A stretch of DNA of 64,000 nucleotides from positions 32,001 through 96,000 of IMG/VR virus record IMGVR_UViG_3300034101_006325; one strand, written 5' to 3'. Each line of letters starts with the position of its first letter. Positions within the stretch are counted from its first letter, which is position 1. This document shows positions 1-64,000 of this stretch, piece by piece. Source of the DNA: a virus. Lineage: Duplodnaviria > Caudoviricetes. A program made the translations under genes and the position numbers. The notes below the pieces were generated by a model. That model saw nothing but the letters and a program-made list of their open reading frames with translations, had not been told where the DNA came from and ran no database searches.

Positions 1-602
1 CAGTCATCAATAATTCCATTATAATAATGAATTTCTCGAGGATCATCGCACACAGCAAAATCGCTGTAATCGGGGTCAAGAACCAACTCAAAGTTAATTT
101 GTGTTTCCGACGACGACAAACCTTTTAGGACATTTACTAAAGATTGACCAACCTCTCGAGGACTAGAATTTTCGTACTCTTCAAGTTTACTCTTTACAAG
201 ATCAGTCAAGTCGTCCAAATTTAGCGCATCCCGTACAACTAACACATTAGGAGAATTTTGCAAGACATCAACTTCATTATTAAAGATATCATAAAGTCTG
301 GACAGGGATGTTGCGTCTTGGGCTTCGTCACCTCGTGAATTAAATCTTCGAAGAATCTCTTCCTTTGGAGGCAAAAGAACCACGACAAAGTTATTCAAAT
401 TGCTGACTTCTTTGGTCAAAGAAATACGATGATGTGACTCATCCCTACCGTAAAGCTTGGCGTAACACAGCATTGATAGACAAGATCTATCCTGAATATT
501 GTATTTAAAACCAGTCGAACGGTGTAAAGAAGAATAAAGTGAAGTTTTGCCGCTTAGATCAGAACCCTCAAGAATCAAGTAATTGACAGGAAGACTCATC
601 AT
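1..602 (-). CDS. dNMP/thymidylate-kinase-like P-loop kinase (3'-partial, runs off window start; absent from the ORF track)
   Basis: Manual translation from ATG 602 (overlaps the dnaE stop): MMSLPVNYLILEGSDLSGKTSLY...NIQDRSCLSMLCYAKLYGR...LLPPKEEILRRFNSRGDE; Tmk-type (I/L)EGxDxSGKT P-loop and DRxxxS motif; frame open to position 1. Confidence 0.8.
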   Translation of the reverse strand, partial: MMSLPVNYLILEGSDLSGKTSLYSSLHRSTGFKYNIQDRSCLSMLCYAKLYGRDESHHRISLTKEVSNLNNFVVVLLPPKEEILRRFNSRGDEAQDATSLSRLYDIFNNEVDVLQNSPNVLVVRDALNLDDLTDLVKSKLEEYENSSPREVGQSLVNVLKGLSSSETQINFELVLDPDYSDFAVCDDPREIHYYNGIIDD

Positions 603-3600
603 GCCACCTTTCTCAGCTTAAAAATTGATGTTGAAAATCCCCAACTAGGATCGTTCGATGCTTGACCTACCCAAAGTGTATAAGGATCAATAGATTCCGT
701 TGGATTACCCCAGATTCTAATCCAGCCTTGACGTGAATCATTGTCAATAGCCTTGCACCGATAGAATGCCTTTCCATTCTTTGTCTTTTTAAGGTTGACT
801 TCAGTCACGAGAAACCAACCTATACCGTCAGAACCAGGCTGTACATCGTGCAATGATTGGACACCTTTTTCAAGGAGTTTTTTCATAATGTCGGGAGGAA
901 ACAATAGATCGACGTCTGCTGTGGAAGTAAGATCATATGCCATGCTGATCTTTTCATCTCGCGTCCAATCTACAGTACTGGCTTGCTCCTCCAGCAACAC
1001 GTCAATTACTGGCAGCGGATCGATTCCTTCTTTTGCAAGCTTTTTTAGCTGAGCTGCAGTTAAACCATAGATTCCTTTTCGCAAGGTTTCATAATTTTTA
1101 TCTTCAGTCAAAGCCAACAATAATTGTCTGTGGTGTCTTACAGACCCTCCTTGAAAATCTTCAAGTGATTCCAGAGCTTCAATCTTGCAAAGTGCTGAAA
1201 GTGCAGTCTTATTGACCTTGCTGTGACGCCAATTTCCTTCTGCATCATAAAGCATTTCTTTGAGATTTTTGTAAGGTCTATTCTCCATAATTTCGTCGAC
1301 TGCAGTTGAACCAATACCCTTGGCTGAAGTAATAGGAGGAACAAATGCATCGGCTTTTTCAGAAAACTGCCATTCTTTACCTGAATAATTGATATCAATC
1401 TTGGAAAATTTGTATCCTAAAGACTTAATTTCACCAATTACCTTTGTCAGCTCTTTGGGATTTGAATTTGCCGACTGAAGAATCGTGGCAAGCCAGTCCT
1501 TCTCATAGTGAGTGTGGAGCCAGGCAGCATAGTAAGAGTCGATCGCATATGCGACGGAGTGTGACTTGTTGAAGCCATAGAGGGAGAAGAACTCGATCTT
1601 GTCGAACAGGGCATTGGTGATGTCCTCCGAGATTCCGTGGATCTCCTTTGCGCCCTTCACGAACTTCTCGCGGAGCATCGCCTTCTCGCCGCCCTTCTTG
1701 TCGAGGGTGTCGAGAGACTTCTTGACGAGAGTCTTGCGCATCTGATCTGACTCGCCAGGATTGAAGCCTGCAAGCTCAACGGCCAGGGACATGAACTGCT
1801 CCTGGAAAGTGATGAACCCGCGAGTCGGTCCGAGGACCTTCTCGATCAGCGGATGGTCGTATTTAATCTTGGTCAGGTCCTTGCCGGCGTCGACGTACAT
1901 GTTGTGGACGTTCGCTTTGAGGGGGCCAGGGCGATAGATCGCCGTGATTGCTGACAGGTCTTCGATGCAGTTTGGTTGAGACTGCATGCAGAACTTTCGA
2001 GCTCCCTGAGCAGTGAACTGAAACACTCCGACGAATCGTCCCTCATGGTAGACATGTTTCCAAACCTCGGGGTCGTCCTGCTTCACGTAGCGACAGTTGA
2101 GGTGCTTGTCGAAGAACGCCTTCACGTTGAGGAAGGTGGGATCAGGGTTTCCCTGGTTGACGAGGATCCGACGGATGCAGTTCTCCACGTCCTTGAGGAG
2201 CGTGAGTCCGAGGAAGTCGAACTTGAGGAAGCCGTTGTCCTCCAGGTTGCGGAAGTTCATGCCTTCCGTCCACGGGGTCTGCAGTTCGCCTCGGACGCCG
2301 ATGATGGGCATCGTGGCTGCAAGGTCGTCCGGATCTGCCACGATGACGCCGCCGGCGTGTCGACCGACGGATCGGTTCTGCATAAAGAGCGTCTCGACGT
2401 GTGCCGCGACGTCTGGGTACTTCTCCATGAATGCCTTGTACTTCGGAGAGTACTTCATGCAGTCCTCGTGCTTCAGGACGAAGACGGACTTCTCCTGATC
2501 GTCGTCGCGGGCGAGCGGCATCACCTCGTCCTGAAGCGGACCCGTCATCTCGTTCACCTCCTCGAAGGGCACGCCGTAGATCTTGGCGATGTCCTTGACG
2601 AGGGACTTGAGCTTCAAGGTGTTGAAGTTCGACACCGGGATCACAGCGTCGTCGCCGAACAGCTCGCGTGCCGAGTCGATCAGGGCATCGCGGTCGCCTG
2701 CGTCGGAGTCGATGTCGGGCCACGACACGCGATGGCGGCCTAGGAAACGGCTCCACAGGAGACCGTAAGGCAGGGGATCGATCTGAGTGATGCCGAGGAG
2801 GTAGTTGACGAGTGAACCTGCGCCTGAACCACGGCCGGGGCCGAACAGGGTCCGAGTCTCCGCCTTCTTGAAGATCTTGTACATCGTCACGAAGTAGGAA
2901 GCGTGACCGAGGTACTTGATGTCGGACAGCTCCTCCTTCACGCGGGCGACGTATTCTGGTTTGTCAGACAGGCCTTCACGAATCAGGGCCTCCTTGACGA
3001 GCTCAGTGAGCTGCTGGAATGTTGTCTTGCCTGGCATGTCCAGCTTCGGTAGCTTTGCTTTAACATCGACCCATGTATCCTCACAATGTTGCCATGCGAT
3101 ATCATGGGTCCTCTCGATGGCGTCTCGGACCTCCTCCTCGGAGCCTCGATAGAACTCGTACTGCTCGTAGGACTTCTTGTACTCGTCCCACATCTGGGAT
3201 GCATTCTTCGGATACAGCTCGCACTTAAGATCTTCGAACTTTGGAAGTGCCTGTTCGTCGAGCTTAGCACCCATCCATCCAAGCTTCTTGTAGAGCTCAC
3301 GGGCCTGCCACTTCGACGGGTCGGGATAGTGGGAATCGCAGGTGGCGAGCAGCTTGACGCCGGACTTTCGAGACAGGTCGATGAGGTACCTGTTGACCGT
3401 GTGCTGCTTCGGCAGCTTGTTGAACTGGATCTCGAGGAAGAAGTTCTCGGTCCCCACCGCATCCGTGAACCTGTCCGTGAGGTTCATCAGCTCGGAGATG
3501 ATCTGCTCCGAGTTCTTGCCGTAGGCCTCGCCGCGGAGGATCGTGCCGCTGTAGATTCCACCAAGGCAGGCCGTGGACCACACGATCCCCTTGCCGTACT

Positions 3601-4215
3601 TCCGGAGGAGGTCGAAGTCGATGCGTGGATAGCGGTAGAAACCGTCCTTGAACGACGCCTTCACGAGGCGATTGATGTTCGCGAGACCTTCGGCGGTCTG
3701 CGCCACCGCCACGAGGTGGTAGCGACGCTGCCAGTCGGGCTTCTCCTTGTAGTCGTCTGCCTTCGTCTCGTTCTCGTCCTCGACGACGTGTCCGCCGGCC
3801 TCTTCCTCCTCCACCTCGTCAGCGTCGACGTCGGTCCGGACCTTCGCCTTCTTCTCGGCCTCCGCAGCGGTCTTCGCGTCCTTGATCGCCTGCTTGTGTG
3901 CCTCGTAGTCGATCTTCCACTGTGTCAGCGAAGGAACGAAGTAGAACTCCACACCGTAGAGCTGCCGGTACTTCACGCCCTTCTTCTGCAGCTTCTTTGC
4001 TGCGGAATGAGCGTGTGCGAGGCCGTTGCCGTTGCCGTGGTCGGTCAGGGCCCACGCGTCCATCCCCTGTGATTCGGAGACAATCCACTTTATATGATCC
4101 TCGGGATAGCCAAGTCCGTCAAAAGTTGAGAAACCCGAAAAGCCGCCCCTGAACAAGCCAGGGGCGGCACCTACGAATGCGCGTGGAAACCGACGAATTT
4201 CTTCGGCGGCGTCAC
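599..4215 (-). CDS. dnaE: DNA polymerase III alpha subunit (family C, DnaE-type) with PHP domain; N-terminus discontinuous (see 4136-4176)
   Basis: Motifs TDHG, GVEFY, STACLGG, TCDSHY, GPGRGSGAGSLV, PDIDSD, GRHAGGV, KFDFLGL, YGFNKSHSVAY. Track ORF starts at TTG 4156 and lacks the first PHP motif, which is encoded upstream as GTG4215-MTPPKKFVGFHAHS after an AAGGAG RBS. Confidence 0.95.
4136..4176 (-). other. candidate translational-bypass (coding gap) element in dnaE
   Basis: TCG(4176-4174)-TAG-GT-GCCGCCCCTG-GCTTGTT-CAGGGGCGGC-TTT-TCG(4138-4136); skipping 38 nt restores HAHS-GFSTFDG. Confidence 0.75.
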
Positions 4216-4254
4216 ATCGCGCATCTCCTTAAAAGTGTTAGATGACATGATAAC

Positions 4255-4283
4255 AATCTAACACGCGAAATCTGTCGTTTACA
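4255..4283 (-). promoter_or_regulatory. sigma70-like promoter of dnaE
   Basis: TGTAAA-N17-TAGATT on minus strand; near-identical TGTAAA-N16-TAGACT upstream of the epimerase. Confidence 0.5.
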
Positions 4284-4304
4284 CACGGGAAGCAAATGCA
4301 GTTC

Positions 4305-4330
4305 GAGGCGAAACCCGAAGGAATCGCCTC
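4305..4330 (-). terminator. stable hairpin with cUUCGg tetraloop after the 83-aa gene
   Basis: GAGGCGA-TT-CC-TTCG-GG-TT-TCGCCTC on minus strand; no clear U-tract. Confidence 0.5.
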
Positions 4331-4355
4331 AATTGCGTTTCTTTGAGGCTCTTTC

Positions 4356-4607
4356 TCAGATGTCCGTGACGGTGCCGTCTTCGTCGAGCTTGAGACCGAC
4401 ATCAAAGAGCTGCTGATCAGTGATCGCGCCTGGATACACCGCGAGTGCAGACTCGAGATCCTCAATAGAGACATAGCCTCCCTCCAAGTAGATCTCATCG
4501 AATGCGTCACGGAGCTCGAGGTTGCTTACGGATTCACGTGTCTCTCGGATTACTTTTCGTGCTTCTTCCTTGATGATGGAACGCAACTGCTTTACTGTGA
4601 TCTTCAT
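4356..4607 (-). CDS. small protein with MKITxxQLxxIIKEE leader (putative head/internal protein)
   Basis: MKITVKQLRSIIKEE N-terminus shared with other ORFs; AAGGAG RBS; ATAATTA upstream. Confidence 0.7.
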   Translation of the reverse strand: MKITVKQLRSIIKEEARKVIRETRESVSNLELRDAFDEIYLEGGYVSIEDLESALAVYPGAITDQQLFDVGLKLDEDGTVTDI

Positions 4608-4643
4608 GTCTGACGCGTCTCCTTGCTTACGTAGCGCTACTGT

Positions 4644-5648
4644 CTAATTATTAGGACATTTTGGAAAGTGCTGCAAGAGGTCAAACTTATGCTCGGCCGC
4701 CTCGTCGAGGTACTTTAGCGGATTATAGTCGGAAGAATTGCGGATCCATTCCAGCGTCCGCTGAATACCGTCGAGCAAATCAAGTGTTGGTTTCCAACCA
4801 AGCTTTTCTCGAATTTTTCTGGATGACAACCGGTGGTTTCCGAGATAGTCTGTTGTCGGGTGCCACCTCACGAGATCAGATGCCGATGCACCGACAACAT
4901 CGTCTATAATCTTCATCACTTCTCCTGCAGGCACTGGTGTCTCCGCGGAGACGTTCCAGTCTGTCCCCCAACCGGGCCCGGAGACGTCGCGGCATACTAG
5001 CTCAACAGCCCTGCAAAAATCCTCCACATGGAGGTAGTCCTTTACCTTCGTCGGATCCAGAAACATATCCACGGATTTCTTTCCGTTGAGGTAAGCATAA
5101 ATCGACTTCGCGATGAGCGAATTCATATCACCGAGGCCACCAAACGCGAATAGCGGTCGAACGATAGTCCACCTATCTGCCATTGCTGTGACAATCTGTT
5201 CTGCGGCGAGCTTCTGGACGCCATAATAAGTCCGAGGAATCTTTGTTGAATTTTCTACAATCTGTTCGTCTTGATAACTCTTCGTATCATAGATGACAGT
5301 TGTTCCTAGATAGCAAACTGCAGCCTTTGCTCGATTGGCAGCACGAACAATGTTGTATGTGCCTTGGACGTTGGATAGTGTCGCCTCTGCAGGATCAAGG
5401 GCAACCACGTCTGTTCCGACCACAGCAGCATTGTGAACGACGACGTCGACATCATTGTCGTAAAGCGCTTTATGCCAAGTTTCCTCCGAATTCCTGTGGA
5501 TGCATGCCTCCCCGGTGCGTGGAAACTTGACGTAATCTATTCCCTCGAACAGATCCTTGTCGGTCACGACTTCCTGTGAAAGAGATTCTAGAACGACCTT
5601 GAGATTACGAGCGATCAGGCCCTGTGGTCCGGTGATATAGTACTTCAT
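4644..5648 (-). CDS. NAD-dependent NDP-sugar epimerase/dehydratase (extended SDR)
   Basis: ITGPQGLIA Rossmann motif, VVHNAA, YYGVQK (YxxxK), IVRP, DYLHVEDF, WKPTLDLLDGI. Confidence 0.9.
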   Translation of the reverse strand: MKYYITGPQGLIARNLKVVLESLSQEVVTDKDLFEGIDYVKFPRTGEACIHRNSEETWHKALYDNDVDVVVHNAAVVGTDVVALDPAEATLSNVQGTYNIVRAANRAKAAVCYLGTTVIYDTKSYQDEQIVENSTKIPRTYYGVQKLAAEQIVTAMADRWTIVRPLFAFGGLGDMNSLIAKSIYAYLNGKKSVDMFLDPTKVKDYLHVEDFCRAVELVCRDVSGPGWGTDWNVSAETPVPAGEVMKIIDDVVGASASDLVRWHPTTDYLGNHRLSSRKIREKLGWKPTLDLLDGIQRTLEWIRNSSDYNPLKYLDEAAEHKFDLLQHFPKCPNN

Positions 5649-5657
5649 CGTTGTCTC

Positions 5658-5685
5658 AGTCTAAAACAAAATATCAGACTTTACA
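5658..5685 (-). promoter_or_regulatory. sigma70-like promoter of the epimerase
   Basis: TGTAAA-N16-TAGACT, 9 nt before the ATG. Confidence 0.45.
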
Positions 5686-5734
5686 CGTCGACAATATAAT
5701 GACGCAATATTTCTGAGCCTTCCATGCTAAATAC

Positions 5735-5759
5735 AAAAAAGGAAGCATTGCTGCTTCCT
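5735..5759 (-). terminator. Rho-independent terminator after the NDT gene
   Basis: AGGAAGCA-GCAA-TGCTTCCT followed by a T-tract on minus strand. Confidence 0.8.
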
Positions 5760-5784
5760 CTCATTGTTTAATTGGCGATATTGT

Positions 5785-6258
5785 TCACTCAATTTCCTTG
5801 TCGTAAGGCTCATACAACAGCTCACCAGCAGTCTTACAGCGCTCGAGGTAATCCTCCAACTGATCAAATGATGTGCAGACCTTGATGCCGCTGCGACTGA
5901 GCATCAAATTAAACTTTGCACCAGAAGGGAGATTTTCGCAGAAATAAACGATCTTGGTGCCGTATGCATATGATGCACCGGCCTCCCAGATGGTACCAAT
6001 GTCGCGGTATGTCGTGTTGACGAGGCAGAAATCAGCCTTCTTGATGTGATCAACATTGCCCTTGAACACATTGTCCTGTACCTCCTGCGTTGCATCTGGT
6101 GGACAGACGAAGATTCGACGGGGGGACGCAAGGTTTATCCAGGCAGAGCGATCGTCAAAGACCTTTTCCAACTTTGTGAGTTGCTTGTCCTGATCTGGAG
6201 AAAACCAACCTGATGCCAAATATACGTGAAGCTTACGACCAAAATTATTAGCGCTCAT
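5785..6258 (-). CDS. nucleoside 2-deoxyribosyltransferase / nucleotide N-glycosidase (NDT/Rcl/MilB superfamily)
   Basis: VYLASGWFS, HIKKADF, DIGTIWEAG (catalytic Glu motif). Confidence 0.85.
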   Translation of the reverse strand: MSANNFGRKLHVYLASGWFSPDQDKQLTKLEKVFDDRSAWINLASPRRIFVCPPDATQEVQDNVFKGNVDHIKKADFCLVNTTYRDIGTIWEAGASYAYGTKIVYFCENLPSGAKFNLMLSRSGIKVCTSFDQLEDYLERCKTAGELLYEPYDKEIE

Positions 6259-6267
6259 ATGTTCCTT

Positions 6268-6849
6268 TCAAAAATTAGTATGATAGTTTATATTCAAATA
6301 CTGGGCGTCGAGAGCAACATCGCTGACAAGAGATTTTGGTCCTGCGACGAAGACTTCCGTGCTGCTCTGACCATTGTACAGGTAGCGGAGAAGTTGTTTA
6401 GGGCGTGAGCAATTTTTTGTGTTTACAAAATAAGCTCGTGCAAATTGTGGATAAAAATTGCTGAGGGCTAGAGGATCAAGTCCACGCGAACAGATGCCGA
6501 TCATAGGATTTATTCCTCTGCTGAAGAGTTGATTGATCAAAAGTGCGACTGCTCCAACGCCAGTGCCACCAGCAATCACGATGGCTGATGAAGATGATGC
6601 TGTTGGAAAACCTTTGCCGGAAGGAAATTCAACCTTGTCGATCTCCTCGCGAAAGAGGAAGGAGCTAGATTTGACGATGAATGTCAGCGTGGAATCGGTA
6701 AAATCGGCGATCGCAACCCACCTGCCGTTGACGACTGCACAGGATCCTGGAATAATGTGCTGTGTTAGCCCAGGATGGGTCAGGACGACTTTCTGATAAT
6801 CTCCACCAAGGTTTGTATTCTCGATTATTTGAAAATTATCCTGACCCAT
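6268..6849 (-). CDS. ferredoxin-NADP reductase-like FAD/NAD(P)-binding protein (PyrK-like)
   Basis: FPSGKGF, IVIAGGTGVGAV, VFVAGP motifs; lacks a C-terminal Fe-S domain. Confidence 0.65.
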   Translation of the reverse strand: MGQDNFQIIENTNLGGDYQKVVLTHPGLTQHIIPGSCAVVNGRWVAIADFTDSTLTFIVKSSSFLFREEIDKVEFPSGKGFPTASSSSAIVIAGGTGVGAVALLINQLFSRGINPMIGICSRGLDPLALSNFYPQFARAYFVNTKNCSRPKQLLRYLYNGQSSTEVFVAGPKSLVSDVALDAQYLNINYHTNF

Positions 6850-6856
6850 TGCCGTG

Positions 6857-7840
6857 TCACTTTCCGTTCTTCCAGTCGTCGTGGCGCGACTTTAGTGTGG
6901 ACCAGTCGGTCATGTCCTTGTTCCACAGCTCAGTAAAGCGTTTTTGTTGACCGGAGCCATGGGTGCCATTCAGTTCCTCACGCGTTGATTGGTAGATCGT
7001 ATCATTTGGATGAAACTCAAAGATATCGTTCTTCTTGATCGGCCAATAGAGATTGGTTCCCCTCGACACAAACTTGTCGCCTTCCTTGACCCTGAAGGTC
7101 TTGACATAGTGCATGTCAGGCTTGTTGAAGTCGATGACAGAAGTAAATTCTGGCATCACCTTGGCGACTTCCACTGCCATTCGAGAGGCGAGGAGATTGT
7201 CGGCGGCAGGCTGAATCTGTGTGTCCATGCGTTGGTAGATGAATCCAATCAGATCCTTTAGTGATAGACGCATGTAATAGAACGAAGTCATGCACTTTGG
7301 CAGGATCATCCTCGCATCCATCATTGATACGACCTTGGAATCTGTCATGTCGGCGTAGAGCTGCTTTGATTCCTCAACAAGCTTAGTCCATCGTGCGAGA
7401 AACTCGGGTGAGTTCTGGACGGGCTCCGGGATTACAGCATCGTCGTCGCGGAGGTCGCGGTCTCCAGTGCACTGTGCTGCGAAAGTGCCAGCGCGGTGGC
7501 GGATGATGTGTGTCACCTCCTGGAAGGAGAGACCGCTGAGGCGGAACGTGAAGCCGAGACACTCCATCGGTGCAGGAAGAGTACGTCCTCCGAACACGTC
7601 CTCGAGGTTCTTGGAAAGTTCACGCTCAGTTACACCTCGTGTAGGATCAATATCCGGGCGATCGGCCCATGTGGCCTTGACATAGTGCCATGCAACATTC
7701 CAGGCCTGTTGTCGCGTGGGGTGGTCGACGAGTTCCACCTTGAGTGCGTCGAGGTTGTTGTGGAATTGTGTCTTTGGCTTGCGGCCAAACTTGAGTTCCA
7801 TGGGAAGATCTACGGGCTGAAGGTCACGATTAATAGGCAT
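6857..7840 (-). CDS. divergent ThyX-family flavoprotein
   Basis: ECLGFTFRLSGLS, HIIRHRAGTFAAQCTGDR (altered RHRx7S signature), DARMILP. Confidence 0.8.
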   Translation of the reverse strand: MPINRDLQPVDLPMELKFGRKPKTQFHNNLDALKVELVDHPTRQQAWNVAWHYVKATWADRPDIDPTRGVTERELSKNLEDVFGGRTLPAPMECLGFTFRLSGLSFQEVTHIIRHRAGTFAAQCTGDRDLRDDDAVIPEPVQNSPEFLARWTKLVEESKQLYADMTDSKVVSMMDARMILPKCMTSFYYMRLSLKDLIGFIYQRMDTQIQPAADNLLASRMAVEVAKVMPEFTSVIDFNKPDMHYVKTFRVKEGDKFVSRGTNLYWPIKKNDIFEFHPNDTIYQSTREELNGTHGSGQQKRFTELWNKDMTDWSTLKSRHDDWKNGK

Positions 7841-7862
7841 TTGTTACTCCTTGAGATTGTGT

Positions 7863-7891
7863 ATTATACGCGCTAATTTGAAACATTTCAC
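7863..7891 (-). promoter_or_regulatory. sigma70-like promoter of the ThyX-like gene
   Basis: GTGAAA-N17-TATAAT, then AAGGAG RBS. Confidence 0.55.
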
Positions 7892-8850
7892 TGCAAAGAT
7901 TCAAGTATGATATTTGCGGCATCGAAGGGATCCGAGCCTTCCGAGACGTAGGTTATATTCTTGAGAGAAGACACCTCTGTGTTGTATGTCTTCTGGGGTA
8001 CGACAACTTGGACACCATGCTTTGCATATTCTGCAGAATGTTTGGCCGAGTCGTCAACGGCAAAAAACTTTCCCGTCGAATAGAATTTTTGGTCCGCCAC
8101 CCAAGCAAATTTTTCAGGTGCAAAAGTTATTGCATCTGCAGGTATGTTGTGCCTGTAGAGCCACGAGTATGTGTCGTAGAAACATGTAAGATTTTTTTCA
8201 GGTCGTGCCGTGATTATCTGGATCCAGCAGCCTTTGTCTTTCAGTTTCCTCAGCGTCTCACAATATCGATGATTGGGATGAAGCCCCAAAAAACCATGCT
8301 TGTCAATAAAAGTTCTAAAATAATACTCATTGCTCAAGCCGTGCTTTTTAAACGTCGTAACGTTATAATATTCGGGACAATGAGGATCGATGAAAATTCC
8401 GCTATCTTTTGTGACAAACTCGCAGAAAGACGATCTAAACTCCGCCAAGACATCGTCCATGTCGAAAAGAACAACAGGCTCACCATTCCACTTTCTTTGT
8501 GAGAGCGTGTGTCTATAGTGCAGAAATTCATCCTTCTGCTTCAAGGCGTTCACAAATTGATCACCATCAATTGAGCACAAATTTAAAATTGCAAGAATAT
8601 AACGATATGCATCTACAGATTTATAGAGGACTTTTTGAGAGTCAATTGAATCGGGCAGAAGCCGATGATTCTTGTAATTTGCGCCTTCGACGATCCCCGT
8701 CGCTTCAGAATGTAAAGACAAAACAAAGGTCTTGAGCAATTCCTGCTTCTGACTCAGGGTGAGCTGTTTTTCATCAAAAAACAGAGATGAAAAATCTGCT
8801 TGACGCGACAAGGCATCAAGCAGATTTCCCCAATCAATTTGTGAATTCAT
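7888..8850 (-). CDS. degenerate MazG-like domain fused to HAD-family 5'(3')-deoxyribonucleotidase
   Basis: C-terminal VLFDMDDVLAEF (DxD), IITARP, FAVDDS; N-terminal helical domain resembling the adjacent MazG-like ORF. Confidence 0.75.
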   Translation of the reverse strand: MNSQIDWGNLLDALSRQADFSSLFFDEKQLTLSQKQELLKTFVLSLHSEATGIVEGANYKNHRLLPDSIDSQKVLYKSVDAYRYILAILNLCSIDGDQFVNALKQKDEFLHYRHTLSQRKWNGEPVVLFDMDDVLAEFRSSFCEFVTKDSGIFIDPHCPEYYNVTTFKKHGLSNEYYFRTFIDKHGFLGLHPNHRYCETLRKLKDKGCWIQIITARPEKNLTCFYDTYSWLYRHNIPADAITFAPEKFAWVADQKFYSTGKFFAVDDSAKHSAEYAKHGVQVVVPQKTYNTEVSSLKNITYVSEGSDPFDAANIILESLQ

Positions 8851-8866
8851 GTATGCATTCTATGTC

Positions 8867-9232
8867 TTAATAGCCTGATTTTACACGCCGGACATTTACT
8901 TCGCCTTTTTTCATGAAGGCTTCGTACAATTCTTCCACAGATATTCCACTATAAATGACGATGCCAAAGAAATAATGCAGGGCATCCACAAGCTCTTCTT
9001 TGTAAGATTCACGATCAAAATCTTTGACCTCAGTTACTCGATGTGCTTTGCTGTTCTTTAGAAGATGATTTGCTTCAAAAAGTTCATGCATGCATTCATG
9101 TGCAAGACCTTTGAGCATTTGTTGATTTTTCTTTTCTCTAAGGTCAAGAGGAAAGTCTGGCATTTGACGTTCATCTCGCAAGAGTACATTGAAGTCTCTT
9201 TGCTGATTGTACATTTTTTCTAGCTTGTCCAT
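8867..9232 (-). CDS. MazG-like / dimeric dNTP pyrophosphatase
   Basis: HECMHELFEA...EELVDALHY acidic metal-binding pattern; start placed at MDKLEK (RBS AAGGA). Confidence 0.8.
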   Translation of the reverse strand: MDKLEKMYNQQRDFNVLLRDERQMPDFPLDLREKKNQQMLKGLAHECMHELFEANHLLKNSKAHRVTEVKDFDRESYKEELVDALHYFFGIVIYSGISVEELYEAFMKKGEVNVRRVKSGY

Positions 9233-9246
9233 TGTTGTTTCCTTAA

Positions 9247-10251
9247 TCACAGAACTTGAGCTGCAATTAAACAGCCTCTAGCAACAGCATGCAGAGGATC
9301 GGCAGCATGTCGAACTTCCTTGACTGGCAGTGGGAAATTGTTCTCCTTTAACTTTGAAGCAAACATTTCGACAAAACCTTTGGCCTTTGAGGTGCCTCCG
9401 GCGACGACGACGGGTAGAGCATCTTTAAATTTTGGCAATGATTTGTGGCCATCCATTGCGGCTGCAAGCTGCTTCGTAGTATAATCGATGAGACGTTCAT
9501 AATAGGCAGCAACTGCAGCAAGGACTTGATTGTCATTAGGTTGACCGACGGTGAAATCGCCTGATTCTTTCTCAGCTTGGACAATTGAATCAGCCTCACC
9601 CGTGGCGACTGCAGACATGCGATCTACCCAGTCACCGCTCTTAGTAGTTGAAAACTTGACTACAGGCTCACCATTGAGCATAACACAAACATTGACCATG
9701 CCAGCTCCCCACGAGAGACAAACACCCGTATAGTCATCCTTATCAAGTTCGGAATAACAAAGAGCCTCTGCCTCATTTATTGCTCTTGCAGAATAGCCTA
9801 CTTCAGTTAGAAGTTTAACGATGACGTCTTCATGATACCCAACATCGAAATCATCATCTTCTTGATCGATCGGTTGTGCTGGGACACAGAACACAAGTTT
9901 TTCTCCTTCTTCGCTTGGTTTTCCAGCAACTTCTTTAAGGATAAAAGTCAAAATTTTTCTCGCATCTTTTTCTTTGGACGAGACGACGCCACGGTACATT
10001 GGTCTCTTTGCGGAGTCATTTCTCTCCACAGCTTTTTCAATTGCATCGGCACCGAGCAGAATAAATGAACCATCAGAGTCTTTAACAAATGTTTTTCCTG
10101 TAAGACCTTTTTCGATCATCTTTGTAGCAATTGGTGTGGTTGGCTTGATAACATAAAAAGCATCCCTAAAATCTTTATAGTTGACCTTTCCTTTGTTTCC
10201 TTCCGAAGCTAGAACAATGAATGATGTACCTACGTCTAAACCCTTAGCCAT
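9247..10251 (-). CDS. actin-family ATPase (volactin-like)
   Basis: GLDVGT (phosphate 1), INEAEA (connect 1), SWGAGMVNV (phosphate 2), VVAGGTS (adenosine), HAVARG (connect 2). Confidence 0.9.
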   Translation of the reverse strand: MAKGLDVGTSFIVLASEGNKGKVNYKDFRDAFYVIKPTTPIATKMIEKGLTGKTFVKDSDGSFILLGADAIEKAVERNDSAKRPMYRGVVSSKEKDARKILTFILKEVAGKPSEEGEKLVFCVPAQPIDQEDDDFDVGYHEDVIVKLLTEVGYSARAINEAEALCYSELDKDDYTGVCLSWGAGMVNVCVMLNGEPVVKFSTTKSGDWVDRMSAVATGEADSIVQAEKESGDFTVGQPNDNQVLAAVAAYYERLIDYTTKQLAAAMDGHKSLPKFKDALPVVVAGGTSKAKGFVEMFASKLKENNFPLPVKEVRHAADPLHAVARGCLIAAQVL

Positions 10252-10309
10252 TATTTTGATTCTCCTGTTAGTAATCGCAACGAGAAATTAAATTGTATGA
10301 ATGACAATA

Positions 10310-10624
10310 TTACTTGCTTTTTTTCAATTGTGCAAGTCTATTGACAGAATTTTCAATGTCGTCCTCGACGGAAGAATTCTTCCCGAGCGAAACATTTGAT
10401 TTTTGAAAATCATCGGAAGATACGTTTGTGACAAATTTAGCGTCATCTATCTTGATTGATTTTAAACGCTTGAGTTCAACAGATTCATTTTTTTTAAAAA
10501 TGCTGTCAGAATCAGAGTGAATAATTTGTTTACCTTGAGTATTTCTCCCAAGCAAAAATCCTAGTATAAAACTAAATTGAGCAATTAAAAATGCAACCAG
10601 AATATTATTCACGTTAACCAACAT
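10310..10624 (-). CDS. single-pass membrane protein, putative partner of the actin homolog
   Basis: N-terminal hydrophobic helix ILVAFLIAQFSFILGFLLG, polar tail ending SVNRLAQLKKSK; directly upstream, same strand. Confidence 0.65.
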   Translation of the reverse strand: MLVNVNNILVAFLIAQFSFILGFLLGRNTQGKQIIHSDSDSIFKKNESVELKRLKSIKIDDAKFVTNVSSDDFQKSNVSLGKNSSVEDDIENSVNRLAQLKKSK

Positions 10625-10675
10625 TATAATTTAAAGTTTCAATTATACAATTGACCAAAATTAATATTTAACAAC

Positions 10676-11245
10676 ATGAAAACGAAACATGATCGCATTA
10701 TAGAAGAAAATTTCGGTATGCCTCTTGACTACGACGCAAAAATTGGTAAAAAAATTGGTGATGAATATGCTGGTGAACCAGCAGTTGGTGTCAGAGACAT
10801 GCGCGAAGAGGGCATTTGTTCAGAATGTGGCACAATGCCTGTTGAAGGAGAATGTGAATGCGGTTGCATGTTGGACGACGAGATGTGTTCAGGCTGCGGT
10901 ATGAATGCTTCCGATTGTATGTGCGGCGTCGAAGTAGATGCTTGTCCAGTATGTTCAATGATGCCTATTGATAATTCGTGTGGCTGTGATTCATCTTATG
11001 AAGCTGAGGCGCCAAAATTGTGTGAATGCGGTGCAAATTTAAGCGAAGGTGAAATTTGCGAATGCGGAATGAATGAGGCCAAGAAAAAGAAAGGGCCTAC
11101 CAAAAAAACTGCACAAAAGATTTTGCGTGGTACCAAAACATTTAAAGACAAGATGAAAAAAGTATCAGGATGGGCCAAAGATCCTGCAGCAGGAGCCGCT
11201 TGGATGATGCATAAAGCTACGGGAAAATGGCCATCAGAAAAATAA
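10676..11245 (+). CDS. Cys-rich hypothetical protein
   Basis: 17 Cys in CxxC/CxC pairs over about 85 aa, basic C-terminus; ATATTTA 5 nt before the ATG. Confidence 0.75.
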   Translation: MKTKHDRIIEENFGMPLDYDAKIGKKIGDEYAGEPAVGVRDMREEGICSECGTMPVEGECECGCMLDDEMCSGCGMNASDCMCGVEVDACPVCSMMPIDNSCGCDSSYEAEAPKLCECGANLSEGEICECGMNEAKKKKGPTKKTAQKILRGTKTFKDKMKKVSGWAKDPAAGAAWMMHKATGKWPSEK

Positions 11246-11249
11246 ACAA

Positions 11250-12302
11250 TTACAATTTTCCATGTGGTCCATTTTCTTGGACCCCATTGGATGTAATCTG
11301 AACAAATTTTGATTTTGAACGAAGTTCTCTAATTGTTTGAGCACCAGAATAAGAAAGCCCTGACTTAATACCTTCGAGTAAATCTGTCAGGGTGTTCTTT
11401 AATTCGCCTTTATAAGGTATGAGCGTTGTTTCTCCCTCTGTGACTGAAACTTTTCCTCTCCACTCAAGCTGAGCTTCGCGTGAAGCCATGCCTCTAAAAT
11501 TCTTATAAATTCTGTTATCTTTTGTGATCAACTCACCGGGCGATTCATCGTGTCCTGCAAGAATAGATCCTAGCATAATCATGTCAGCTCCTGCTGCAAG
11601 AGCTTTCACAGCATCACCGCTGTTTCTAATTCCTCCATCAGCAACAATCAAAACATCTCTATCGGACTTTGCACAGTCCATAATTGACTGCAAGGTAGGA
11701 ATGCCATGACCTGTCCTAATTCTTGTTGTGCACATGGAACCACCACCAATTCCTACACGCAAAGAATCTGCGCCCCAGTCGGCAAGGTCATTAAATGCAT
11801 CAAGTGTTGCAATATTGCCTGCCATGATATGAATATCATTACTGTAGATTTTTCTTAAAGATTCCAAAGCACGTCTTGTATGACCATGATGACCATGAGC
11901 AACATCAATACAAAATGCTCTACAGCCTGAGGCATGTAGTTCAGCTGCACGTTCCAGATAATCTCCTGTCGCACCAATTGCAACCATGATATTGTTTTCA
12001 TTTGACTTATTCGTTACAAGCTTTTTTGTTTGCAAATATTCACGATTTGCCTCATCGATAGAGCAATATCGATGAAGAACGCCAAATCCTCCTGCGTCAG
12101 CCAAAATAGAAGCCGAAGATGGACTAATTACTGTGTCCATAGGCGAGCCTACAATTGGACATAAAAGATTTGATTGTTTGGCTGTTAGTCTTGCAAAAGT
12201 CTCGTCAAAACCAGGCACAGACAAATCCACTGATGACCTGGTTTCAATTTCTGAGTATTGTGGGACGAGCAGGACATCATCAAAACAAACAGCTCTTTGC
12301 AT
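11250..12302 (-). CDS. IMP dehydrogenase / GMP reductase family (no CBS domains)
   Basis: [58 protein letters not shown]; start placed at MQRAVCF. Confidence 0.92.
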
Positions 12303-12348
12303 ATATGATGTTATACACAAAGAGCTGAAAGATTTATCAGGCTAAATT

Positions 12349-12936
12349 TCATGGATGAGCTTGTAGCTCTGCGCACTCTTCACAGACAGCAGGATAACCC
12401 TGTCCACCTTGAGCCTCAAATTTAGATTTTTCCTTAGATGACATCATGCTGTCGCAGCTTGGACATACAGGTCTATCCATGCCTGGTGGCTTCGTAGGAT
12501 GCATAAATGCGTCATCACGACCCGCCATCATTCCGTGAGAAGCTTCTTCCACGTAGCCCCAATTGCCGCTCTTCCACGCGTCCATCTCATTTTGTGTTAT
12601 TCGCTTGTAAGATTCGTTGAGTTTCTTCGACTCTTGCATCTGAGGCTCGAGCTCGGCAACTCCCGTCAAATAATCATAGACATGTTGCAGATCGTTGTGC
12701 GATGTTGCAACTAAATCTTGAACCCAGCCAGGTAGTTGATCATCATTGTTTAAAAGACTGCATAGTTCAGAAGCCATTTTCTTCATTGACGACATCCTGG
12801 CCTTGAGCATATAACCCTCATCATCCATTGGGTGGCCAGATTCGCTTCCATGTAGAAATCGAGACGTATCGTCCGTCTTGACTAGCGATATTTCTTCTTT
12901 GATAAGCTTCTTAAGCTGTGTAAGCGTAATTTTCAT
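12349..12936 (-). CDS. leader-motif protein with C-terminal CxxC...CxxC zinc ribbon
   Basis: MKITLTQLKKLIKEE; CPSC...CEEC. Confidence 0.7.
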   Translation of the reverse strand: MKITLTQLKKLIKEEISLVKTDDTSRFLHGSESGHPMDDEGYMLKARMSSMKKMASELCSLLNNDDQLPGWVQDLVATSHNDLQHVYDYLTGVAELEPQMQESKKLNESYKRITQNEMDAWKSGNWGYVEEASHGMMAGRDDAFMHPTKPPGMDRPVCPSCDSMMSSKEKSKFEAQGGQGYPAVCEECAELQAHP

Positions 12937-12945
12937 TATTTTCCC

Positions 12946-13506
12946 TCAAATCATTGCAGAATTTGCGCATCTCTGCTTCAAGAGATACACGTGACCTTCG
13001 TGTTTATCTGCAATATCTTGCAGCATATTGTCGACGCCGTTGGTTAAAAGACCACATTCTTCCAAAGAAGACCTACAGCTGTCGACAACCTTGAGGAAAT
13101 TTAGTTCCACCATTAAAGATTTTCTCGCCAAGTCAGAAGACTGTGGAATTGTCGAGCCTGAACCAACGCCGGATAAAAGTTTTAATACTTGCGAGTGTAT
13201 TATTTGAGGATTGACATTTGAAGTGCAGCCTAGACCCACAGCCTTTTCTGCTACAGGATCAATTTCTGCATCGACTGCTTCGTACAAACGAGAGAACAAA
13301 AGATGATCTCCGTAGAATGGATCTCCCATGCATGTCCAATGATGATTTTCATGAACTGTTGCAAGAAACTTTAAGTACACAAGCACAACTGAAAGTTGAG
13401 AATAGGATAGACCTCCCCATTCTGCCATCATATTGTCCAAGATGACATCGTGATTAGGTTCTACAACAACAAGCATTTGGTGAAAATTTTCTTTCAATTT
13501 CTTCAT
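12946..13506 (-). CDS. ferritin/Dps-like four-helix protein
   Basis: HENHHW...FYGDHLLFSRLY...AEKAVG...DKHEGHVYLL pattern. Confidence 0.75.
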   Translation of the reverse strand: MKKLKENFHQMLVVVEPNHDVILDNMMAEWGGLSYSQLSVVLVYLKFLATVHENHHWTCMGDPFYGDHLLFSRLYEAVDAEIDPVAEKAVGLGCTSNVNPQIIHSQVLKLLSGVGSGSTIPQSSDLARKSLMVELNFLKVVDSCRSSLEECGLLTNGVDNMLQDIADKHEGHVYLLKQRCANSAMI

Positions 13507-14684
13507 TACTTAAGCTCCACTTGAAATCTAACAGTATTTGATTCTACGGGATGCCAATTTAGACGATAAGGTTGTTGCATGAGATTACGTCTAGAATTCC
13601 AATGTTTTACATAAACATCGATAGCTTTTTCATCTAATTGACGCATTGTATTCGTAGGTAGTGTGGCTTCCATGGGAGCAATCAGTCTTGCGTAGCTTTC
13701 ATTAATTCCCAGTGATTTTCCAGGATTTGCAACTGATCCTTTTTTTACTTGAAAAAGATCCTCAAATGATTTCATGTAAGTAGATGGAATTGACCTTGTT
13801 TCCAAAAGATTTTTGACTGGATCAATTTTTTCTTCAATTATCGGCATGACATCTGGATTATAATCGCTCATAAACCTGAGATTCGATGCTATGCTTTTCA
13901 AGGCATTTTCTTGCATGTCATCGCTTGCTGTTTTTGGCATTGTGCTTGCGACAATTGCCGATTTGTCACGAATTTCCATGTGTTTGTAAACAGACTTTAA
14001 AAGCTTGTCATAATCAACTTCTATGCCTTGTGACTTGTAGGAATCTACTAGGCGATCAACAGTCTTTTCTTCCCAGTTTCCTTCAAGGTTATTTCCGTAT
14101 GCTGTTGGGCCATTGATGATCTTGTGTGCTTGCGTGTCATACCACGCATCTGTAAAGCCAGGATCTTCAACGCCTTCGTATGCGTCACTCAGAGGAAATT
14201 CACCGTATAAGTCGAAGTGTTTTTCAACAGCTTTGGGCGTAGGAAGGCCAGATTCTTGCAATTTTTTTTGTTGTGATATGGCCATCAGCTGATCATCTGC
14301 TGGGAATCTTCTGACCATTTCAGAAACAAGATTACGCGAAAGTCGATTGGCAACAGCAGCTCTAACTGCAGGACTCATGTCGAACATCATTTTTTGCACC
14401 AATTCTTCAGGAAGCAAACGTGCAACTAATTTCCTGACAACAGGAAATTCAGAATTTGCAAATTTTAGCAGCGTAGATGTCTTCACAGGGCCAGGTGAAC
14501 GGCCAGTTTTTTCAAGAACATCGAGCTGATTATTGGCAGACTCTGCCATTAACTTTAAACCATGCGTCACAAGAACAGTCGGCCCTATTGCATTTCTGAC
14601 TTCTGTCTTAAAGGCTTCAATTCTTTTTTCTTCGCTGACTACTTTGCTGGCAACTTTTTGCAGCTTTTCAAGCTTCAATTGCAT
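13506..14684 (-). CDS. hypothetical protein with HEAT-like repeats, probable late/virion protein
   Basis: VRKLVARLL / VRAAVANRL repeats; ATAATTA element and AGGAG upstream. Confidence 0.55.
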   Translation of the reverse strand: MQLKLEKLQKVASKVVSEEKRIEAFKTEVRNAIGPTVLVTHGLKLMAESANNQLDVLEKTGRSPGPVKTSTLLKFANSEFPVVRKLVARLLPEELVQKMMFDMSPAVRAAVANRLSRNLVSEMVRRFPADDQLMAISQQKKLQESGLPTPKAVEKHFDLYGEFPLSDAYEGVEDPGFTDAWYDTQAHKIINGPTAYGNNLEGNWEEKTVDRLVDSYKSQGIEVDYDKLLKSVYKHMEIRDKSAIVASTMPKTASDDMQENALKSIASNLRFMSDYNPDVMPIIEEKIDPVKNLLETRSIPSTYMKSFEDLFQVKKGSVANPGKSLGINESYARLIAPMEATLPTNTMRQLDEKAIDVYVKHWNSRRNLMQQPYRLNWHPVESNTVRFQVELK

Positions 14685-14739
14685 GAAACAAGACTCCTAG
14701 CATCTAATTATAATCCTGTTTCGTTGTTTTTAAAAAGAA

Positions 14740-15270
14740 TTACATCTCGACAAACAATGACCAATCTTCGTGCCATGACGTAGGTCTAGACAAATCCCAA
14801 TAATGAAATGCATTAGGTTCTACAGGCTGTTTTAAAAGTTTCATGCCAGCCTCTTCCGGCGTTCTATTGCCTTTATTATTGTTACAACGCCTGCAAGCTG
14901 CAACACAATTTTTCCAAGTTGTTCCGCCGCCGCGCGAAGCAGGCTGAATATGATCGACAGTTATGACTGCATAATTGAGGTCAATTCCACAATATTGACA
15001 TTTCCATGAGTCACGATTGAAAAGAACTTTTTTCTGAAATCTTGGCGGTTTTCTATATGAACGCTTGTTGACATAATACTTAAGTCGCAATACGGCGGGA
15101 AGTCTAAATTCTCGTGTCGGCGTGTTAATGCAATCATCCCAATAGGAAGGCAAACCAGTAAGACCTGAAGCAACTTCGACTCGGTCTTTGAGCATCAATT
15201 TAATTGCTCTGCTGCCATCGATAAATTGCAAAGGTTCGCCGTTACAGTTCAGAAGAAGTGACCGATTCAT
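14740..15270 (-). CDS. HNH endonuclease (McrA-like)
   Basis: RDSWKCQYCG, TVDHIQPASRGG, NCVAACRRCNNNKG; start placed at MNRSLLLN. Confidence 0.9.
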   Translation of the reverse strand: MNRSLLLNCNGEPLQFIDGSRAIKLMLKDRVEVASGLTGLPSYWDDCINTPTREFRLPAVLRLKYYVNKRSYRKPPRFQKKVLFNRDSWKCQYCGIDLNYAVITVDHIQPASRGGGTTWKNCVAACRRCNNNKGNRTPEEAGMKLLKQPVEPNAFHYWDLSRPTSWHEDWSLFVEM

Positions 15271-15289
15271 AACGGTTCCTCCTTGAAGC

Positions 15290-16120
15290 TTAAATATCGA
15301 CGTTCCCAGCGATCTGTGGCGCTCCATACTGCGATTTTCCAACTTTTGCATGAAGATTCGGAAGAATATCCCCTGTAAAACGACCATGTGTGTGGCCAGA
15401 CAATACAGTAAACTGTGTGTTAGGATATGTTTTAGCCGCAGATAATAACATTTCACCCATCATTCTTGATGTATACCACGGGATCACTAGTTCCGAATCA
15501 ATGCTGTCGAACTTTTCTTTCGTATAAGACTCAACAAAAGGCGGGAAATGAGTTGCGATAATCAAATGATCAAAATCGTCTACTGTGGCTTTTATTCCCT
15601 TGAACACATGAGAAACTGATGCTTTGCAAATTGATCTCGCTATTTGCAGAATAATTCCTTTGTCAAGCGATCTGCCCATGACTGTTGGTCGAACGGCAGG
15701 CGCAAAATCACTAATTTTAAGCCAATCATTCATTATAATTTCGCTGTCGGCAACATTACCATTGATACCATCATACCAGCCATCAGATCCAATAAGAACA
15801 GTCGAGTTATTCAGTTTAACATATGGAACTGCACCAAGGTATTTAGAAAAAGAAAGGTACCTGCATGCTTCAGTTACTTTTCTCCTTGTCTCAAGAATAT
15901 TCGAAAAATAATAATCATGATTTCCCATTACGAAATAAATGGGTTTATTCAGAGAACTCTCCAACTGCTTCAGATGCTGTACTATCGAAGTACCCACTGA
16001 AATATCACCCGTAATAATCACGGCTTCTGATGAGCCGGCTTCCAAATTTAATCTTGCAATTGTATCTCGAAGATTGTCTACACAATCAAGATGTATATCT
16101 GTAAACCAAGCAATTTTCAT
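15290..16120 (-). CDS. calcineurin-like metallophosphoesterase (CpdA/Icc-like)
   Basis: TDIHLD, ITGDIS, MGNHD, ATHFPP, SGHTH. Confidence 0.9.
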   Translation of the reverse strand: MKIAWFTDIHLDCVDNLRDTIARLNLEAGSSEAVIITGDISVGTSIVQHLKQLESSLNKPIYFVMGNHDYYFSNILETRRKVTEACRYLSFSKYLGAVPYVKLNNSTVLIGSDGWYDGINGNVADSEIIMNDWLKISDFAPAVRPTVMGRSLDKGIILQIARSICKASVSHVFKGIKATVDDFDHLIIATHFPPFVESYTKEKFDSIDSELVIPWYTSRMMGEMLLSAAKTYPNTQFTVLSGHTHGRFTGDILPNLHAKVGKSQYGAPQIAGNVDI

Positions 16121-17100
16121 AAAGACCGGCCATATCTGACGGCAGGAGTCATCTTAAAATCAAAATTAATTGTTGCTCTATTGGCGTCCAAAATGCAAGG
16201 TGCTCCCATCGGTATGGGGCACGTATATTTGCCATGAGAAAAACTCACGCCATAAATACAAGGTGGTCCATCTTTCAAATATTGAAGAATTACTTCTTCA
16301 AGAGTCGCGGCATCATTTCCATAGCCTTCTTTTTTAGGAAGGTCAAAAAATTCTCCCAATACTATCCCAGCGAGTTTGTTAAGAACACCAGCAAGCTTAA
16401 GATGTAAAAGCATCCTTGAAAGTTCCATAGAACTAGTTTTTGTGTCCTCAAGAAAAAGTATAGTATTTTCAACATCTGGAAAGTAGTCTGTTCCAATTAA
16501 ATGTACGAATGTGTTGAAATTTCCACCTATCGCACAACCTTTTGCAATGCCTGGCGATACAGTTCGCGGCTGCATTTCATTTATACAAAAAGGCTTATCT
16601 CCCCAGTGTTGTTCTGACATGAGAAGTTCTAAGGCTAACTTAAGAGAAGTTGTATCACATTCTACTGCAGTATTGCCTTTGTCGCATCTTACAGCTGCTC
16701 CTCTGCCATTAATTGTAACAAGTCTAGCTTTTGTCAATATTCCCATTGATATTGAAGTATTATCAGACTTGCCAAGAAAAGGCTTTTGAGATTTTCTTAT
16801 AGTATCAAAATTAAGATAAGGAAGCAAAGCTGCAGCTCCTTCGCCCCCGCGTGCAGCAATTACAGCCGAAATATTGGGATCTGAAAATGCCCAGTTGAGT
16901 TCTTCAGCTCTTTCTTGAACACTTGCAGAATTATGAATTGTCGTCCTTAAATTCTTAACACATGGGCCTAGAATAGGATTGAGACCACATTCTCTTATTG
17001 CATCCAATCCTGCTAACAATTCATTTGACATGAAAGTAGCAGATGGTGCAACAACTGCAACATTGCTTCCTGCACGAACTCTTTTTGGTGGTATGTACAT
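16117..17100 (-). CDS. LD-carboxypeptidase (peptidase S66, LdcA/MccF family)
   Basis: VVAPS, RGGEGA, FLGKSD (Ser), LFLED (Glu), FSHG (His). Confidence 0.9.
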   Translation of the reverse strand: MYIPPKRVRAGSNVAVVAPSATFMSNELLAGLDAIRECGLNPILGPCVKNLRTTIHNSASVQERAEELNWAFSDPNISAVIAARGGEGAAALLPYLNFDTIRKSQKPFLGKSDNTSISMGILTKARLVTINGRGAAVRCDKGNTAVECDTTSLKLALELLMSEQHWGDKPFCINEMQPRTVSPGIAKGCAIGGNFNTFVHLIGTDYFPDVENTILFLEDTKTSSMELSRMLLHLKLAGVLNKLAGIVLGEFFDLPKKEGYGNDAATLEEVILQYLKDGPPCIYGVSFSHGKYTCPIPMGAPCILDANRATINFDFKMTPAVRYGRSL

Positions 17101-17122
17101 GTCTTTAAATATTCAGACAAAG

Positions 17123-17383
17123 TCAAACAGAAATTTGAGTTAGTTTGTTTTTAATTTGATCAATAATCTCAAATGTTTGTGAATATTCCAGCCGTGCTTG
17201 TGCAAGTCGATTGGTCATCTTTTGCTTTTTTGAGGCATCCCATTTTTTTGAACTTTTGCGATTCATAATGTCTTCATATCTTTCAATCTTTCCTTTTGTG
17301 TCAATTTGAATCTTTGTAAATTGATCAAGCAGATTATCAAGATATTCTTTTTCTGAAATAGCTTTTTTCTTAACAGTTTTCAT
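17123..17383 (-). CDS. hypothetical basic coiled-coil protein
   Basis: 86-aa ORF in operon context. Confidence 0.6.
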   Translation of the reverse strand: MKTVKKKAISEKEYLDNLLDQFTKIQIDTKGKIERYEDIMNRKSSKKWDASKKQKMTNRLAQARLEYSQTFEIIDQIKNKLTQISV

Positions 17384-18147
17384 TACAACCTCTCTATCAT
17401 TTTATTAAAAATTTCTTCGTCTTTCTCGACGACAATAAATTTTCTGCCTAATTTTCTTGCAGAAAATGCAGTTGCTCCACTGCCAGCAAAAGGATCAACA
17501 ACGATGTCACCTGGGTCGGTGTGGACTTCAATAGGGATCTCAACGACACGTTCAGCTTTTTGGGTAGGATGCAATTTACCTCTAAATATTTCAGTAACGT
17601 CTGTCCAGACATTTGTTCGACGATAGAACTCACTCTTAGCTGGATACTTTTCATTGTAACCAGCATACCCTCTCTTCGTCTCGAGGAGCGGGATGTTGAA
17701 CTTTAAAGGCTTCTTTGGATTTCCCTTGATGAAGTAGGCGAGTTCTTCACGCGTAAAGAGATAGTTGTTTTGGACTCCATACGCACGCTTCTTTGACCAG
17801 GTAATGAGATTGGCCATCTTAAAGTTATCATCTTCAACTCTCGTGAGATACTTGATGAAAGGACGGAAATCAGGAAGTCCAATACCTCCCCAGACATAGA
17901 ATGCTCCTCCTTGAAGTAGAACCTCCGACCACAATCGTGTCCATTGGATCATGTGGTCGGCATATTGGTCGTCAGTCGTCTTTACCCGATCCCATTCCTG
18001 CATGACTATGTTGCCATAAGGAGGATCAGTTGCGATCAGAGGTACTCCTCCGGTTTCGCCTAGCCACGCTTTAACTTCTTCAATTGTATCTCTTGAAGAA
18101 GAATCGCCATTAATAGCAAGTCCATCTTTAAACTCAACTTTCTTCAT
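17383..18147 (-). CDS. DNA N6-adenine/N4-cytosine methyltransferase (beta class)
   Basis: TDPPY near N-terminus, HPTQK, DPFAGSG near C-terminus. Confidence 0.92.
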   Translation of the reverse strand: MKKVEFKDGLAINGDSSSRDTIEEVKAWLGETGGVPLIATDPPYGNIVMQEWDRVKTTDDQYADHMIQWTRLWSEVLLQGGAFYVWGGIGLPDFRPFIKYLTRVEDDNFKMANLITWSKKRAYGVQNNYLFTREELAYFIKGNPKKPLKFNIPLLETKRGYAGYNEKYPAKSEFYRRTNVWTDVTEIFRGKLHPTQKAERVVEIPIEVHTDPGDIVVDPFAGSGATAFSARKLGRKFIVVEKDEEIFNKMIERL

Positions 18148-18569
18148 GTTGTTCTCCGCGCTCTCTTCTCAGAACATGGATCACAGGAAGTATGTATCCA
18201 ACCTCTAAAACTTTGTTGTTTGCCCGGATTGCCGCAGGTTTCACAAATTTTCATAGACATTGTCTCGGCAAAAGAAATGAAAGCTTCTGTGATATCGTCC
18301 CCACCCGTGACATAAAAACGAAGTCCTCCAAATTTTTCTTTAATTTGTTCTGCAACAACTTGAAGATTCTCTAGCTCTTCTGCGTTGTTGATATTTTTTG
18401 ATCGCCAGTCAATGTGAGATTGAATTTTGCTGCAGAGTGTATCTACCAGTTCAAACCAACCATCATCGCATTCTAACCCCCACATGTCAAGAGGTTCATC
18501 TTTATGTGTCGAAGTCTTAAAAATCTTGGGATATCTTTGGCGAAGCAATAGATCTTTTTCAGGCGACAT
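18144..18569 (-). CDS. conserved phage hypothetical protein with C-terminal zinc ribbon
   Basis: DGWFELV...QIKEKFGGLRFY...CETCG...C. Confidence 0.65.
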   Translation of the reverse strand: MSPEKDLLLRQRYPKIFKTSTHKDEPLDMWGLECDDGWFELVDTLCSKIQSHIDWRSKNINNAEELENLQVVAEQIKEKFGGLRFYVTGGDDITEAFISFAETMSMKICETCGNPGKQQSFRGWIHTSCDPCSEKRARRTT

Positions 18570-18615
18570 GTGTGGGATTATACAATGTCAAACGGAAAAA
18601 TTCAAAAATAAGAAA

Positions 18616-19098
18616 TTATGAATTTTTTTCCCAACTAGATGAAGTCTCATCGTCGACAATAGGACCGCCACCTGTCCATGTGTAACACGTGCGCATCGAA
18701 TGACACTTAAAATGATGCATCCAGCAATAACCTAGTGACTGCCAAGGCTCGCCAGAAGATATTGCTGCCATGATCTCGCTTTGTGGCATAATCTCACCAG
18801 GCATACACTCTATCATTCTCGGTGATACATCAAAAGCACCACAATTACCACACTTTGATTCTTTAGCGACATCGGAAGTCGTGTTCCAGTGTTCAGCTAT
18901 TCTTTCCCAATATTTCTCGTCGGATAGGTTTAGAGGACCATATTGAATGTGAGGAGCAGAAATTGCTTTATTTCTATTTAAAGTATTGAGCTTGAGATCT
19001 TGAGTTGCAGCTGGACAAGCAGCATCTTCTTGAATTACGGGAAGTCTTCTTATTTCTTCGCGTATCACTCTTCTTAGCTGTGTAATTGTTAATTTCAC
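18616..19098 (-). CDS. leader-motif protein with Cys/His-rich domain
   Basis: GTG start gives MKLTITQLRRVIREE; CGNC, CWMHHFKC...C. Confidence 0.7.
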   Translation of the reverse strand: MKLTITQLRRVIREEIRRLPVIQEDAACPAATQDLKLNTLNRNKAISAPHIQYGPLNLSDEKYWERIAEHWNTTSDVAKESKCGNCGAFDVSPRMIECMPGEIMPQSEIMAAISSGEPWQSLGYCWMHHFKCHSMRTCYTWTGGGPIVDDETSSSWEKNS

Positions 19099-19109
19099 TT
19101 GCAATTACC

Positions 19110-19730
19110 TTACTTCTTTTTTGACTTTCTTTTCTTGCCTCTGTGTTTTTGAATCTGCTTCCACTGTGCAGCGTCCACTTTTCTTGCAGGGCCTCCTGTT
19201 AAAACAGAATTAACACGGGCCATCGCCCATTGATGTGCTGATGCACCAGGTCTATGACCCGTTCGCCATGCTGCCAATCCCTTGTTGTATATGGCACGTA
19301 AAGCACCCATCGGTGCTCCGGTTTTTTCGGCCTTATTTTTTAAGGCTGTCTTGACATTCGATCCTTTTTTCTTTTCAAGCAAAATTTCTTCCACAAATTC
19401 TCTTAATAGATCGACGTCGTCATCAAGAATTTCGTCTTCACCCAGCAGATCGTACTCCAATAAATCTTCCATAATGTCTATTTCCTCTAGCTGCTCCTTG
19501 ACTTTGCCGAAACGTTTTTCGAAATTTTTGGTGTGCACGGATTTCTTGGTGGGCCTAGGTTCACCGCTAGACATAAAGTCTGTTGGAAATCTTGAGGCAT
19601 CGTATGCTGACTTATCGCCAGAATCCGTTTTTGATCCACGTTCTATTTCTTTTCTTCTCTTTGTCTTGTTGCGGACGCCCTTTAGATAGTTAGGATCAAT
19701 TTTTTTCTTTTTTTCTTTAAGATCTTCCAC
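19110..19730 (-). CDS. basic hypothetical protein (DUF5824-like C-terminal motif)
   Basis: GLAAWRTGHRPGA...QWAMARVNS; start moved to GTG 19730, 5 nt after ATAATTA, which removes the overlap with the endolysin. Confidence 0.6.
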   Translation of the reverse strand: MEDLKEKKKKIDPNYLKGVRNKTKRRKEIERGSKTDSGDKSAYDASRFPTDFMSSGEPRPTKKSVHTKNFEKRFGKVKEQLEEIDIMEDLLEYDLLGEDEILDDDVDLLREFVEEILLEKKKGSNVKTALKNKAEKTGAPMGALRAIYNKGLAAWRTGHRPGASAHQWAMARVNSVLTGGPARKVDAAQWKQIQKHRGKKRKSKKK

Positions 19731-19758
19731 GTCACTAATTATTACCAAAGAGGATTGT

Positions 19759-20520
19759 ATGATCAAAAAAGGATCCCAAGGTTCCGACGTTGAAAGTTGG
19801 CAATTATTTTTGCGCGGTCTTAAACACAACAGCAAAGTCATTGTGAACGGAATATTCGACGATGTCACTGACGCAGAAACAAGAATATTTCAAACTGAAA
19901 ATAAACTTTTATCAGATGGTATTGTCGGTCCTGCGACTTTACAGGCATCTTATAAATATGAATACCCAGAAGCGCACGAAAGATCTATAGATTATCAGAA
20001 TCCTGGCATACAAAATCTTTCTTTTATTGAAAGACAGAAACTATTCGGATATTTTTCGTATGAGCCTGCGCCTACGCCAGACAATCCAGAAGCAATTAGA
20101 ATTAAAGACGCATGGTCGGTTACAAACATAAAATCTGTGTATGTGCCTCAGCTTGCCGGCGTGGCGGGCGCATCAAAGTCTGGGATTGTCCAAGTTCACA
20201 CAAAAATAGCAGATCAGTTCGTAGGACTTTTTCAAGCATGGGAGGATGCAGGACTCAAAGACAGAATCTTGACATGGGGTGGCTCATGGGTTCCTCGATT
20301 TATTAGGGGCTCAAGATCGTCGCTTTCCAATCATTCTTGGGGCACTGCATTCGATATAAATGCACAATGGAATGGACTTGGCGTCAAACCTGCAGACGTA
20401 GGTAAAAAGGGAAGTGTAAAAGAATTAGTTTCAATTGCAGTCGATCATGGATTCTATTGGGGTGGGTGGTTTCCTCGAAGGCCTGATGGAATGCACTTTG
20501 AAGCTTATAAAATTATATAA
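19759..20520 (+). CDS. endolysin: peptidoglycan-binding domain + M15 zinc peptidase
   Basis: IKKGSQGSDVESWQ...DGIVGPAT; SNHSWGTAFDIN; DGMHFE. Confidence 0.9.
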   Translation: MIKKGSQGSDVESWQLFLRGLKHNSKVIVNGIFDDVTDAETRIFQTENKLLSDGIVGPATLQASYKYEYPEAHERSIDYQNPGIQNLSFIERQKLFGYFSYEPAPTPDNPEAIRIKDAWSVTNIKSVYVPQLAGVAGASKSGIVQVHTKIADQFVGLFQAWEDAGLKDRILTWGGSWVPRFIRGSRSSLSNHSWGTAFDINAQWNGLGVKPADVGKKGSVKELVSIAVDHGFYWGGWFPRRPDGMHFEAYKII

Positions 20521-20550
20521 GAAAGGTCCGAGAACCAGCTCGGACCTTTC
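20521..20550. terminator. hairpin between convergent endolysin and hsp20 genes (bidirectional terminator)
   Basis: perfect 12-bp IR GAAAGGTCCGAG-AACCAG-CTCGGACCTTTC. Confidence 0.8.
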
Positions 20551-20568
20551 CTTGGGTCAAAATATTTG

Positions 20569-20919
20569 TTAAGTAACAATAGGAATTTTTTTAGATTTTG
20601 TCTCTAACTTTTTAGGAAGTTTAATTTCAAGAAGACCATCTTGAAGATGAGCCGTAACAGAATTTTCATCTACTGTAGATTTGAGTGCATATGAATACGA
20701 AAATTCTTTACCGTGTCTAGACTTGCCAGAAACCTTTAATGTTTTTCCTTCTACAGTAACTTCAAGATCCGATGATTTGACTCCTGGCATTTCTATCTTT
20801 ATACCTTCATCGTCGATTGAGTCAGCTCTTGCTTTTGTCTGTAAATCGCCAAAAAAACCGAATGAATCTAAAAGATCGAAAGTAGGCGTTCTAAAACCAT
20901 CGTAGTATCTAGTAATCAT
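20569..20919 (-). CDS. small heat-shock protein Hsp20
   Basis: IEMPGV, VTAHLQDGLLEIKLPK, C-terminal IPI; AAGGAG RBS before ATG 20919. Confidence 0.9.
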   Translation of the reverse strand: MITRYYDGFRTPTFDLLDSFGFFGDLQTKARADSIDDEGIKIEMPGVKSSDLEVTVEGKTLKVSGKSRHGKEFSYSYALKSTVDENSVTAHLQDGLLEIKLPKKLETKSKKIPIVT

Positions 20920-21093
20920 TTTTAACTCCTTAGTGTAATTCATGCGGATCCCGTCCGCATGAACATGTTAAACACCAACTTGAGTTTGAAAACCCCCTAA
21001 GCAAAAAATTATTTTTTTGTTTGGTCAATATCGTTCAGAAAAATTCTTGTGCTAATCAATATTGAAATCAATACAAAAAAAATAATTTTCATC

Positions 21094-21357
21094 TTAATTC
21101 TCAAAGATGAGAGGAACTGAAGTTCCTGCTTGCTTGGCCTTCAATGCTTCAGCTTCATCAAGATACTTTTTGTGCATTTCAGCAACTTGCTTTTCGTATT
21201 CAGGATCAAGTGTAACAGTGTCGGGATTGTTTGAATCGACTACAAGACGAACCTGCCTCATCAAATCAGCTCCGTCGACACCGAGAAGAAGTGCTTCTTG
21301 AAAAATCTGGATCATTCGCATTGCAACTGTATCTGAAATTTTATAACTCATGGTCAC
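21094..21357 (-). CDS. hypothetical protein
   Basis: 87-aa ORF in operon context. Confidence 0.6.
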   Translation of the reverse strand: MTMSYKISDTVAMRMIQIFQEALLLGVDGADLMRQVRLVVDSNNPDTVTLDPEYEKQVAEMHKKYLDEAEALKAKQAGTSVPLIFEN

Positions 21358-21384
21358 CTAACATCAATGTAGGCATGTAATAAA

Positions 21385-23667
21385 TCAATGTATCAGACTT
21401 TTTCTTTTTACTTCGAACAAAAGTGCAGCCTGACGTCTCGCAACCTCAGAAATCATCCAGTCGGGAAGTACATCCAAAACTTTTTTAATCGTATCTGTTT
21501 TAACGTTCTTTAGATCAGTCTTTATCGCTGCAGCTGCTTTTTCTTTCCTACCTGAAGGTTCTGTGGACCCTTCTCCTGCTCCCGCACCAGGAGAAGGTCC
21601 TTCGGGAAGACCGGGAACGCCGGCGTCAGCAGCAGCTTTGGCAATCTCGGCAGCATTTTTTGCTTTAATCGCGTCAATATACTTTTTTATGCCTCCTGCG
21701 TCCGCGATATCATTTTGTAATTTAGCAGGATCTTCACCCAGCTCGTCAGCAAGCTCTTTGACAAACTTTTTAATAATTTCTGTGCTTGATTTCAGCAACT
21801 TGTCATATGCCTTATCTTTTTCGGAACTTTGAGATGCCAATTTTTCTAGCTCGCTTTTAAGCTGATCATTTCTTTTCTTTTCATCGTCCACACGCTGAGC
21901 AAGCTCTGTCTCTCTTTTCGCGAGCTGAGACAAAATTTGTTTCTTTTCATCTTCGGACTTGTTCAAAAGAGTCTTATACCAAGTAGAAATTTTTTCATTT
22001 AAACCTTGAAGTATCGAATAAATTAAAACAAGCGCAGGCGTAGGCTTTGATCGTATTTCCTCATAACGTGCGCGAGGCTCTGAAGTCTGCTGTATAAGTT
22101 CTTTGTCACCTGTAGAATCAATAAATACAATTACATCTTGTAAATTCTTTTTTAAGACATCAGCTACCTGCTTATGTTTGGTAGGATTAGACTCTATCTG
22201 AGCAAAAATACTTTCCGATCTACTCAATTCTTTTTGAGTGCCTTGACTTGCTCTAATCACATCTTGCACAATTTTTGAGATTTCTTGTGCAGAGGATAGT
22301 GAACTTGGCTCTTTCTTCGGAGCATCCATCTCAGCATTTGGAAATTTTTGTTTTAATCTTGCAAGTCCGGCCTGCTTTTCTTCGTCAGATAATTTTTCTT
22401 TGTCTACAATCTCATTAAACTCATCCATTACTTTTCTAAAAGCATCAGGGGATATTTTCGAAGCTCTTGCGTTTTGAATCTTGCCAATTTTTTCCAAAAA
22501 TACCTTGAGAGATTGATTGCTAATGGCGCTTTTTTGTTCAAAAAGTAAATCTATCCAATCAGAAGACGTACCATCACATTCAAAAAGTTTAATTTTTGCA
22601 TCAAAAACATCTTCGGCAGTAATGTAGCTTCTGCTCTCTTGCGCAGGTACAGGTGCTGCAGGCGGAGAAGCAGATCCTGGTTCGGGCTTTTGACCCTTTT
22701 TCCCGCCTTTTTTGCCGCTCTTTTTGCTATTGTTGTATACAACCAAAGCATTTAAAATTTTTGCGATGGTATCTTTCTTTATTTTTGTCTGTGCTGCAAT
22801 TGAATCAATAAAACTATTTAAAAACTGCCCAGGATCATCCTTCGCCTTGGCAGAAATTGTAGCAGATGTTTTTCCCTTGCCATCCGTCGCAGCAGCAGCA
22901 ACGAGAGAAATTAATTGACTCGTCGATGTGGCTGGTTGGCCAGACGTAGGTAATATTTTATCAGGTGAAACAAGCACTCCCGGGGCTTCCGACGCGACGA
23001 AATCTTGGACGCTACTTTGCACATTTTTTGTCGTAAATCCTCCGAGGACTGACTTCCTGAGCTGAAGCAGGCTCTTTGCTGGCACTGTCATGAGCTCTTG
23101 AATAAAGATATCTTCATTATCTACGAAAGGAATCCTACTGACACCTAAAAGGGACTTTAACTTTGAAAATATTCCTTCAGCAGCAAAAGCTTTCTTGAGG
23201 ACCTTTTTTACATTCTCAGCATTGTTGCCCGACTGTTCTTCTAAGCTCGGACCATTCTTTTTAAATTTAGGAAAATTTGCAGGATCAGATACGATATCCT
23301 CGAGAAAATCAAATCCTGACTCCAAGGTACTGAGCATTGACATGCTCTTAAGGACAGGATTATTATCGACCTTGACACCAAATACATTAGCCAGCTTGGC
23401 GATGCCGGTCTTTTTCTTTGTGGCTTCTGGATTTTTTGCCATTTCTTCAAGAGCTTTTTGCATAGCAGATGCAGTCACAGTCATGCCTTCTTTCTGTGCA
23501 ACAGCGGCAATGTCTGCAATCTTTTTCTTTATAACAGTCAAATCCTTGTAGCTTTTGTCCAAAGCCTCAAGAATGATATAAGCAGTAGACTCAGCAATAA
23601 GTCTTTCCTGCATTGATTCTGTCAAAAGAAGCTCAAAATTTCTTAAGTACGGTGTCATCTGATTCAT
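21385..23667 (-). CDS. large coiled-coil/low-complexity protein, putative internal head protein
   Basis: clustered LTE/IAE/ILE sites at the N-terminus, Pro/Gly linkers, ATATTTA 6 nt before the ATG. Confidence 0.55.
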   Translation of the reverse strand: MNQMTPYLRNFELLLTESMQERLIAESTAYIILEALDKSYKDLTVIKKKIADIAAVAQKEGMTVTASAMQKALEEMAKNPEATKKKTGIAKLANVFGVKVDNNPVLKSMSMLSTLESGFDFLEDIVSDPANFPKFKKNGPSLEEQSGNNAENVKKVLKKAFAAEGIFSKLKSLLGVSRIPFVDNEDIFIQELMTVPAKSLLQLRKSVLGGFTTKNVQSSVQDFVASEAPGVLVSPDKILPTSGQPATSTSQLISLVAAAATDGKGKTSATISAKAKDDPGQFLNSFIDSIAAQTKIKKDTIAKILNALVVYNNSKKSGKKGGKKGQKPEPGSASPPAAPVPAQESRSYITAEDVFDAKIKLFECDGTSSDWIDLLFEQKSAISNQSLKVFLEKIGKIQNARASKISPDAFRKVMDEFNEIVDKEKLSDEEKQAGLARLKQKFPNAEMDAPKKEPSSLSSAQEISKIVQDVIRASQGTQKELSRSESIFAQIESNPTKHKQVADVLKKNLQDVIVFIDSTGDKELIQQTSEPRARYEEIRSKPTPALVLIYSILQGLNEKISTWYKTLLNKSEDEKKQILSQLAKRETELAQRVDDEKKRNDQLKSELEKLASQSSEKDKAYDKLLKSSTEIIKKFVKELADELGEDPAKLQNDIADAGGIKKYIDAIKAKNAAEIAKAAADAGVPGLPEGPSPGAGAGEGSTEPSGRKEKAAAAIKTDLKNVKTDTIKKVLDVLPDWMISEVARRQAALLFEVKRKSLIH

Positions 23668-23696
23668 CAGCTCTAAATATACAGTTTGTCAGGGGT

Positions 23697-24281
23697 TTAA
23701 ATTATGCCAAAAACTTTTAAAGAATTAAGCAAATCTCGCGAGACTTCTTCGATGGTTTGATTGCAATTAATCACTTGAGATTTATCAATGTTTTGATCTG
23801 CCCATTCTTTATAGATTTTTCTCACACTTAATTGCAATTTTTGATCAGACTCATAAACATCTTCAGCAATATGAGCATGAGATTGACCCAATAAAATAAT
23901 TGTGCAATCTGGGACCTTTAATCTATCATATAATTTTTTTGTGAATTCTTGAGAAACACCAGAAGCTTCTCCGTATACAACGGTTGATAGACTCCAGCGG
24001 TCCATTATAATAAAGTCATAAGACTTTTCAAGACGAGGTAGAACTGTCCACTGAAATATTTGTCTATTGAAGTATTGAAACCACTGAAATAATCTGGGGA
24101 ATTTCTTGGCTAGGCCATTCCCTAACATCCAATAGATGACTCCATGAATTATATTGGATTTAATTGGCACTTCGACGACTACAGCTTTTTTACCCGTGAG
24201 CTTTAAGTAATCACACAAAATATTGCTCTGCGTCGCCTTGCCGCAGCGATCAGGCCCTTCAATTACAAGAAATTTGCTCAT
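23697..24281 (-). CDS. tmk: thymidylate kinase
   Basis: VIEGPDRCGKATQ, IIMDRWSLSTVVY. Confidence 0.9.
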   Translation of the reverse strand: MSKFLVIEGPDRCGKATQSNILCDYLKLTGKKAVVVEVPIKSNIIHGVIYWMLGNGLAKKFPRLFQWFQYFNRQIFQWTVLPRLEKSYDFIIMDRWSLSTVVYGEASGVSQEFTKKLYDRLKVPDCTIILLGQSHAHIAEDVYESDQKLQLSVRKIYKEWADQNIDKSQVINCNQTIEEVSRDLLNSLKVFGII

Positions 24282-24937
24282 TCAAATGGTCCTCTAATTA
24301 CACCATTTATTGTTAATCCAAAAGCAGCTAAAGTATCATCAAATTTTCCTGTTTCTTTCACGAGATCCAACATTTGTCGAGCAATTTCTCTAATCTCCAG
24401 CTGCGCATGCTCTGAGTAACGTAGATGAAGAAAGTGATAAAAGCTTCTAAAATTAAACATGACATCTGCAGTAATTTGATTTCCATAAGGCAAATAAAAT
24501 CTTGCAGACTCTTTGGCACGTTTTCTTGGAACACCTTTTTTAACCAGCCTGTTTAAAGCTTCATGGTATTCTTTTAAAGAATTTTCCATGTGAGTAATGT
24601 AATTGAGACGTTCCTCTTCATCCCAATCTACTGGCGTGTAATATTTGTCGTCTTTGAGTTCTTTGTACCTTGCTGACTCCGCATTGATTGATACGCCTAC
24701 TCTGTGTTTCAATAGATGCACGTGTGACGCAATATCTGTTGTTACCAAAAAATGAAGACTTGACTTTTCAAAAACAGAATGATGTTCATTTTCAGCCAAC
24801 ATCTTAAGAAGCTGAGGAATTCTATTCCTCTTTTCTTCGTTTAATTCTCGAGAAGTTGAAGTCCACGCAGAAAGTGCGTGTGTTTCATCAGACCCATAAG
24901 TTCCAATTAATTCTACCCTATTTTGACTAGAAGGCAT
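24278..24937 (-). CDS. thyX: FAD-dependent thymidylate synthase
   Basis: EHHSVFE, KHRVGVSINAESARY, ESARFYLP, FNFRSFYHFLHLR, HAQLEIR. Confidence 0.92.
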   Translation of the reverse strand: MPSSQNRVELIGTYGSDETHALSAWTSTSRELNEEKRNRIPQLLKMLAENEHHSVFEKSSLHFLVTTDIASHVHLLKHRVGVSINAESARYKELKDDKYYTPVDWDEEERLNYITHMENSLKEYHEALNRLVKKGVPRKRAKESARFYLPYGNQITADVMFNFRSFYHFLHLRYSEHAQLEIREIARQMLDLVKETGKFDDTLAAFGLTINGVIRGPFE

Positions 24938-24957
24938 AAATTTATATTGTCCGTGGA

Positions 24958-25254
24958 TTACTTTGCTTGATCTATGAAAATTAATAATTTTTCTTTTAGC
25001 TTTTCTTCAATAAATTTTTTCAATTCTTTGTCGTTAATAATGGATGCAGCTGCAACATCCGCTGCCGAATATTTTCTCTGTCTAGAAGAACTATCCTTGG
25101 AAGTATGATTAATGTGCGTCACAAGAATAGTTTTAAAATATTGAGCTAATAGACGAAGAGCTTCGTCTGTTGGACCATTAAAAGCATAATCTGGGATGCC
25201 TCTAGCAAGTTCTTCTTTTATCAACTGTTTTAACTGAGTTTTTGTTAATTTCAT
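24958..25254 (-). CDS. leader-motif small protein
   Basis: MKLTKTQLKQLIKEE. Confidence 0.7.
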   Translation of the reverse strand: MKLTKTQLKQLIKEELARGIPDYAFNGPTDEALRLLAQYFKTILVTHINHTSKDSSSRQRKYSAADVAAASIINDKELKKFIEEKLKEKLLIFIDQAK

Positions 25255-25276
25255 AATTTTATCTTCTCAATTTAAT

Positions 25277-27868
25277 TCAGCATTTTGACCAACCACAAGA
25301 AGAACATGTGACGCATCCTTCTTTGTAAACAAGCGCATCTGATGAACATTGCGTGCATGTTTTGTCTGATGAAGTTGCCTTGACTCCATCAGGAATGTAG
25401 CTCTTCAATACTCTAGCTAGAACCCTAGAGAAAGACTGCATGTCGCTGTGTTTGTCTTTCTGCAGCTGTTCAACAACATATTGAACAGGTACACCGTGTC
25501 GAAGAGCTAGCGAAAGTGATCTGGTGAATGCTCCGTGATTTGGATTGGCGAATAGTTCAACAATATCCTTAAACATTAACGAATCGTCGTCCCCTACAGG
25601 AATTTGCAAATTGTAAGTTGCAACTCCATCCTTCTTACCATTCTTGATAAGATTTCCAACCTTCGCCTTCTTCGGTACTTCAACATGATGCGATAATCCA
25701 CAGAAGATCTCGTATGGCTTGCCTTCAAGCCTGCCGACCAACACCAGGTATGATTCCTGACCTTCAGAACCTTTTACATTAATTCTGTGAATGTCGCACG
25801 GTAATTCTTTCGGACGTTTTGGCGCATGATTCTCTATCATGGTTTCCGGTTGACCGTCAGTTTCAACCTTCTTCGCTTCTTTCGGCGTATCCTGCACGAG
25901 CACACCGGTTCGACATCCATCTCGATAAACTGTAAAACCTTTGCAACCTGCTTCCCATGCTGCCATGTAAACATCAGCAACGACTTCACGTGTTACTTCG
26001 TTAGGAAGATTGCATGTCTTTGAGATGGCGTGACATACCCACTGTTGGGCAGCAGCTTGAAGCTTAACTGACATGGGCCAATCAACATCGTTGCTTGTTG
26101 CCTTCCAATAAGGCGATTCAGCAATTTGCTCGTCTGACTTTCCTGTAGCATCCATCCACTTCTTAAAGCCGTGGTGATAAACTTTATACTCCTGCCACTT
26201 ATCACCAAGCTGATCAATGAAATCTACCCTTGCAGTTGTGTCTGTTGGATTGATCTTCTTTCGTCTTGTGTAAGACAAGAGATACGCAGGTTCGATGCCG
26301 CTTGTTGTTTGAGTAAGACATGAAACGGAGCCGGCCGGCGCAGTTGTCGTCAGCGCAATATTTCGCCTGCCATATTTTGACCAGTCTGCATGCAGATCTT
26401 TGTCGACATTCATGATCCTTTTGAGGAACTCACTATTGTTTTCAAGCTTCCAGTCATAAACAGGGAAAGCACCTCGATCCTTTGCCATGTCGACAGATGA
26501 ACGGTACGCAGATAGCGCAAGTGCTCTATAAATTTCTTCTGTTTTATCTACTGATTGTTGCGTGCCGTACACAACACCAATTGCTGCCAATGCATCACCA
26601 ATTCCTGTGATTCCGAGACCAGTTCGTCGAGCGCCGCTGGCAGCTTTTTTAATTTTCTTCCAAAGCTCAATTTCTGGTCTTTTAACAGCATCTGACTCTG
26701 GGTCTTCTTCGATCTTATTTAAGATGGCATCGACAGCCTCGATCTCAAGATCAACAAGATCGTCCATCAACTTTTGTGCCTTCGCAGAAACCTTCTTGAA
26801 CTTTTCAAAGTCAAACGACGCTGTAGGAAGGTAAGAATCCTTGACAAACTTTGTGAGATTAATCAGGAGAAGACGACAGGAGTCGTACGGGCTAAGGATC
26901 AATTCAGCGCATGGATTTGTAGAAACATTAGCGTATCCCTTTGAAGCATAGGCTTCTGTTGGAGTCATCTTCTTTACTGTATCCCAGAATAGAAGACCTG
27001 GTTCTGCAGAAGTCCATGCAGCATCAATGACTTGATTCCAGAGCTCGCGAGCCCGTACAACTTTTGTAACCTTTGCTTCTTCAACGGATGATTCAACTGG
27101 CCATCGAAGAGTGAATTCTTTGTCATCCTTCACAGCGTTCATAAATTCATCAGTGAGTCTAATGGAAATGTTGGCTCCTGTGACCTTCTTTAAATCTCGC
27201 TTGATGTTGATGAAGGTTTCAACTTCAGGATGCATCACAGAGATTGTGAGCATTAGCGCACCACGACGACCACCTTGAGCAACCTCACGGCATGTGTTGG
27301 AGAATCGTTCCATGAAAACACCGATGCCGTCAGTTGTTCCGGCTGCATTAGCAGTGGCAAGACCCTTTGGGCGAATTGTTGAGACGTCGAATCCAACACC
27401 GCCGCGGCGCTTCATAATTTGAGCCTGCTCCTGATCAGTGAAGAGGATTCCACCGTAAGAGTCCTGGGGAGAATCAATAACAAAACAATTCGATAACGAT
27501 TGGAGTTTATATGGATTTCCCATGGCTGACATCGGAGAACCCTGTGGAACAACAGCACCAATTCCACGTGATTCGGCAGCCAATTGCTCCAAAGTCATCG
27601 TTGACTTCTTTGTTACGTCCAAATGATCAGTGTCTGCAAGAAGACAAAAGATCTCTTTTTCAGATAACGGATTGGGATACTTGGCTTCGATACGAGCAAA
27701 CTCACGAGTAAGACGAAGGTGCATATCAGTCGGCGTCTTCTCAAGAACTTGACCCTTTGCATCTCTCAATGCATATTTGTCGACAAAAACTGATGCTGCC
27801 AATTCATCACCTCCAAAGTAGGACAATGATGCTTCATATGCTTCGGCTCTTGTATACGTCTTGCTCAT
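25277..27868 (-). CDS. nrdJ: class II (B12-dependent) ribonucleotide reductase
   Basis: LSNCFV, RGGVGFD, TNPCAEL, TTAPAGS, AISKTCNLP, TVYRDG, C-terminal CxxC...CxxC; no small subunit nearby. Confidence 0.92.
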   Translation of the reverse strand: MSKTYTRAEAYEASLSYFGGDELAASVFVDKYALRDAKGQVLEKTPTDMHLRLTREFARIEAKYPNPLSEKEIFCLLADTDHLDVTKKSTMTLEQLAAESRGIGAVVPQGSPMSAMGNPYKLQSLSNCFVIDSPQDSYGGILFTDQEQAQIMKRRGGVGFDVSTIRPKGLATANAAGTTDGIGVFMERFSNTCREVAQGGRRGALMLTISVMHPEVETFINIKRDLKKVTGANISIRLTDEFMNAVKDDKEFTLRWPVESSVEEAKVTKVVRARELWNQVIDAAWTSAEPGLLFWDTVKKMTPTEAYASKGYANVSTNPCAELILSPYDSCRLLLINLTKFVKDSYLPTASFDFEKFKKVSAKAQKLMDDLVDLEIEAVDAILNKIEEDPESDAVKRPEIELWKKIKKAASGARRTGLGITGIGDALAAIGVVYGTQQSVDKTEEIYRALALSAYRSSVDMAKDRGAFPVYDWKLENNSEFLKRIMNVDKDLHADWSKYGRRNIALTTTAPAGSVSCLTQTTSGIEPAYLLSYTRRKKINPTDTTARVDFIDQLGDKWQEYKVYHHGFKKWMDATGKSDEQIAESPYWKATSNDVDWPMSVKLQAAAQQWVCHAISKTCNLPNEVTREVVADVYMAAWEAGCKGFTVYRDGCRTGVLVQDTPKEAKKVETDGQPETMIENHAPKRPKELPCDIHRINVKGSEGQESYLVLVGRLEGKPYEIFCGLSHHVEVPKKAKVGNLIKNGKKDGVATYNLQIPVGDDDSLMFKDIVELFANPNHGAFTRSLSLALRHGVPVQYVVEQLQKDKHSDMQSFSRVLARVLKSYIPDGVKATSSDKTCTQCSSDALVYKEGCVTCSSCGWSKC

Positions 27869-27938
27869 ATCAACATGTCTCCTGAGTTCTTTTGACGGGA
27901 TGCATAACTATACTCCATTTAATTTGAAAAGATTTAAT

Positions 27939-29357
27939 TTAAACATTCGTAGGCTTTGCGGAAAATTCATTTTTTAATTCTTTCCATTTGGCCCGCAATG
28001 CCTTTTTTTGTTCTGCTTCGTCTGATTCTGATGCAACCTCAGGGGTATCGGCAGAACCAGTAATCTCAAATTTACTTTGTGCTGTATTTATCTTGACAGG
28101 ATAAACCAAACCGTCCCGACCAGCACGATTTTTAGCAACAAAGAGACGACCCCATCCGCTAGCTTTCTCATGAGACCTTCGAGAGATAGAGATGATAAAA
28201 TCACAGATCATTGCCTTGCCGTATGCCTCCGACATATTGGTCATGTCGATGATCTCGCTGTTGGCGCCTTCCTTGTTGGACTGAGATGCAGTCCAAATTG
28301 GTACTCCAATTTCCATTGCAAGACCTCGCAACTCCTCATATACAAGTTTTAACTCATGACGAAGAGAATCAAACTGACGCGATGACCTCATGATATCTGC
28401 ATAATCAATAATAATAATGTCAGGCTTAAACCCTTTGAGATCTAACCTCTCAACGTGTGAACGTATTGTAAAAACTGAGGCTGTATTCGTCGGATATTCC
28501 TTGATAAAAAGACGACCCAATGACATGTTTTTATACTTGTCAATGACTTCATTTTTGTGATCCATAACTTCATTAGAGTCCATATCGCAGAGATTGGAAT
28601 CGTAACGAATGCCTACAGCTGTCTCTGATAACTCAAAAGTATAATGCAGAACATTTTTGCCTTGACGTAAAGCATTGGCGCCAATCATAGTAAGCCAATG
28701 CGATTTTCCGCTGCCGCTGCCTCCGACTACGCAAAGAAGCTCTCCTTTACCGCTGCCACCGTTAAGCAATTCTTTCTTATCGAGGTCTGGCAGGCCTGTT
28801 GGAATGGTGTCTCGGCGGAGGCGTGTAAACCTTGCATCCATCTCATTGAAAAAGTCGTGGCCGACAGACGGTGCTGTTCCAACTTGGACAGCGCGCCTGA
28901 TTGATTCAACGATAGACTCGTACTTATTTGCCTGCATTTGATCGACAGCATCCTCAAGAGCCTTTTTTAAGGCCTGCTTTCGACAAAAATCAAGCGACTT
29001 TTCTTTGACAAATTGAAGATCTCCTGGGTCGGGGTTGGCCTTCATTCTTTGCAAGTACTCAATAATTTGGTCCCGCAGCATGACATCGGTGCCGACCTTG
29101 AGATCTTCACGAATGATTGTGACAAGAAGTTGAAGCGTCGGAAAAACCTTGTATTTTCGTGAATAAGCAAAATATCTATCGGCCAAAAATTGCAGGTACT
29201 TGAGCTCAAAATAGGATGAGTCAAATACTTCCATCATTTGTTCGGCAAATTTCCAATCTGTCAAAAGTGTTTGCATAATCTTTTCTTGAAAAGATTTGCC
29301 ATAAGATCCAAAAGTTTGCTTCACAATGCCGTTTGCTGTTTTATCGTTTTCCAACAT
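27939..29357 (-). CDS. replicative DNA helicase (DnaB/T4 gp41-like)
   Basis: GGSGSGKS, YTFELSE, IIIDYAD, WTASQSN, KNRAG. Confidence 0.92.
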   Translation of the reverse strand: MLENDKTANGIVKQTFGSYGKSFQEKIMQTLLTDWKFAEQMMEVFDSSYFELKYLQFLADRYFAYSRKYKVFPTLQLLVTIIREDLKVGTDVMLRDQIIEYLQRMKANPDPGDLQFVKEKSLDFCRKQALKKALEDAVDQMQANKYESIVESIRRAVQVGTAPSVGHDFFNEMDARFTRLRRDTIPTGLPDLDKKELLNGGSGKGELLCVVGGSGSGKSHWLTMIGANALRQGKNVLHYTFELSETAVGIRYDSNLCDMDSNEVMDHKNEVIDKYKNMSLGRLFIKEYPTNTASVFTIRSHVERLDLKGFKPDIIIIDYADIMRSSRQFDSLRHELKLVYEELRGLAMEIGVPIWTASQSNKEGANSEIIDMTNMSEAYGKAMICDFIISISRRSHEKASGWGRLFVAKNRAGRDGLVYPVKINTAQSKFEITGSADTPEVASESDEAEQKKALRAKWKELKNEFSAKPTNV

Positions 29358-29367
29358 TTAATAATTC

Positions 29368-30318
29368 CTAGACATTAATGCAGTTAAATGCATAGAACAA
29401 TTCTTCAACATCAAAGTCACCTATACCTTCTTTGATGAGAGACTTCAGTAGACCTACTTTATTTTTACGAGGGACAAATGTATCTATCGTATGTTGCACC
29501 TTGGAAATTTGAGTCGCAGACATCATGCTGCCATCGAGGTGGACAAGCTTCCAATTCCTCATAAGCTCATCTTTGCTCTCAATTATTTTCTTGTATACGA
29601 CTGACTCGGATGCATGAGACTGGCAGAAAGAAAGAACTTCCTGAATTGTGATATCATCATCACCGCCTAGGAAAGGCAATTTCTTGGCGACAGTTTTAAA
29701 ACCTAGTCCTTTTATGCCAGGAACATTGTCGCCAGGATCTCCACAAATCGCCTTGGCAACTGCGAAGTTGTGTGTCTTTATCCTATATTCTTCAAAAATA
29801 TCGTCCTTGGTTACTACCTGTTTTTTATGCAAGGAATAAATTCGAGTCTTGCCGTCCAACAGTTGATACATGTCCTTGTCGGAAGAGACAATCACCTTTT
29901 CATCAAGTCTAAATGGACCCTTACATAAAAACGCGACAATGTCATCACCTTCACAGTCGGAAACATAGACCTGACAGACAGGTGAGTGCTTCAACATCTC
30001 AAGAAGAGTTATTAGCTGATGCTTTCTATTCTCTTCGGATTCAGGGATATCGTCGCCATAAAAACGATTGAGCTTCTCTGGACGTCTTCCGAGTTTATAC
30101 TCTGAAAATATTTTTCTTCTACGAAGCGATCCTCCTCCTTCCCATGCCACGATGACTCGAGAAGGACAAATTTCAGTCACTATTCTCTTGAGCGTCTTCA
30201 AGAAGCCAATGCAACCTCCCATTTGATAACCATGCGAGGACATTTGTGGATAAGCGGCCCAAGATCTAATGAATAAGTTTTGGCCATCGACTATGAGCAC
30301 GGGTCTTTCTGAAGACAT
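29368..30318 (-). CDS. 5'-3' exonuclease (PolI N-terminal/T4 RNase H family)
   Basis: IVDGQN, EGDDIV, SSDKDMYQL, GDPGDNVPGIKG. Confidence 0.92.
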   Translation of the reverse strand: MSSERPVLIVDGQNLFIRSWAAYPQMSSHGYQMGGCIGFLKTLKRIVTEICPSRVIVAWEGGGSLRRRKIFSEYKLGRRPEKLNRFYGDDIPESEENRKHQLITLLEMLKHSPVCQVYVSDCEGDDIVAFLCKGPFRLDEKVIVSSDKDMYQLLDGKTRIYSLHKKQVVTKDDIFEEYRIKTHNFAVAKAICGDPGDNVPGIKGLGFKTVAKKLPFLGGDDDITIQEVLSFCQSHASESVVYKKIIESKDELMRNWKLVHLDGSMMSATQISKVQHTIDTFVPRKNKVGLLKSLIKEGIGDFDVEELFYAFNCINV

Positions 30319-30383
30319 AAGGACCTTATATAACACCTACAATAAACCAGTACAACTTAAAATTTTAACAATAATTACAAGAC

Positions 30384-31091
30384 ATGAGTCAAACGCTGCT
30401 GCGTGAATATCTTGATCTGATGCTTGAAAAAATTCGATCAAAAAAGAAAGTAAAGACAAAATTTGGAAAACCAAATTTTGATCTTGAAGAATTTAAATCT
30501 CTACCGAATGAAGCAATCATGAGAGCGTATGCGATGAATTATTTGGATCCCTTAGGACAAGGAAGCTCAAGAATTGCATTCGTTTTATCTGGCAATAGAC
30601 AGAAAGTGTTGAAGATAGCTCTCAATGAAAAAGGTCTTGCACAAAATAAAGCTGAACTAGAGGTATATACAGACCCTGCTACTGCCGACATGGCGGCAAA
30701 AATATACGATACAGACGAGAACAATCGTTGGGTAATCGCTGATATCGTCAGACCTCTAACGAACCCAATGGAATTTAAAAAGTTAACGGGAACGGATTGG
30801 GATCAATTTGTGCAAGACATGATGTCGTCTGTTTCTCAGGCTGCAAGAAGAAGAGATATGAAGTTAAGGGATGACGCGCCTGAATTTACAAAAAAGGTCT
30901 ATAGAATGGCTGAAAAAGGAAGCAATAAACTTCGTCAAGGCGACTTGACAGTTTTAGACCATTGGGGTAAAACAGCGGATGGCAGGGTCGTAATACTTGA
31001 TTATGGCTTCACAGTAGATGTTGGAGAAAAATACTACGACAAAAAGCCACAAAAAGTCGCGGTTCAAGACGATATTCCTACTGGCCGGTAG
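30384..31091 (+). CDS. protein-kinase-like fold enzyme
   Basis: LGQGSSRIAF, VLKIA, NKAE, GDL...HWG, VILDYG; ATAATTA 6 nt before the ATG. Confidence 0.75.
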   Translation: MSQTLLREYLDLMLEKIRSKKKVKTKFGKPNFDLEEFKSLPNEAIMRAYAMNYLDPLGQGSSRIAFVLSGNRQKVLKIALNEKGLAQNKAELEVYTDPATADMAAKIYDTDENNRWVIADIVRPLTNPMEFKKLTGTDWDQFVQDMMSSVSQAARRRDMKLRDDAPEFTKKVYRMAEKGSNKLRQGDLTVLDHWGKTADGRVVILDYGFTVDVGEKYYDKKPQKVAVQDDIPTGR

Positions 31092-31515
31092 AGCCAAAGC
31101 CTCCTGAGCCTCTGTCGGTCTTGGTTAAGCTCTCTGTCACCTGGAATATCCCACGAAAAACTCTTGAAAATATCATCTGAGCAATCCTATCGCCTTTATT
31201 GACAATAAATTCCTCGTCACCTGTATTCAACAGAATGACCTTGATTTCTCCTCTAAAATCTTCATCAACTGTTCCCGGTGTGTTCAGTACTGTGATGCCA
31301 TACTTGGCAGCCAGACCGGACCTAGGACGAACCTGTGCCTCAAAACCTGGTGGCAGTTCGATCTTTAAACCTGTCGACACCATTGCACGGCGACCAGGTC
31401 TAATGATCAAATTTTCATTTGCGTAAAGATCACAACCGGCTGATCCTTGTGTTTGATACTTTGGAACAAGACTGTTGTCATCTACCTCACAACGAATCCA
31501 AAATATATCACTCAT
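31078..31515 (-). CDS. dut: trimeric dUTPase
   Basis: SAGCDL, QVRPRSGLA, GTVDEDFRGEI, RIAQ, RGSGGFGSTG. Confidence 0.95.
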   Translation of the reverse strand: MSDIFWIRCEVDDNSLVPKYQTQGSAGCDLYANENLIIRPGRRAMVSTGLKIELPPGFEAQVRPRSGLAAKYGITVLNTPGTVDEDFRGEIKVILLNTGDEEFIVNKGDRIAQMIFSRVFRGIFQVTESLTKTDRGSGGFGSTGQ

Positions 31516-32695
31516 CTGTCATTCCTCCTTCTCCATCACCCTCCCCAGAAGGATCTCCTCCTGTGGTCACAAGTGCTGAGTCAATAACTGTCAAAAGATA
31601 GTTTCTGTATTTCTCATCCTTCAGCATTTCACCAAATTCCGACTTATAAAACTTCTTTTCCAATACAACTTCGCCTGTCTTTGCATTGACGACTGAAAGC
31701 TCTTTCCAAGCACCCTCTCCGCTGAGATTGATCTCAAGACCGTCTCGTTTCACAGGACCGTTGGCCTTGCAGTGAGCACGAGACTCATCGAAAAGATATT
31801 CGTCTTCGACGATGCCTTTGCCAAAGATGATGTCAAATTCGCACTTTCTAAATGGTGCTGCAACCTTGTTCTTTTTAATTGTGACCGTTGTATGAATACC
31901 GATGGTATTGCCGGCCTTGTCCTTTACCTGATTTCCGCTACCGAGTCGAATGCGAACCGACGAATGAAATGGAATAGCCTTCCCACCGGGTGTCACTGCT
32001 GGGTCTCCATGCATTACACCGATGTTGTCGCGGAGCTGATTGATGCAGAGCAACGTCACGTTGTTCTGGCCAATGACACCCGTAATCTTGCGCATGCCTT
32101 TGGAGATCGCTCGAGCCTGAAGACCGATGGAGTTTTGGTCATAATCGCCATCCAGTTCTGCCTTTGGAGAAGTTGCAGCTACTGAATCCCAGATGACAAG
32201 GATAGGAATGTTCTTTTCAAGAATTTGCTTTGCCTTGGTGATTGTGGACTCAATGATCGAGAAAACCTCTTCAGTACAGTGCGAGTCACAATAGACAAAA
32301 CGCTTGCGAACATCTACACCCATGTCAGCCAATTTGGCAACAGGCGTGGCATTTTCTGTATCAATGTAGACAACCAATCCTCCCATCTGTTGGACAACGG
32401 CTGCTGCATGATAGGCAAGATGTGACTTTCCGCTTGAAGGAAGTCCACTGATCTCAATGATTCGTCCTTCAGGATAGCCGCCATCCATCGCATTTCTGAT
32501 AGCATAATTTAATTGAATTGATCCCGTGTCGATCCATCGCTTTACGACAGTCGGTGCATCCATCTCAGAAAGATTATAAGCAATTCTTTGACCAAATTCC
32601 TTGTTGATGGAGGTAATGAGATCCTTCATCATGCTGTCGACTTCGGACTTTTTTGAAACTGTTTCGACGTCTTCAAACTTTTCTTTTCTTGCCAT
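31508..32695 (-). CDS. recA: RecA/UvsX recombinase
   Basis: GRIIEISGLPSSGKS, YIDTE, IWDSVAA, INQLR, TPGGKAIPFHSSVRI, KNKVAAPF. Confidence 0.95.
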   Translation of the reverse strand: MARKEKFEDVETVSKKSEVDSMMKDLITSINKEFGQRIAYNLSEMDAPTVVKRWIDTGSIQLNYAIRNAMDGGYPEGRIIEISGLPSSGKSHLAYHAAAVVQQMGGLVVYIDTENATPVAKLADMGVDVRKRFVYCDSHCTEEVFSIIESTITKAKQILEKNIPILVIWDSVAATSPKAELDGDYDQNSIGLQARAISKGMRKITGVIGQNNVTLLCINQLRDNIGVMHGDPAVTPGGKAIPFHSSVRIRLGSGNQVKDKAGNTIGIHTTVTIKKNKVAAPFRKCEFDIIFGKGIVEDEYLFDESRAHCKANGPVKRDGLEINLSGEGAWKELSVVNAKTGEVVLEKKFYKSEFGEMLKDEKYRNYLLTVIDSALVTTGGDPSGEGDGEGGMTDE

Positions 32696-32726
32696 GTTCC
32701 CATTATCCTTCATCAGCATAAAATAG

Positions 32727-32756
32727 TTCAAGCGCCGGTGTTACCCAGCGCTTGAA
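32727..32756 (-). terminator. terminator-like hairpin after the SSB gene
   Basis: TTCAAGCGC...GCGCTTGAA IR followed by CTATTTT on minus strand. Confidence 0.65.
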
Positions 32757-32771
32757 TTTAAGAGATTAACT

Positions 32772-33617
32772 TCAATCGTCGCCCATTAGATCGGCGAAGG
32801 CATCGTCCAGAGACTGTTTCTTGGGAGAATCATCGTCTGCCTTCTTTGCCTTCTTTGGCTTCTCAGGAGCAGCTGCCTTTACCTCAGCGACGAGGTCGTC
32901 CAAGGCATCAACAGGAGTAGGTCCACGAGTCGTCTCAGGAGTCGATGCAACTTCTTCAGTTGTACCGCCATTCAGCCAGTTGTTAAGAACTGCCTCGATC
33001 TCTTGCGTCGACTTGAGACGATACATGTCGTCAATGTTAGGCACATGCTCGAGCCAATTTGCCATGACCTTTTGATCATCGTGAAGCTTGGATGGACGCC
33101 TTGCTGGATCCACCATCGTGTCATTGAACTGCTTGCCTGGTGCCTTGGAGATTGTCACCTTGAGGTCGAATCCGCTGTTAGGATCAAGAATATCACCGAC
33201 CTCCTCGTCGAGGAAGAATCCAAGCATGCGCTGGTATACGATCTTGCCGAATGACCAGACCTGAACTCCCTTGTCCTCCTCACCTCGAACCACGACAGGT
33301 GCATAGCAGCGCATCTTCGGAGCAAGCTTCTTGGCAAGGACTCGATCGTCAGGCTTGCCACTGCTGTACAGCTTGCGAATTAAATCGTTGATGGGATCAG
33401 GCTTTCCAAACTGATTTGGCGAAAGAATTGCGGCATTCTCTCCAATGTAGTAGAACCAACGCTCCATGAAAGGTTGCCCCTCAGCAGCATTCTTCCAAGG
33501 CAAACATCGAACCTTGTACTCACCGACCGTGGGCTTCCACATCTGGACAGCCGAGGTCTTCTTCACACCGCTGAGCTCTGCAACACGACGCTTAATTGCT
33601 TCAAGATCAATAGCCAT
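32772..33617 (-). CDS. single-stranded DNA-binding protein (T4 gp32-like)
   Basis: YKVRCLP, DPINDL, VWSFGKIVY, GFDLKVT, acidic tail LDDAFADLMGDD; adjacent to recA. Confidence 0.8.
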   Translation of the reverse strand: MAIDLEAIKRRVAELSGVKKTSAVQMWKPTVGEYKVRCLPWKNAAEGQPFMERWFYYIGENAAILSPNQFGKPDPINDLIRKLYSSGKPDDRVLAKKLAPKMRCYAPVVVRGEEDKGVQVWSFGKIVYQRMLGFFLDEEVGDILDPNSGFDLKVTISKAPGKQFNDTMVDPARRPSKLHDDQKVMANWLEHVPNIDDMYRLKSTQEIEAVLNNWLNGGTTEEVASTPETTRGPTPVDALDDLVAEVKAAAPEKPKKAKKADDDSPKKQSLDDAFADLMGDD

Positions 33618-33662
33618 TTTATTTTCCTATTCCTTTTCCTCTTTCGATATCAAATTTCGATG

Positions 33663-33681
33663 TCACGACACCGTGTCGTGA
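33663..33681. promoter_or_regulatory. perfect palindrome (operator-like) upstream of SSB
   Basis: TCACGACAC-C-GTGTCGTGA. Confidence 0.5.
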
Positions 33682-33879
33682 GCCACCGAGCATATCAATC
33701 TAAGTCTTTGTCAACCTATCATGCAACGAAAGAGTTGTATCAACTTAACATTCGTCGTTGGATCTTTGCACAATGCCTTTTCAAGGCAGAACAAATGTGG
33801 TTTCATGATGCACTTCCTGTCCCTCTTCCGTTTCCGCATCGATCTAGGTCGATATTATTAAATATCGACAAACCAAAAA

Positions 33880-34188
33880 TTATGCCGCCATCATTGCGAC
33901 GCCGATCAGAGAAACAATGAAGCCTGCAAGTTGAAGCGGAGTCAGGCGGTCGCCGAGGAGGAAGAACCCAAAGACGAATGCCGCTGTATAGATCACGTCC
34001 ACAAGAACTGACATGAGGCTGAGATTGTGGGATCTTTTTGATATCAGACCCCACAGGATACCACTGACGATGGAAGGCCCGACAGGCGCCCAAATGGGGA
34101 GCAATTCTGCCTGAACTTTTTTTGTGACAAAAGCACCGATCACGCCCGTCGCGAAGAGGGCGATGTAAGGAATTATTAAGTTTTTCAT
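33880..34188 (-). CDS. small multi-pass membrane protein (DMT/EamA/SMR-like)
   Basis: 3-4 hydrophobic helices; LLGDRLTPLQLAGFIVSLIGV ending typical of DMT. Confidence 0.65.
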   Translation of the reverse strand: MKNLIIPYIALFATGVIGAFVTKKVQAELLPIWAPVGPSIVSGILWGLISKRSHNLSLMSVLVDVIYTAAFVFGFFLLGDRLTPLQLAGFIVSLIGVAMMAA

Positions 34189-34189
34189 T

Positions 34190-34417
34190 TCACTTCCAGC
34201 CGGGTTTCTTCTTTTTTCCTGGCGTTTTTGCGCCGAGGGGAAGTGTGGGTCCGACGATGTTTGCTGTTACACTCATCTCGTCTACTTCGTTATCATCTCG
34301 CTCTTTTTTATCTTCGTCCTTGGGAGAATCGGTGCTCATGAGTTGGTTTCCTACGCGAGGATTCCTTTTGACTTCCAAGATCATCTCCTGTATATACTGA
34401 CGAAGCACGTCGGACAT
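34190..34417 (-). CDS. small protein with LRxYIxE leader
   Basis: MSDVLRQYIQEMILE; ATACTTA 5 nt before the ATG. Confidence 0.65.
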   Translation of the reverse strand: MSDVLRQYIQEMILEVKRNPRVGNQLMSTDSPKDEDKKERDDNEVDEMSVTANIVGPTLPLGAKTPGKKKKPGWK

Positions 34418-34428
34418 ACACTTAAGTA

Positions 34429-35025
34429 TTACTTAACGAGCAATTCTTTTTCCTGCTTTGTAGAGATAATGTCTGCCATGTGAACAATATCAGCCAAACG
34501 TGGTTCCTTCATCTTATAAGGGGCATTCACCTCGTCGTATTGACCATCATTTAGGACGATCGAAAGCCACTCTTCCTGAGTAAGCTTCAAGCCAAAGTGT
34601 TGACACAACCACACGCCTCGGTGAGGAACGGTCATGTACTGCATATCCTTGTTGTGTTTGTACATCTCTCCAAGCTTCTCACGATGCCAGTCAGAGTCCT
34701 GCGGGACATAGTAGTCCTTCTCGTGGTCTCCTGCCTTGCCTAAATCATGGAAGAGGCATCCAATGATCAGCGACTCCTTGGAAACCTCCCAGCCAAAAGT
34801 CTTGCATAGCTTCATGGCATTTGTAAGGACTCGCAAGGAATGATCGACCAAACCTCCTGGAATTGCATGGTGAAAATCCTTGCGTGATGATGCAGGACAC
34901 AATGCCAACCTCTCCCCCAAATGGTCGACCAATGCCAAAGCTGATTCCGATCTATCATTTAGACGCTCACACAGCGAACGAAACTTGTCAAAATTTGATG
35001 CAATATCTTCTGGACTTAGACTCAT
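34429..35025 (-). CDS. HD-domain phosphohydrolase (YhaM-like)
   Basis: HHAIPGGLVDHSL, LFHDLGK, HMAD. Confidence 0.85.
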   Translation of the reverse strand: MSLSPEDIASNFDKFRSLCERLNDRSESALALVDHLGERLALCPASSRKDFHHAIPGGLVDHSLRVLTNAMKLCKTFGWEVSKESLIIGCLFHDLGKAGDHEKDYYVPQDSDWHREKLGEMYKHNKDMQYMTVPHRGVWLCQHFGLKLTQEEWLSIVLNDGQYDEVNAPYKMKEPRLADIVHMADIISTKQEKELLVK

Positions 35026-35050
35026 GCAACGACATTATCTTGTTTGCGCT

Positions 35051-36262
35051 TCAATGTTCATGCAATGTTTCCACTTTGAGTGGGAAGGGCGCAGTGTAAC
35101 CCGGCACTTCGATCGACGACACGCATTCGACGTCCTTTATCCTGTCGTTCCGCACGTCGAGTATCAGTGCATCATGGAGGACGAAGAGGGGACGAATGCC
35201 GTCGGTCCCGAGTCGGTCAAGAATTGCCTTGAATCCCAACAGAGAAACGTCGACACCGGTGCTCTGTGCATAGGTGTTGACGAATAGATGCTCGGAAGAA
35301 GAATCATCGACAGTCAGCGGCCGCCCATACTTGTTGTGTATGAAGCCTGTGGAGGATAGATCCTCAGCAATGCGGCGCCGTAGATCGGGCGTGCGGAAGT
35401 AGGATCGAATCCTGTCGATAAATTTATCCAACTGCTCGCCCGACATGTCGAGGCGTCTAGAGATGAGCCCTTTCGATGCACCGTATAGTTCAGCAAGGAC
35501 GGCCACCTTCACGGCTGCTCGGTCGATCGACCCGTCAAAGAGCTCCTTCGAAATATGTCCGTAGACATCAGCAGAGGGTGCATGGACGTCAGCCTCGTGC
35601 AGGATGATCCTCGCCTCGAGGGAGGAAAAATCCAGCGACACAACCTTGCCATCGGGAAAGTGCGACCTGATCATCCCACGATGTTCTCTCTTCAGAGTCA
35701 ATATGTTGGGACCTGACTCTACGACGAGGCGGCCCGTCCTCGTGCCGAATCGATCATAGACGACTGGCGGCGAGTATCCCCCTGCACCGGGTCGAAATGA
35801 TTCCAATGCTCCGTTGCCCGTGCCGCACTCTTCGATCAGCGCACGAAATCTAGATGAATCAACCTTCGCAGGACGCAAGGAATCCAGGACCTCACCGCAG
35901 GGAATCCACGTTTCATTAAAATATTCCACGGGAAGTCGATCGAAGCTTCCAATGACCTTTTTTAGAATATTTTTTATGTGTGCTTTGTATTGACTCGGAG
36001 CCATCACTTGCGACCATGGGACGTCCGATTCCAGACCCACGGTTCTCATCGCAAGCCTCCATTTTTCTGAGGGCATGACGTCGACAGGAGAACCTCCTAG
36101 CCTGAGCAATGAATCTAGGCAAGGAGAACCAGAGTTTCGAAACCTGCCCGTGAGCAGCAAAGTCCCAGGAGGAACTCGAGAAATGCTGCTAAAACCTTCG
36201 GAGTGCACGAGGAGGTGTGCCTCGGCGCCGAGAACAGTTTTGTCCACACAAAAATTCTGCAA
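35051..36262 (-). CDS. family A DNA polymerase catalytic-domain protein without exonuclease domains
   Basis: RTGRL, LDFSSLEAR (motif A), RAAVKVAVLAELYG (motif B), NTYAQSTGVD, LHDAL (motif C). Confidence 0.8.
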   Translation of the reverse strand: MQNFCVDKTVLGAEAHLLVHSEGFSSISRVPPGTLLLTGRFRNSGSPCLDSLLRLGGSPVDVMPSEKWRLAMRTVGLESDVPWSQVMAPSQYKAHIKNILKKVIGSFDRLPVEYFNETWIPCGEVLDSLRPAKVDSSRFRALIEECGTGNGALESFRPGAGGYSPPVVYDRFGTRTGRLVVESGPNILTLKREHRGMIRSHFPDGKVVSLDFSSLEARIILHEADVHAPSADVYGHISKELFDGSIDRAAVKVAVLAELYGASKGLISRRLDMSGEQLDKFIDRIRSYFRTPDLRRRIAEDLSSTGFIHNKYGRPLTVDDSSSEHLFVNTYAQSTGVDVSLLGFKAILDRLGTDGIRPLFVLHDALILDVRNDRIKDVECVSSIEVPGYTAPFPLKVETLHEH

Positions 36263-36320
36263 TTTAAAAAATATTAAACAAAAAATAAAAATTTTACAAC
36301 AAATAACACCTTATTTTTTG

Positions 36321-39300
36321 CTAACCTCCTGTACGATTAAAAATTTCTTCTCTTTGGGCGTCAGTTACTGCGCCGGGACTATTTGTCCCTGAGGTGCCCG
36401 CTGCTTCAGTAGGAGTAGTAGTAGAAGAAAAAGGAGAAAACGCAGATTTCACCAGAGACGCTCCTGCTCCGGCGAACGTCTGCGGGCCCGGGGAAGACGT
36501 CGTTGCTTTTTCTATCTGTCTCTCGAGGTCGTTCATGTAGGAGATGACGCGTGCGTAGCCGTCGATGGGAGTGAACGTGAGAGACGTGTCGAACTTTCCA
36601 AGGGAGATGTTGTGGGTGACCTGTATGACGGAGTACACGTTGTCGATCGAGGTGCCCGTGTCGAAGTCGACGAGGTATTCCTGGTAAGGCTCTATCAACG
36701 GGCAACCCTTCACGTTCATGGACAGCTGGGCTGGAAGCACGCGGATCGGCAGGTTGTATTCCTCCATCTGCAGACCGTTGGGCGCAAGAGTGCTTCTCGT
36801 CTTGAAGCTTCCTGCCTGCATGTGGGCGGTCGACAGCAAACTGTCGGTCTTCGACGCGAGCTGGACGTTGTAGATCAACGATCCGTTGGTGTTGATGTGG
36901 AGGCGACCTGTCCTCGGCTCGACGAACTTTTCGAGGACCTTCAGGCCACCGTACTTTTCAAAAGTTTCGGTCTGTAGGTTTCCTCCCGAGGCTGTAAATC
37001 CAAGCGCCACCTTGTCCTTGCCCTTTTCTTCGACGGTCGTATAGGCGGGCGGCTTGCGCTGCATGATGACCTCGTTTGTCTTGCCACCTTTCACACCCTT
37101 CGTGACAGTAACCGTCTTTGGCTCGAGCGTCGCATTGGAATCGAGAAGACCGCTGGGCGTCAACTTGGCATGCTGCGCAGATGCCGCTGTGTCGTAGATG
37201 TCGATCCGCATGACAATCGATTTGCCTTTATAATTTGTCTTGATTTCGCTGTTCGTAAGATTCAAGCGAAACTTTTCAGATAAATTTTCGACGATTGGGT
37301 CGCCCTCGGGCATTGTATCAACACGCATCGCAATCCCGGGGATCTTCAGGTTGCCCCACTTGGTGAACCAATCTCCAATCGCGTTCGCGAACTTCCAGCG
37401 CTTGGCATCGGCGGTCTCCGCAGCAGCAGCGGCCGCGCCGGCCGCGGCCCGTGACTTGGCGTCCTCGGCCTTCTTCTTCTTGGAATTCTTTTCGTACCAT
37501 TCAGCGCTCGGTAGAGAGAAAGCCACATTCGTCGTCGAGGCGGGAGGCGGATTCGGAGGCGGTGGCTGGCCTTTTGAATCGGGAGTATCTGCAGGCTGTG
37601 TTGGGTCTTTTAGAAGGTCTATCAGGATGCCCTGTTCCGTCTCATTTAATTTATTAAATTCTGTCAACTGATCTTTCGAAGGTTGAGTCGAGGGAGAAAC
37701 GAAAGCGAATGCCTTGTACATTGTCACTGAGCTCTCGACCTGGGAATAAGCATAAGTACTAGTTTTGGTCAGCTTTGCCCGAGCGTCTTGCCTCGCATTG
37801 TTTTCTTCTTGTTGTTTTTTTGCATCAGCAGCACCTGCAGCAGCTTGCTGCGTGGCGAGGAAGTCTTTGCGCATCATGGTGCGAACTTTCGTTCCTATGA
37901 ATATCAAGTCAGCGTCACGATCGGCTTGGGGCCGAGTCGTATCGAAGACTTTGTCTTCGCCTCCGCGGGCGTCGAGGGCATCGTTGTAAGCATCATTATA
38001 TTTTAATTCTGTAAAAATGGGTGAAGGCTGCGGCGCGCCTTTTTCGTCGTTTACCTTAAACTCAACGGAAATTGTGTCTTTGCCTTGCAGCACTGAATTA
38101 AAAAGCTTCTTAAGACTCTGGTTTTTAGGGTCGTTATCGTCTAGTTTGTTGTTTACGTGAAAATTAACAATAGATTCGGCTTGAACTCTGGAATTTTTGG
38201 GATCTGGCTTTGTTTCTAAATACCTCTGTAATTTGGCTATTTTGTCGGCTTTGGGGTCGTCGAACACGAGCGGCGGGCCGCCAAACAAAGACGAGTAATC
38301 TGCGTTGATTAATTTCCACATTGCAGGGTTATAACTTGTAGCTAAAAGTATTCCACCAGACTTTGTCAAATAATGTTTGATGTACATCTGTACTGCTTCG
38401 TCTTTTTTAAGTGGAGACTCGGCCCACATCTGCAGTTCAGCGTTCAGCCCCTGCGGCTGTGGGCCGCCGCCGCCTCCACCCCCGCCGCCGCCTTGGGGCT
38501 TGACCTGTTCGTCTGGGCGCTGGGTGAGCTGGGGTCGGACGGGGGAGTAGGGGAGGTAGTATTCCGACATGGCGTAGCCGGGGGATCTGCGGTCGGCGAA
38601 CTGGGTCTCGGCGACGAAGGACATGAATTCCTCGAGGGTCATCGCCTCGCCGCCTCGCTTCGCGACGAAGTCGGCGAACTGTCCGAGGAACATGTCCATG
38701 TCGATCGGGAACTCAGAGATGTTGATGCCGCTCATCGGGCCGCAGGACTCGTTCATCTGGAAGAAGTTGATCTTGACGCTGTCGATGTCCTCGTCCTTGG
38801 CGATCCTGAGGATGGCGGGCAGGGCGAAGACGCTGAACACCTTGCCGAATGAAACGACGCGGCGTCGGTCGCCCTTCCGCTTGTCTGCTTCGATCTTCGC
38901 GTCGAGGGCCTTTTGCTCCTCTGCGGAAAGCTGGGCGATCGGAGGCTGCTCCCAGTAGTATTTGTCGTCGGAACGCATGGCCTGCGAGCTTTGAACCTTG
39001 TCGATCGCCTTGATTAGATCGGGATGGAAGCCGTTGAAGTTGACGAGCTCGTTCTTGAGCGCCTCATTTTTGTTGGCCGTGGGCAAAAAAGGATCAGGAG
39101 AATTTGCATCGAGGCACTTCTCAAATTTGCTGTAGGCGAAAGATTTCCCTTCAAGCCTGGCTTCAGTCCTCAGCGACTGACTTGACGCGAAGTATTTTTC
39201 GACGTCATCTAGGAGATCTATCGCAGCAAGCCTCTCCTCTTGGTTGGCTCGTTGATCGATGAATTCTCTTGCCTTTTTAAGCAGCAATTCTCTCTCTTTT

Positions 39301-40988
39301 TTCGGAATGCTGCTCTTGAGGCTTGAACTGTCGCCCTGCAGAGGCTCATCGAGTATTTGAAATATCCTGATGTCTCCCTCGAATCCTTCGGGCTTGTTGC
39401 CAAAGGCCGGCCTATTTTGCTTAATTTTATCCAGCAATTCTTGAAGCCGACGGGAGGCGGCGGCAACCCTAGGAGAGTCTGAATCGTTCATGGTGTCCAT
39501 CTTGATCGAAGCCATTCCTTTTGACACGAGTTCGACCTTTATTAGGACTTGCCCCACGGCATCGAATGAAAAGGAGGAGTTCATCACGGTGAAGTCTCGC
39601 TGAACCATCATCGTTTGATTGATGAAGTCGTAGTAGTGATTGGAACGATTTGACACGCCACCAATTCGGTCATCTGCTTGGTTAGGAGCGACCCAACCGT
39701 ACGTGAGCCTCACGAACATCCTCTTGGTGCCGGAGTGACCACGCAGGAATTCTGCGAATTCCCCTATCCTGTTCTTATCGTGTAATTTGATGTCGAGTGT
39801 TGCTGTCGTGTGAATAGTGGCGCCTGCTCCTGCATTTTTGAAGGTTATGGCTGCAGCGACTATCGAAGCAGGCGGCAAAAATGGTTTTGAATCTATGAGT
39901 TTTGAAGCACCGTTCGCCTGCAGAGTGTCCATATTGATGAGAGTCTGAGGAGAGGTGAAAAATTCCATGCCTGTCGTGTACAAGGCACCAGGCGATTCAG
40001 GTCCATAAAATTTGGGGGTATTTGAGGTGCCCGAAGACGCAGCAGGCGCAGGTGATCCTGTGCCCGGGGATGCGGGCGATGTTGACACAGCTGCAGATTT
40101 TTTTGCACCAGGTGCTGAAGCTGTCGTGGCAGGTGCGGTGGTCACGGGATCATCAACTTTGTTGAGTGCCCTTGTGTCGCTAAAATTTTTGCTCGTTTGA
40201 GTCAGAGATGCATCTGCAGGATGCAAACTTTTTCTGTCGACCTCGATCGATCCTTGCAAGAACCTGAGGAGCGAAGGAGTGCCGAGGAACCTTCTGTATT
40301 TTTCATCGGAAGCATTCCTGTCGTCGCCCGTGATGAACTCATCGTCGAGCTGCGGCATGATGAACTCCACGTTAAAATGCGGCATCATGTTGCTGGCGAC
40401 GAGAGGCGGCAAATGATTGACAAAGGTCTCGACCGGGACAACATGTCTGGCCGACAGTGATATCAGTGGAGACCTAATGATGGTCATTATGAACTCTCTT
40501 GCCGGGGCTTGATCTCGCGGGGCGCACACCGAGGCATAAAAATTATCAATGGAGACGGCAGCAGGCGGAGGAGAACCGGAAGGCTTGCCAGGCTTGCCAG
40601 GGGCAGGTGGAGCTACGGGGGCAACTTTTGCGCTTGCAGCTGCAGGAGACCAATAGCTCTTACCCGGTGTTGTCCCTTTTTGCTTGTATGATGGTGTATA
40701 ATCTGATTCAAGACCGTCCTGTGCTTGATAGACTGCGCTGATAATGCCTGTTGCAACTACGTCGTTGTTGATACCACCGGGCATGACCCCGTTGAGATCC
40801 CCCGCTGTGTAAACATGCTTAGATTCAGTCTCAAGATCATAGTCAAGAACAAATGCTGACATTGACTTGAGATTATCGTCATCAATTATGCCTCGACCAA
40901 GTCCGGGCCTTATTCTTCCAATTTGGTCTCGGGGGCCGATAAAATTATAAAATCGATCCAGCTCGCTGAAATCACTTGGGTCACTCAT
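36321..40988 (-). CDS. large baseplate hub-like structural protein
   Basis: C-terminal KGCPLI...YSVIQVTHNISLGKFDTSL resembles gp27/gpD hub ends; follows the LysM-like baseplate gene. Confidence 0.55.
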   Translation of the reverse strand: MSDPSDFSELDRFYNFIGPRDQIGRIRPGLGRGIIDDDNLKSMSAFVLDYDLETESKHVYTAGDLNGVMPGGINNDVVATGIISAVYQAQDGLESDYTPSYKQKGTTPGKSYWSPAAASAKVAPVAPPAPGKPGKPSGSPPPAAVSIDNFYASVCAPRDQAPAREFIMTIIRSPLISLSARHVVPVETFVNHLPPLVASNMMPHFNVEFIMPQLDDEFITGDDRNASDEKYRRFLGTPSLLRFLQGSIEVDRKSLHPADASLTQTSKNFSDTRALNKVDDPVTTAPATTASAPGAKKSAAVSTSPASPGTGSPAPAASSGTSNTPKFYGPESPGALYTTGMEFFTSPQTLINMDTLQANGASKLIDSKPFLPPASIVAAAITFKNAGAGATIHTTATLDIKLHDKNRIGEFAEFLRGHSGTKRMFVRLTYGWVAPNQADDRIGGVSNRSNHYYDFINQTMMVQRDFTVMNSSFSFDAVGQVLIKVELVSKGMASIKMDTMNDSDSPRVAAASRRLQELLDKIKQNRPAFGNKPEGFEGDIRIFQILDEPLQGDSSSLKSSIPKKERELLLKKAREFIDQRANQEERLAAIDLLDDVEKYFASSQSLRTEARLEGKSFAYSKFEKCLDANSPDPFLPTANKNEALKNELVNFNGFHPDLIKAIDKVQSSQAMRSDDKYYWEQPPIAQLSAEEQKALDAKIEADKRKGDRRRVVSFGKVFSVFALPAILRIAKDEDIDSVKINFFQMNESCGPMSGINISEFPIDMDMFLGQFADFVAKRGGEAMTLEEFMSFVAETQFADRRSPGYAMSEYYLPYSPVRPQLTQRPDEQVKPQGGGGGGGGGGPQPQGLNAELQMWAESPLKKDEAVQMYIKHYLTKSGGILLATSYNPAMWKLINADYSSLFGGPPLVFDDPKADKIAKLQRYLETKPDPKNSRVQAESIVNFHVNNKLDDNDPKNQSLKKLFNSVLQGKDTISVEFKVNDEKGAPQPSPIFTELKYNDAYNDALDARGGEDKVFDTTRPQADRDADLIFIGTKVRTMMRKDFLATQQAAAGAADAKKQQEENNARQDARAKLTKTSTYAYSQVESSVTMYKAFAFVSPSTQPSKDQLTEFNKLNETEQGILIDLLKDPTQPADTPDSKGQPPPPNPPPASTTNVAFSLPSAEWYEKNSKKKKAEDAKSRAAAGAAAAAAETADAKRWKFANAIGDWFTKWGNLKIPGIAMRVDTMPEGDPIVENLSEKFRLNLTNSEIKTNYKGKSIVMRIDIYDTAASAQHAKLTPSGLLDSNATLEPKTVTVTKGVKGGKTNEVIMQRKPPAYTTVEEKGKDKVALGFTASGGNLQTETFEKYGGLKVLEKFVEPRTGRLHINTNGSLIYNVQLASKTDSLLSTAHMQAGSFKTRSTLAPNGLQMEEYNLPIRVLPAQLSMNVKGCPLIEPYQEYLVDFDTGTSIDNVYSVIQVTHNISLGKFDTSLTFTPIDGYARVISYMNDLERQIEKATTSSPGPQTFAGAGASLVKSAFSPFSSTTTPTEAAGTSGTNSPGAVTDAQREEIFNRTGG

Positions 40989-40989
40989 T

Positions 40990-41289
40990 TTAACCTACCA
41001 ACGATCTGACGTCCTCGAGGCTCGGGACGTTAATTAGAGTGTTGGGTGGAACCTGAAGTCCCCAGCCGATGCCGCTCGCAGCTGCGAGGACCCACCATAG
41101 GCTGGCGTCACCATATAGGACTCCTGCGAGTGTGTCGAGTCGATCGAGCTCGGTGGTCACGATTGTTCGCTGAATCCTCAGATTTCCATTCCGAAGAGCA
41201 TTCCTCAGATAAAAAACCGCGCCAGGAGAAGCCAATCCTTTCCTGTCGTCGGCAAAATTATCCCTCTTGTACCTGCTAAAAGATGCCAT
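40990..41289 (-). CDS. LysM-like baseplate protein (P2 gpX/T4 gp53-like)
   Basis: DRLDTLAGVLYGDASLWWVLAAAS...LINVP. Confidence 0.8.
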   Translation of the reverse strand: MASFSRYKRDNFADDRKGLASPGAVFYLRNALRNGNLRIQRTIVTTELDRLDTLAGVLYGDASLWWVLAAASGIGWGLQVPPNTLINVPSLEDVRSLVG

Positions 41290-41303
41290 TTTAATTACAA
41301 TGT

Positions 41304-44300
41304 TTATAGATGATCATCAGGATTATAACCTGGAATTTCTCTATCCAAGTCTTTTCCTATTACTAACTTAGCACCGAAGCCCCCTAGTCCTGCTATGGGC
41401 TGGTCGCCAACTGAGGCTACTTCACGAGAATATCTATTTGTGCTACTTACTTCTTCTACATGTGACCCAACTTTTTTACTAGGCGGCGGCAATACAGGTC
41501 CTCTTGGAACTCTTGCGTCGACTCCGACAGGATATACTGGTGCTCTATTATGACCCATGCTGTCGAGACCTGGTGTGATATCGTGGATTGGGCTGAAATT
41601 GATGGAGACCTTGCACATTTTAGGTGCCTTTCGATTGGTGTCAGTATCCCATGTCGTGCCGCTCAACCAATCAAAATTGATGGAATCTATAAAACCTGCA
41701 AGACCTTTGCCGCTCATCGTTTTGAAGGATCTAACTATTGCATTGGTTTTGTTTTCTTCTGAAGAAGTTTCAGAAGCAAGGAAATTATTCATTTCATCGT
41801 AATACATTTTTGCTTTGTTGTAGTGAGCAAGGCTTTGTTTTTTAGCAAATTCTGCAGTTAATAATCTTTCAGAGATTACTTCAAGCGAATTTATCAGATC
41901 TTCTTTTTTAAATTTTAATCTAAAATCAAAATTAGAGTATTTGTTTCGATTAGAATTTAGTATTAATTCTGTTAACTGTTGTTCGACAGCTTTATCTGTA
42001 GCCTTATCTGGAGATTTTTCATTTTTCAAAGCATCCGCTTGATATTCAATTAAAATTTTTCTTGCAAGCTTTCTTCTGGCTGCTTCGTCGGTTTCGACAT
42101 TCATGATCATTTCAGCTTCAGTGCTGTTTAATACTTTTTTTATAGCTTTGCGAATTTTTTTTAATTTTTCAACTTCATCAGTATCACTTTTTACTTGATT
42201 AAAAAGATCAATATTGCTGTCATATTTTTGATTATTTAATTTTGCATCATTAGGATCAAAGAGACCAAATATACCTGCAAGGTTGAACTTTGAATAATTG
42301 CTGGCGACGACGTTGCCAATCCTCAACCTGATCATTGGCGCACCCATTGGAGACTGTGTGAATGGTTTTTCGAATCTGTACCCGTCGTTATCAGGATTGA
42401 CGTAGGGTTTTCCCTTCCCAAATTGTGGATAGACCATCGACACCAGCTTGTTGATTTTAAGCCACATGGATTCGAAGTCATGTCTGTCGGTCGAGGCAAT
42501 TATAAAACTAAACGTCAACTTGCGTAAAGTATTTTTGTAGACCTTGACGGGCTCAATTCTGCCGATGCCTTCAGTGGACTCATAATTTGCAGAGTAATCG
42601 TCTGTCAACGTGTTGAGAAAGGCATGAAAGCCCAAGATTTCGTTCGTCCTAAGATCGTGAAAGTAAAAGGGAACATATTCTGAATCAAATTGTCTTTCAA
42701 TCTTTTCTCTCAAGGCAGTCGGAATCCTGTTCTTGCCTTCAGAGATTGCAAATTTAGTTTTTTGCAGCGGGTCGTCGGTGATAAGGCGCCCGGACATCAA
42801 TTTTTCATCAACAGCTGCCAAATTGAACTTAGACTTGGGGATCAAAAATAGGTCGGGAGTCCTATTCGTCGACCATGCCAGCTTTGTGATAGTGTCTTTG
42901 CCGGTGCCCAATCGACTCTTAACGTGAGTCGCGGCGGGATCATTATCGTACATTGCATCTATTGTGGAAATTTTCATGCCAGCGTCGAGATTTGCAACTG
43001 TAACATTCTGTAGATGCACAGTAGAAGTGGGAGATCCTTCGATGGACCCAGCACTAACCTGAGCAGTTGTTGCATCCATTACGAGTCGATCACCGAGTCG
43101 AGCGAAGAGTGCGATTGCTGCAATAAGCCTGGAGTTTCTAATCGTCTCGATGATTTCCACGAGCTGCACGATTGAGCTGATGATGCCGCCCGTTGCGGCT
43201 GCAGCGCCTGCCGAAGGTGCCTTTGTCACGGCACCTGCAATAATTTCGCCGAGCTCCTGGAAAGCCATCGTAATTTTTACAGTCGACCTGACCACTGCTC
43301 GTGCCAATATCGCATAAAATCCTGGATTTTGCAGTGCTGGTGTCGTATTGTTTGAGTTGCCATCACTCAAGGGATTCATCTGGGCAGTCACAGACTCAGC
43401 AACTCCCGGTGTTGCTGTAGTAGGTGTTGCGAGGCCGACAATGTCCTGCGCTCCAAAGAACACTGCCGTGCCTGCGGTCACAGCCTGGGTGAAGTTGCTG
43501 ACAGTGGGTGTGATTCCAAAGAATCTAAGAATTTTCTTGCCGCCCGACTCGTCCACTCCTGGCATGAACATGCTGATAATGTCGTTGGCAGCCATTGATA
43601 TCGGCATGCCGCCCTGATACGAACCTATTCCGTGGCGTCCCTTGTAATATTTTTGATCCACCTTCGCAGGCTTTCCAAAGAACCAGTTCTGCGCTTCCTC
43701 ATCCTGTGCTGCACCTAAAAGTGCAGCTATTCCTGTGATGGCGGCGATTATCACGACGACGAGAGATGCTGACAAGGCGATCATTCCAAATGCCGTGAAG
43801 CCTGAAAACTTCTCGTAGACGCTGTTGACGACGCCCTCGAACGATGAGTTCGGATCGATGTATTGATTCTCAGGCACGGGATTTTTCGTCAAATTCTTCA
43901 GGAGTTCACCGACGTCAAGATCCGTTATCGAACGGGGTATTCCTAGCTGACCAATTCCCGGGAGAAGAGTCCCTGCCTCTGCTGTGGCCGTTGGATCAGC
44001 ACTGCCGCCGTCGACCATGCCTGACAGGTCGCCAGTTGCTCGAAGTTGCAGGAGAGTGCCGAGCTGTGCAAGTCGATCAAAATTAAATGTTCGAGGCGTC
44101 TCAGAATCTGTTCCTGGCGACACGCCAAATTTTAGCCTGTCGGGGGCGACGAAAGTGTCGTAGGGTACGCCTGTGGGTGAAGGTCTATCGAGTCCGGCTG
44201 CTAGTCCCTGGGCAAGGAGGCCAGTCGTTGCAGTATTGCCTCTCAGACCCTGAGAAGTAATGATTGATACTGCTGCCCTGATTGCTTCTGGGTCTTGCAG

Positions 44301-45500
44301 GTTATTTGCATTAAATCGATTCTTCTTCAACACAGCTGATGTGTACTTGTCTACAACATTGTCAGTTCTCTTAACGGTTTTAATGAACTCTTCGCTTTGA
44401 GGAGCTCTAACGGCGACGTTGGGAAGAAGGGTGTGACCGTCCGGTCCTGCGTTGGAAGATTTGCCGCGTCTAATTGCAGAATTTAACTGAACTTCTTTGG
44501 CGACATCAGAGTAGGATGAAGGCAAAACAAATCCAGGCGCAAATTTATAGCTCTGCAGGGTATTTGGGTCCTCAAAGCCCGCCACAAATACCTCTGAACT
44601 CTGATCGTTAGTTGGAGAACGCGGATAGCCTTTTTCATCAACTATGCTGACATCCTTGAACAGAGGATCTGTTTCTCCCTCTATATTTTGATTTGCCGTA
44701 AGCCCTGGATTATACCTGTTGGGTATCGATCCGGGGACGTTGACCTTGCCTTCGATTTGACTCTTGGCATGCGACAGGAATGTTTCCTTCTTTAACTCCC
44801 TCGATGTGGGAGACGAGATGACTTGATCGAACGTTCCCTTGTCCTGTCCTCCAATCCTCACGGCATTTTCGTCGAGGAGTGCTGTGGAATGCAAAGAGTC
44901 TGTGCCGAAAAATTGACCCTTCTCAGCCACAGCCGGATCGTCAAACTTGTTCGTCACGTCGTTGTACAAATTTTTGCTCAACGCCTTGTCTGTATAGCTC
45001 TTGACAGGCTCGTTCAAGCCGATTGCATTCTTTATATAAGGACCGCCTGCTGTGCCGGGGGTCGCTGCATTTGGCAGGAGAGTGTTGCCGTCGTCTCCTT
45101 GACCGCTAGCTATACCTCTTTTGATGCCAGGAGGAGCAGGAGCGCCTATATTCAACTTCTTGAAGAATTTTTCATTGGATGTCTCGCCGAGGGGCATCGG
45201 AGTGCCGTCGGGAGCCGAGAGAGAAATGTTGCTGATGGAAGTCGTCTCACCAGTGCCGACAGGATACACGTTGGGATGGGTCGAGGAGCCGACCTGCGCC
45301 AGCGTAGACTTGCTTAAATACCTTGCGAAAGTCTCCTTGGTGGGCTTTGTGATGTCCTTGACCGAGTTGTCGACATTGATGTTGCCAGGAGACCACGGTC
45401 CTTGGCTGCCGCCCTGAGAATCGGGCAGGCCAACGTCCATAGAATAGACCTTTCCATCGATTTCTATTCCGCCTGTGCCCGTGTCGTTGCTGTTGGCCAT
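41304..45500 (-). CDS. baseplate/tube-initiator-like protein with long N-terminal extension
   Basis: C-terminal FHAFLNTLTDDYSANY...GRIEPVKVY...RKLTFSF and PKMCKVSINF; sits between TMP and LysM genes. Confidence 0.55.
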   Translation of the reverse strand: MANSNDTGTGGIEIDGKVYSMDVGLPDSQGGSQGPWSPGNINVDNSVKDITKPTKETFARYLSKSTLAQVGSSTHPNVYPVGTGETTSISNISLSAPDGTPMPLGETSNEKFFKKLNIGAPAPPGIKRGIASGQGDDGNTLLPNAATPGTAGGPYIKNAIGLNEPVKSYTDKALSKNLYNDVTNKFDDPAVAEKGQFFGTDSLHSTALLDENAVRIGGQDKGTFDQVISSPTSRELKKETFLSHAKSQIEGKVNVPGSIPNRYNPGLTANQNIEGETDPLFKDVSIVDEKGYPRSPTNDQSSEVFVAGFEDPNTLQSYKFAPGFVLPSSYSDVAKEVQLNSAIRRGKSSNAGPDGHTLLPNVAVRAPQSEEFIKTVKRTDNVVDKYTSAVLKKNRFNANNLQDPEAIRAAVSIITSQGLRGNTATTGLLAQGLAAGLDRPSPTGVPYDTFVAPDRLKFGVSPGTDSETPRTFNFDRLAQLGTLLQLRATGDLSGMVDGGSADPTATAEAGTLLPGIGQLGIPRSITDLDVGELLKNLTKNPVPENQYIDPNSSFEGVVNSVYEKFSGFTAFGMIALSASLVVVIIAAITGIAALLGAAQDEEAQNWFFGKPAKVDQKYYKGRHGIGSYQGGMPISMAANDIISMFMPGVDESGGKKILRFFGITPTVSNFTQAVTAGTAVFFGAQDIVGLATPTTATPGVAESVTAQMNPLSDGNSNNTTPALQNPGFYAILARAVVRSTVKITMAFQELGEIIAGAVTKAPSAGAAAATGGIISSIVQLVEIIETIRNSRLIAAIALFARLGDRLVMDATTAQVSAGSIEGSPTSTVHLQNVTVANLDAGMKISTIDAMYDNDPAATHVKSRLGTGKDTITKLAWSTNRTPDLFLIPKSKFNLAAVDEKLMSGRLITDDPLQKTKFAISEGKNRIPTALREKIERQFDSEYVPFYFHDLRTNEILGFHAFLNTLTDDYSANYESTEGIGRIEPVKVYKNTLRKLTFSFIIASTDRHDFESMWLKINKLVSMVYPQFGKGKPYVNPDNDGYRFEKPFTQSPMGAPMIRLRIGNVVASNYSKFNLAGIFGLFDPNDAKLNNQKYDSNIDLFNQVKSDTDEVEKLKKIRKAIKKVLNSTEAEMIMNVETDEAARRKLARKILIEYQADALKNEKSPDKATDKAVEQQLTELILNSNRNKYSNFDFRLKFKKEDLINSLEVISERLLTAEFAKKQSLAHYNKAKMYYDEMNNFLASETSSEENKTNAIVRSFKTMSGKGLAGFIDSINFDWLSGTTWDTDTNRKAPKMCKVSINFSPIHDITPGLDSMGHNRAPVYPVGVDARVPRGPVLPPPSKKVGSHVEEVSSTNRYSREVASVGDQPIAGLGGFGAKLVIGKDLDREIPGYNPDDHL

Positions 45501-45516
45501 GTTGATTTAAACTTCT

Positions 45517-45741
45517 CTATTTAGATATCTTTTTATCCAAAAGTTCGGCCACCTTTTCTGGATTTTCTTGCACTATTTTCTGGGCGTTGAAAAAACCTTG
45601 CACCAACGTCATATAAAACTCTTCCGTAAAAGTTTTTATCTTCTTCCTCTCGCCTTCGTCCTTGACCTTGGACAATATGGCGCCGTACGCATCGTTTGCA
45701 GCCAGATATTTTTCGAATTTTTCTTTTAAGTCTTTATCCAT
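45517..45741 (-). CDS. hypothetical protein
   Basis: 74-aa ORF with GGAG RBS. Confidence 0.6.
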   Translation of the reverse strand: MDKDLKEKFEKYLAANDAYGAILSKVKDEGERKKIKTFTEEFYMTLVQGFFNAQKIVQENPEKVAELLDKKISK

Positions 45742-45762
45742 CGAATTATCTCCAATTAAACG

Positions 45763-48700
45763 TCAGTAATCGTAGGTCGCATAATCCAAAGGTATAATGT
45801 TGGTCCTCAACCTTGCGCCTTCGCGGTCGGATGCAAGGAGGCCTGTCGCATCTCCACCTGTTGACTTCGGCATTGCATTAATCAGCATGTTGAGGCGCTG
45901 CTTGATGATGGACTTGGGGTTGGTTACTATGATCTTCTCGAGCTCGCCGCCGTCGATTGCGATCCTAAAATTAACATTAATATTGACGTCTTTGGCCTGC
46001 ACCTTGTATGCTGCCTGCGAACCCATTGTTTTGCCGAACTTCGATGTGAATGTTTTGAGCTTTGTGTCGATGTCAAACCTGAGGCCTTTGTCCAACGCAC
46101 TGTTCAATCGGCCGGCGGCCTCAACCATCATCTCGACAGCCTCAACTGCAGGAATTAATCCTTCTGCCATGGTAGCTTTGGCATACAAAGCTTTGTCTGT
46201 TATGTTCTGGAACAGGTCGGCATGCTTGGCAAAAGCATTCATGAACAATTCTATATTTCCAAAGGCGGGCTCGGCCGCGCCGATGTTGCTCAAATCTTGA
46301 CCTGCTAGACTGGTGAGGGCCGCGTTGATGCCTGGTGCATTTGTGCTCAGCGAATTCATGAAATTTTTCGTGGCTTCAATGGTTTCAATCATGTAACCCA
46401 CATTGCTTGCCGATAAAATGCCGCCTACTTTTATTATTCCTTCAAAAATCTCTCCTGATAATTCTGGTGTTGCGAGGCGGACAAACAATTGACCAATTGC
46501 CCTAAATTGTTCGATTATTGTGTTGATGTCATCAACTGCGATGCCTCCGCTCTTATAATCTTTGAGTGCAGTCGCAGCCCACGCAGCCGCTGTAATAACA
46601 TTGAATGCACCAATCGTAACTTCCAGCTTTTTACTTATGTCGCCGATGCCAGCAAACTTCGTCCCAATAACGTCGACGGCCGTCAAGAAAGCCTGAAAAT
46701 CATTCGTTGTTATAAAATCTTTGTTGAGTACATCCAGGACTCTCGCGACCTTTTTGACGCTTTCAATTAAGCTCATTATGGCATCTTGATCAACTGACGC
46801 CATCTGGCGAGGCATGTCAAAAGTCATCGTACCCACCTGCGACATCAATGCGAAGATGTTGCGAAGAGTATTGATATTTAAATCAAATTTACCGCCAGGC
46901 AATTGACTGATAGCAGCAATTGCAGGTCCCAAGCTTTTTATTATCGATGGAAGCACTTCGCCTAGCGATTTTAAGATCTCTGTTACTACGCCACTGATGT
47001 CTTTTATGAATTTAAGTGCAGATTGAGCAGCAGCATCGTCGGGTGTTTTGCCCGACAACGTCGTGTCGATTAGTTTAAAAATAAATTCAAACACTGAGCT
47101 TAAGACGTTCGTGACAGCAGACAGCGCCTGAATCGCAGAAGAATCAACGTAAGTCACAGAAGAAATTATTTTTTTAATCTGATTGCCTGCAACATCGAGG
47201 ATGCCGCCGGGGCGACCTAGCTCTTGTATTACGCCTGTCGTGTAACGATTCATCGCATCAATCACTTTAGGCAATTTCTCAAAGTCGCTCTTGTCTATTT
47301 TCTCAAAAGCTTTGACAAGGCCCGGCGCCGATGCTGCTGTGATGATTGACGCGAGGCCCGACAGCATAGAACCGAATGCGGTGATCACCTGAGGATTTCC
47401 ACTGAAATCTTTTATTTTTGGGTCGTTGATAATGTCGACAATTTCTTTTACAAATTCTTTCAGAATGTCCTTCATTTGCCTGAAGTTTCTGGTTACTTGC
47501 TCGACGATGCTGATAACATATGGTGCACTGTCGGCATCCACACCCTTAAGACTGACGGCGGCGCCCGAGGTGAAGGCCTGAGCCACCTTGGCAGCAGTAT
47601 CGAGCGCCTTGGAAAGAACATCTACGCCTTTGGCAACTTCAGGATTATACCCAACCTTAATTGCCAGATCGACGACCAATTTTATCAAAGTCTCCAATTT
47701 GTTGAACGTGTCCTTTATGATTCCGTTGACAGTCTCGAGAAGTTTCTGTCTTGTGCCGCCGTCGTCGATGTCCTCGAGATTGAGTGCTGTGAACATCCCG
47801 GGAAAGGCTGAAGTCAACTTGGCAATATTACCAAGCATGTTGCTGAGTGCATCGACCTTCTGTTCAGTTCCATCGGGTATTTTCTTTGCTTCATTGACTA
47901 TAATCTCTGCCAAGCCAACCAAGTCTTCAAGAGCCCCTTCGACTGTTTCAATGCCTACTTCGAGCGCAATGTAAGCCGCGCCAAATGTTCCTATCATGAC
48001 AGCGCCAACTGCTATGAATGCAAGAAGTGACATCATGGCAACAATCATCGTTGCGGCTATGAGACCGAGGGCGAATGCAGAATTTTTTATTTCTTCAGGC
48101 GTAAACTTAGCCTTTTTGACTTCGTCGACGAGCAACCTGCCCAGCTCAACAAGTGCGATGATGGTGAGACCTAATGCCACTAAGCCAGCTGCCAAGGCCG
48201 CAAGGCCCGCGCCGCCTGTGAAAATTAAAATGGCGCCGACAGCCATGAGACCAATCATGGCAATAGACGCAACAATGGCGGCGGCGGCGATGGCAGCGAT
48301 TACTGCTGCTCCTATGAGAAGCTTCGCTGGATCTGCGGCACTAACAAGGGCACCAATCAGGAAGCCTATTCCAACGAGAGCGACCATTCCTAAGCCTAAC
48401 GCGAGAAGTCCTGCCGCCAAACCTGCAGGATCCACCTTTATCTTCGAGATAATCCACATTGCTCCGGCGCCGATCACCATAGCACCCATGATTGCCAACA
48501 TCACTGCAGCTCCGGCAAGCACAGTCTGTGGTTCATACTGACTGGCAATTGCAACGATTGCTGCGAATGCCAAAGTTCCTACTGCCATGAACATCGCAAA
48601 GCCTGCAACAAATTTTAAGATTGTAGACCAACTGACCTTTATCTCAAGATTTTTAAGAGCATCACCTGTGCCGCTGCCGATGTCAGGAATAATAGATCTT

Positions 48701-51186
48701 CTGCGGCCGAGGGGAGTCCTCGGCTGCGGTATTGAAGAAGATTTGCCCATTATTCCGCCTAGAGTGCCAGCAAGCTTTTGCAATACTCCGCCTAAGCCGC
48801 CTCCGGCTGCCATCGCTGCGGTCCTTGTTGCTGCCATCGCGATGCCTTGCGACATTATTGTCACCATCGCGCCGGCAAAGGCACCCACCATAGATTGAAT
48901 TAGAGCAGGCCCGAACAATATCGCGGCAATGACAGGATAGTATGGCTCAATTAGGGGCAATGCCTTCGTCATGAACCAATTTCCTAAAGATTCAAACGCC
49001 AATGTCATCAGGTCGCTGAACGCACTAGCAAAGGCAGGCCACGACTCTCTAAAAGCCTCGGATATAGGTGTTATAAATGTCACTGCAGCAGCGCCAATGT
49101 CACCAACACCTGGCACTTGCGTGGGATTTTTAATAAAACTGACAACGTCTCTGAGGAATTGAGTCAATGTCTCCAGCGCCCAGCTCAGTCCCTGTGCTAG
49201 TATCGTGGAAAATGCGATTCCAAATGTCTTCAGCCCTTCGAGAAACTGTCTGCCGCCTGGGGCGCTTTTGTCAAAGAAATTAAAAAATTTATCCTTTAAT
49301 CGCTGCATGAGGGCTGGGAATGATGCCTTGCCGCTCTCAAGATCATGAAAAAATTCGAGTATAATATTGGTGACGCCGTTGGCAAGATTGCTAAAATGCT
49401 TGGGATTAAAAATTGCAGTGAGGCCGTCGACGATCTTCTTCATCCCCGGGAAGGACTCAATAAACAACAATCCAAGCCTCCGGCCTGCCCAATAGACGTT
49501 GATCAGGGACATCTTGATGTTTGCAAGAAGCTCCCTGAAATCCTTTGAGTATTGGATGCCATCCGTGAAACCTTCGAGGAATTTATCGAAAAATCCTCCT
49601 TCCTTGGCTTCCATGGATTTTAAGAATTTATCCATGCCGTCGGCGAGTTTCACCAATGCCTCTTCCTGAGTCATCGTCTTCGCCTCGTTCTCGTCGGCGG
49701 CCTTGCTGACGTCGCTGAGCGAGTTTGCATAATTACTAGTTGAGAATGCTGCGATCTGCGTGGCGTCGTCCCATCCCATCGTCTGTTGTATGAGACCTCT
49801 ATGGACGCGCGTCAATTTTTCTCCTTGAATGCCGACCTTCGCGAGTTCTTTGCGAACCATCTCCATCTGCTGCATTGGAGTCTCTGCGTTCATCATCTCC
49901 ATGGCATCGACGGATGTACCGAACACCTCGTTAAATTTCGATACGTTCTCTGCTGCCTGATCAAACGTCTGGAAATTATCGAGAGAGGCAGTCACCTTAT
50001 CAAGTGAAATTCCTAACCTCTCCGCCTGAACAGCTGCTGCAGCAATTGCCTTGTCCGAGACGTTGCCAAAGGCTCGAGCATCTGACATTGCTTTTGCCAT
50101 TGATTTTGAAATGGTCTTGACGTCGATGTTGAACTGCCTTCCCATCTCTGCAGCCTGCTTTGTGACATTTGATAAAACTCTGGTGAGCGGCAAACCCGAT
50201 GCCACAGCCCTGGTTGCAAGTGCACCTAATTCTTCGTTCGAGAGACCAAGACCTTTCTGCAGACCTAAAATTGCGCCGCCGGCTTCGTCAAACTCTTTTC
50301 CAAATTTTCGAACAGCCGGGCCGCCCTGAGTCATGACCTCAGTCATGAGCTTCGTTCTATCGGCGAGATCGCCGAAAATCGAAAAGGCTCTAAGGCCAGA
50401 ATCTGCAAAACCTGCCATGCTTTTGGCTGTACCTTGGATTGTTGAAGCAATTGGTCCTGCCAAAGAACCGAATTCTTTTCGTATGTTGTTGATCGCCTCC
50501 TGCAGAGGTGTGATCTGATTCATGTACTTGTTCGCCATGTCGATGAGCTTATCGAACATCTTGAACGGAAGAGAAAGAATCGAGAATCCTATGTCAGCAA
50601 TGGTAGAGGCAACTGTGCCGAGGAATCCAAGTATACTGGATCCCATCGCTATGAAATTTTCAAAACCTTTCTTCAGCCCGCTGAGGGCTCCAGTGACTGC
50701 TCCAATTGCGGGTGCAAATACTGTTTTTAAATGCTTTGAAACTCTTTGAATCTTATCGTCAAACTTTTCTGTTCCTTGACGACCTTGATTGATCCGAGTC
50801 GTCAGATCCCTAACAGCATTGGGTTTTACATTGCCAAGGGCCTGCCCTATTCTTCCAACACCTGCTGAAATACCATTCGTGGCGGACGCTGCCTTGCCTC
50901 CTTCGCTGATTATAACGGCAAAAATACCTTGAAAAGCTGAAGAAAGCTGTTGCACTGCGTCAGCGATCAACTTTAGTGTCTCATTTATTTGAGTGAGCTG
51001 CTCGGCTGCAGGTGAGCTCTTCAGTTCTGACATTGCATCCACCATTTTTCTGGTGGACTCTGCCTGGCTTTCAAGAGAACGCTCGAGGGCAGCAGAGGAC
51101 GATGCCATGCTGTCGAACAGACTTTTCAGCTTGGCTGCTATCTCTACTTGATCAGGAGATGGTCCGCTGCCGGTAGGTGGTGCCAT
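45763..51186 (-). CDS. tail tape measure protein
   Basis: 1807 aa, Ala/Gly-rich helical, central hydrophobic stretch, downstream of the chaperone genes. Confidence 0.88.
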   Translation of the reverse strand: MAPPTGSGPSPDQVEIAAKLKSLFDSMASSSAALERSLESQAESTRKMVDAMSELKSSPAAEQLTQINETLKLIADAVQQLSSAFQGIFAVIISEGGKAASATNGISAGVGRIGQALGNVKPNAVRDLTTRINQGRQGTEKFDDKIQRVSKHLKTVFAPAIGAVTGALSGLKKGFENFIAMGSSILGFLGTVASTIADIGFSILSLPFKMFDKLIDMANKYMNQITPLQEAINNIRKEFGSLAGPIASTIQGTAKSMAGFADSGLRAFSIFGDLADRTKLMTEVMTQGGPAVRKFGKEFDEAGGAILGLQKGLGLSNEELGALATRAVASGLPLTRVLSNVTKQAAEMGRQFNIDVKTISKSMAKAMSDARAFGNVSDKAIAAAAVQAERLGISLDKVTASLDNFQTFDQAAENVSKFNEVFGTSVDAMEMMNAETPMQQMEMVRKELAKVGIQGEKLTRVHRGLIQQTMGWDDATQIAAFSTSNYANSLSDVSKAADENEAKTMTQEEALVKLADGMDKFLKSMEAKEGGFFDKFLEGFTDGIQYSKDFRELLANIKMSLINVYWAGRRLGLLFIESFPGMKKIVDGLTAIFNPKHFSNLANGVTNIILEFFHDLESGKASFPALMQRLKDKFFNFFDKSAPGGRQFLEGLKTFGIAFSTILAQGLSWALETLTQFLRDVVSFIKNPTQVPGVGDIGAAAVTFITPISEAFRESWPAFASAFSDLMTLAFESLGNWFMTKALPLIEPYYPVIAAILFGPALIQSMVGAFAGAMVTIMSQGIAMAATRTAAMAAGGGLGGVLQKLAGTLGGIMGKSSSIPQPRTPLGRRRSIIPDIGSGTGDALKNLEIKVSWSTILKFVAGFAMFMAVGTLAFAAIVAIASQYEPQTVLAGAAVMLAIMGAMVIGAGAMWIISKIKVDPAGLAAGLLALGLGMVALVGIGFLIGALVSAADPAKLLIGAAVIAAIAAAAIVASIAMIGLMAVGAILIFTGGAGLAALAAGLVALGLTIIALVELGRLLVDEVKKAKFTPEEIKNSAFALGLIAATMIVAMMSLLAFIAVGAVMIGTFGAAYIALEVGIETVEGALEDLVGLAEIIVNEAKKIPDGTEQKVDALSNMLGNIAKLTSAFPGMFTALNLEDIDDGGTRQKLLETVNGIIKDTFNKLETLIKLVVDLAIKVGYNPEVAKGVDVLSKALDTAAKVAQAFTSGAAVSLKGVDADSAPYVISIVEQVTRNFRQMKDILKEFVKEIVDIINDPKIKDFSGNPQVITAFGSMLSGLASIITAASAPGLVKAFEKIDKSDFEKLPKVIDAMNRYTTGVIQELGRPGGILDVAGNQIKKIISSVTYVDSSAIQALSAVTNVLSSVFEFIFKLIDTTLSGKTPDDAAAQSALKFIKDISGVVTEILKSLGEVLPSIIKSLGPAIAAISQLPGGKFDLNINTLRNIFALMSQVGTMTFDMPRQMASVDQDAIMSLIESVKKVARVLDVLNKDFITTNDFQAFLTAVDVIGTKFAGIGDISKKLEVTIGAFNVITAAAWAATALKDYKSGGIAVDDINTIIEQFRAIGQLFVRLATPELSGEIFEGIIKVGGILSASNVGYMIETIEATKNFMNSLSTNAPGINAALTSLAGQDLSNIGAAEPAFGNIELFMNAFAKHADLFQNITDKALYAKATMAEGLIPAVEAVEMMVEAAGRLNSALDKGLRFDIDTKLKTFTSKFGKTMGSQAAYKVQAKDVNINVNFRIAIDGGELEKIIVTNPKSIIKQRLNMLINAMPKSTGGDATGLLASDREGARLRTNIIPLDYATYDY

Positions 51187-51205
51187 TGTGAACTCCTAAA
51201 ACAAA

Positions 51206-51490
51206 TCAGAGGGGCCAACTTACATCGAATAATCTCTCAAATTTCTGGGCAGCGACGTGCTTCTCTCCAAGCAGTCGCATGATCTCACTCAGCTGCGAGT
51301 TGCCTCCAACGACAGCATTGTGAAAATTCATTGTAGACGCGTAGGCCTCGGTGAGAGCCTCGATCTGCTCTTTGCTGCCTTTGAGGCTCACGTCGAAATT
51401 CTCACCGACCAACCACGCGCACAATGTCGAATAAAAGTTCCCGTCGTTAAGGTCCACCACAGCGCCAATTTTGCCGTCCATTTTATCCAC
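51206..51490 (-). CDS. hypothetical protein
   Basis: 94-aa ORF; ATAATTA upstream. Confidence 0.55.
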   Translation of the reverse strand: MDKMDGKIGAVVDLNDGNFYSTLCAWLVGENFDVSLKGSKEQIEALTEAYASTMNFHNAVVGGNSQLSEIMRLLGEKHVAAQKFERLFDVSWPL

Positions 51491-51556
51491 GATGCCTCTT
51501 AAAAAATCTTAAAACGTTATCCCTAATTATAGGCACCCAATAAAAAACAACATTTT

Positions 51557-51823
51557 TTAAGTAAAACGTCGTAGCCTTGAAGGCGTCTGAGCGCGAGCCT
51601 TGTTCTGCATTGCCCTGACATCGGGAGAATTCTGGTGCAATGCACGGGATTGCGTCGAGCCTGCATCGTTCGACTGCTTGAGCTCCTTACTTATCCGCTC
51701 AATGAACCAACGCTTGTAAGAAACAGGAAGATTATAAGTCTCCCGCCACAGGAACCCGCCATAATACATCAGTAAAAAGGCGGGCTCCAGTATGACTGCA
51801 GGCTTATCTTCCGGATGAAGGCC
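51557..51823 (-). CDS. frameshift extension of the tail assembly chaperone (gpGT-like)
   Basis: +1 frame open from the slip site: GLHPEDKPAVILEPAFLLMYYGGF...; no RBS before the track ATG 51769. Confidence 0.7.
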   Translation of the reverse strand, partial: GLHPEDKPAVILEPAFLLMYYGGFLWRETYNLPVSYKRWFIERISKELKQSNDAGSTQSRALHQNSPDVRAMQNKARAQTPSRLRRFT

Positions 51824-52685
51824 AAAGAAAGTTGGCTCCGAGCGGCATGTTCACCTCCTCGGAATGTCCACAGGATGGACATGACGTCTCCTGCTTCATA
51901 ATTACACCCGGCTCGTGGTCCTTAATATAGTTCCTTAGAGCCAAAGAATCCCTGGCTGGCATGTGCTTGATGAAATTGGCGATCTTCGACCGATCCTCGA
52001 CTCCATCGACTGACACGATCGAATGCATGAGATTCGTCGTCACGTTGGACTCTCCGCTGAGACCCAACTTCTTCTGCTTCTCGGACAATGCAAGGAGCTC
52101 TTCCTCGTCCCTGCCTGTGAGGAACCTAAACTTAACGTTCTTCTTGCTAAAAGGCAACATAAACTGGAACAGATTTGTTCCATTCATGACGGGTGTCAGC
52201 TCGAGCCTCCTGATCGGCAACTCTGCCAAATTGAACTCGTGCTGTGTCTTTGTGCTACATGCCTGACATTCGATCTCGGCATTGTAATCCGGACCATATC
52301 CTGTAATCCTGATCGCAACCATCAGAGCATTTCGATCTCCACCAAGGAGATCAGCTGGGTTGACGCTCTTGTCAACAAGACACGACCTGAGGAGCTCAGT
52401 AATAACTGTACCCTTCTTCAACAAAGCCCTGCTGGTCAAAATATCCTCTTCTCTTGCGGTCATTGGTCGAATCTCGACGGCCTCCATCGCATGCAGCGAC
52501 GAATCAGGCGAATATACCTTGCCATTCGACGGCAACGGGACGACCTCAAGAGGTATATCTAAACCAAACTCTGCCTTCACCTTGTCTGCGGCCGACATCG
52601 ACGGCATCCGTGGATCAACACCCGGTGGGAGGTGAGAACCAGCTGAAAACACTGCATTACGTTGATCGCGATCTTCTGTGCTCAT
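51804..52685 (-). CDS. tail assembly chaperone / T4 gp26-like protein
   Basis: LPSNGKVY, RPMTAREEDIL, IRITGYGPDY, two CxxC motifs; between tube and TMP. Confidence 0.8.
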   Translation of the reverse strand: MSTEDRDQRNAVFSAGSHLPPGVDPRMPSMSAADKVKAEFGLDIPLEVVPLPSNGKVYSPDSSLHAMEAVEIRPMTAREEDILTSRALLKKGTVITELLRSCLVDKSVNPADLLGGDRNALMVAIRITGYGPDYNAEIECQACSTKTQHEFNLAELPIRRLELTPVMNGTNLFQFMLPFSKKNVKFRFLTGRDEEELLALSEKQKKLGLSGESNVTTNLMHSIVSVDGVEDRSKIANFIKHMPARDSLALRNYIKDHEPGVIMKQETSCPSCGHSEEVNMPLGANFLWPSSGR

Positions 52686-52811
52686 TTATTTTTTCCTCAA
52701 ATTACAAGAAGCTGATGTATCGTAAACACCAGCGGCGACGCGTAAATAAACGAAACACAAAATTATGGACCAAATTATAAAATGCAGCAAATCAATCAAA
52801 ATATGCTTTGC

Positions 52812-53600
52812 TCATGTCTCGTGCTCGGCATCGTGACACGAAGAACACAGCACCCTGCCACTGACGTCGGCCTCCGCGTGGTACCACAGCACCCAGTCGA
52901 CGAAGCAGGTCTTGCGGTCAAAGTCGTCCCCAGGCTCGCCGAGGGTCTCGATGCCCTTCTGGAGGATCTCTGAGAACCTCTCCCCGTCGTGGTGCACCTC
53001 GAGGTCCCGCGTGGCTCCGCAGGCCGTGCACTTGAATCCTGCAGCCTTCATCTTCGGGAACGACCACTCACGATAGAGGCGGGATCGGCACATGGCACTG
53101 AGGGCGGAGGTGCCGCCGCGCCACTGTGAATGAGCTGATCCAGTCAGAGGAGTGATTAAACCTTTCTCCCACGAAGTCTTCATCGTTTTTGATCTTGCTT
53201 GACGAAAAGAATCTGACCCATAAGCTTTATTCGAAATTTCCCGAAAGACCTCGTTATTTTCTTTTGTCTTCCCGCGATTCCATGGATCTCTGCTCCACAG
53301 CCCTTCTTCTCTTCTCTTCTTGAGGCTCTTCTCTTTAGCAGATTCATTGTGTCCCCAGTTGTTGTTCACTCTGGCGGAATGGCCGCGAACGAACTTGGCA
53401 AATCCCCGCTGGAGTGACCAGAACTTCGGTGTCTGACCGCAGCCACATGCACACTTGACGTCTTTGCCGTCAAGAAACAGCTGACTATAAAGTTCGATAG
53501 AAGAGAGCTGATGCTTCTTTTGACAGTGAATTCTGATAGAATCAAGATCAGTTGATTGATATTCCTTACATGAAGGACAGGTAAATGTAGAAAGGTCCAT
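52812..53600 (-). CDS. free-standing HNH homing endonuclease (zinc finger + NUMOD-like + HNH)
   Basis: CPSC..HCQKKH, CACGCG, PWNRGKT, WRGG, CTACG...LEVHH...LCSSCH; start placed at MDLSTF. Confidence 0.8.
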   Translation of the reverse strand: MDLSTFTCPSCKEYQSTDLDSIRIHCQKKHQLSSIELYSQLFLDGKDVKCACGCGQTPKFWSLQRGFAKFVRGHSARVNNNWGHNESAKEKSLKKRREEGLWSRDPWNRGKTKENNEVFREISNKAYGSDSFRQARSKTMKTSWEKGLITPLTGSAHSQWRGGTSALSAMCRSRLYREWSFPKMKAAGFKCTACGATRDLEVHHDGERFSEILQKGIETLGEPGDDFDRKTCFVDWVLWYHAEADVSGRVLCSSCHDAEHET

Positions 53601-53679
53601 GGTAATAAGTATACCATGAACCTCTTTACTTGTATATTTGATTGCTGCTTTTGTTCTTCTTTTTTGTCGAATGTTAACG

Positions 53680-54171
53680 TCAAAATTGCAGCACACAATT
53701 GTCAAAGCGAAGTGTCATGCTGATTTCCATTGGACCGCCGTCCTCGTATGTGACCTCGCCGAAGTTTGCTTCTGTGATGAATGCGCCCTTGATGTCCCAG
53801 AGTTCGACGACGGTGCCGACGGGATCGAGCATTTTGAGTTGGATGTCGCGCTTGTAGAAGTCTGCGTAGCCTGCGCGGCCCGAGACCGATTCGAAGTGGG
53901 TGCGGACCCATTCCATCACCTGTTGCGCGCCCGAGGGAGCGATTGGGTCGTGGAGGGTGACCGAGATCGTGTTGAAGGTTGTTTTTCCTGCGAGGTAGCG
54001 TCTGCTGTTGATGAAGGGCACCTCGACCTCTTCTGTGGCGATCGTTGGTCGAGCCGCGGTCTTGATGATGTAGGCGTCGATGCCTTCGATCATGAGGATC
54101 CATCGGTTCTTGCGCTTCGGCTCGAACTTGTTAGGAATCATCGATGTAACGTCAAGTGTCTCTGCGGCCAT
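53680..54171 (-). CDS. tail tube protein (T4 gp19-like)
   Basis: FEPKRKNRW, YLAGKTTF, LKMLDPVG, WDIKGAF; follows the sheath genes. Confidence 0.9.
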   Translation of the reverse strand: MAAETLDVTSMIPNKFEPKRKNRWILMIEGIDAYIIKTAARPTIATEEVEVPFINSRRYLAGKTTFNTISVTLHDPIAPSGAQQVMEWVRTHFESVSGRAGYADFYKRDIQLKMLDPVGTVVELWDIKGAFITEANFGEVTYEDGGPMEISMTLRFDNCVLQF

Positions 54172-54196
54172 GTTTTAATCTCCTGTTATCCTTTTG

Positions 54197-54203
54197 TAAG
54201 TAT
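54197..54203 (-). promoter_or_regulatory. ATAnTTA late-promoter-like element (representative copy; at least 15 in the window)
   Basis: same heptamer upstream of tube, both sheaths, gp13-like and many small genes. Confidence 0.7.
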
Positions 54204-54356
54204 GCACAATTTTCGAAATTTTCGAGGGATTTTTAGTTTCTGTGAATTTGTCGCCCTCGAGGTCGACGTGTTTGAAGAGTAATTATTGAATATTGGTGAG
54301 GAGTTATCAGTTTATAATTTTTATCGAATTATTCTGATAACTCCTGCGAACCGCCG

Positions 54357-57300
54357 TCACTGCACCTGTTGTAGGTTGTTGGCCACCACGAAGTCGAGGC
54401 TGACGAACTCGATGCTCTTGGTGGGTTGGACGTAGATCTTTCCGCGGACCGTGTTGTTCTCGATGTCGACCTGCGTCGTGGTCGAGGAGTCGATGATGAC
54501 GCGGAATCTCTCGAGGCCGCTGAGTGCCTGGATCCTCTGGAGCCTTGGTGTGACCGCGGCCGAGAAGCGAGCGAGTGTCGCCTCGCGGTTGGGCTCGAAG
54601 ATGATCGTCTGCGCGATCTCGCGGACCTGACGCCTGATCTCGATGAGGAGGCGGCGGACGTTGACGCGATCGAGAGCCGATGCTGCGAGCTGTAGTGTCT
54701 TCTGACCCCAAATCACGAGGCCTGATGCAGGATTTGTTCCGCTCTTTGGCGATCCGACGAAGGCGATGAGTGGGTTGAGTCTCTCGTTGTAAAGCACGTC
54801 GAGGTCCTCTTCCTTGAGCTTCGTCCTCGCCTCGAGAGCTGCTGTTGGAAGAGCACCACGTGTGAAGCCTGCAGGAGCGAACCATGGGTGTCCGACAGCA
54901 TCGTTGAGCGAGAGTGCTCCCATCACGAGGACCGACGGTGGAACGAACACGTTGTTGCCATCGGGAGCCGAGTAGAGGACGTCTGGGAAGTAGGCCGATG
55001 CGAAGCTCGAGTCGATCGATCGATCCTTGAAGCTCGTCACAGTGTTGTTGACGGAGACGATTTGATCGTCGCTCTTGACCTCGTAGTCGGAGTCAATTCC
55101 TTCGTCGGTGTACTGCTCTACGTCCATGATGTAGAGAGCATCGAACCTATCCTCGACTGCGACTGTTGCGTAATCTGTCACCACTGGGTGACGAATGCCT
55201 GGGATGGCAAGGAGCTGGATGTCGATATTTGATGTATTTCTCATGATATCGACGGCCTTGAGGTATGCCTTTACGTTTGGTCCATTGTTGAGGAGACGAC
55301 CATTCGAAGCGATCATGTCCTCACTGATGGCGGCGTTGCTGAGCGTGAACTCATCCTGATCGAAGATGTTGACGCCGTTGAATCCGCCTTGGACGAAGAA
55401 CGTGAACTTTGAGTAGGTCCTGTTGACTGTCTCTCTCAAGTCCTTGACCTGAAGTGCTCTAGTCTTGTTGGCATTGTCCACACCGACCACGCCGCTTCTT
55501 ACGTAGACTGCGTCGTCCCACTTAAGTGTGTCTGCCAGACCAGATGATCCTGTGACGACCTGCACGTGCTCGAGGCTGAACATGTTGTTGCAGAACCTAT
55601 CGGCGTCGAGGATTCCATGGGTTGCCGTGTCTGCAACGCCATCGTTGTCACCCACAATGAATGGCATGAACGATGTGTGGAAATCTGGGAAGTACTTAGC
55701 ATAGCTCTTCATTGAGTCATTTGCAAGAACTGACGCATTTGGCTTTGTAATATTCTCGACGTGTTCAAACTGTGATCCCCAGTAGAATTTGTTGTTCGGT
55801 GCTTCTGCTTCTGTTCCAATGATACCGTCGGTGATCTTAAGGCGGTAAGGAACGGGTGGTACAACTGACTTTTGCAGGACGCTGAGATTGGGTATTCCAT
55901 TGATGCCGCCAAGGACAGGGTCTGAACTGTTTCCAAACTGTGGAAAGATCACACTTCCTGACGTCACAAGATGCGCAGGTCCTCTAAAGCCCATTGGAAT
56001 TGCTGTCGCGTCGACGAATCCATTTTCCACATCTGGGTGGACTTCAACCCTGACATATTTCGATCTGTTAGGATAGCTTCCATCGATAACGATCTTTTGT
56101 TCTTCGTCGTCGCGATCAAAGTCAAAGTAGGAGTTAATGTTTCCGATGATTTTTGCAATGTAGCGAGGAGATGTTGGATTGAGATCAACAGTAAAGCTTT
56201 CGCCAGTCGTGATAAGCGACTGTTTCTGGTCTCTATCGTTCCATTGTCTGATCTTTATTGTAAAGCTGCCGTATCTATTGACAGGATCTATTGAAGGTGT
56301 GATATTCTCAATTGAAATCTTGTAAAGAGTCGAGATATCCTGTCCTGCGTCGAGCGAGTGAAGTCTAAAGAGATTCACAGGCTTTCCACCGAACTTTTGA
56401 GAAATCACCCACGGTGACTTTGCATACCTGAATCTATCTTCAAAGTTCTCATAGTTTGGAACGTCAGCACTGCCAGTATTTCTATCTACCGAAGACGTTA
56501 GGATGAATGCTGAAGTTTCAGTTCCTGGCTTTGCCACGTGAGAAGTGGCTCCAGCTCCGTGTGTGCCCGAGAGAATTCCTGAGCCTGTAACGACTGCCAA
56601 AGAGCTGTGGATGTCCCAGTTTGCGTATAGATAATGACCTTTTTCTTGAATCTTAAGAGGATCTCTGTTGAGAACTTTTGCGAAGTATCCATTAGATGAC
56701 ACATCGAACGATGCTGTAATCGTGTTAGGATTATTTGCATCTCCTTTGTGCCCGTTCAAAAAGAGAACAAAGTCCTTCTTTGAGATGCTGTTCTCTGTGA
56801 AAACAACGGAACCAATTGTGGTGCCGTGAAGGCTTGGATCTCCTAGAGCACCTACAGTATTTGTGCCTAACTCTCCGCCAAAATTGGTGCCGCCGAGACC
56901 TGATGAAAGGGCCAAGAGAACGCCCGAGGGCGCCATTAGAACGCCTCTAACGATTGGAGTAGCAACATTTTGTCCTTTAACCTGCAAGCCAGCATCAGAA
57001 AGATAATTTGATCCTGCCGATTCTGACATAAAGCAGCCGAGGAAGTATGTCCTTCCCATCTCGCCGTCGTCGTTAGCGTATGGATTTTTATCGAGGGCCC
57101 CGAGCGTTCCACTTGGTTGCTCCTCACCGACGACGAATCCTGCATTTGTTACAGCACCTGGATTGGCTCCATTGCCATCCTGACGTTCAAGACCATCGCC
57201 GACGCCTAGGACACGTAGATAAGTGACTGCCTGTGCATTTCTTAGCCACTCAAGAACTGCCATTGGTCCAAAGTGTTTACTATCAACATTTCCGAATCTT

Positions 57301-57467
57301 GACTGGAAATCTGATAATAAACCCACCGTTACGGGAACGAATGCTGGTCCCTTGGCCGCAGTTCCGATGATGCCGGCAGGTATTCCTACTGGCTGAATCG
57401 CTACTGGTCCTGAGATGTCTATCTCGTTAGCTGTTACTCCTGCTGCTCCTAATTTTAGCTGTGCCAT
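54357..57467 (-). CDS. tail sheath protein (paralog B)
   Basis: GIIGTAAKGPAFVPV, WFAPAGFTRG, WGQKTLQ, LDRVNVRRLL, IEFVSLDF. Confidence 0.93.
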   Translation of the reverse strand: MAQLKLGAAGVTANEIDISGPVAIQPVGIPAGIIGTAAKGPAFVPVTVGLLSDFQSRFGNVDSKHFGPMAVLEWLRNAQAVTYLRVLGVGDGLERQDGNGANPGAVTNAGFVVGEEQPSGTLGALDKNPYANDDGEMGRTYFLGCFMSESAGSNYLSDAGLQVKGQNVATPIVRGVLMAPSGVLLALSSGLGGTNFGGELGTNTVGALGDPSLHGTTIGSVVFTENSISKKDFVLFLNGHKGDANNPNTITASFDVSSNGYFAKVLNRDPLKIQEKGHYLYANWDIHSSLAVVTGSGILSGTHGAGATSHVAKPGTETSAFILTSSVDRNTGSADVPNYENFEDRFRYAKSPWVISQKFGGKPVNLFRLHSLDAGQDISTLYKISIENITPSIDPVNRYGSFTIKIRQWNDRDQKQSLITTGESFTVDLNPTSPRYIAKIIGNINSYFDFDRDDEEQKIVIDGSYPNRSKYVRVEVHPDVENGFVDATAIPMGFRGPAHLVTSGSVIFPQFGNSSDPVLGGINGIPNLSVLQKSVVPPVPYRLKITDGIIGTEAEAPNNKFYWGSQFEHVENITKPNASVLANDSMKSYAKYFPDFHTSFMPFIVGDNDGVADTATHGILDADRFCNNMFSLEHVQVVTGSSGLADTLKWDDAVYVRSGVVGVDNANKTRALQVKDLRETVNRTYSKFTFFVQGGFNGVNIFDQDEFTLSNAAISEDMIASNGRLLNNGPNVKAYLKAVDIMRNTSNIDIQLLAIPGIRHPVVTDYATVAVEDRFDALYIMDVEQYTDEGIDSDYEVKSDDQIVSVNNTVTSFKDRSIDSSFASAYFPDVLYSAPDGNNVFVPPSVLVMGALSLNDAVGHPWFAPAGFTRGALPTAALEARTKLKEEDLDVLYNERLNPLIAFVGSPKSGTNPASGLVIWGQKTLQLAASALDRVNVRRLLIEIRRQVREIAQTIIFEPNREATLARFSAAVTPRLQRIQALSGLERFRVIIDSSTTTQVDIENNTVRGKIYVQPTKSIEFVSLDFVVANNLQQVQ

Positions 57468-57515
57468 CTATGACTCCCGATCTACATGCTAACTATTCTG
57501 TTAGTTTCAAATTTC

Positions 57516-60500
57516 TCAAACGAACTGCACGCCAGCGTTGGTTACGATGAAATCTATCGCAATGTATTCAATTGCTCTTGTCGGTACGACGACAATTCTT
57601 CCATTGAGACGATTGAGATCAACGTCAACCTGCGTGTTGTTTGTCTCGTTCATCACGACCTGGAAGGCCTCGATGCCTGCCTGGGTTTGGATGAGAGACA
57701 GTTGGAAAACTGCATCCGAAACGAATCTATTGCGAACAGCGGGCGTGTTCTGCTCAAACACGATCTTGTTTGCAATTCCGATGATGATCCTCTTGACCTC
57801 GAGGAGCAGGCGTCGGACATTGACTCGGTCAAGTGCTGATTTATTGATTTGAAGCGTCTTTTGTCCGTATATTACGAAGCCAAGACGTGGGAACGTTGCA
57901 ATTGGATTAATTCTTGAATCATAAAGAACGTCTCTATCTGCAACGCTCAATCGAACTGCTACGTTGGAAACAAAGTCAAGAGCTGCTCTGTTGAATCCTG
58001 CAGGAGCAAACCACGGGTATGACACACGATCATTAAAACCTAGGGCTCCAAGTGCAGCAACAGACGCGGGCACCTTGACTCGTCTCACGTTTCTTGTATC
58101 GTCGATGTATACATCAGGGAAGTAAGTTGCCGCATAGTTGTTGTCTATGACCCTGTTGTCAAAAGCGGAAGTTGTTTCCTTGACGTTCGGTCTAACAGCA
58201 GAATCATCATATATTCTTCTGCCTCCATCGTCATATGCAGGAATATCCATGACGTGCATTGCTAATCCATAATCACGAACTTTCTTTGAAGTTCTATCCA
58301 TAATGTAGGGTTCTCTAATACCAGGTATCGCGAGAATATTGACGCCTGCTGTGTACGGATCAGTCATTATTTCGACTGCTGTCATATATGAAGAAACGCC
58401 GTTGTTTTCCTTGCCTGTTCCTGAGACATTAGCACTAAATCCATCAGGGACATAGTTTGTCGAAGCGCCACCAATCGAAAGCGTATCAGCATCGAATGAA
58501 ACAGACTTATCATTGAGACGGCGAGCGTCGCGATCAAGATAATTTGTCCCATCGAAACCACCGTACATGAAGGTAGTAAACTTGGCAAAAGGTGAGAATC
58601 GATTGAAAACTGCCGGAGTAGCTTTTGAAAGAAGCGTAGCAAATGTTATTCTGTCTGTGATGGTTCCGTCAGAAACAGTGTAATTGCTTGAATCTGGTGT
58701 TGCATTCCTGAGATACGCTGCTTCCTTCATGTGTGTCGAAGCAGAACCAGTTAGATCGTTGACCGAACTGTTGTAGAATGCGACCTTGGCCAGAGTAAAC
58801 TTGTTATTGTTGAATTGATCTGCGCCTGAGCCTGTATGCAAGACGTCAAGCTTTTCAATTCCCATGAACTTAGTTAATGAACCAAGCAGAGAATTCTTTT
58901 CATTTATGACGTTGTTGTTTAAAACTTCTGATTCCTTGCTCAAGGCATTTCTTTCAAACTTAACGCCCCAGTAAAGTGCAGGGAGAGCAACTGATTTTGG
59001 TCCAGGCAATCCTGCAACTGTTGTGTTAGTATTGATTTCTCCTCTAGTCACCTTGTAACGATAAGGAATTGGAGGAAGCACAGATCCTGTGAGAATATTA
59101 CTGGGTGTAATCGATGGATTTGTTAAGGAACCTGAGAAGTAGGCGCCTAGTCTCGCGCTTCCCGTTGGAAGAATATCAAAAACATTGCCGTTATCATTTG
59201 TTTTAAGTAATGATGGTCCTCTAAAACCGAATGGCAAAGATTCATTCGGAACGAGCTTCTTAGCAACCAAGTCGGAGATTACTACTCTAACGTACTTTGA
59301 TCTATTTGGGTACTTACCAGAAGCAATCAGTCTTCTTTCTCGCGGGTCAACGGCATCGAAGTAGTAAGAAACTTTTCTATCTCCGATTAGCTTGCCAATA
59401 TAATTTGAAGAATCTGGATTTAGATCACAATTTGTGAATTGCTCTATAATGACGGGATTTGTGTCTGTATCGTTCCAATCACGTATCTGCACGTTGAACG
59501 TTCCAAATTTATCGGCATCGTCCGGCGAAGCCTTTATTGTTGCAATTGAAATCTTATAGAGTTGATTTGCATATTCGCCGTCGTCAAGTGCTTCGAGCTT
59601 AAAGAGATCGTACTCTGTTGTTCCAAAGGGTTGCGAAATAAACCAGGGTGTGACAGGTGCTTTAAACCTTGTGTCGTATCTTCCGAAAATTTCTCTAAAC
59701 TGCAGCGAAGGATCGCTTGCAGCAGAATTGTTTGATCCTGAAAGAACGGCAACCCAGCTGGCGGCCTCAACAGAAGCAATTTGATCATCGACAGCAAAAT
59801 CACCAAGCAGATAATGCTGATGTTCATTGAACCTATCGGGATCTGTGTTGAGTATCTTCGCAAAATAATTTTCAGCTGTCGGATCAAACGATGCCGAATA
59901 GATTCTTAGGCCTGGATTTCCGTCGTCGGCTGCAAACGACGCACCTAACGAAGAAGATATTCCTATCTTCACTATCGAAGAACCATTGACGCTGGCTGTT
60001 TTTCCTGCCTCGTCCTCGTGTGTAACTGAGCTTGTGATTGCCTGATCACCATTGAAGACTACCAAACGCGAGCCAGAAGGAACCATGACTAGCCCACGGA
60101 TGAGCGGTATTTTTGTGCCAGCAAATCCTGTGAACGTATCGTTGTCGCTAAACATCGGCATGCCATAAACTTCGTAATTTGAAGCCGTGTGTTCAGCGGC
60201 AAGGAATTGAACGACTGCTGTGTGTCTATTGAGTGCATTCGCATCAACTAGACCAGGCAAAGAGAAACCTGCGTTAGTAACAGTTCCACGTGTCAGAGTC
60301 TCATTGATATCATCAATTGTGTTGTTTGACCCTGCTCCGAGGACCCTCATGAATGTAAGTGAGTTTCTGTTCTTGAGGAACTCATTGACAGCATATGGAC
60401 CAAAGTATTTCGGATCAAGATTACCAAAGACTTCAACGAACTCATTGAAGTTTGCAACAGTGACCGGCACGAACGCAGGACCTTTATTGGCGGGTCCAAT

Positions 60501-60599
60501 AACACCAGCTGGCGTTCCTATTGGCCCTCCCTGTGCTGGGACCGACAGGTCTATTTCGCGCTCATAAAAGTTTGGTGACCTAAAAATCTGCTCGGACAT
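57516..60599 (-). CDS. tail sheath protein (paralog A)
   Basis: GVIGPANKGPAFVPV, WFAPAGFNR, YGQKTLQ, LDRVNVRRLL, IEYIAIDF. Confidence 0.93.
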   Translation of the reverse strand: MSEQIFRSPNFYEREIDLSVPAQGGPIGTPAGVIGPANKGPAFVPVTVANFNEFVEVFGNLDPKYFGPYAVNEFLKNRNSLTFMRVLGAGSNNTIDDINETLTRGTVTNAGFSLPGLVDANALNRHTAVVQFLAAEHTASNYEVYGMPMFSDNDTFTGFAGTKIPLIRGLVMVPSGSRLVVFNGDQAITSSVTHEDEAGKTASVNGSSIVKIGISSSLGASFAADDGNPGLRIYSASFDPTAENYFAKILNTDPDRFNEHQHYLLGDFAVDDQIASVEAASWVAVLSGSNNSAASDPSLQFREIFGRYDTRFKAPVTPWFISQPFGTTEYDLFKLEALDDGEYANQLYKISIATIKASPDDADKFGTFNVQIRDWNDTDTNPVIIEQFTNCDLNPDSSNYIGKLIGDRKVSYYFDAVDPRERRLIASGKYPNRSKYVRVVISDLVAKKLVPNESLPFGFRGPSLLKTNDNGNVFDILPTGSARLGAYFSGSLTNPSITPSNILTGSVLPPIPYRYKVTRGEINTNTTVAGLPGPKSVALPALYWGVKFERNALSKESEVLNNNVINEKNSLLGSLTKFMGIEKLDVLHTGSGADQFNNNKFTLAKVAFYNSSVNDLTGSASTHMKEAAYLRNATPDSSNYTVSDGTITDRITFATLLSKATPAVFNRFSPFAKFTTFMYGGFDGTNYLDRDARRLNDKSVSFDADTLSIGGASTNYVPDGFSANVSGTGKENNGVSSYMTAVEIMTDPYTAGVNILAIPGIREPYIMDRTSKKVRDYGLAMHVMDIPAYDDGGRRIYDDSAVRPNVKETTSAFDNRVIDNNYAATYFPDVYIDDTRNVRRVKVPASVAALGALGFNDRVSYPWFAPAGFNRAALDFVSNVAVRLSVADRDVLYDSRINPIATFPRLGFVIYGQKTLQINKSALDRVNVRRLLLEVKRIIIGIANKIVFEQNTPAVRNRFVSDAVFQLSLIQTQAGIEAFQVVMNETNNTQVDVDLNRLNGRIVVVPTRAIEYIAIDFIVTNAGVQFV

Positions 60600-60682
60600 T
60601 ACATTTCTCCTTCAGGATACACGCTCAATGCTTGAAGCATAAGTATCATTGAAAAATCGATAATTTATATTTGTAGCAAAAC

Positions 60683-61936
60683 TTACATTTTATCTACGGG
60701 AATTAAGAAGATACCGTCTGTGATATCTGTAAGTGTATAGACTGTTTCACCATTCTTTAATTTTTTCGGTGTTCGTCCTCTTGGTATTGTTGTAAGTGCT
60801 GGGTCATTTTGGTCAACAGCATCTTCAGCATTTGACGGCTGCACTTTTTGTATACGCCAGCCGGGCCGACGCTGGTCGTCTCGAACATTTCCTCTATCAT
60901 CCAACGGAAGCGTTGGATCATCACTGCCTAGCACGTAGTTGTCGTACTTGACGCTCTCTTCTTGCGGGTTTTCGAGGCCGTTCCTCTCGGTTCCGACGTC
61001 GAAAGAAATAATTGGAGAAGAAATATATCTCTTGACAGGCACAGGAGAACCAGGAGATCGTGTGGCCCAGACATAAGCAGGAACCTTCACCATGAATTTT
61101 TGTTTAATAAATCTCTCGGAAGTTGACATGTCATCGAAATTTGTCTCCATAGAAAAGCTGCCATTTTCTACCATGGCTGTAAACCAATAACCTTTGGGAG
61201 TAGTAATCTTCCAAGATTGAGCTTGAGGCAAAAGCGAAGCAAGCAATTTTTCCATAATTTGATTCATGTGCTGTGTATATTGCGTCCAAATCATCACCTC
61301 GTACGTTGCCGTATAAAATTGAGGTGAAGGCACAACGATAGTTTCAAATATATTGTTTTTCAAATTACTTTTAAGCAACGCACCTTCTTGAACAGAATTA
61401 ACATCTCGAAGAATGCCTACTTCTCTGTCGGTGGTCAGCTGATTTGCGACCTGTTGTGTTGAGGACCCTACAGCAACATTCTGTTGATTTTGAATAAACA
61501 ATCTATTGATGAGATTCTGATAACTTCTATCGGTCTTGTCTAGACGCCTCCTGACGACAAGCTCACCTGTCTGTTGATTTATTCCTCGGCCAACAATATC
61601 ACTGCTGTCTTGAGATATTTCTGTTCTCATTACAGTTATTATTGGCAAGATGAGCGTGTTGCTCCTGTCACGAATAGGCTTGCCTTTTTTAAGAAGCGCC
61701 CATTTTTCTCCAGCAGCAAATATAACTGGTACTTTCTTGACCTCGGTCGAATCCTGCCCACCCACCATTACCTGAATTTCTTTATCAAAAAGGTTGAATA
61801 GAGCTATGTCGACGTCCTCTATTCCGCAGGGCGGAATATAAAGATCACTCTTAAGACCGTCATACCCAGATTTTATTCCTGGGACAGAATAATTTACTTG
61901 ATCTTTAGCGTCAAATCTTGTTGTCATAGGCTTCAA
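60683..61936 (-). CDS. tail completion/terminator protein (T4 gp15-like)
   Basis: KVPVIFAAGEKW, ILPIITVMR, YEVMIWTQY; position after the neck genes. Confidence 0.65.
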   Translation of the reverse strand: MKPMTTRFDAKDQVNYSVPGIKSGYDGLKSDLYIPPCGIEDVDIALFNLFDKEIQVMVGGQDSTEVKKVPVIFAAGEKWALLKKGKPIRDRSNTLILPIITVMRTEISQDSSDIVGRGINQQTGELVVRRRLDKTDRSYQNLINRLFIQNQQNVAVGSSTQQVANQLTTDREVGILRDVNSVQEGALLKSNLKNNIFETIVVPSPQFYTATYEVMIWTQYTQHMNQIMEKLLASLLPQAQSWKITTPKGYWFTAMVENGSFSMETNFDDMSTSERFIKQKFMVKVPAYVWATRSPGSPVPVKRYISSPIISFDVGTERNGLENPQEESVKYDNYVLGSDDPTLPLDDRGNVRDDQRRPGWRIQKVQPSNAEDAVDQNDPALTTIPRGRTPKKLKNGETVYTLTDITDGIFLIPVDKM

Positions 61937-62601
61937 TCCTCATCGTAGAAAGAAGAACCGGCACCAGTTTGATCTCCTTTTTCAGAGACTTCTTTTGGTC
62001 CTGTGATAGGTGAGTCGAGGACTCCATTTTTTACAAGGTCTCGGACGTCACCATTGGGATTGTTTGGATCTTCATCAATGCCGCGCTGTTGTGTAAAATT
62101 CTTTTGAACAGCATCCGCGTCTGTGTAAGAAATGTCTGTTGGGCCAATGATTGGCGCATCAAATTGAGCCTGACGAGACTTGGTGCCAACAATTCTAACA
62201 CCGTCTTTGTGTTCAGGCATGCCGTAGATATTTCTCATAAAATTGCGTTCGGTGATCTCATAAAAAATATCGGAAAAAGAAAAGAAATCTCCTATGTTAA
62301 CGTTTATTCCTTTTTCAACAAGATCTCTATGTTGGATGTATACCTCTATTTTATATTGTGCGTCAATTCCAAATTTGTCTATTCTGGTGTCTGTTTGAAA
62401 GTTGTTGTCAACAAGTGCGTCAAGAATAATAGGATTATCCCAGACCTTTTTTACTGCTTCGTTGTAAACACCGTGTGTTTTTGTTTTTATTTCAGATATA
62501 GGATAGTAAATGATTTTTTGACCAATTACATCTTTGACTATCTCTTTGGTGATGTCCGATATAAAATTAACTTCTCGTGGGGTGATGAATAGTCTAGCCA
62601 T
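61933..62601 (-). CDS. head closure/neck protein (T4 gp14-like)
   Basis: GQKIIYY, YNEAVKK, KFGID, GDFFSF; synteny. Confidence 0.7.
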   Translation of the reverse strand: MARLFITPREVNFISDITKEIVKDVIGQKIIYYPISEIKTKTHGVYNEAVKKVWDNPIILDALVDNNFQTDTRIDKFGIDAQYKIEVYIQHRDLVEKGINVNIGDFFSFSDIFYEITERNFMRNIYGMPEHKDGVRIVGTKSRQAQFDAPIIGPTDISYTDADAVQKNFTQQRGIDEDPNNPNGDVRDLVKNGVLDSPITGPKEVSEKGDQTGAGSSFYDED

Positions 62602-62608
62602 AATTGCC

Positions 62609-63784
62609 TTAGCCGATTGTTATAGATTTTCCAAGCGGCATTGGAATGTATTTTAATTGTTTTTGAAGATTTTCGGCAGCCAATGCATCATTCTCAAGCA
62701 TCTTTTGATGCGTCAAATTCTCAAGGAACTCCTTCATTTGCGTCACAAGCTTTTCTTTGTCCTCACGACCTTGTGAAACAAGGGCCTCGCCGTTGAGTTG
62801 AAGCTCAGCATTAGGAATAGGAATATTCTGAAATTTTGACCTAATCAAACCTAACAGTTCTTTGCACAGTGCAAGTGTGTACTGTCTAATCCATTGCCGA
62901 CCAGGTTGATTAATCGAAGTGAAAGGTATGTTTCCTAGCGGGAAATTGCTCGGACCAGACACACCGCTGATAGAATCGTCCTTGTATGCTGGATTGTATG
63001 GATCTTTTGGTGGCATGACTTTTATGTACAGCCTACCTGTCTGAAGATCTGTCGTGGGTATTGGGAATATTCTAAGCTTTGTTCCTAACACCTCATAGCT
63101 GTAATTAGATCTTCTCACCCTGAATGCTGATTCAAGCATGCTTCTTCTCAAAACATCCTCAAAAATTGGCAGCACATAAAAAACCGTTGAATTGACATAG
63201 GACTCATAATTAAAATTGGTTGCCAAAAAATTTGTAATGTTAGAAGCATTCAAAAGAAAAGTCTGCGCTGCAAGAGGCTCAAAGTGAAATATTTCAACAA
63301 TTTTCATCTTGCCTTGTGAGCCCGATGGAAGCGAATTGAAAACATTGGATCCAGAGACTGCATCCTTTAGTTCTGTATAGATGTCATAATCTTGACGGCC
63401 GCTCACCAAGTCAAGATATCCAAGAGTCGCATTCTGAGAGCCTCCAACAAATGCCTCAGTGGCATATGCTTCCGCTTTGCGAAGAAGAAATTCAAGCGAC
63501 TGTCTCGCGTATTTATTTGTATAGTCAGCGGATCCAGTGGGAAGACCCAAGACGGTCGTCATTTCTGATCTTATCTTTGTCTCGTGCAAGAGTCGGCTGT
63601 ATTCACAGGCAGCTTCCTCAAAACAAGCCCATATTTCTTTCTTCGTCAACTCGACAGACAAAACATCGTCTCCGAGCTTTCTTTTGACGAAAGTTACCAT
63701 GGCGTCCGCCTCTGTCTGAAAAGCTGCGTCGCTATCAAAAAATGCAAAAGGTGTAGGGTTGACGATATCGTTGAAGCCTGGCAT
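62609..63784 (-). CDS. neck/head-tail adaptor (T4 gp13-like)
   Basis: KRKLG...VELT, WIRQYTLALCKELLG..RSKF, LQLNG. Confidence 0.8.
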   Translation of the reverse strand: MPGFNDIVNPTPFAFFDSDAAFQTEADAMVTFVKRKLGDDVLSVELTKKEIWACFEEAACEYSRLLHETKIRSEMTTVLGLPTGSADYTNKYARQSLEFLLRKAEAYATEAFVGGSQNATLGYLDLVSGRQDYDIYTELKDAVSGSNVFNSLPSGSQGKMKIVEIFHFEPLAAQTFLLNASNITNFLATNFNYESYVNSTVFYVLPIFEDVLRRSMLESAFRVRRSNYSYEVLGTKLRIFPIPTTDLQTGRLYIKVMPPKDPYNPAYKDDSISGVSGPSNFPLGNIPFTSINQPGRQWIRQYTLALCKELLGLIRSKFQNIPIPNAELQLNGEALVSQGREDKEKLVTQMKEFLENLTHQKMLENDALAAENLQKQLKYIPMPLGKSITIG

Positions 63785-63823
63785 TTCTACTCCAACTATA
63801 AGTATCGATCAATTCATCTACAA

Positions 63824-64000
63824 TTATTTTAAACGTCCAATTGCCTGACAAAGATCCGCACTTACCTCATAATTTGGCGACATTTTTTTTGAATCCCACG
63901 ACACAACGGTGGAATTCTCGTCAGGCAATACGACATAAGGAACAGGGTCGGCATGCAAATCCTTTGTCCTGAGAGCTGCCGTGCAGCCCGACAAATAATC
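63824..64000 (-). CDS. 5'-partial hypothetical ORF
   Basis: open frame from the window end to TAA 63824 (...DLCQAIGRLK*). Confidence 0.5.
   Translation of the reverse strand, partial: DYLSGCTAALRTKDLHADPVPYVVLPDENSTVVSWDSKKMSPNYEVSADLCQAIGRLK

Follow-up and report, generated by a model that had tools for sequence, protein, structure and literature searches.

A polymerase-linked phage gene module with a rewired ThyX-fold protein and a kinase-fused ThyA-fold domain: a candidate pathway to a C5-modified pyrimidine

Described phage pathways to modified pyrimidines

In Bacillus phages SPO1, phi-e and SP8, replacement by hmdU involves: a dUMP hydroxymethylase of the ThyA fold; a dTTPase-dUTPase; a dCMP deaminase; and a kinase, with thymine excluded. 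The locus analyzed here, from a giant uncultured phage, likewise combines an NTP pyrophosphatase, a dNMP-directed hydrolase, a thymidylate synthase (TS)-like enzyme, a kinase and a dCMP deaminase, and its ThyX-like protein keeps the uracil-contacting arginine. It differs from the hmdU type in that the source genome retains a canonical ThyX and Tmk and employs a ThyX-fold protein.

The cytosine pathway of the T4/RB69 type uses gp56 dCTPase, a ThyA-fold dCMP hydroxymethylase or 5-hydroxy-dCMP synthase, a nucleotide kinase and DNA glycosyltransferases (PMC13326640). RB69, DLP3 and RL38J1 have clusters proven to make 5-hydroxy-dC, and in these a YorR/Tmk-like kinase adjoins the ThyA homolog and a MazG-type dCTPase is also encoded (PMC13326640, Table 1). 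Shared with the present locus are the MazG-type pyrophosphatase, a ThyA-fold protein with Cys146, R166-S167 and Asp177, the YorR/Tmk-like kinase beside the ThyA homolog (fused here), and sugar-nucleotide enzymes nearby. However, the ThyA-fold unit here spans only ~155 aa and appears to be without the folate lobe, the source cluster contains no DNA glycosyltransferase, and the most conserved members, a rewired ThyX-fold protein and a nucleoside 2'-deoxyribosyltransferase-family protein (NDT), are absent from T4 and RB69.

A ThyX-fold route to a modified base, which the first-pass annotation had offered as new, has a precedent: gp130, the second Thy1 protein of Bacillus phage SP-15, has been hypothesized as a putative hydroxymethyluridylate synthase (PMC5977210). 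SP-15 is a large phage with hypermodified thymine and, as here, a canonical Thy1/ThyX-fold protein alongside a divergent second one. As it is not among the tblastn matches to the ThyX-like family at E<=1e-3, it is not a close relative. What appears to be new here, judging from the structural models, is the ThyA-fold domain fused to a kinase. The known thymidine hypermodification clusters with a 5-hmdU DNA kinase use a ThyA-fold dUMP hydroxymethylase (PMC8989533). One family member resembles these: in the MAG L096, the gene immediately after the ThyX-like one encodes a homolog of this kinase (PF18723, 48 bits), and no ThyA homolog was found; the source genome has no such kinase homolog.

A gene module beside the replicative polymerase

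The window is the whole 64,000-nucleotide stretch of DNA that was analyzed. Every gene that had been named in a same-strand cluster around DnaE was found on the minus strand in its assigned place, and the ordinary dTTP pathway is, as had been described, encoded separately at 23.7-31.5 kb:

8867..9250, minus strand: MazG-like all-alpha NTP pyrophosphohydrolase, 127 aa (Pfam dUTPase_2, PHROG 12184)
7888..8850, minus strand: MazG-like N-terminal domain fused to an NT5C-type HAD phosphatase, 320 aa (Pfam NT5C)
6857..7840, minus strand: rewired ThyX-fold flavoprotein P0001, 327 aa (Pfam Thy1, AF2, Foldseek)
6268..6849, minus strand: 193-aa ORF, possibly an FNR/PyrK-like flavin reductase (language-model features)
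5785..6258, minus strand: NDT, 157 aa (PF05014)
4644..5648, minus strand: SDR NDP-sugar epimerase/dehydratase-like protein, 334 aa (Pfam Epimerase)
599..4224, minus strand: dnaE, Pol III alpha-type replicase (Pfam PHP, DNA_pol3_alpha, finger, HHH_6)
1..602, minus strand: kinase and mini-ThyA fusion P0281, first 200 of 303 codons (AF2, VIA, Foldseek)
23697..24281, minus strand: canonical thymidylate kinase Tmk, outside the module (PF02223, E=1.5e-14)
24278..24937, minus strand: canonical ThyX P0002, 219 aa, outside the module (Thy1, E=2e-37; TIGR02170)
25277..27868: class II RNR, ordinary pathway
31078..31515: dUTPase, ordinary pathway

The true start of dnaE is ATG 4224, versus 599-4156 as called; a 38-nt gap with a stop and a hairpin (4136-4173) separates the first 17 codons from the remainder, and the two parts are colinear with uninterrupted relatives. 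The dnaE stop overlaps the kinase ATG as ATGA, in agreement with the earlier call of a second dNMP kinase overlapping dnaE at 1-602. The kinase gene continues 309 nt past the left edge of the window, and its full product, read from the 200,303-bp record, has 303 aa. Beyond position 1, where the first-pass annotation had suggested looking for a glycosyltransferase or a ThyA-like domain, the latter was found on the kinase C-terminus; the genes further downstream encode a second SDR sugar enzyme, a thymidine kinase and a dCMP deaminase.

The gene order MazG, MazG-HAD, ThyX-like, NDT, epimerase, DnaE, kinase is shared by 80 IMG/VR relatives, with ThyX-like identities of 54-91%. Gene presence was counted over 85 related loci: NDT adjoins the ThyX-like gene in 80, the MazG-like gene lies just upstream of it in 73, and the MazG-HAD gene occurs in 58. 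The core, consisting of the ThyX-like protein, NDT, a small kinase and a dNMP/dNTP hydrolase, recurs in unrelated phages, with NDT next to the ThyX-like gene in every assessable context. There it adjoins PolA in L005, PolB in L004, and DnaE in Geobacillus phage GR1, L003 and L091-L094, and gene ends mostly overlap. The co-occurrence in relatives that the first-pass annotation had proposed as a check is thus present, which supports the view that the cluster genes form a conserved, non-random module. GR1, the only cultured phage with the family, is described as possibly temperate, and neither a non-canonical base nor unusual behaviour of its DNA has been reported (PMC10237291).

The 193-aa ORF lies outside this module. 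It has no match in Pfam even at E<=1 and none in PHROG or NCBIfam; language-model features place it near PyrK/NAD_binding_1 clusters, at a score (0.92, with 158-162 features in common) that falls short of what the tool counts as reliable. It is found in none of the 85 related loci, where the same position is taken by DUF7487/endonuclease or methyltransferase genes. The ORF is therefore an accessory insert and, being missing from all these loci, cannot be the core flavin recycler once envisaged.

The module would remodel the pyrimidine deoxynucleotide pool before replication and most likely feed the adjacent DnaE at least one C5-modified pyrimidine, a reading to which we assign a probability of about 0.5. 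If it is true, an unusual DNA pyrimidine would most likely be made by a gene set common to many unrelated phages.

Two thymidylate synthase-like folds

The ThyX-like protein P0001 matches Pfam Thy1 (E=1.5e-17, 64.5 bits), and its AF2 model (pLDDT 95.7) aligns with solved ThyX and PolB chains at prob 1.0 and TMt 0.62-0.79, with 15-19% identity for those at TMt 0.7-0.79 (Foldseek); as modelled, it is a true ThyX fold. With ThyX of T. maritima (TM0449) and M. tuberculosis and with the UMP/dUMP methylase PolB, it shares the fold, the R-x-R flavin/nucleotide motif, and equivalents of Tm R147 and R174. It differs from canonical ThyX in carrying ~100 additional residues, in a gene that adjoins NDT rather than Tmk, and in scoring below the TIGR02170 thyX equivalog cut-off (34.6 bits versus 87.9). 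Four further members score 29-50 bits, so that 5/5 tested fail, whereas the canonical ThyX of the same genome clears the cut-off at 105.5 bits.

In the ThyX motif RHRx7SxRY, R114-H-R116 is kept and the S-x-R-Y loop (S88, R90 and Y91 in canonical ThyX) becomes C124-x-G126-D127. Among 61 ThyX-like members, the rewritten loop has Cys in 44, Gly in 44 and Asp in 46. R177 and R204 are retained, and R204, the uracil-O4 arginine, is present in 60 of the 61. The copy is divergent, as first proposed, and coexists with canonical ThyX in complete relatives, including one of 284 kb that is 100% complete. From these features, the protein would act on a uracil nucleotide and install a non-methyl C5 group, with 5-hydroxymethyl-dUMP as the best guess for the product.

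P0281 joins a YorR/Tmk-like nucleotide kinase (residues 1-146) to a minimal ThyA-fold domain (residues 147-303). In the AF2 model (pLDDT 95.5), residues 7-155 match YorR (2axp) with Z 14.2 and residues 147-303 match ThyA 3ix6 with Z 10.3 over 142 aligned residues; VIA also matches the mini-ThyA domain to 9iqc (Z 10.3) and MilA (5jnh, Z 9.2). The top Foldseek matches of this domain are a dCMP hydroxylase of phage HY126 (AfhB, 9iqu) and the T4 dCMP hydroxymethylase (dCH, 1b5d). A profile alignment to T4 dCH (E=0.0037) places C84, R104-S105, D115 and H147 on C148, R168-S169, D179 and H216, and the catalytic Cys, the Arg-Ser and the Asp at the N177 position are invariant across 24 mini-ThyA sequences. 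Asp at this position is an established marker of dCMP-specific ThyA homologs (PMC13326640; PMC8670742); as aligned, the dCMP signature is present in the mini-ThyA domain. This replaces the purely ThyX-based pathway of the first-pass annotation. The domain is about half of a full ThyA, with ~64 residues fewer before the Cys (position 84 versus 148 in T4 dCH), and Pfam PF00303 gives no match to it. Roughly 90 residues of the folate-binding lobe, the region of E58, W80, W83 and Y94 in E. coli ThyA, appear to be missing, so the domain may serve for binding and not for catalysis.

In GR1, L003, L091 and L093, the mini-ThyA gene lies directly 3' of the ThyX-like gene, and in GR1 it shares one base with the ThyX-like stop. 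One possibility, which we consider distinctly improbable, would be a two-component enzyme acting on cytosine only. Here, the mini-ThyA would be the sole catalyst, its Cys activating C5 of dCMP; the ThyX-like protein would substitute for the apparently missing folate lobe as an NADPH-driven flavin reductase or flavin-bound one-carbon donor; and NDT and the phosphatases would supply only dCMP. Consistent with this proposal are the adjacent gene pair, the closest solved fold being the flavin-dependent AfhB, and the genes nearby (a nitroreductase-type flavin reductase beside the pair in GR1, the FNR-like ORF in the source genome). ThyA-fold 5-hydroxy-dCMP synthases require flavin, and D169N is the signature of these enzymes (RB69 gp48/HY126 AfhB type; PMC13326640). 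Position 169 is D, E or N in orthologs, with N in several (GR1-like L003, L091, L012 and L030, and P0288). In the source genome, however, it is Asp (R-S-T-D), not Asn, and the domain therefore lacks the synthase signature. Furthermore, no mini-ThyA is detectable in the retrieved DNA of L004, L005, L095 and L096, despite a ThyX-like protein, NDT and kinase in each, and the ThyX-like family retains nucleotide-binding arginines that would be superfluous for a mere reductase.

Nucleotide flow through the module

NDT belongs to PF05014 (E=1.1e-11, 45.4 bits versus a cut-off of 28.8). Its best solved relative is the N-deoxyribosyltransferase 6evs (E=1.1e-12), and the alignment retains the YLASxF..Q, DxGTxWE and NLM motifs and the catalytic Glu. 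This relationship and the kept Glu suggest a transferase type rather than a DNPH1-type N-glycosidase; of the earlier label, the NDT family stands, whereas a glycosidase activity is less likely.

The transferase assignment bears on whether the product stays out of DNA altogether. The module would then make a modified base, nucleoside or nucleotide that remains free and inhibits the host or its defences or serves as a decoy for them, much as ThyA/ThyX-like enzymes work with NDT-family hydrolases in nucleoside-antibiotic pathways. The ThyA-like MilA, among the matches to the mini-ThyA fold, works with the NDT-family hydrolase MilB. The ThyX paralog PolB, which methylates UMP for polyoxin, is among the top fold matches of the ThyX-like protein (PDB 4p5a/4p5b; PMC5954106). 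A free product of this kind is nevertheless very unlikely: the NDT appears to be a transferase, the module lies constantly beside a replicative polymerase of whatever family, and fusion of the kinase to NDT or mini-ThyA points to nucleotide activation for polymerization.

The MazG-like protein scores 28.1 bits against Pfam dUTPase_2 (cut-off 22.9) and falls in PHROG 12184, an NTP pyrophosphohydrolase family. In the MazG-HAD fusion, NT5C matches residues 125-253 (E=6.6e-8) with the DMDDV motif intact, and the N-terminal half is homologous to the MazG-like protein at L092:8960-9313; in unrelated phages an HD/YfbR-like nucleotidase occupies this slot. The analysis shows which genes and fusions are present, which folds and altered motifs they carry and how widely they are conserved; from this we infer all substrates, products and DNA incorporation. 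The pathway to a C5-modified pyrimidine would involve: cleavage of canonical dNTPs to dNMPs by the MazG-like enzymes; removal of the phosphate by the HAD domain (elsewhere the HD/YfbR-type enzyme), yielding deoxynucleosides; base exchange on the freed deoxyribose by NDT; renewed phosphorylation by the YorR-like kinase; C5 addition to the uracil nucleotide by the ThyX-fold flavoprotein; and modification of dCMP at C5 by the mini-ThyA, which would pass its product to its own kinase. A sugar-phosphate phosphatase is a possible alternative role for the HAD domain.

The two SDR sugar enzymes, with glycosyltransferases elsewhere in the genome, may then decorate the hydroxyl. The epimerase (Pfam Epimerase, E=2.4e-27; under every NCBIfam equivalog cut-off) occurs in 58 of the 85 related loci and is conserved only inside the jumbo-phage clade.

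NDT, nucleotidase, kinase, thymidine kinase and dCMP deaminase would also fit a plain salvage pathway. Pool balancing of this kind would turn host dNMPs into nucleotides for an AT-rich phage and yield no modified base; the ThyX-like protein would be a second TS (e.g., of other timing, cofactor or oxygen tolerance), and the mini-ThyA a nucleotide-binding regulatory domain. All parts come from general nucleotide-metabolism families, and the ThyX-like protein is the only TS homolog in GR1. YorR, the nearest solved relative of the kinase, derives from the B. subtilis prophage SPbeta, which is not known to have modified DNA. Salvage is unlikely, however, when both ThyX types are kept together across the whole clade, the loop that binds the dUMP phosphate is rewritten, and the mini-ThyA keeps its Cys, Arg-Ser and dCMP-type Asp invariant; members that adjoin a homolog of the 5-hmdU DNA kinase or are fused to a glycosyltransferase also stand against it.

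Against a C5-modified pyrimidine, besides the salvage reading, are the full dTMP pathway kept in the genome, by which thymine is not simply excluded, the shortened mini-ThyA with its Asp169, the unremarkable DNA described for GR1, and the absence of a 5-hmdU DNA kinase homolog from the genome and its jumbo relatives. Of the modified-base pathway as first outlined, the FNR recycler and the ThyX-only route have fallen away, while the conserved module, the rewired ThyX, and the glycosyltransferase fusion and 5-hmdU DNA kinase neighbour seen elsewhere speak for it. In favour of the C5-modified pyrimidine, fusions tie the parts of the module together: kinase-miniThyA in the source clade and L092, kinase-NDT in L091 and L093, and glycosyltransferase-ThyX-like in P0155.

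Gene content and conservation of the module

The module at the left end of the window is real, widespread and functionally coherent. An open-reading-frame listing together with Pfam and PHROG scans upheld the gene list of the first-pass annotation, all on the minus strand.

Genes of the module and a downstream neighbour
8867-9250, minus: MazG-like
7888-8850, minus: MazG with NT5C-type HAD
6857-7840, minus: ThyX-like
6268-6849, minus: 193-aa ORF (FNR-like)
5785-6258, minus: NDT
4644-5648, minus: SDR epimerase/dehydratase
599-4156, minus: DnaE, ORF as listed
L001:14706-15419 (record 28706-29419), minus: Fe/Mn superoxide dismutase-like gene, 237 aa (Sod_Fe_C, E=4e-20)

The kinase ATG and the dnaE stop overlap as ATGA, and the kinase extends past window position 1 to a total of 303 aa. 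Downstream of it lie a second SDR sugar enzyme (TviC and GalE, its nearest NCBIfam models, both score under the cut-off), a thymidine kinase, a dCMP deaminase and the superoxide dismutase-like protein. The last of these lies a few genes past the cluster and could be relevant should flavin-oxygen chemistry play a part. Megablast found no match to the cluster among deposited phages, and single-sequence searches of the PDB gave nothing useful for MazG or MazG-HAD.

Conservation was counted over 85 loci: 80 IMG/VR contigs of the same broad clade (ThyX-like identity 54-91%), obtained by a locus search with a 10-sequence alignment, plus five metagenomic contigs of more distant phages. The expectation that the cluster would co-occur across related phages held, with the order MazG, MazG-HAD, ThyX-like, NDT, epimerase, DnaE, kinase-miniThyA, second epimerase, thymidine kinase and dCMP deaminase kept in the 80 clade contigs. 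NDT is present in 80 of the 85 loci, MazG in 73, and MazG-HAD and the epimerase in 58 each; the 10-kb flanks restrict the counts for both DnaE (44/85) and the kinase (20/85). None of the 85 has the 193-aa FNR-like ORF, whose variable slot is filled in relatives by DUF7487/endonuclease-like or methyltransferase genes, and the proposal that this protein recycles flavin as a core function was therefore rejected. Nor is a reading of the NDT-family gene as a DNPH1-type N-glycosidase favoured, as its motifs and best solved relative point to a transferase.

The core of the module also extends beyond the clade. Geobacillus phage GR1 (OK896991; host G. stearothermophilus ATCC 10149), a cultured carrier, and L003 have it beside a DnaE replicase. 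A PolA phage (L005) encodes NDT, an HD nucleotidase, a 141-aa kinase and the ThyX-like protein, and a PolB phage (L004) encodes NDT, a kinase and a glycosyltransferase-ThyX-like fusion. Six contigs from MAG bins (Clostridia, Ruminococcus, Bacteroidales, Bacillales and two archaeal) likewise carry the core, in the order NDT, HD and ThyX-like followed by mini-ThyA or kinase; neighbouring genes often overlap at their ends. Wherever the context is long enough for a judgement, NDT and the ThyX-like gene lie at most 5 kb apart, mostly 2 kb or less.

The two thymidylate synthase-like proteins

The ThyX-like protein is modelled with a ThyX fold (pLDDT 95.7) and ~100 extra residues. Its fold matches solved ThyX and PolB chains at 15-19% identity only, and single-sequence PDB searches with it returned nothing useful. 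Against the thyX equivalog model (cut-off 87.9 bits) it scores 34.6 bits and four other family members 29-50 bits, versus 105.5 bits for the canonical copy of the same genome. Profile alignment to M. tuberculosis ThyX indicates that the R-x-R motif is retained, as are two later arginines, R177 and R204, the latter equivalent to the uracil-contacting R174 in T. maritima; the substrate loop S-x-R-Y is replaced by C-x-G-D-x-D, with C124 and D127 as its Cys and first Asp.

The ThyX-like proteins form a small, distinct family of 360 clusters at 50% identity, in which most members are ~300 aa and align end to end. Metagenomes are rich in it (991 close proteins), and its carriers include gut phages, thermophile phages and jumbo phages of marine origin. 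Yet it occurs in just one of 50,697 deposited phage genomes, that of GR1, so that a common DNA chemistry could be going unseen. Our literature search found no experimental study of this family and no characterised ThyX-type phage modification enzyme. The precedents found were a second Thy1 protein of phage SP-15, already proposed as a hydroxymethyluridylate synthase (PMC5977210), and PolB, a ThyX paralog showing that the ThyX fold can change substrate (PMC5954106).

Reading the kinase beyond position 1 revealed a fusion out of reach of the first-pass annotation: its C-terminus is a ThyA-like domain, at residues 147-303 of the 303-aa protein (model pLDDT 95.5). The N-terminal part is a YorR/Tmk-like kinase domain (2axp, Z 14.2, residues 7-155). 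The C-terminal domain, here termed mini-ThyA, resembles thymidylate synthases (3ix6, Z 10.3), the flavin-dependent dCMP monooxygenase 9iqc (Z 10.3) and MilA (Z 9.2), and its best Foldseek matches are the dCMP hydroxylase AfhB of phage HY126 and T4 dCMP hydroxymethylase. A profile of 24 mini-ThyA domains aligns to the T4 enzyme (E=0.0037); Cys (C84 of the domain), Arg-Ser, Asp (D115) and His, all of them invariant, pair with T4 C148, R168-S169, D179 and H216. An Asp at this site, N177 in E. coli ThyA, is an established marker of dCMP-specific homologs (PMC13326640; PMC8670742). At position 169 mini-ThyA has Asp rather than Asn (D, E or N among orthologs), so the domain lacks the published 5-hydroxy-dCMP synthase signature.

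The domain is ~90 residues shorter than T4 dCMP hydroxymethylase, mostly before the Cys, in what corresponds to the folate-binding region of ThyA, and mini-ThyA is for this reason regarded as a putative catalyst only. That the truncated core may not be catalytic counts against modification. No full ThyA was found in this genome with PF00303, which gave only a 12.6-bit chance match. In L005, a 145-aa gene following the ThyX-like gene was considered as a mini-ThyA and rejected, as it does not match the mini-ThyA profile; by eye, its alignment row looks MazG-like.

A two-component arrangement, in which the ThyX-like protein serves mini-ThyA, is quite unlikely. Complex prediction for the two gave no answer (score 0.00, without controls) and weighs neither way. 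A hybrid thymidylate synthase-like system of both proteins or, alternatively, modification of one pyrimidine by each enzyme may be entertained as a speculative scheme of low probability. In the hybrid version, the flavoprotein would supply either reduced flavin or a one-carbon unit bound to flavin, while the Cys-activated pyrimidine would come from the ThyA core without a folate lobe. In the two-pyrimidine version, phage DNA would bear C5-hydroxyl-type groups at C as well as T positions, and NDT would recycle the deoxyribose of the excluded canonical nucleotides.

Functional links and the probable product

Gene fusions tie the would-be new enzymes to kinase, NDT and glycosyltransferase. Single proteins joining a Tmk-like P-loop kinase to a nucleoside deoxyribosyltransferase domain (L091:6482-7489 and L093:6516-7487) are encoded directly upstream of the HD nucleotidase, ThyX-like and ~190-aa mini-ThyA genes. 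The kinase-miniThyA fusion is found in this genome and in L092. In the PolB-type phage, P0155 (L004:7726-9381) joins a GT-A (family 2-like) glycosyltransferase to a ThyX-like domain, and the GR1 cluster includes a glycosyltransferase and a nitroreductase-type flavoprotein. A phage contig from a Bacillales MAG carries, immediately after the ThyX-like gene and overlapping its end, a gene with the 5-hmdU DNA kinase (5-HMUDK) helical domain (L096:8785-9732; PF18723, 48 bits, cut-off 25). A search of that whole MAG revealed no ThyA homolog, and the present genome has no 5-hmdU DNA kinase.

5-HMUDK and glycosyltransferases share a type of target in DNA, a C5 group that bears a hydroxyl. Given these links and the retained uracil-contacting Arg, the best guess for the product of the ThyX-like enzyme is of the 5-hydroxymethyl-dUMP type. 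A module product that stays out of DNA altogether is very improbable. GR1 speaks against modification in that this phage may be temperate and its DNA is not reported to be unusual; the GR1 literature yielded no DNA-modification data.

The kinase-miniThyA fusion mirrors the arrangement in the proven 5-hydroxy-dC clusters of RB69, DLP3 and RL38J1, where a YorR/Tmk-like kinase stands beside a ThyA homolog and a MazG-type dCTPase is also present (PMC13326640, Table 1). We infer that the output of the module is one or two C5-modified pyrimidine nucleotides made for DNA, each thymidylate synthase-like protein acting on its own substrate (probability about one half).

The ordinary dTTP pathway is separately encoded, as the first-pass annotation had stated.

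Ordinary nucleotide genes
23697-24281: Tmk
24278-24937: canonical ThyX
25277-27868: class II RNR
31078-31515: dUTPase

The presence of this complete canonical dTMP pathway counts against modification. Plain salvage is a rather unlikely role for the module.

The phage routes to modified pyrimidines that are known so far begin with ThyA-fold enzymes of full length. If the C5-modification reading is correct, the module would add two enzyme types: a ThyX fold with a rewritten substrate loop, and a ~155-aa ThyA core. Enzymes of this kind serve as tools for DNA labelling and sequencing, and they account for the ability of phage DNA to resist restriction and CRISPR. As GR1 is in culture, the question is open to a direct test.

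The dnaE 5' end and the surrounding record

The dnaE gene starts at ATG 4224 on the minus strand, with a Shine-Dalgarno sequence AAGGAG at 4230-4225, and its first 17 codons encode MRDVTPPKKFVGFHAHS. There follow TCG (4176-4174), a TAG stop, a perfect 10-bp G+C hairpin (4168-4159 / 4151-4142), TTT and a second TCG (4138-4136), after which GFSTFDGLGYP is encoded in another frame. Joining at the two TCG codons across this 38-nt gap (site within window 4118-4230, minus strand) makes dnaE colinear with 19 uninterrupted relatives; the PHP-domain HxH is encoded upstream of the gap. At the same Ser codon, two relatives have interruptions of their own: a 10-nt insert with TAA (L009) and a 9-nt insert with TAG (L079, TCC...TCT). 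The gap fits a candidate gene-60-like programmed translational bypass. The closest relative, with a ThyX-like identity of 91%, has a split dnaE whose first part ends in a weak Hint-domain match (L008:14297-16063, E=0.0094), which suggests an intein or split gene where dnaE here is continuous.

The 200,303-bp record, of which the window covers bases 32001-96000, is linear by IMG/VR class, with 39.5% G+C and a CheckV completeness estimate of 61%; as a relative of 100% completeness measures 284 kb, it is a fragment of a jumbo phage. Adjoining the module is a gene for an actin-like protein (9247-10251, minus) that matches Volactin (PF25216, E=7.6e-66) along its entire length; this family takes its name from a haloarchaeal actin. 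This adjacency is not kept in relatives; an ALP_N actin-like gene lies a few kb from the module in GR1 and L003. A GMP reductase/IMP dehydrogenase-family gene (11250-12320, minus; PF00478, E=2.6e-94) stays under every NCBIfam equivalog cut-off; it gives the phage nucleotide metabolism an enzyme for purine interconversion. Between the module and the canonical dTMP genes also lie an HNH endonuclease (14740-15456), a metallophosphoesterase (15290-16120), an LD-carboxypeptidase (16117-17100) and an N6/N4 DNA methyltransferase (17383-18147). Genome composition is strongly heterogeneous: G+C reaches 58.8% in mid-dnaE (window 2001-4000), versus 39-44% in much of the genome, and is also near 50% in the structural-gene region at 32-56 kb.

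Follow-up and report, generated by a model that had tools for sequence, protein, structure and literature searches.

The dnaE gene of the phage studied here is interrupted within the first PHP motif of its product by a 38-nt gap that opens with a stop codon and closes with a copy of the serine codon that precedes it. The best explanation that we can offer is that dnaE is decoded by programmed translational bypassing, a reading that we regard as probable and that rests on comparison of related loci.

Anatomy of the dnaE 5' end

The window is the whole stretch of 64,000 nt that was analysed. Its source is an uncultured freshwater jumbo phage, with a 200-kb contig and a genomic GC content of 39.5%. 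On the minus strand of the window, dnaE consists of two coding segments separated by the gap (Table 1). The first encodes MSSNTFKEMRDVTPPKKFVGFHAHS, which includes the HxH metal ligands of PHP motif I, and this motif aligns with residues 6–27 of Thermus aquaticus DnaE (2HPI). The second lies in another frame, where the hairpin of the gap is followed by TTT, the second TCG and then GGT TTC TCA, the beginning of GFSTFDG; it carries the PHP, DNA_pol3_alpha, finger and HHH_6 domains of a complete DnaE and aligns over its full length with two relatives (L002 and L004). The first-pass annotation, made from the letters of this DNA alone, had interpreted two UCG codons, a stop codon and a hairpin as a ribosome hop, and we find each of its elements where it placed them, with a distance of 38 nt from TCG to TCG. 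As it had also claimed, joining the segments at the two UCG codons restores HAHSGFSTFDG, in the layout of gapless relatives and in ungapped alignment with the HxH...D motif of 2HPI, and the PHP ligands TDHG, GVE and DSH are present downstream.

Table 1. Features at the dnaE 5' end. Positions are those of the window; type-A gaps are those homologous to the gap in the window.
Feature	Position	Strand	Remark
First dnaE coding segment, probable ATG (4248-4246) through take-off codon, 25 codons	4174..4248	-	Start codon inferred
GTG, then MTPPKKFVGFHAHS	4213..4215	-	Probably an internal Val codon; GTC in L043, L045 and L188
5' stem-loop, ~20 bp, within the first coding segment	4176..4225	-	RNAalifold consensus (7 type-A sequences); also in the single-sequence MFE fold
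Take-off codon UCG (Ser)	4174..4176	-	Invariant in 7/7 type-A sequences
Stop codon UAG directly 3' of the take-off codon	4171..4173	-	UAG or UAA in all type-A sequences
Untranslated gap, 38 nt, stop codon through landing codon	4136..4173	-	Homologous gaps of 38, 39 and 40 nt
Gap hairpin, 10-bp GC stem and 7-nt loop	4142..4168	-	Kept in all type-A sequences; loops vary
TTG in the hairpin loop, start of dnaE by mechanical ORF calling (599..4156)	4154..4156	-	Probably unused; not conserved
SD-like AGGGG, part of the hairpin's 3' arm and 7 nt ahead of the landing codon	4146..4150	-	AGAGG in relatives
Landing codon UCG (Ser)	4136..4138	-	UCG or UCA in all type-A sequences
Second dnaE coding segment, from GFSTFDG to the stop codon	599..4135	-	Complete family-C polymerase body

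The 5' stem-loop is closed by the stem AUGCGCG/CGCGCAU, the last pair of which uses the U of the take-off codon, and the gap hairpin is formed by the inverted repeat GCCGCCCCTG / CAGGGGCGGC, which is the sole match in the window, with none expected by shuffling. Perfect stems of at least 9 bp and at least 60% GC number only seven in the 200 kb, and the gap hairpin, with 89%, is the most GC-rich of them. The 116-nt region folds with -51.7 kcal/mol (z = -4.58), a value equalled by none of the shuffled controls. The hairpin pattern together with the take-off context has no match in viral contigs. The possibility that the hairpin is a dispersed mobile element was considered and rejected, as the 71 loci that match the bare pattern are all generic GC-rich stems with unrelated loops, nearly all of them from high-GC phages.

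Several details of the first-pass annotation are read differently here. The GTG at 4215, which it took as the start codon, is replaced by GTC in three relatives, and all type-A sequences have an in-frame ATG 5–8 codons upstream. Its ribosome-binding site, AAGGAG, is probably coding sequence (Lys-Glu) and reads AAGGAA in L191. The suggestion that the hairpin resembles an intrinsic terminator finds no support in a terminator scan, which did not flag it: the tail is UUUUCGGG in the window, with only four U where the criterion is at least five, and other bases break up the tract of relatives, as in ACUUAUCG and CCUUUAUCA.

The gap is present in independent metagenomes

The contig from which the window comes is metagenome-assembled and estimated to be 61% complete, so that one might suspect an error of assembly or sequencing, or a recent dead-end mutation that this genome alone carries. 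Both are already refuted by the presence of the insert in independent runs of other studies and by homologous gaps in other contigs. A contig of run X2, from another study, spans positions 3822-4400 without a break, insert included, and a 3366-nt contig of run X3 spans 3783-4400; the strain that it represents is 99.8% identical and has a gap of 39 nt, its U-run being longer by one T. The window stretch is present in runs of 18 studies, and homologous gaps occur in at least six other contigs from different samples. The first-pass annotation had named reads lacking the insert and uniqueness to this genome as grounds for refutation; the contigs of these two metagenome runs speak against the first and the gaps in relatives against the second. 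An artefact or private mutation therefore carries practically no weight.

Gaps of all three phases follow two serine codons

Within the close clade we find 14 distinct gap sequences, 5 to 68 nt long, in 18 loci (P0009 and P0027 were left out of the gap comparison, there being no DNA for either contig). They lie after either Ser codon of HAHS^GFS^TFDG, at two sites 3 codons apart. DnaE relatives at ≤62% identity have an unbroken HxHSGFSTFDG, except for L195 and L197/L198, which carry gaps at the second site. The motif is contiguous in L001, L042, L046-48 and L094, as the first-pass annotation had anticipated for relatives without the insert, and the N-termini of gapless relatives share the layout MSxxx..RPPxRFVG[LF]HxHS with the first segment.

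The codons that border the gaps follow a common rule. Across the 14 distinct gaps the take-off codon is always Ser (TCG, TCT or TCC), and it is directly followed by a stop codon in 11. In 12 of them the frame resumes after TCN; the two exceptions, of 5 and 10 nt, have ACG at this place, which matches in two of three positions. All gaps at the second site (8 loci, 7 gap sequences) begin with TAA, TAG or TGA. The type-B gaps (L003, L041 and L192) have no stop right after take-off and have one 6–8 codons further on; these gaps, and the landing on ACG, are points against bypassing. For type B, we tried placing take-off at the codon before the stop in the loop, which would permit an Asn to Asn hop in L003; it was rejected, since L041 has no matching codon, and was likewise rejected for L192, where the stop lies directly before the landing UCG.

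The type-A gaps comprise seven sequences of 38, 39 or 40 nt and thereby occupy all three phases, and the spacer 5' of the landing codon varies in length and sequence while the landing Ser codon stays. The 39-nt forms are in frame but contain a stop codon. A programmed -1 frameshift in the window, or stop readthrough in the in-frame relatives, would place about 13 extra residues in the PHP motif. The frame downstream is open for 31 codons before the landing codon of the window, such that a -1 shift at the stop is possible in principle, and a hairpin a few nucleotides after a stop codon resembles known recoding stimulators. However, the homologous gaps of 38, 39 and 40 nt would require three different events, a stop closes the downstream frame of the 40-nt forms 8 codons ahead of the landing codon, and CAU UCG UAG lacks a slippery heptamer. 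Moreover, the distance from the HxH to the D ligand is the same in all gapless relatives and in 2HPI, and residues inserted there would upset it. Because the gap lengths cover three phases, we take frameshifting and readthrough to be excluded, such a product being very improbable, and only a mechanism that ignores the gap fits.

Separate initiation within the gap is unlikely, since an in-frame start codon is absent from the gap in 13 of the 16 loci tabulated (L197 included), and in the six other type-A sequences the stretch from the last in-frame stop to the landing codon is free of ATG, GTG and TTG in that frame. Restoration of dnaE by precise DNA deletion between the TTCG repeats was also considered and was rejected, as the 40-nt relatives share no such repeat.

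Conservation of the first segment and of the RNA stems

If the insert simply inactivated the 5' end, DnaE would be made without its first PHP strand from an internal start, either TTG 4156 or a Met ~32 codons further on, or the gene would be decaying, and the upstream mini-ORF would be a relic. Gene callers do read dnaE in this way, many database DnaE entries of the clade (1148–1155 aa) starting at an internal Met, and the PHP domain is not catalytic in every DnaE. We nevertheless consider inactivation unlikely, because the mini-ORF is open with RFVG[LF]H[AS]HS, and thus with HxHS intact, in 18/18 gap-bearing loci, including clades that are 62–75% identical to the window. Substitutions in the mini-ORF fall where gapless homologues also vary and are conservative or synonymous, the synonymous ones compensating within a stem. 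The TTG is absent from the loops of relatives, which speaks against the start at 4156 that the first-pass annotation had named as a possible refutation of the hop. Furthermore, the rest of dnaE shares 94% amino-acid but only 78–83% nucleotide identity with L188, indicating strong purifying selection. From the open frame and the placement of its substitutions we argue that the first segment stays under protein-level selection, although its nucleotide conservation could partly reflect recent spread instead.

The elements of the gap are kept along with the coding sequence. In insert-bearing relatives the Ser take-off codon, the immediate stop and the Ser landing codon are retained and the stems covary, as the first-pass annotation had asked of them. 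Over the two stems of the seven type-A sequences, 98% of the cells are paired, compared with 30–49% when the partners are slid. Compensatory changes affect three pairs, two in the 5' stem-loop (G-C to C-G and G-C to A-U, with Val, Pro, Val and Leu/Phe kept) and one in the gap hairpin (C-G to U-A); among such closely related sequences, these may stem from as few as two or three evolutionary events. The type-B stems are 18–21 bp long and of unrelated sequence, all of them starting at A-UUC-N of the take-off codon.

Removal of the gap from the mRNA, whether by a nuclease cut at the hairpin base and an RNA ligase or as an unknown micro-intron, with translation then being ordinary, would leave the same picture in DNA comparisons, namely an insert with structure and of variable length that the product lacks. 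Stems that join both ends of the gap, especially those of type B, would suit such a removal, and no RNA read covers the gap: none of the RNA runs is listed with it, and two RNA-type runs, X25 and X20, match dnaE only elsewhere, with the identity of a relative. Excision would, however, not depend on a stop behind the Ser codon or on the return of a Ser codon where the gap closes; both features are kept in all type-A and most site-2 gaps. Gaps of 5 to 12 nt are almost or entirely devoid of structure that could define cut sites, 38 nt is far below any self-splicing intron, and the site has no Rfam match at E-values up to 1. We know of no mRNA cut-and-rejoin pathway of this kind in bacteria or phages. 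Excision thus seems to us improbable, yet it cannot be excluded because there is no RNA or protein evidence.

In relatives, the first segment and gap are linked to a nuclease gene

The first segment (57 nt in this comparison) is 100% identical between the window and L040, whereas the DNA upstream is unrelated and the downstream gene is 65–90% identical, the greater part of it at 69%. On the DnaE tree, the gap types have a scattered distribution. These patterns suggest to us that the first segment and the gap behave as a cassette. In relatives, the first segment directly adjoins a nuclease gene or what is left of its C-terminal part (L002/L190, L049, L194, L039, L191, L040, L043 and L045), the gene being full-length in L002/L190 and L049 and a remnant in the six others. 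The nuclease is T7-endonuclease-I-like (PD-(D/E)XK) and matches the Phage_endo_I and PHROG endonuclease families. No homologue of it was found in the 200-kb contig of the window (best E 0.058).

We suggest that the gap was brought in by a cassette consisting of a homing-type nuclease gene, a new dnaE 5' end and the gap itself. The gap interrupts the most conserved dnaE DNA, which would be the likely target of the nuclease, its activity and target both being inferred, and protection of the target site is likewise an inferred reason for the gap. The phage of the window would later have lost the nuclease gene, to judge from its contig, and a loss that leaves the gap behind would be comparable to the 'hit and run' described previously (Manning and Atkins 2022, bioRxiv 10.1101/2022.08.31.505936).

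Proposed mechanism of bypassing

In the bypassing reading that we favour, ribosomes would initiate upstream, probably at ATG 4248, and pause after 25 codons with peptidyl-tRNA(Ser) on the take-off UCG, the UAG in the A site and the GC hairpin just downstream. The peptidyl-tRNA would then release its codon and the ribosome slide across the hairpin without decoding, and the 20-bp stem-loop of the first segment could refold behind the ribosome, which may favour forward movement. Re-pairing of the anticodon with the landing UCG would allow translation to resume at GGU and yield one DnaE chain, ...FVGFHAHS-GFSTFDG..., with the junction ...FVGFHAHSGFSTFDGLGYPEDHIK. The hop and its efficiency are inferred, as are the roles of both stems and of the SD-like tract, the function of AGGGG being proposed only by analogy with the GAG before the landing site of gene 60. 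The hopping interpretation of the first-pass annotation is therefore upheld by comparison, not by experiment. It counts against this reading that the nascent chain of at most 25 residues is too short to fill the exit tunnel, so that nothing in dnaE obviously takes the place of a key stimulator of gene 60. Type-A first segments do share a conserved KEMRDV(T/R)PP, to which we assign no function. Bypassing cannot draw on a phage tRNA(Ser), as Aragorn detects neither tRNA nor tmRNA genes on the 200-kb contig.

Comparison with known bypassing systems

The closest likeness is with T4 gene 60 and mobA (Huang 1988; Bonocora 2011; Manning and Atkins 2022), where an untranslated gap of tens of nucleotides likewise lies in an essential replication gene and, as in the dnaE relatives, a free-standing upstream nuclease gene travels with the new 5' segment and the gap. 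In both gene 60 and dnaE, the take-off and landing codons match and a stop immediately follows the first of them, one stem-loop precedes take-off and a second lies in the gap, and a purine-rich SD-like tract stands a few nucleotides before landing. The two systems differ in the domain that is interrupted (the PHP motif of dnaE, the Toprim domain of a topoisomerase in T4), in the codon (Ser UCG here, Gly GGA in T4), in gap length (38–40 nt compared with 50 nt) and in the nascent peptide (at most 25 residues compared with 46). Whereas the gap hairpin of gene 60 includes the take-off codon, that of type A begins 5 nt after it and excludes it. The nuclease is T7-endonuclease-I-like, whereas MobA is an HNH enzyme, and it stands before the gene rather than inside it. 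Several non-homologous gap types occupy the same site here, and experimental proof is lacking. Thus, with DnaE as host gene and a Phage_endo_I-type nuclease, the dnaE gap is an analogue of the gene 60/mobA cassette and not a member of it.

Taking these lines together, we lean towards the wider view that bypassing has an origin of its own, separate from T4 gene 60, in a clade of uncultured freshwater jumbo phages, and arose there as a family of events. Cassettes borne by nucleases would repeatedly have set gaps of 5–68 nt behind the two Ser codons of the PHP motif, the designs of these gaps being of three or more unrelated kinds, so that the replicative polymerase would be made only by hopping. 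The 38-nt form would combine a two-hairpin signal with a nascent chain too short to act as in gene 60, and would therefore reveal that bacterial ribosomes can bypass efficiently in a second way.

T4 gene 60, with its homologues, is the only case in which experiments have established efficient programmed bypassing on bacterial ribosomes, and all mechanistic rules come from that sequence. An independent system that differs in gene, codon, stem layout and nuclease family would tell which of these rules are general, and in dnaE nature supplies gap variants from 5 to 68 nt. The rules that probably hold generally are that the codons match, that a stop stands at take-off and that a stem lies on either side, while gene 60 may be peculiar in its long nascent peptide and in having the take-off codon within the hairpin. 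The dnaE gaps also lend support to the view that bypass gaps originate as a means by which homing-nuclease cassettes protect themselves. Since gene callers shorten these polymerases to an internal Met, such recoding is missed in viral metagenomes.

We found no publication on a bypass gap in dnaE. Among GenBank phages, megablast of the locus gives no match and tblastn only DnaE proteins of 24–33% identity, leaving no cultured relative or experimental system. As far as the cited preprint describes them (Lang 2014; Nosek 2015, as cited in Manning and Atkins, 10.1101/2022.08.31.505936), the mitochondrial 'byps' of Magnusiomyces capitatus resemble the dnaE gaps in having GC-rich hairpins in an AT-rich genome, matched flanking codons and phase-free lengths, and in being inserted into essential genes. 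In the same account, byps are mitochondrial, dispersed and present in many copies per genome, whereas there is one copy in 200 kb here; unlike that of byps, the spread of the dnaE gaps appears to depend on the nuclease cassette. The introduction of that preprint also mentions short stop-hops in E. coli, in which 9 nt specify one amino acid. The 5- to 12-nt gaps at the second site (L002, L049, L193, L194, L195 and L197) are similar in consisting of a codon, a stop, a few nucleotides and a matching or near-matching codon. As presented there, however, the E. coli events are of low efficiency and occur under artificial or starved conditions, whereas the dnaE gaps are conserved in an essential gene and the gap of the window is much longer and structured.

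Invasion of DnaE by free-standing nucleases in uncultured aquatic phages has also been described for fractured dnaE genes with split inteins (Dassa 2009, PMC2677866), where bypassing was considered and dismissed for inserts of hundreds of bases. Such fractures are mended by protein trans-splicing and lie elsewhere in the gene, in contrast to the dnaE of the window, which is without an intein. We note that two of the relatives, L001 and L003, carry a fracture of the split-intein kind at residue 477–484.

The gap at the 5′ end of dnaE

On the minus strand of the window, the 5′ end of dnaE reads ...AAG GAG ATG CGC GAT GTG ACG CCG CCG AAG AAA TTC GTC GGT TTC CAC GCG CAT TCG TAG, continues with GTG, an arm CCGCCCCTG, a loop GCTTGTT, an arm CAGGGGCGG and C TTT, and then resumes the dnaE frame as TCG GGT TTC TCA ACT TTT GAC. 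The two TCG codons lie 38 nt apart in different frames and delimit a gap, defined as the untranslated nucleotides between the take-off codon and the resumed frame with the landing codon counted in. The coordinates given for this region by the first-pass annotation, which proposed a ribosome hop, all agree with the sequence read-out. The mechanically called ORF (599..4156) starts at a TTG inside the hairpin loop, and the product downstream of the gap is a complete DnaE. The gap hairpin exceeds chance expectation: it occurs once in the window with none expected from shuffling, the fold of the region is much stronger than that of its shuffles (z = -4.58), and among just seven comparable stems in the 200-kb contig (39.5% GC) it has the highest GC.

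The window belongs to a 200,303-bp IMG/VR virus record, and DNA and protein searches of GenBank phages found no cultured relative. The stretch is present in runs of 18 studies, mostly labelled freshwater or lake. Independent data contain the gap region: a contig of metagenome run X2 spans 3822-4400 with no gap in the alignment, and a 3366-nt contig of run X3 spans 3783-4400, differing by one substitution and by a T added to the U-run that precedes the landing codon. The X3 strain, from a viral metagenome and 99.8% identical to the window, carries this T at window 4137-4138, giving a gap of 39 rather than 38 nt, which puts the two coding parts in a different phase relative to each other. The insert is genuine DNA; that it is an artefact is ruled out by the independent runs and by the relatives, and we assign this explanation practically no weight. 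Aragorn found no tRNA or tmRNA in the whole 200-kb contig (G000:C1).

Gaps in related loci

Relatives were gathered by two collection scans and by contig look-ups for database proteins starting at an internal Met. The question of whether insert-free relatives are contiguous at the HAHSGFS motif can be answered positively, since it is unbroken in the close relatives L001/L037, L042, L046, L047, L048 and L094, and distant relatives (<=62% identity) carry an uninterrupted HxH(S/T)xFSxFDG, with the exception of L195 and L197/L198, which have site-2 gaps. In the remaining close relatives the motif breaks at either of two points, HAHS^GFS^TFDG (sites 1 and 2), each time right after a Ser codon. Type-A gaps are homologous to that of the window. 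The long stems of type B are mutually unrelated in sequence, but every one begins at A-TTC-N, so that the take-off codon lies within the stem. Some site-2 gaps are small palindromes on the take-off codon and stop, namely CGTAA/TTACG (L002), CGTAGAT/ATCTACG (L195) and CCTG/CAGG (L193).

Features of the window and of related dnaE loci (L numbers)
Feature	Locus and position	Gap (nt)	Take-off and stop	Landing	Structure or remark
Coding stem-loop, 20 pairs	window 4225-4176, minus strand				in first segment; closing stem AUGCGCG/CGCGCAU; last pair uses U of take-off UCG (RNAalifold)
Gap hairpin	window 4167-4143, minus strand				second RNAalifold helix
Nuclease gene, about 300 aa	L002:2004-2897; L049:481-1410				directly upstream of dnaE; ends 30-70 nt before first segment in L002/L190, L049
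Type A, site 1	window	38	TCG then TAG	TCG	10-bp GC hairpin
Type A, site 1	L039, L191	39	TCG then TAA	TCG	9-bp GC hairpin
Type A, site 1	L188/L189	40	TCG then TAG	TCG	10-bp GC hairpin
Type A, site 1	L040, L045	40	TCG then TAG	TCA	10-bp GC hairpin
Type A, site 1	L043/L044	40	TCG then TAA	TCA	9-bp GC hairpin
Type B, site 1	L003/L038	68	TCT, stop 6 codons on	TCA	20-bp stem
Type B, site 1	L041	66	TCT, stop 6 codons on	TCT	about 18-bp stem
Type B, site 1	L192	56	TCG, stop 8 codons on	TCG	21-bp stem
Short, site 2	L049	5	TCG then TAA	ACG	very short
Short, site 2	L195	9	TCG then TAG	TCT	palindrome
Short, site 2	L002/L190	10	TCG then TAA	ACG	palindrome
Short, site 2	L193	12	TCC then TGA	TCC	palindrome
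Short, site 2	L194	12	TCC then TAG	TCC	weak
Short, site 2	L197/L198	12	TCG then TAA	TCA	none seen

The first-pass annotation had started the gene at GTG 4215 behind an AAGGAG ribosome-binding site. Three type-A sequences have GTC instead, and AAGGAG is in frame as Lys-Glu and becomes AAGGAA in L191. Since neither element is kept, an in-frame ATG lies 5-8 codons upstream in all type-A sequences and the N-termini of gapless relatives match in length, we place the predicted start, with moderate confidence, at ATG 4248-4246, ahead of which there is no good SD. The additional suggestion that the hairpin terminates transcription is not supported, as a terminator scan leaves it unflagged and the run of U after it is short, with interruptions in relatives.

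Evidence that the gap is skipped

The homologous type-A gaps cover all three phases (38, 39 and 40 nt), and thus one frameshift or readthrough event cannot serve all of them; the 39-nt gaps are in frame, yet contain a stop, and with the 40-nt gaps the downstream frame is shut 8 codons ahead of the landing codon. Translation through the gap by frameshift or readthrough is ruled out by this phase variation, and we consider it very improbable. An in-frame ATG, GTG or TTG is absent from the gap in 13 of the 16 tabulated loci, L197 included, indicating that the TTG of the window is incidental and that relatives do not conserve an option of separate initiation.

In all gap-bearing loci the first segment, a short 5′ mini-ORF encoding the HxH ligands of the PHP motif, is open with RFVG[LF]H[AS]HS, even in clades just 62-75% identical to the window, and its variable positions coincide with those varying in gapless homologues. 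The joined window sequence aligns without gaps to residues 6-27 of Thermus aquaticus DnaE (2HPI), and both gap sites fall between the HxH and Asp ligands, a stretch of fixed spacing. In 3E0D, a second entry of this protein, the motif Asp reads Asn, which we take, by our own reading and without a tool result, to fit a functional role of the Asp in PHP. A truncated or decaying dnaE is at odds with the conserved mini-ORF and stems and appears unlikely. Equally unlikely, in our estimate, is excision of the gap from the RNA, which does not explain why the stop is conserved and the Ser codon duplicated, and finds no Rfam match at the site; we know of no pathway for it.

We therefore regard ribosomal bypass from UCG 4176-4174 to UCG 4138-4136 as the probable, though putative, reading; it fits all comparative results, but the evidence is comparative only, without RNA or protein data. 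Its weak points are a nascent chain of only <=25 residues, the lack of a stop adjoining the take-off codon in type B, ACG as the landing triplet of two short gaps and the unknown host of the phage.

Predicted RNA signals in type A

The RNAalifold consensus of seven type-A sequences predicts two helices, in which 98% of cells are paired, compared with 30-49% when partners are slid by 1-3 columns. Two compensatory pairs occur in the coding stem without changing the class of the encoded residues (GTG to GTC with TTC/CTC to CTG; CCG to CCA with GTC to GTT), and a third, C-G to U-A, occurs in the gap hairpin; in addition, GAG to GAA in L191 turns a G-U into an A-U pair. As the sample is small and related, these represent perhaps two or three compensatory events. 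The loop, the stop (UAG/UAA) and the pre-landing spacer (UUU, ACUUA, CCUUUA, CUUUUA, CAUUUA) vary freely, whereas the landing codon is constant as UCR, with a purine-rich tract 7-9 nt ahead of it. Within these seven related sequences, the expectation of the first-pass annotation that relatives with inserts keep matched codons and covarying stems is met by the retained Ser take-off, stop and UCR landing and by the three compensatory pairs.

A proposed cassette and the linked nuclease

Gap types are scattered over the DnaE tree, where L049, with its 5-nt gap at site 2, has the type-A loci L043-45 as its sister group and the window groups, with weak support, with gapless L001. The window and L040 have 57-nt first segments that are 100% identical, and the same holds for L188 and L043; the downstream genes of both pairs share mostly about 70% nucleotide identity, and the upstream DNA of the window is unrelated. 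First segment and gap thus appear, from these alignments, to travel as one unit. In the comparison of L040 with L043-L045, the dnaE bodies of L040 and L043 are only about 72% and their first segments 81% identical, whereas their 300 nt upstream of dnaE, nuclease remnant included, are 98% identical, indicating that recombination breakpoints cluster at the dnaE 5′ end.

The predicted nuclease of L002 and L049 combines a Cys-rich N-terminal part with a C-terminal domain resembling T7 endonuclease I, which scores 29.0 bits against Phage_endo_I (cut-off 29.1) and E about 1e-12 to 1e-13 against PHROG endonuclease families. C-terminal remnants of its gene (...ILWEGK) lie immediately next to the first segment in L194, L039, L191, L040, L043 and L045, while gapless loci do not have this gene at the position upstream of dnaE and the whole contig of the window lacks a homologue. 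The gene probably encodes a free-standing homing nuclease whose type had no previous link to bypass, and we infer that the gap shields the cassette from its own nuclease.

Relation to known systems

Among known systems, T4 gene 60 with mobA comes nearest, and the window gap would act alike but lies outside that family, differing in gene, codon, gap length, stem layout and nuclease family. A stem that could re-form once the ribosome has passed, structure within the gap and a purine-rich tract before landing parallel the signals described for gene 60 (Manning and Atkins 2022, bioRxiv 10.1101/2022.08.31.505936); their functions in the window are inferred by analogy. The order nuclease-first segment-gap in relatives is the mobA/gene 60 cassette layout, and the loss of the nuclease from the window resembles the 'hit and run' clades of the same study. 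The Magnusiomyces byps are similar in being GC hairpins in AT-rich DNA, whereas the window hairpin is single-copy, without dispersal.

Gene callers cannot cross the gap, and the recoding is thus hidden in databases, where many DnaE predictions of this clade, 1150-1155 aa long, start from the internal Met of ...QGMDAW (P0003, P0005, P0009, P0010, P0016, P0017, P0021, P0027, P0028, P0030, P0032 and P0094). Full-text literature searches did not turn up any account of DnaE bypass gaps; the sole dnaE mobile-element paper found describes split-intein fractures and raises bypassing just to set it aside (Dassa 2009, PMC2677866). Its 'fractured gene' of split intein and free-standing nuclease fits L001 and L003, two close relatives in which 1.4-1.6 kb and a frame change also interrupt dnaE at residue 477-484 (L001:4416-5771, L003:2564-4154). 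At this site, the database proteins P0002, P0006, P0008 and P0011 of this clade carry Hint and Intein_splicing domains, and the L001 insert contains a distant relative of the upstream nuclease (5257-5430). The dnaE of the window has no such insert.

Upstream of dnaE in the window, the minus strand encodes an NAD-dependent sugar epimerase/dehydratase and a nucleoside 2-deoxyribosyltransferase-family protein (4644-5648 and 5785-6258), a neighbourhood unusual for a polymerase gene that may be linked to nucleotide or DNA modification.

Follow-up and report, generated by a model that had tools for sequence, protein, structure and literature searches.

A phage ThyX-like flavoprotein with a replaced catalytic set: a possible C5 hydroxymethylase in a conserved nucleotide module

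Flavin-dependent thymidylate synthases (ThyX or FDTS, EC 2.1.1.148; PF02511, TIGR02170) are represented by TM0449 of T. maritima and Rv2754c of M. tuberculosis. In ThyX, Ser88 and Tyr91 are strictly conserved, and mutagenesis shows that activity depends critically on them (PMC11940539; PMC8316439). A role in acid catalysis has been proposed for both residues, the acidity of Tyr91 being increased by Arg90 (PMC11940539; PMC8316439; PMC6514825). Tyr91 also forms a solvent lid over C5/N5 (PMC6514825), and the Y91A substitution slows methylene transfer more than 100-fold (PMC8316439; PMC11940539). Arg174 activates dUMP (PMC8316439). A ThyX paralogue of changed specificity is already known in PolB, the UMP/dUMP C5-methylase of polyoxin biosynthesis, which belongs to a Streptomyces antibiotic pathway and still methylates.

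The closest functional models for the protein described here are the ThyA-fold dUMP/dCMP hydroxymethylases SPO1 gp29 and T4 gp42, which carry out pre-replicative C5 hydroxymethylation of a pyrimidine deoxynucleoside monophosphate. Their pool-clearing partners are dCTPase/dUTPase, dTMPase, dNMP kinase, dCMP deaminase and glucosyltransferases. Bacillus phage SP-15, the DNA of which contains hypermodified thymine, encodes two Thy1 proteins, and the divergent one has been proposed to be an hmdUMP synthase (PMC5977210). A comparable architecture is found in the dZ (2-aminoadenine) module, which consists of PurZ, DatZ (an HD dATPase), MazZ and DpoZ together with a nucleoside 2-deoxyribosyltransferase (NDT) (bioRxiv 10.1101/2025.10.22.683976); its base-making enzyme is PurZ, whereas that of the module reported below is predicted to be a pyrimidine C5 enzyme.

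Active site, fold and family of the ThyX-like protein

The window (the whole 64,000-nucleotide stretch that was analysed) derives from a large uncultured phage and encodes two Thy1 proteins, and all genes for which coordinates are given lie on its minus strand. The gene at 6857–7840 encodes a ThyX-like flavoprotein of 327 residues with the motif RHRAGTFAAQCTGDR, identified by Pfam Thy1, an AF2 model, Foldseek and family conservation. The protein scores 64.5 bits against Pfam Thy1 (PF02511; cut-off 24.8) and 34.6 bits against NCBIfam thyX (TIGR02170), which is below the curated equivalog cut-off of 87.9 bits. Residues 112–133 read ...IIRHRAGTFAAQCTGDRDLRDD.... Residue equivalences, given in T. 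maritima numbering, were obtained by aligning the protein, both by sequence and by profile, with ThyX chains of solved structure. Cys124 aligns on Ser88, Gly126 on Arg90 and Asp127 on Tyr91. Additionally, Leu88 (in LPAPMEC) occupies the position of His53 in the H-x-x-P-x-E-H segment, which we take from work on the T. maritima enzyme to be the folate/NADPH site. The FAD motif RHR (Arg114, His115 and Arg116) is retained, as are the nucleotide arginines Arg177 (equivalent to Arg147) and Arg204 (equivalent to Arg174). The rewritten signature reported in the initial annotation is therefore borne out, and the loss of His53 adds to it.

The AF2 model has a pLDDT of 94.8 and adopts the ThyX fold, with Foldseek TM scores of 0.73–0.76 (normalised to target) and, against M. 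tuberculosis ThyX, a Z score of 16.7 and an r.m.s.d. of 3.0 over 210 residues. The Thy1 domain spans residues 51–231. Superposition on T. maritima ThyX, which had been suggested as a check, shows that these chains align structurally up to model residues 306–313, inside the long last helix (residues 300–324) at the end of the chain. The C-terminal extension of ∼90 residues originally described is real as extra length but more than a simple tail, since residues ∼240–300 are new relative to ThyX and form an insertion of ∼60 residues ahead of the last helix. A further addition of ∼25 residues is present at the N-terminus, and a search for longer fused forms found none. The top Foldseek match is PolB (PDB 4p5a/4p5b; E = 2.8e-10, TM 0.73 normalised to target), which has a Z score of 16.0, tied with ordinary ThyX. 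The analogy with PolB drawn at the outset holds for the fold and fails for the context, since the present family is confined to phages and lies in a DNA-precursor module rather than an antibiotic cluster. The family also lacks the Ser/Arg-Tyr set. Compared with ThyX itself, the fold, the RHR motif and the equivalents of Arg147 and Arg174 are common to both, whereas the catalytic set, the equivalog score, the terminal additions, the clade and the gene neighbourhood differ.

The ThyX-like family is large and almost purely viral, with 991 proteins from a protein search and 360 matching clusters in a library of 50%-identity representatives; in bacterial and archaeal genomes it was encountered in only four MAG contigs, of phage type. 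Among 257 family members, Asp127 is conserved in 230, Gly126 in 202 and Cys124 in 193, so a chance lesion does not account for the rewritten motif, and the Gly-Asp pair is, judged from these sequences, a constant feature of the family. Leu occupies the His53 position in 243 members. Arg114 is present in all 257, Arg116 in 252, Arg177 in 254 and Arg204 in 255. The motif variants VHGDR, THADR and GTGDR are without Cys124; a universal nucleophile at this position was ruled out by these variants, and a Cys-nucleophile mechanism is not general. In a quick FastTree phylogeny of 132 rows, calculated without bootstraps, the canonical phage ThyX proteins, including the second copy of the window, form a starred group of 12, and the ThyX-like protein lies on the opposite side, within a starred jumbo-phage clade. 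The phylogenetic check thus places it apart from ordinary phage ThyX, with the reservation that this tree is unbootstrapped. SP-15 likewise combines a canonical ThyX with a divergent second Thy1, gp130, but it is of another lineage and the function of gp130 is a proposal. The SP-15 protein was rejected as a member of the family: it has no RHR, its hhalign probability against the family profile is 4.1%, and a long-branch effect accounts for its position in the tree.

The nucleotide module and the canonical ThyX

The gene neighbourhoods of 165 loci were compared, comprising 80 of jumbo type and 85 of a second set (∼40-kb phage type). A nearly constant neighbour is an NDT-family protein (5785–6258, 157 residues; Pfam PF05014; PDB 6evs, E = 1e-12), which in the window carries the WEAG motif with the catalytic Glu and which lies beside the ThyX-like gene in 77 of 80 jumbo-type and 80 of 85 second-set loci (157/165). 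On the other side, the gene at 7888–8850 encodes a 320-residue fusion of a MazG-like NTP pyrophosphatase, the N-terminal domain of which matches a MazG alignment (hhalign 98.1%), to an NT5C/HAD 5'-deoxynucleotidase (Pfam NT5C on residues 125–253). Taken together, its two domains would convert dNTP to deoxynucleoside. Some dNTP/dNMP phosphohydrolase accompanies the ThyX-like gene throughout, but it is non-orthologous between the sets, being MazG-HAD in 69/80 jumbo-type loci and an HD enzyme in 85/85 second-set loci; this exchange alongside a constant NDT neatly illustrates how the logic of a pool-clearing or rerouting pathway is conserved. The HD partner matches the PHROG 'dATP triphosphohydrolase' (E = 4e-19). 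A dZ/PurZ system was rejected for the small phages, since no PurZ was found in 13 complete small phages or in the window record.

The module further contains a free-standing MazG or dimeric-dUTPase-like NTP pyrophosphatase (8867–9250, 127 residues; Pfam dUTPase_2, E = 3e-6; PHROG nucleotide pyrophosphohydrolase), present in 71/80 jumbo-type loci, and an SDR-type NDP-sugar epimerase/dehydratase (4644–5648, 334 residues; Pfam Epimerase, 96 bits), the best PDB matches of which are dTDP-glucose 4,6-dehydratases and which occurs in 65/80. It adjoins a DnaE-type DNA polymerase III alpha (599–4156, 1185 residues; Pfam DNA_pol3_alpha, finger, PHP and HHH_6), as in 49/80 jumbo-type loci and the DnaE-type loci of the second set. 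Next to the polymerase, a P-loop dNMP kinase resembling YorR and thymidylate kinase (PHROG thymidylate kinase, E = 3e-10; PDB 2axp YorR, E = 3e-8) runs off the start of the window, so that the first 200 codons of its 303-residue gene lie at 1–602 and its C-terminal mini ThyA/dCMP-hydroxymethylase-like domain falls just outside. This mini domain aligns with T4 gp42 (hhalign probability 73%, E = 3e-5). Its Cys233, Arg253, Ser254, Asp264 and His296 are invariant, as are Arg224 and Arg225 of an SRR segment, and the Asp of RSTD is conserved in the consensus. ThyX-like modules also often include a kinase, a MazG/dUTPase and a dCMP deaminase, the kinase in only some loci of the small phages. Flanking NTP pyrophosphatase, nucleotidase, kinase and deaminase genes are shared with the gp29 and gp42 systems; the differences are an unrelated fold, a Cys-folate ternary complex there versus a predicted flavin relay here, and NDT as an extra constant partner. 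No match to PF00303 (Thymidylat_synt) was found in the ThyX-like protein or in the whole 200-kb record.

Between the ThyX-like gene and NDT is an ORF of 193 residues (6268–6849), a candidate minimal FNR/PyrK-like flavin reductase. It has weak NCBIfam matches to PyrK and NAD(P)H-flavin reductase (E = 0.005–0.05) and an AF2 model of pLDDT 63 for which Foldseek matches only FNR-family reductases (E ∼1e-8). The ORF is lineage-specific, with only five close homologue clusters. A flavin reductase as a general partner was rejected: neither this ORF nor a nitroreductase of the cultured Geobacillus phage GR1 has a counterpart in 165 other loci.

With salvage-type enzymes, NDT and the nucleotidase, as the only invariant partners, and the kinase so variable in the small-phage loci, the protein could act outside DNA-precursor synthesis, on a nucleoside, free base or other uracil-bearing molecule in a salvage trio, or could be a non-catalytic nucleotide-binding or regulatory protein; the loss of two ThyX nucleotide contacts, Ser88 and Arg90, would agree with this. 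We regard such a role as rather improbable. RHR, Arg177 and Arg204 are retained in 252–257 of the 257 members, as expected of an active monophosphate-binding flavoenzyme, the strongly conserved Gly-Asp-Arg points to a functional active site, and the gene adjoins that of the replicative polymerase in phages of several types that are not related.

The second Thy1 gene of the window (24278–24937) encodes a canonical ThyX of 219 residues, the ordinary dTMP synthase of the phage. As first noticed, it keeps the canonical motif, reading KHRVGVSINAESARY; it scores 129.2 bits against Pfam Thy1 and, alone of the two copies, exceeds the TIGR02170 cut-off (105.5 versus 87.9 bits), in agreement with its position in the tree. 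Its stop codon is overlapped by a thymidylate kinase gene (23697–24281; Pfam PF02223, 54.6 bits). A canonical ThyX is also present in 19 of 35 related records, including every record that is at least 70% complete, which argues that the ThyX-like copy of these jumbo phages is not the dTMP synthase. Given this coexistence, the thymidylate kinase of the window and the separate tree position, we conclude that the ThyX-like protein of this phage is probably not its dTMP synthase.

Among the ∼40-kb phages, four of 13 complete genomes with the ThyX-like gene additionally carry a canonical ThyX or ThyA, whereas the other nine, as well as GR1, have no thymidylate synthase besides the ThyX-like gene; in five of these nine it is adjoined by a dCMP deaminase, which makes dUMP. 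These genomes, the dUTPase-like neighbouring MazG and the retention of the FAD motif and of both nucleotide arginines, including the equivalent of the dUMP-activating Arg174 (PMC8316439), would be explained if the family still made dTMP with another acid/base set (Asp, Cys and Arg128). The reductant or the one-carbon donor might then differ as well, and the enzyme would supply thymidylate as a second source or under particular conditions. This reading is unlikely overall, as the critical Ser88 and Tyr91 are replaced across the family (PMC8316439; PMC11940539). The gene would also be redundant in all near-complete jumbo relatives and in 40-kb genomes (G044) where the canonical and ThyX-like enzymes are encoded no more than 2 kb apart. 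Among close relatives the canonical copy varies in presence and the ThyX-like copy never does, and the glucosyltransferase and HMUDK-like neighbours described below would have no role in a dTMP-only pathway. A correlation between motif variant and the presence of canonical ThyX was sought in the family and none was found.

A possible redox-neutral hydroxymethylation

A changed substrate or chemistry, as initially suggested, is well supported by indirect evidence, namely the loss of Ser88, Tyr91 and Arg90, the separate clade, the coexisting canonical ThyX and the conserved nucleotide module; the particular substrate and product are those that we infer here. Our preferred reading, which is tentative, is a flavin-dependent hydroxymethylase acting at C5 of dUMP or dCMP. 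The protein would be a neofunctionalised ThyX-fold flavoenzyme in which the binding of FAD and of a pyrimidine deoxynucleoside monophosphate is retained. By what is probably the same flavin-mediated methylene relay as in ThyX, a one-carbon unit, presumably from methylene-tetrahydrofolate via N5 of the reduced flavin, would be passed to C5 of the base. The product would be other than dTMP, most likely a 5-hydroxymethyl nucleotide. In an ordinary ThyX, methylene transfer is followed by reduction of the exocyclic methylene by the flavin. Replacement of the lid Tyr by a near-invariant Asp, of Arg90 by Gly and of Ser88 usually by Cys would open C5/N5 to water, so that the methylene intermediate could take up water, perhaps with activation by the Asp, in place of hydride. 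Such a cycle would be redox-neutral and would need flavin reduction for activation only. This agrees with the missing His53 and with the fact that flavin reductases occur nearby only now and then and are not homologous. The kinase of the module would next phosphorylate the product, and the phage polymerase would use it, presumably incorporating it into the DNA, while MazG, MazG-HAD (or HD) and NDT would reshape competing or precursor pools.

As to the base, we consider dUMP and dCMP about equally probable. Pointing to dUMP are the dUTPase-like MazG, the adjacent dCMP deaminase, the thymidylate-kinase-like kinase and the HMUDK-like gene; dCMP is favoured by the complete dTTP pathway that coexists with the enzyme, by the exchange of Tyr for Asp, by the gene resembling T4 a-gt and by the mini domain of Asp-type dCMP-hydroxymethylase character on the kinase. 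Palindrome avoidance gave observed/expected ratios of ∼1 in all classes and does not discriminate between C and T modification.

Cytosine could instead be methylated. In Xanthomonas phage XP12 cytosine is fully replaced by 5-methylcytosine, and a flavin-dependent dCMP C5-methylase producing 5-methyl-dCMP for such a replacement would suit the coexisting dTTP pathway. The dNTP-to-nucleoside enzyme and NDT together resemble an exclusion device for a canonical nucleotide, which in these phages is not T. ThyA-type enzymes are redirected to cytosine by a switch from Asn to Asp, and the replacement of Tyr/Arg by Asp in the present family mimics it. The kinase also carries the fused mini dCMP-hydroxymethylase domain of Asp type. 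C5 cytosine methyltransferases were found in none of 27 records, which is compatible with C5-modified cytosine but weak as an argument because the lineages are related. We judge this reading distinctly unlikely: a methylase would use reduced flavin at each turnover, which sits badly with the loss of His53 and with the absence of a conserved reductase; methylation would leave the glycosyltransferase and kinase neighbours without a handle, and the loss of the Tyr lid argues for access of water.

Returning to the hydroxymethylase, no characterised flavin-dependent enzyme of this kind was found in the literature searched. It is conceivable, and we advance it with somewhat more reserve than the reaction itself, that the family represents the first flavin-dependent (ThyX-fold) pyrimidine-dNMP hydroxymethylase and defines a widespread, hitherto unrecognised pre-replicative base-replacement pathway in abundant aquatic jumbo phages, ∼40-kb phages and GR1, with the ThyX-like protein, NDT and a dNTP-to-nucleoside phosphohydrolase as its core. 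If so, the ThyX scaffold, otherwise known to us only for reductive methylation, would support redox-neutral hydroxymethylation too, and many phages annotated as encoding 'thymidylate synthase ThyX' would carry modified DNA. This would affect the reading of phage metagenomes and of the restriction and CRISPR defences that are escaped, and could supply enzymes for making modified DNA. GR1 (OK896991), which is cultured on G. stearothermophilus ATCC 10149, makes the question of DNA modification directly testable.

Hydroxymethyl-linked genes in other lineages

Three other lineages, whose sequence records contain no ThyA-type hydroxymethylase, have enzymes predicted to depend on a hydroxymethyl base adjoining the ThyX-like gene; such neighbours are few. 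In GR1, where the latter is the sole thymidylate-synthase-type gene, a gene resembling T4 alpha-glucosyltransferase (a-gt) is present, a further likeness to the gp29 and gp42 systems; such a gene lies beside the ThyX-like gene in this one record. In an incomplete MAG (L093), in which no ThyA-family match was found, a Pfam 5-hmdU-DNA-kinase (HMUDK) helical domain (48 bits; gathering cut-off 25) lies between the ThyX-like and HD genes. This HMUDK-like gene is recognised by the Pfam model only, and no relatives of its product were found in IMG/VR or isolate phages. As it occurs in one of 50 records, a 5-hmdU DNA kinase was rejected as a general partner. In the protein P0145, a GT2-like part, scoring just below the Pfam cut-off (22.1 versus 23.3), is fused to a ThyX-like part. 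Finally, a GT4 'conflict-system' glycosyltransferase is encoded 9 kb from the ThyX-like gene in six loci, and a homologue is present in the genome of the window phage.

Two Thy1-family proteins and an altered active site

The window covers positions 32001–96000 of an IMG/VR record 200 303 bp in length with a completeness of 61% (CheckV), and the virus is therefore a jumbo phage. Two proteins matching Pfam Thy1 are encoded on the minus strand of the window: a canonical ThyX of 219 residues (24278–24937; 129.2 bits), which contains KHRVGVSINAESARY, and a ThyX-like protein of 327 residues (6857–7840; 64.5 bits), which contains IIRHRAGTFAAQCTGDRDLRDD. Against the NCBIfam thyX equivalog model, which has a cut-off of 87.9 bits, the shorter copy scores 105.5 and the longer copy 34.6, and the two are hardly alignable with each other (BLASTP E value of 0.004). 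The initial annotation was therefore correct in describing a second ThyX paralog with a rewritten signature. No ThyA-family gene was found in the 200 kb record.

The AlphaFold2 model of the ThyX-like protein, computed from 54 family sequences, has a mean pLDDT of 94.8 and a pTM of 0.91. ThyX structures were its sole Foldseek matches (E values of about 1e-10 and TM-scores of 0.73–0.76 normalized to the target), and VIA-align superposition on Mycobacterium tuberculosis ThyX gave a Z score of 16.7 and an r.m.s.d. of 3.0 over 210 residues. PolB, which the initial annotation had cited as a ThyX homolog with a non-standard substrate, was the first Foldseek match, but the gene neighbourhood is that of a phage replication module. 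The extra length is also real: ∼25 residues are added at the N-terminus, and what had been described as a C-terminal extension of ∼90 residues comprises ∼60 new residues (240–300) preceding a long last helix; chains of Thermotoga maritima ThyX align structurally up to model residues 306–313, within this helix.

Residues were mapped by sequence and family-profile alignments to solved ThyX chains (T. maritima numbering for ThyX). The ThyX-like protein retains the FAD motif R114-H115-R116 as well as Arg177 and Arg204, which correspond to Arg147 and Arg174. Ser88 is replaced by Cys124, Arg90 by Gly126, Tyr91 by Asp127 (followed by Arg128) and His53, a residue of the folate/NADPH site, by Leu88. 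Ser88 and Tyr91 are strictly conserved and critical in ThyX (PMC11940539) and have been proposed as acids in methylene transfer, where Arg90 would tune Tyr91, and the activation of dUMP is assigned to Arg174 (PMC8316439); the tyrosine also forms a lid that keeps solvent away from C5 of the uracil and N5 of the flavin (PMC6514825).

A viral family coexisting with thymidylate synthases

A protein search returned 991 family members (the best 120 of the 991 at 77–98% identity), and 360 clusters were recovered at E values of up to 0.001 from a library of representatives at 50% identity. Nearly all of the family is from viruses: its atlas clusters are 86–97% viruses and, among 185 579 prokaryotic species genomes, the gene occurs on four contigs, all of which are phage-like MAG pieces. 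In an alignment of 257 members Arg114 is invariant and Arg116, Arg177, Arg204, Tyr162 and Glu93 are nearly so; Leu88 is present in 243, Gly or Ala126 in 239 and Asp127 in 230, with Glu at the last position in eight others. Cys124 is found in just 193 members and is missing from the variants VHGDR (25 members), THADR and GTGDR; the constant novelty of the family is therefore Gly-Asp-(Arg/Lys) and not the cysteine. The phylogeny proposed in the initial annotation (a quick FastTree of 132 rows) places canonical phage ThyX in a starred group of 12, including the copy at 24278 and SP-15 gp9, and every ThyX-like row lies on the opposite side of the tree from this group. Although the protein shares the ThyX fold, it fails in catalytic features, curated score and the tree test and so is not filed as a thymidylate synthase.

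The ThyX-like protein is probably not the dTMP synthase of this phage. In the window, canonical thyX overlaps a thymidylate kinase gene and adjoins ribonucleotide reductase, and thymidine kinase and dCMP deaminase genes lie just upstream of the window. Both Thy1 genes are present in 19 of 35 related jumbo-type records and in every such record of at least 70% completeness, including the one rated 100%. Among 13 complete phages of ∼40–57 kb with the family gene, canonical ThyX is also present in three and ThyA, with Asn at the base-specifying position, in one; the remaining nine carry the ThyX-like gene with neither. In one 40.7 kb genome with terminal repeats (G044), the ThyX-like, dCMP deaminase and canonical ThyX genes lie within about 2 kb, and in closely similar 41 kb phages the canonical copy is variably present and the ThyX-like copy always. 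We regard a plain dTMP synthase as unlikely. The earlier suggestion of a changed substrate or chemistry has strong indirect support from the residues, the tree, the gene module and the coexisting ThyX, while any specific product is hypothetical.

Gene neighbourhood and partner enzymes

The jumbo set (80 IMG/VR loci, 57–91% identity) keeps the gene order MazG, NT5C-like, ThyX-like, nucleoside 2-deoxyribosyltransferase (NDT), SDR epimerase, DnaE and a kinase of ∼300 residues. A second set of 85 loci with lower identity to the window protein comprises ∼40 kb PolA phages, mid-size DnaE phages, the cultured Geobacillus phage GR1 (48%) and MAG contigs (35–45%). An HD_3/YfbR-like phosphohydrolase (PHROG 'dATP triphosphohydrolase', E value of 4e-19) is encoded in all 85 loci of the second set and in none of the 80 of the jumbo set; NDT is present in 80–81 of the 85, mostly within 1 kb. 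The NT5C-like protein, found in 69 of the 80 jumbo-set loci, is MazG-like in its N-terminal 120 residues (hhalign, 98.1%). The predicted net reaction of this MazG–HAD fusion, dNTP to deoxynucleoside, is that of the HD triphosphohydrolase, and we read the two as non-orthologous replacements inside a fixed pathway logic. Other frequent neighbours are a MazG/dimeric-dUTPase-like protein, DUF6378 (49 loci), dCMP deaminase (38 loci), which adjoins the ThyX-like gene in five of the nine complete phages without another thymidylate synthase, and a P-loop kinase, the GR1 and window versions of which are homologous (phmmer E value of 2.7e-8; PHROG thymidylate kinase). A 335-residue protein of a Clostridia MAG contig (L090, 8482–9489) combines NDT with a P-loop (AAA_18) kinase-like domain at its N-terminus, a further sign that NDT and the kinase may share a pathway with the ThyX-like enzyme.

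The kinase of this phage (303 residues, minus strand; window 1–602 plus ∼310 bases beyond its start, 31691–32602 of C1 in the full record, G000) is a YorR/thymidylate-kinase-like P-loop kinase fused to a mini ThyA/dCMP-hydroxymethylase-like domain of ∼100 residues. The latter aligns with T4 dCMP hydroxymethylase, gp42, over 87 columns (hhalign probability of 73%, E value of 3e-5). Cys233, Arg253, Ser254, Asp264 and His296 do not vary among 17 homologues, and the consensus preserves the SRR and RSTD motifs; these positions are spaced like their aligned counterparts in gp42, and Asp264 falls on gp42 Asp179, the cytosine-specifying residue. The mini domain may provide a second pyrimidine-directed activity or serve to set specificity; it is limited to DnaE-type lineages, the kinases of GR1 and of a Bacillales MAG contig (L093) being without it, and therefore does not explain the universal trio of ThyX-like enzyme, NDT and phosphohydrolase.

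Between the ThyX-like gene and NDT lies a 193-residue ORF, a candidate minimal FNR/PyrK-type reductase with weak NCBIfam matches, a low pLDDT of 63, Foldseek matches to FNR-family reductases alone (about 1e-8) and five close homologue clusters. An unrelated nitroreductase occupies the equivalent spot in GR1. The presence of two non-homologous flavin reductases next to one enzyme is suggestive; a flavin reductase as an obligatory partner was rejected, as the 193-residue ORF has no counterpart in the other loci.

Several further minus-strand genes lie nearby. A 356-residue IMP dehydrogenase/GMP reductase-domain protein (11250–12320; Pfam IMPDH, 316 bits), with no domain besides IMPDH and overlapping FMN-enzyme families, probably acts in purine interconversion as an enzyme of the GMP reductase type and would be another pool-shaping gene. 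A 334-residue actin-family protein (9247–10251) matches Pfam Volactin (223 bits, E value of 8e-66), with no match in the 80 related loci; volactin is an actin of haloarchaea and a phage copy beside a nucleotide module would be unusual.

Candidate product, mechanism and base

Several clues to the product come from other lineages. The complete 79 kb genome of GR1, in which neither canonical ThyX nor ThyA was found, places its ThyX-like gene in a row with NDT, HD, the kinase and a 459-residue glycosyltransferase. This transferase matches PHROG 'alpha-glucosyltransferase' (E value of 6e-53) and, by tblastn, shares about 23% identity with a-gt genes in 440 records, most of them from T4-like phages; the a-gt enzyme of T4 adds glucose to hydroxymethylcytosine in DNA. 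On L093, which also encodes RecT, YqaJ and NinG and whose incomplete MAG contains no ThyA-family match, the ORF that separates the ThyX-like gene from the HD gene matches Pfam HMUDK_hel (48.4 bits, cut-off 25), a model of the helical domain of the 5-hmdU DNA kinase that takes part in thymidine hypermodification; such a gene occurs in one of 50 records and is recognized by the Pfam model alone. A database protein (P0145) fuses a GT2-like domain, just under the Pfam cut-off, to a ThyX-like domain, and six mid-size loci encode a GT4 'conflict-system' glycosyltransferase some 9 kb downstream of the ThyX-like gene, with a clear 415-residue homologue in this genome (G000 170163–171410; phmmer 7.5e-64). 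The homologue lies beyond the window in a sugar-nucleotide cluster (C1, ∼153000–173000) with two further SDR dehydratase-like ORFs, a possible DNA-glycosylation or surface-glycan locus.

Because the framework for FAD and a nucleoside monophosphate is preserved, we infer the usual relay, in which N5 of the reduced flavin would take the methylene and hand it on to C5. In ordinary ThyX the tyrosine lid excludes water and the flavin subsequently reduces the exocyclic methylene. Here, the lid is Asp, its Arg partner Gly and the folate/NADPH-site His Leu; the simplest outcome would be that water, perhaps activated by Asp127, adds to the intermediate to give a hydroxymethyl nucleotide. With the flavin left in its reduced state, re-reduction would be needed just occasionally. 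Such a scheme would explain why glycosyltransferase and kinase genes are found nearby and why the reductases are dispensable. We tentatively favour a hydroxymethylase, at somewhat below even confidence, with other readings sharing what remains. No flavin-dependent hydroxymethylase was described in the literature searched. SP-15, which has hypermodified thymine, encodes two Thy1 proteins, the divergent one of which was proposed as an hmdUMP synthase (PMC5977210); this protein was rejected as a family member and is a precedent for the idea alone.

The evidence on the base is conflicting, and dUMP and dCMP are about equally probable. Consistent with dUMP are the neighbouring dUTPase-like MazG, a dCMP deaminase that is adjacent even without another thymidylate synthase, the retained dUMP-activating Arg204, the thymidylate-kinase-like kinase and the HMUDK-like gene of L093; moreover, the cysteine is missing in some clades, so activation would have to be by polarization, as in ThyX. 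Pointing to dCMP is the complete dTTP synthesis of the phage, since dNTP destruction by MazG–HAD or HD and NDT then cannot target T here; replacement of the Arg/Tyr pair by Asp beside the base is also reminiscent of the change from Asn to Asp in ThyA-type cytosine enzymes, the transferase of GR1 has a relative that acts on hmC and the module's kinase carries the C-terminal mini domain. As an alternative to exclusion, the nucleotidase, NDT with uracil, thymidine kinase, dUTPase and deaminase would all feed dUMP, which would fit coexistence with canonical ThyX. The base choice is left undecided by the absence of C5 cytosine methyltransferases from 27 records and of palindrome avoidance from every composition class.

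In its proposed role, the protein most resembles the SPO1 and T4 hydroxymethylases, which have the ThyA fold, with their pool-clearing gene sets. The 2-aminoadenine (dZ) module has the same architecture (HD dNTPase, MazG, NDT and polymerase), but PurZ is absent here, as neither this record nor the small phages contain a PurZ-like gene. The module is possibly a pre-replicative base-replacement system, a known kind, with chemistry new for the ThyX fold. A 284 kb complete relative with the ThyX-like module (G029, IMGVR_UViG_3300030419_008158) has an adenylosuccinate-synthetase-like ORF (212797–213723) of 346 residues, PurZ-sized and shorter than cellular PurA.

The DnaE gene (599–4156) contains a sharp G+C island, with 58.8% over 2 kb (2001–4000) versus 39–50% in the flanks; it could have been acquired recently, be what is left of an intein or reflect codon use. 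Minus-strand genes for an HNH endonuclease (14740–15456), an LD-carboxypeptidase (16117–17100) and an N6/N4 DNA methylase (PF01555; 17383–18147) are situated between the two nucleotide clusters, and the phage is therefore predicted to methylate adenine or N4-cytosine too.
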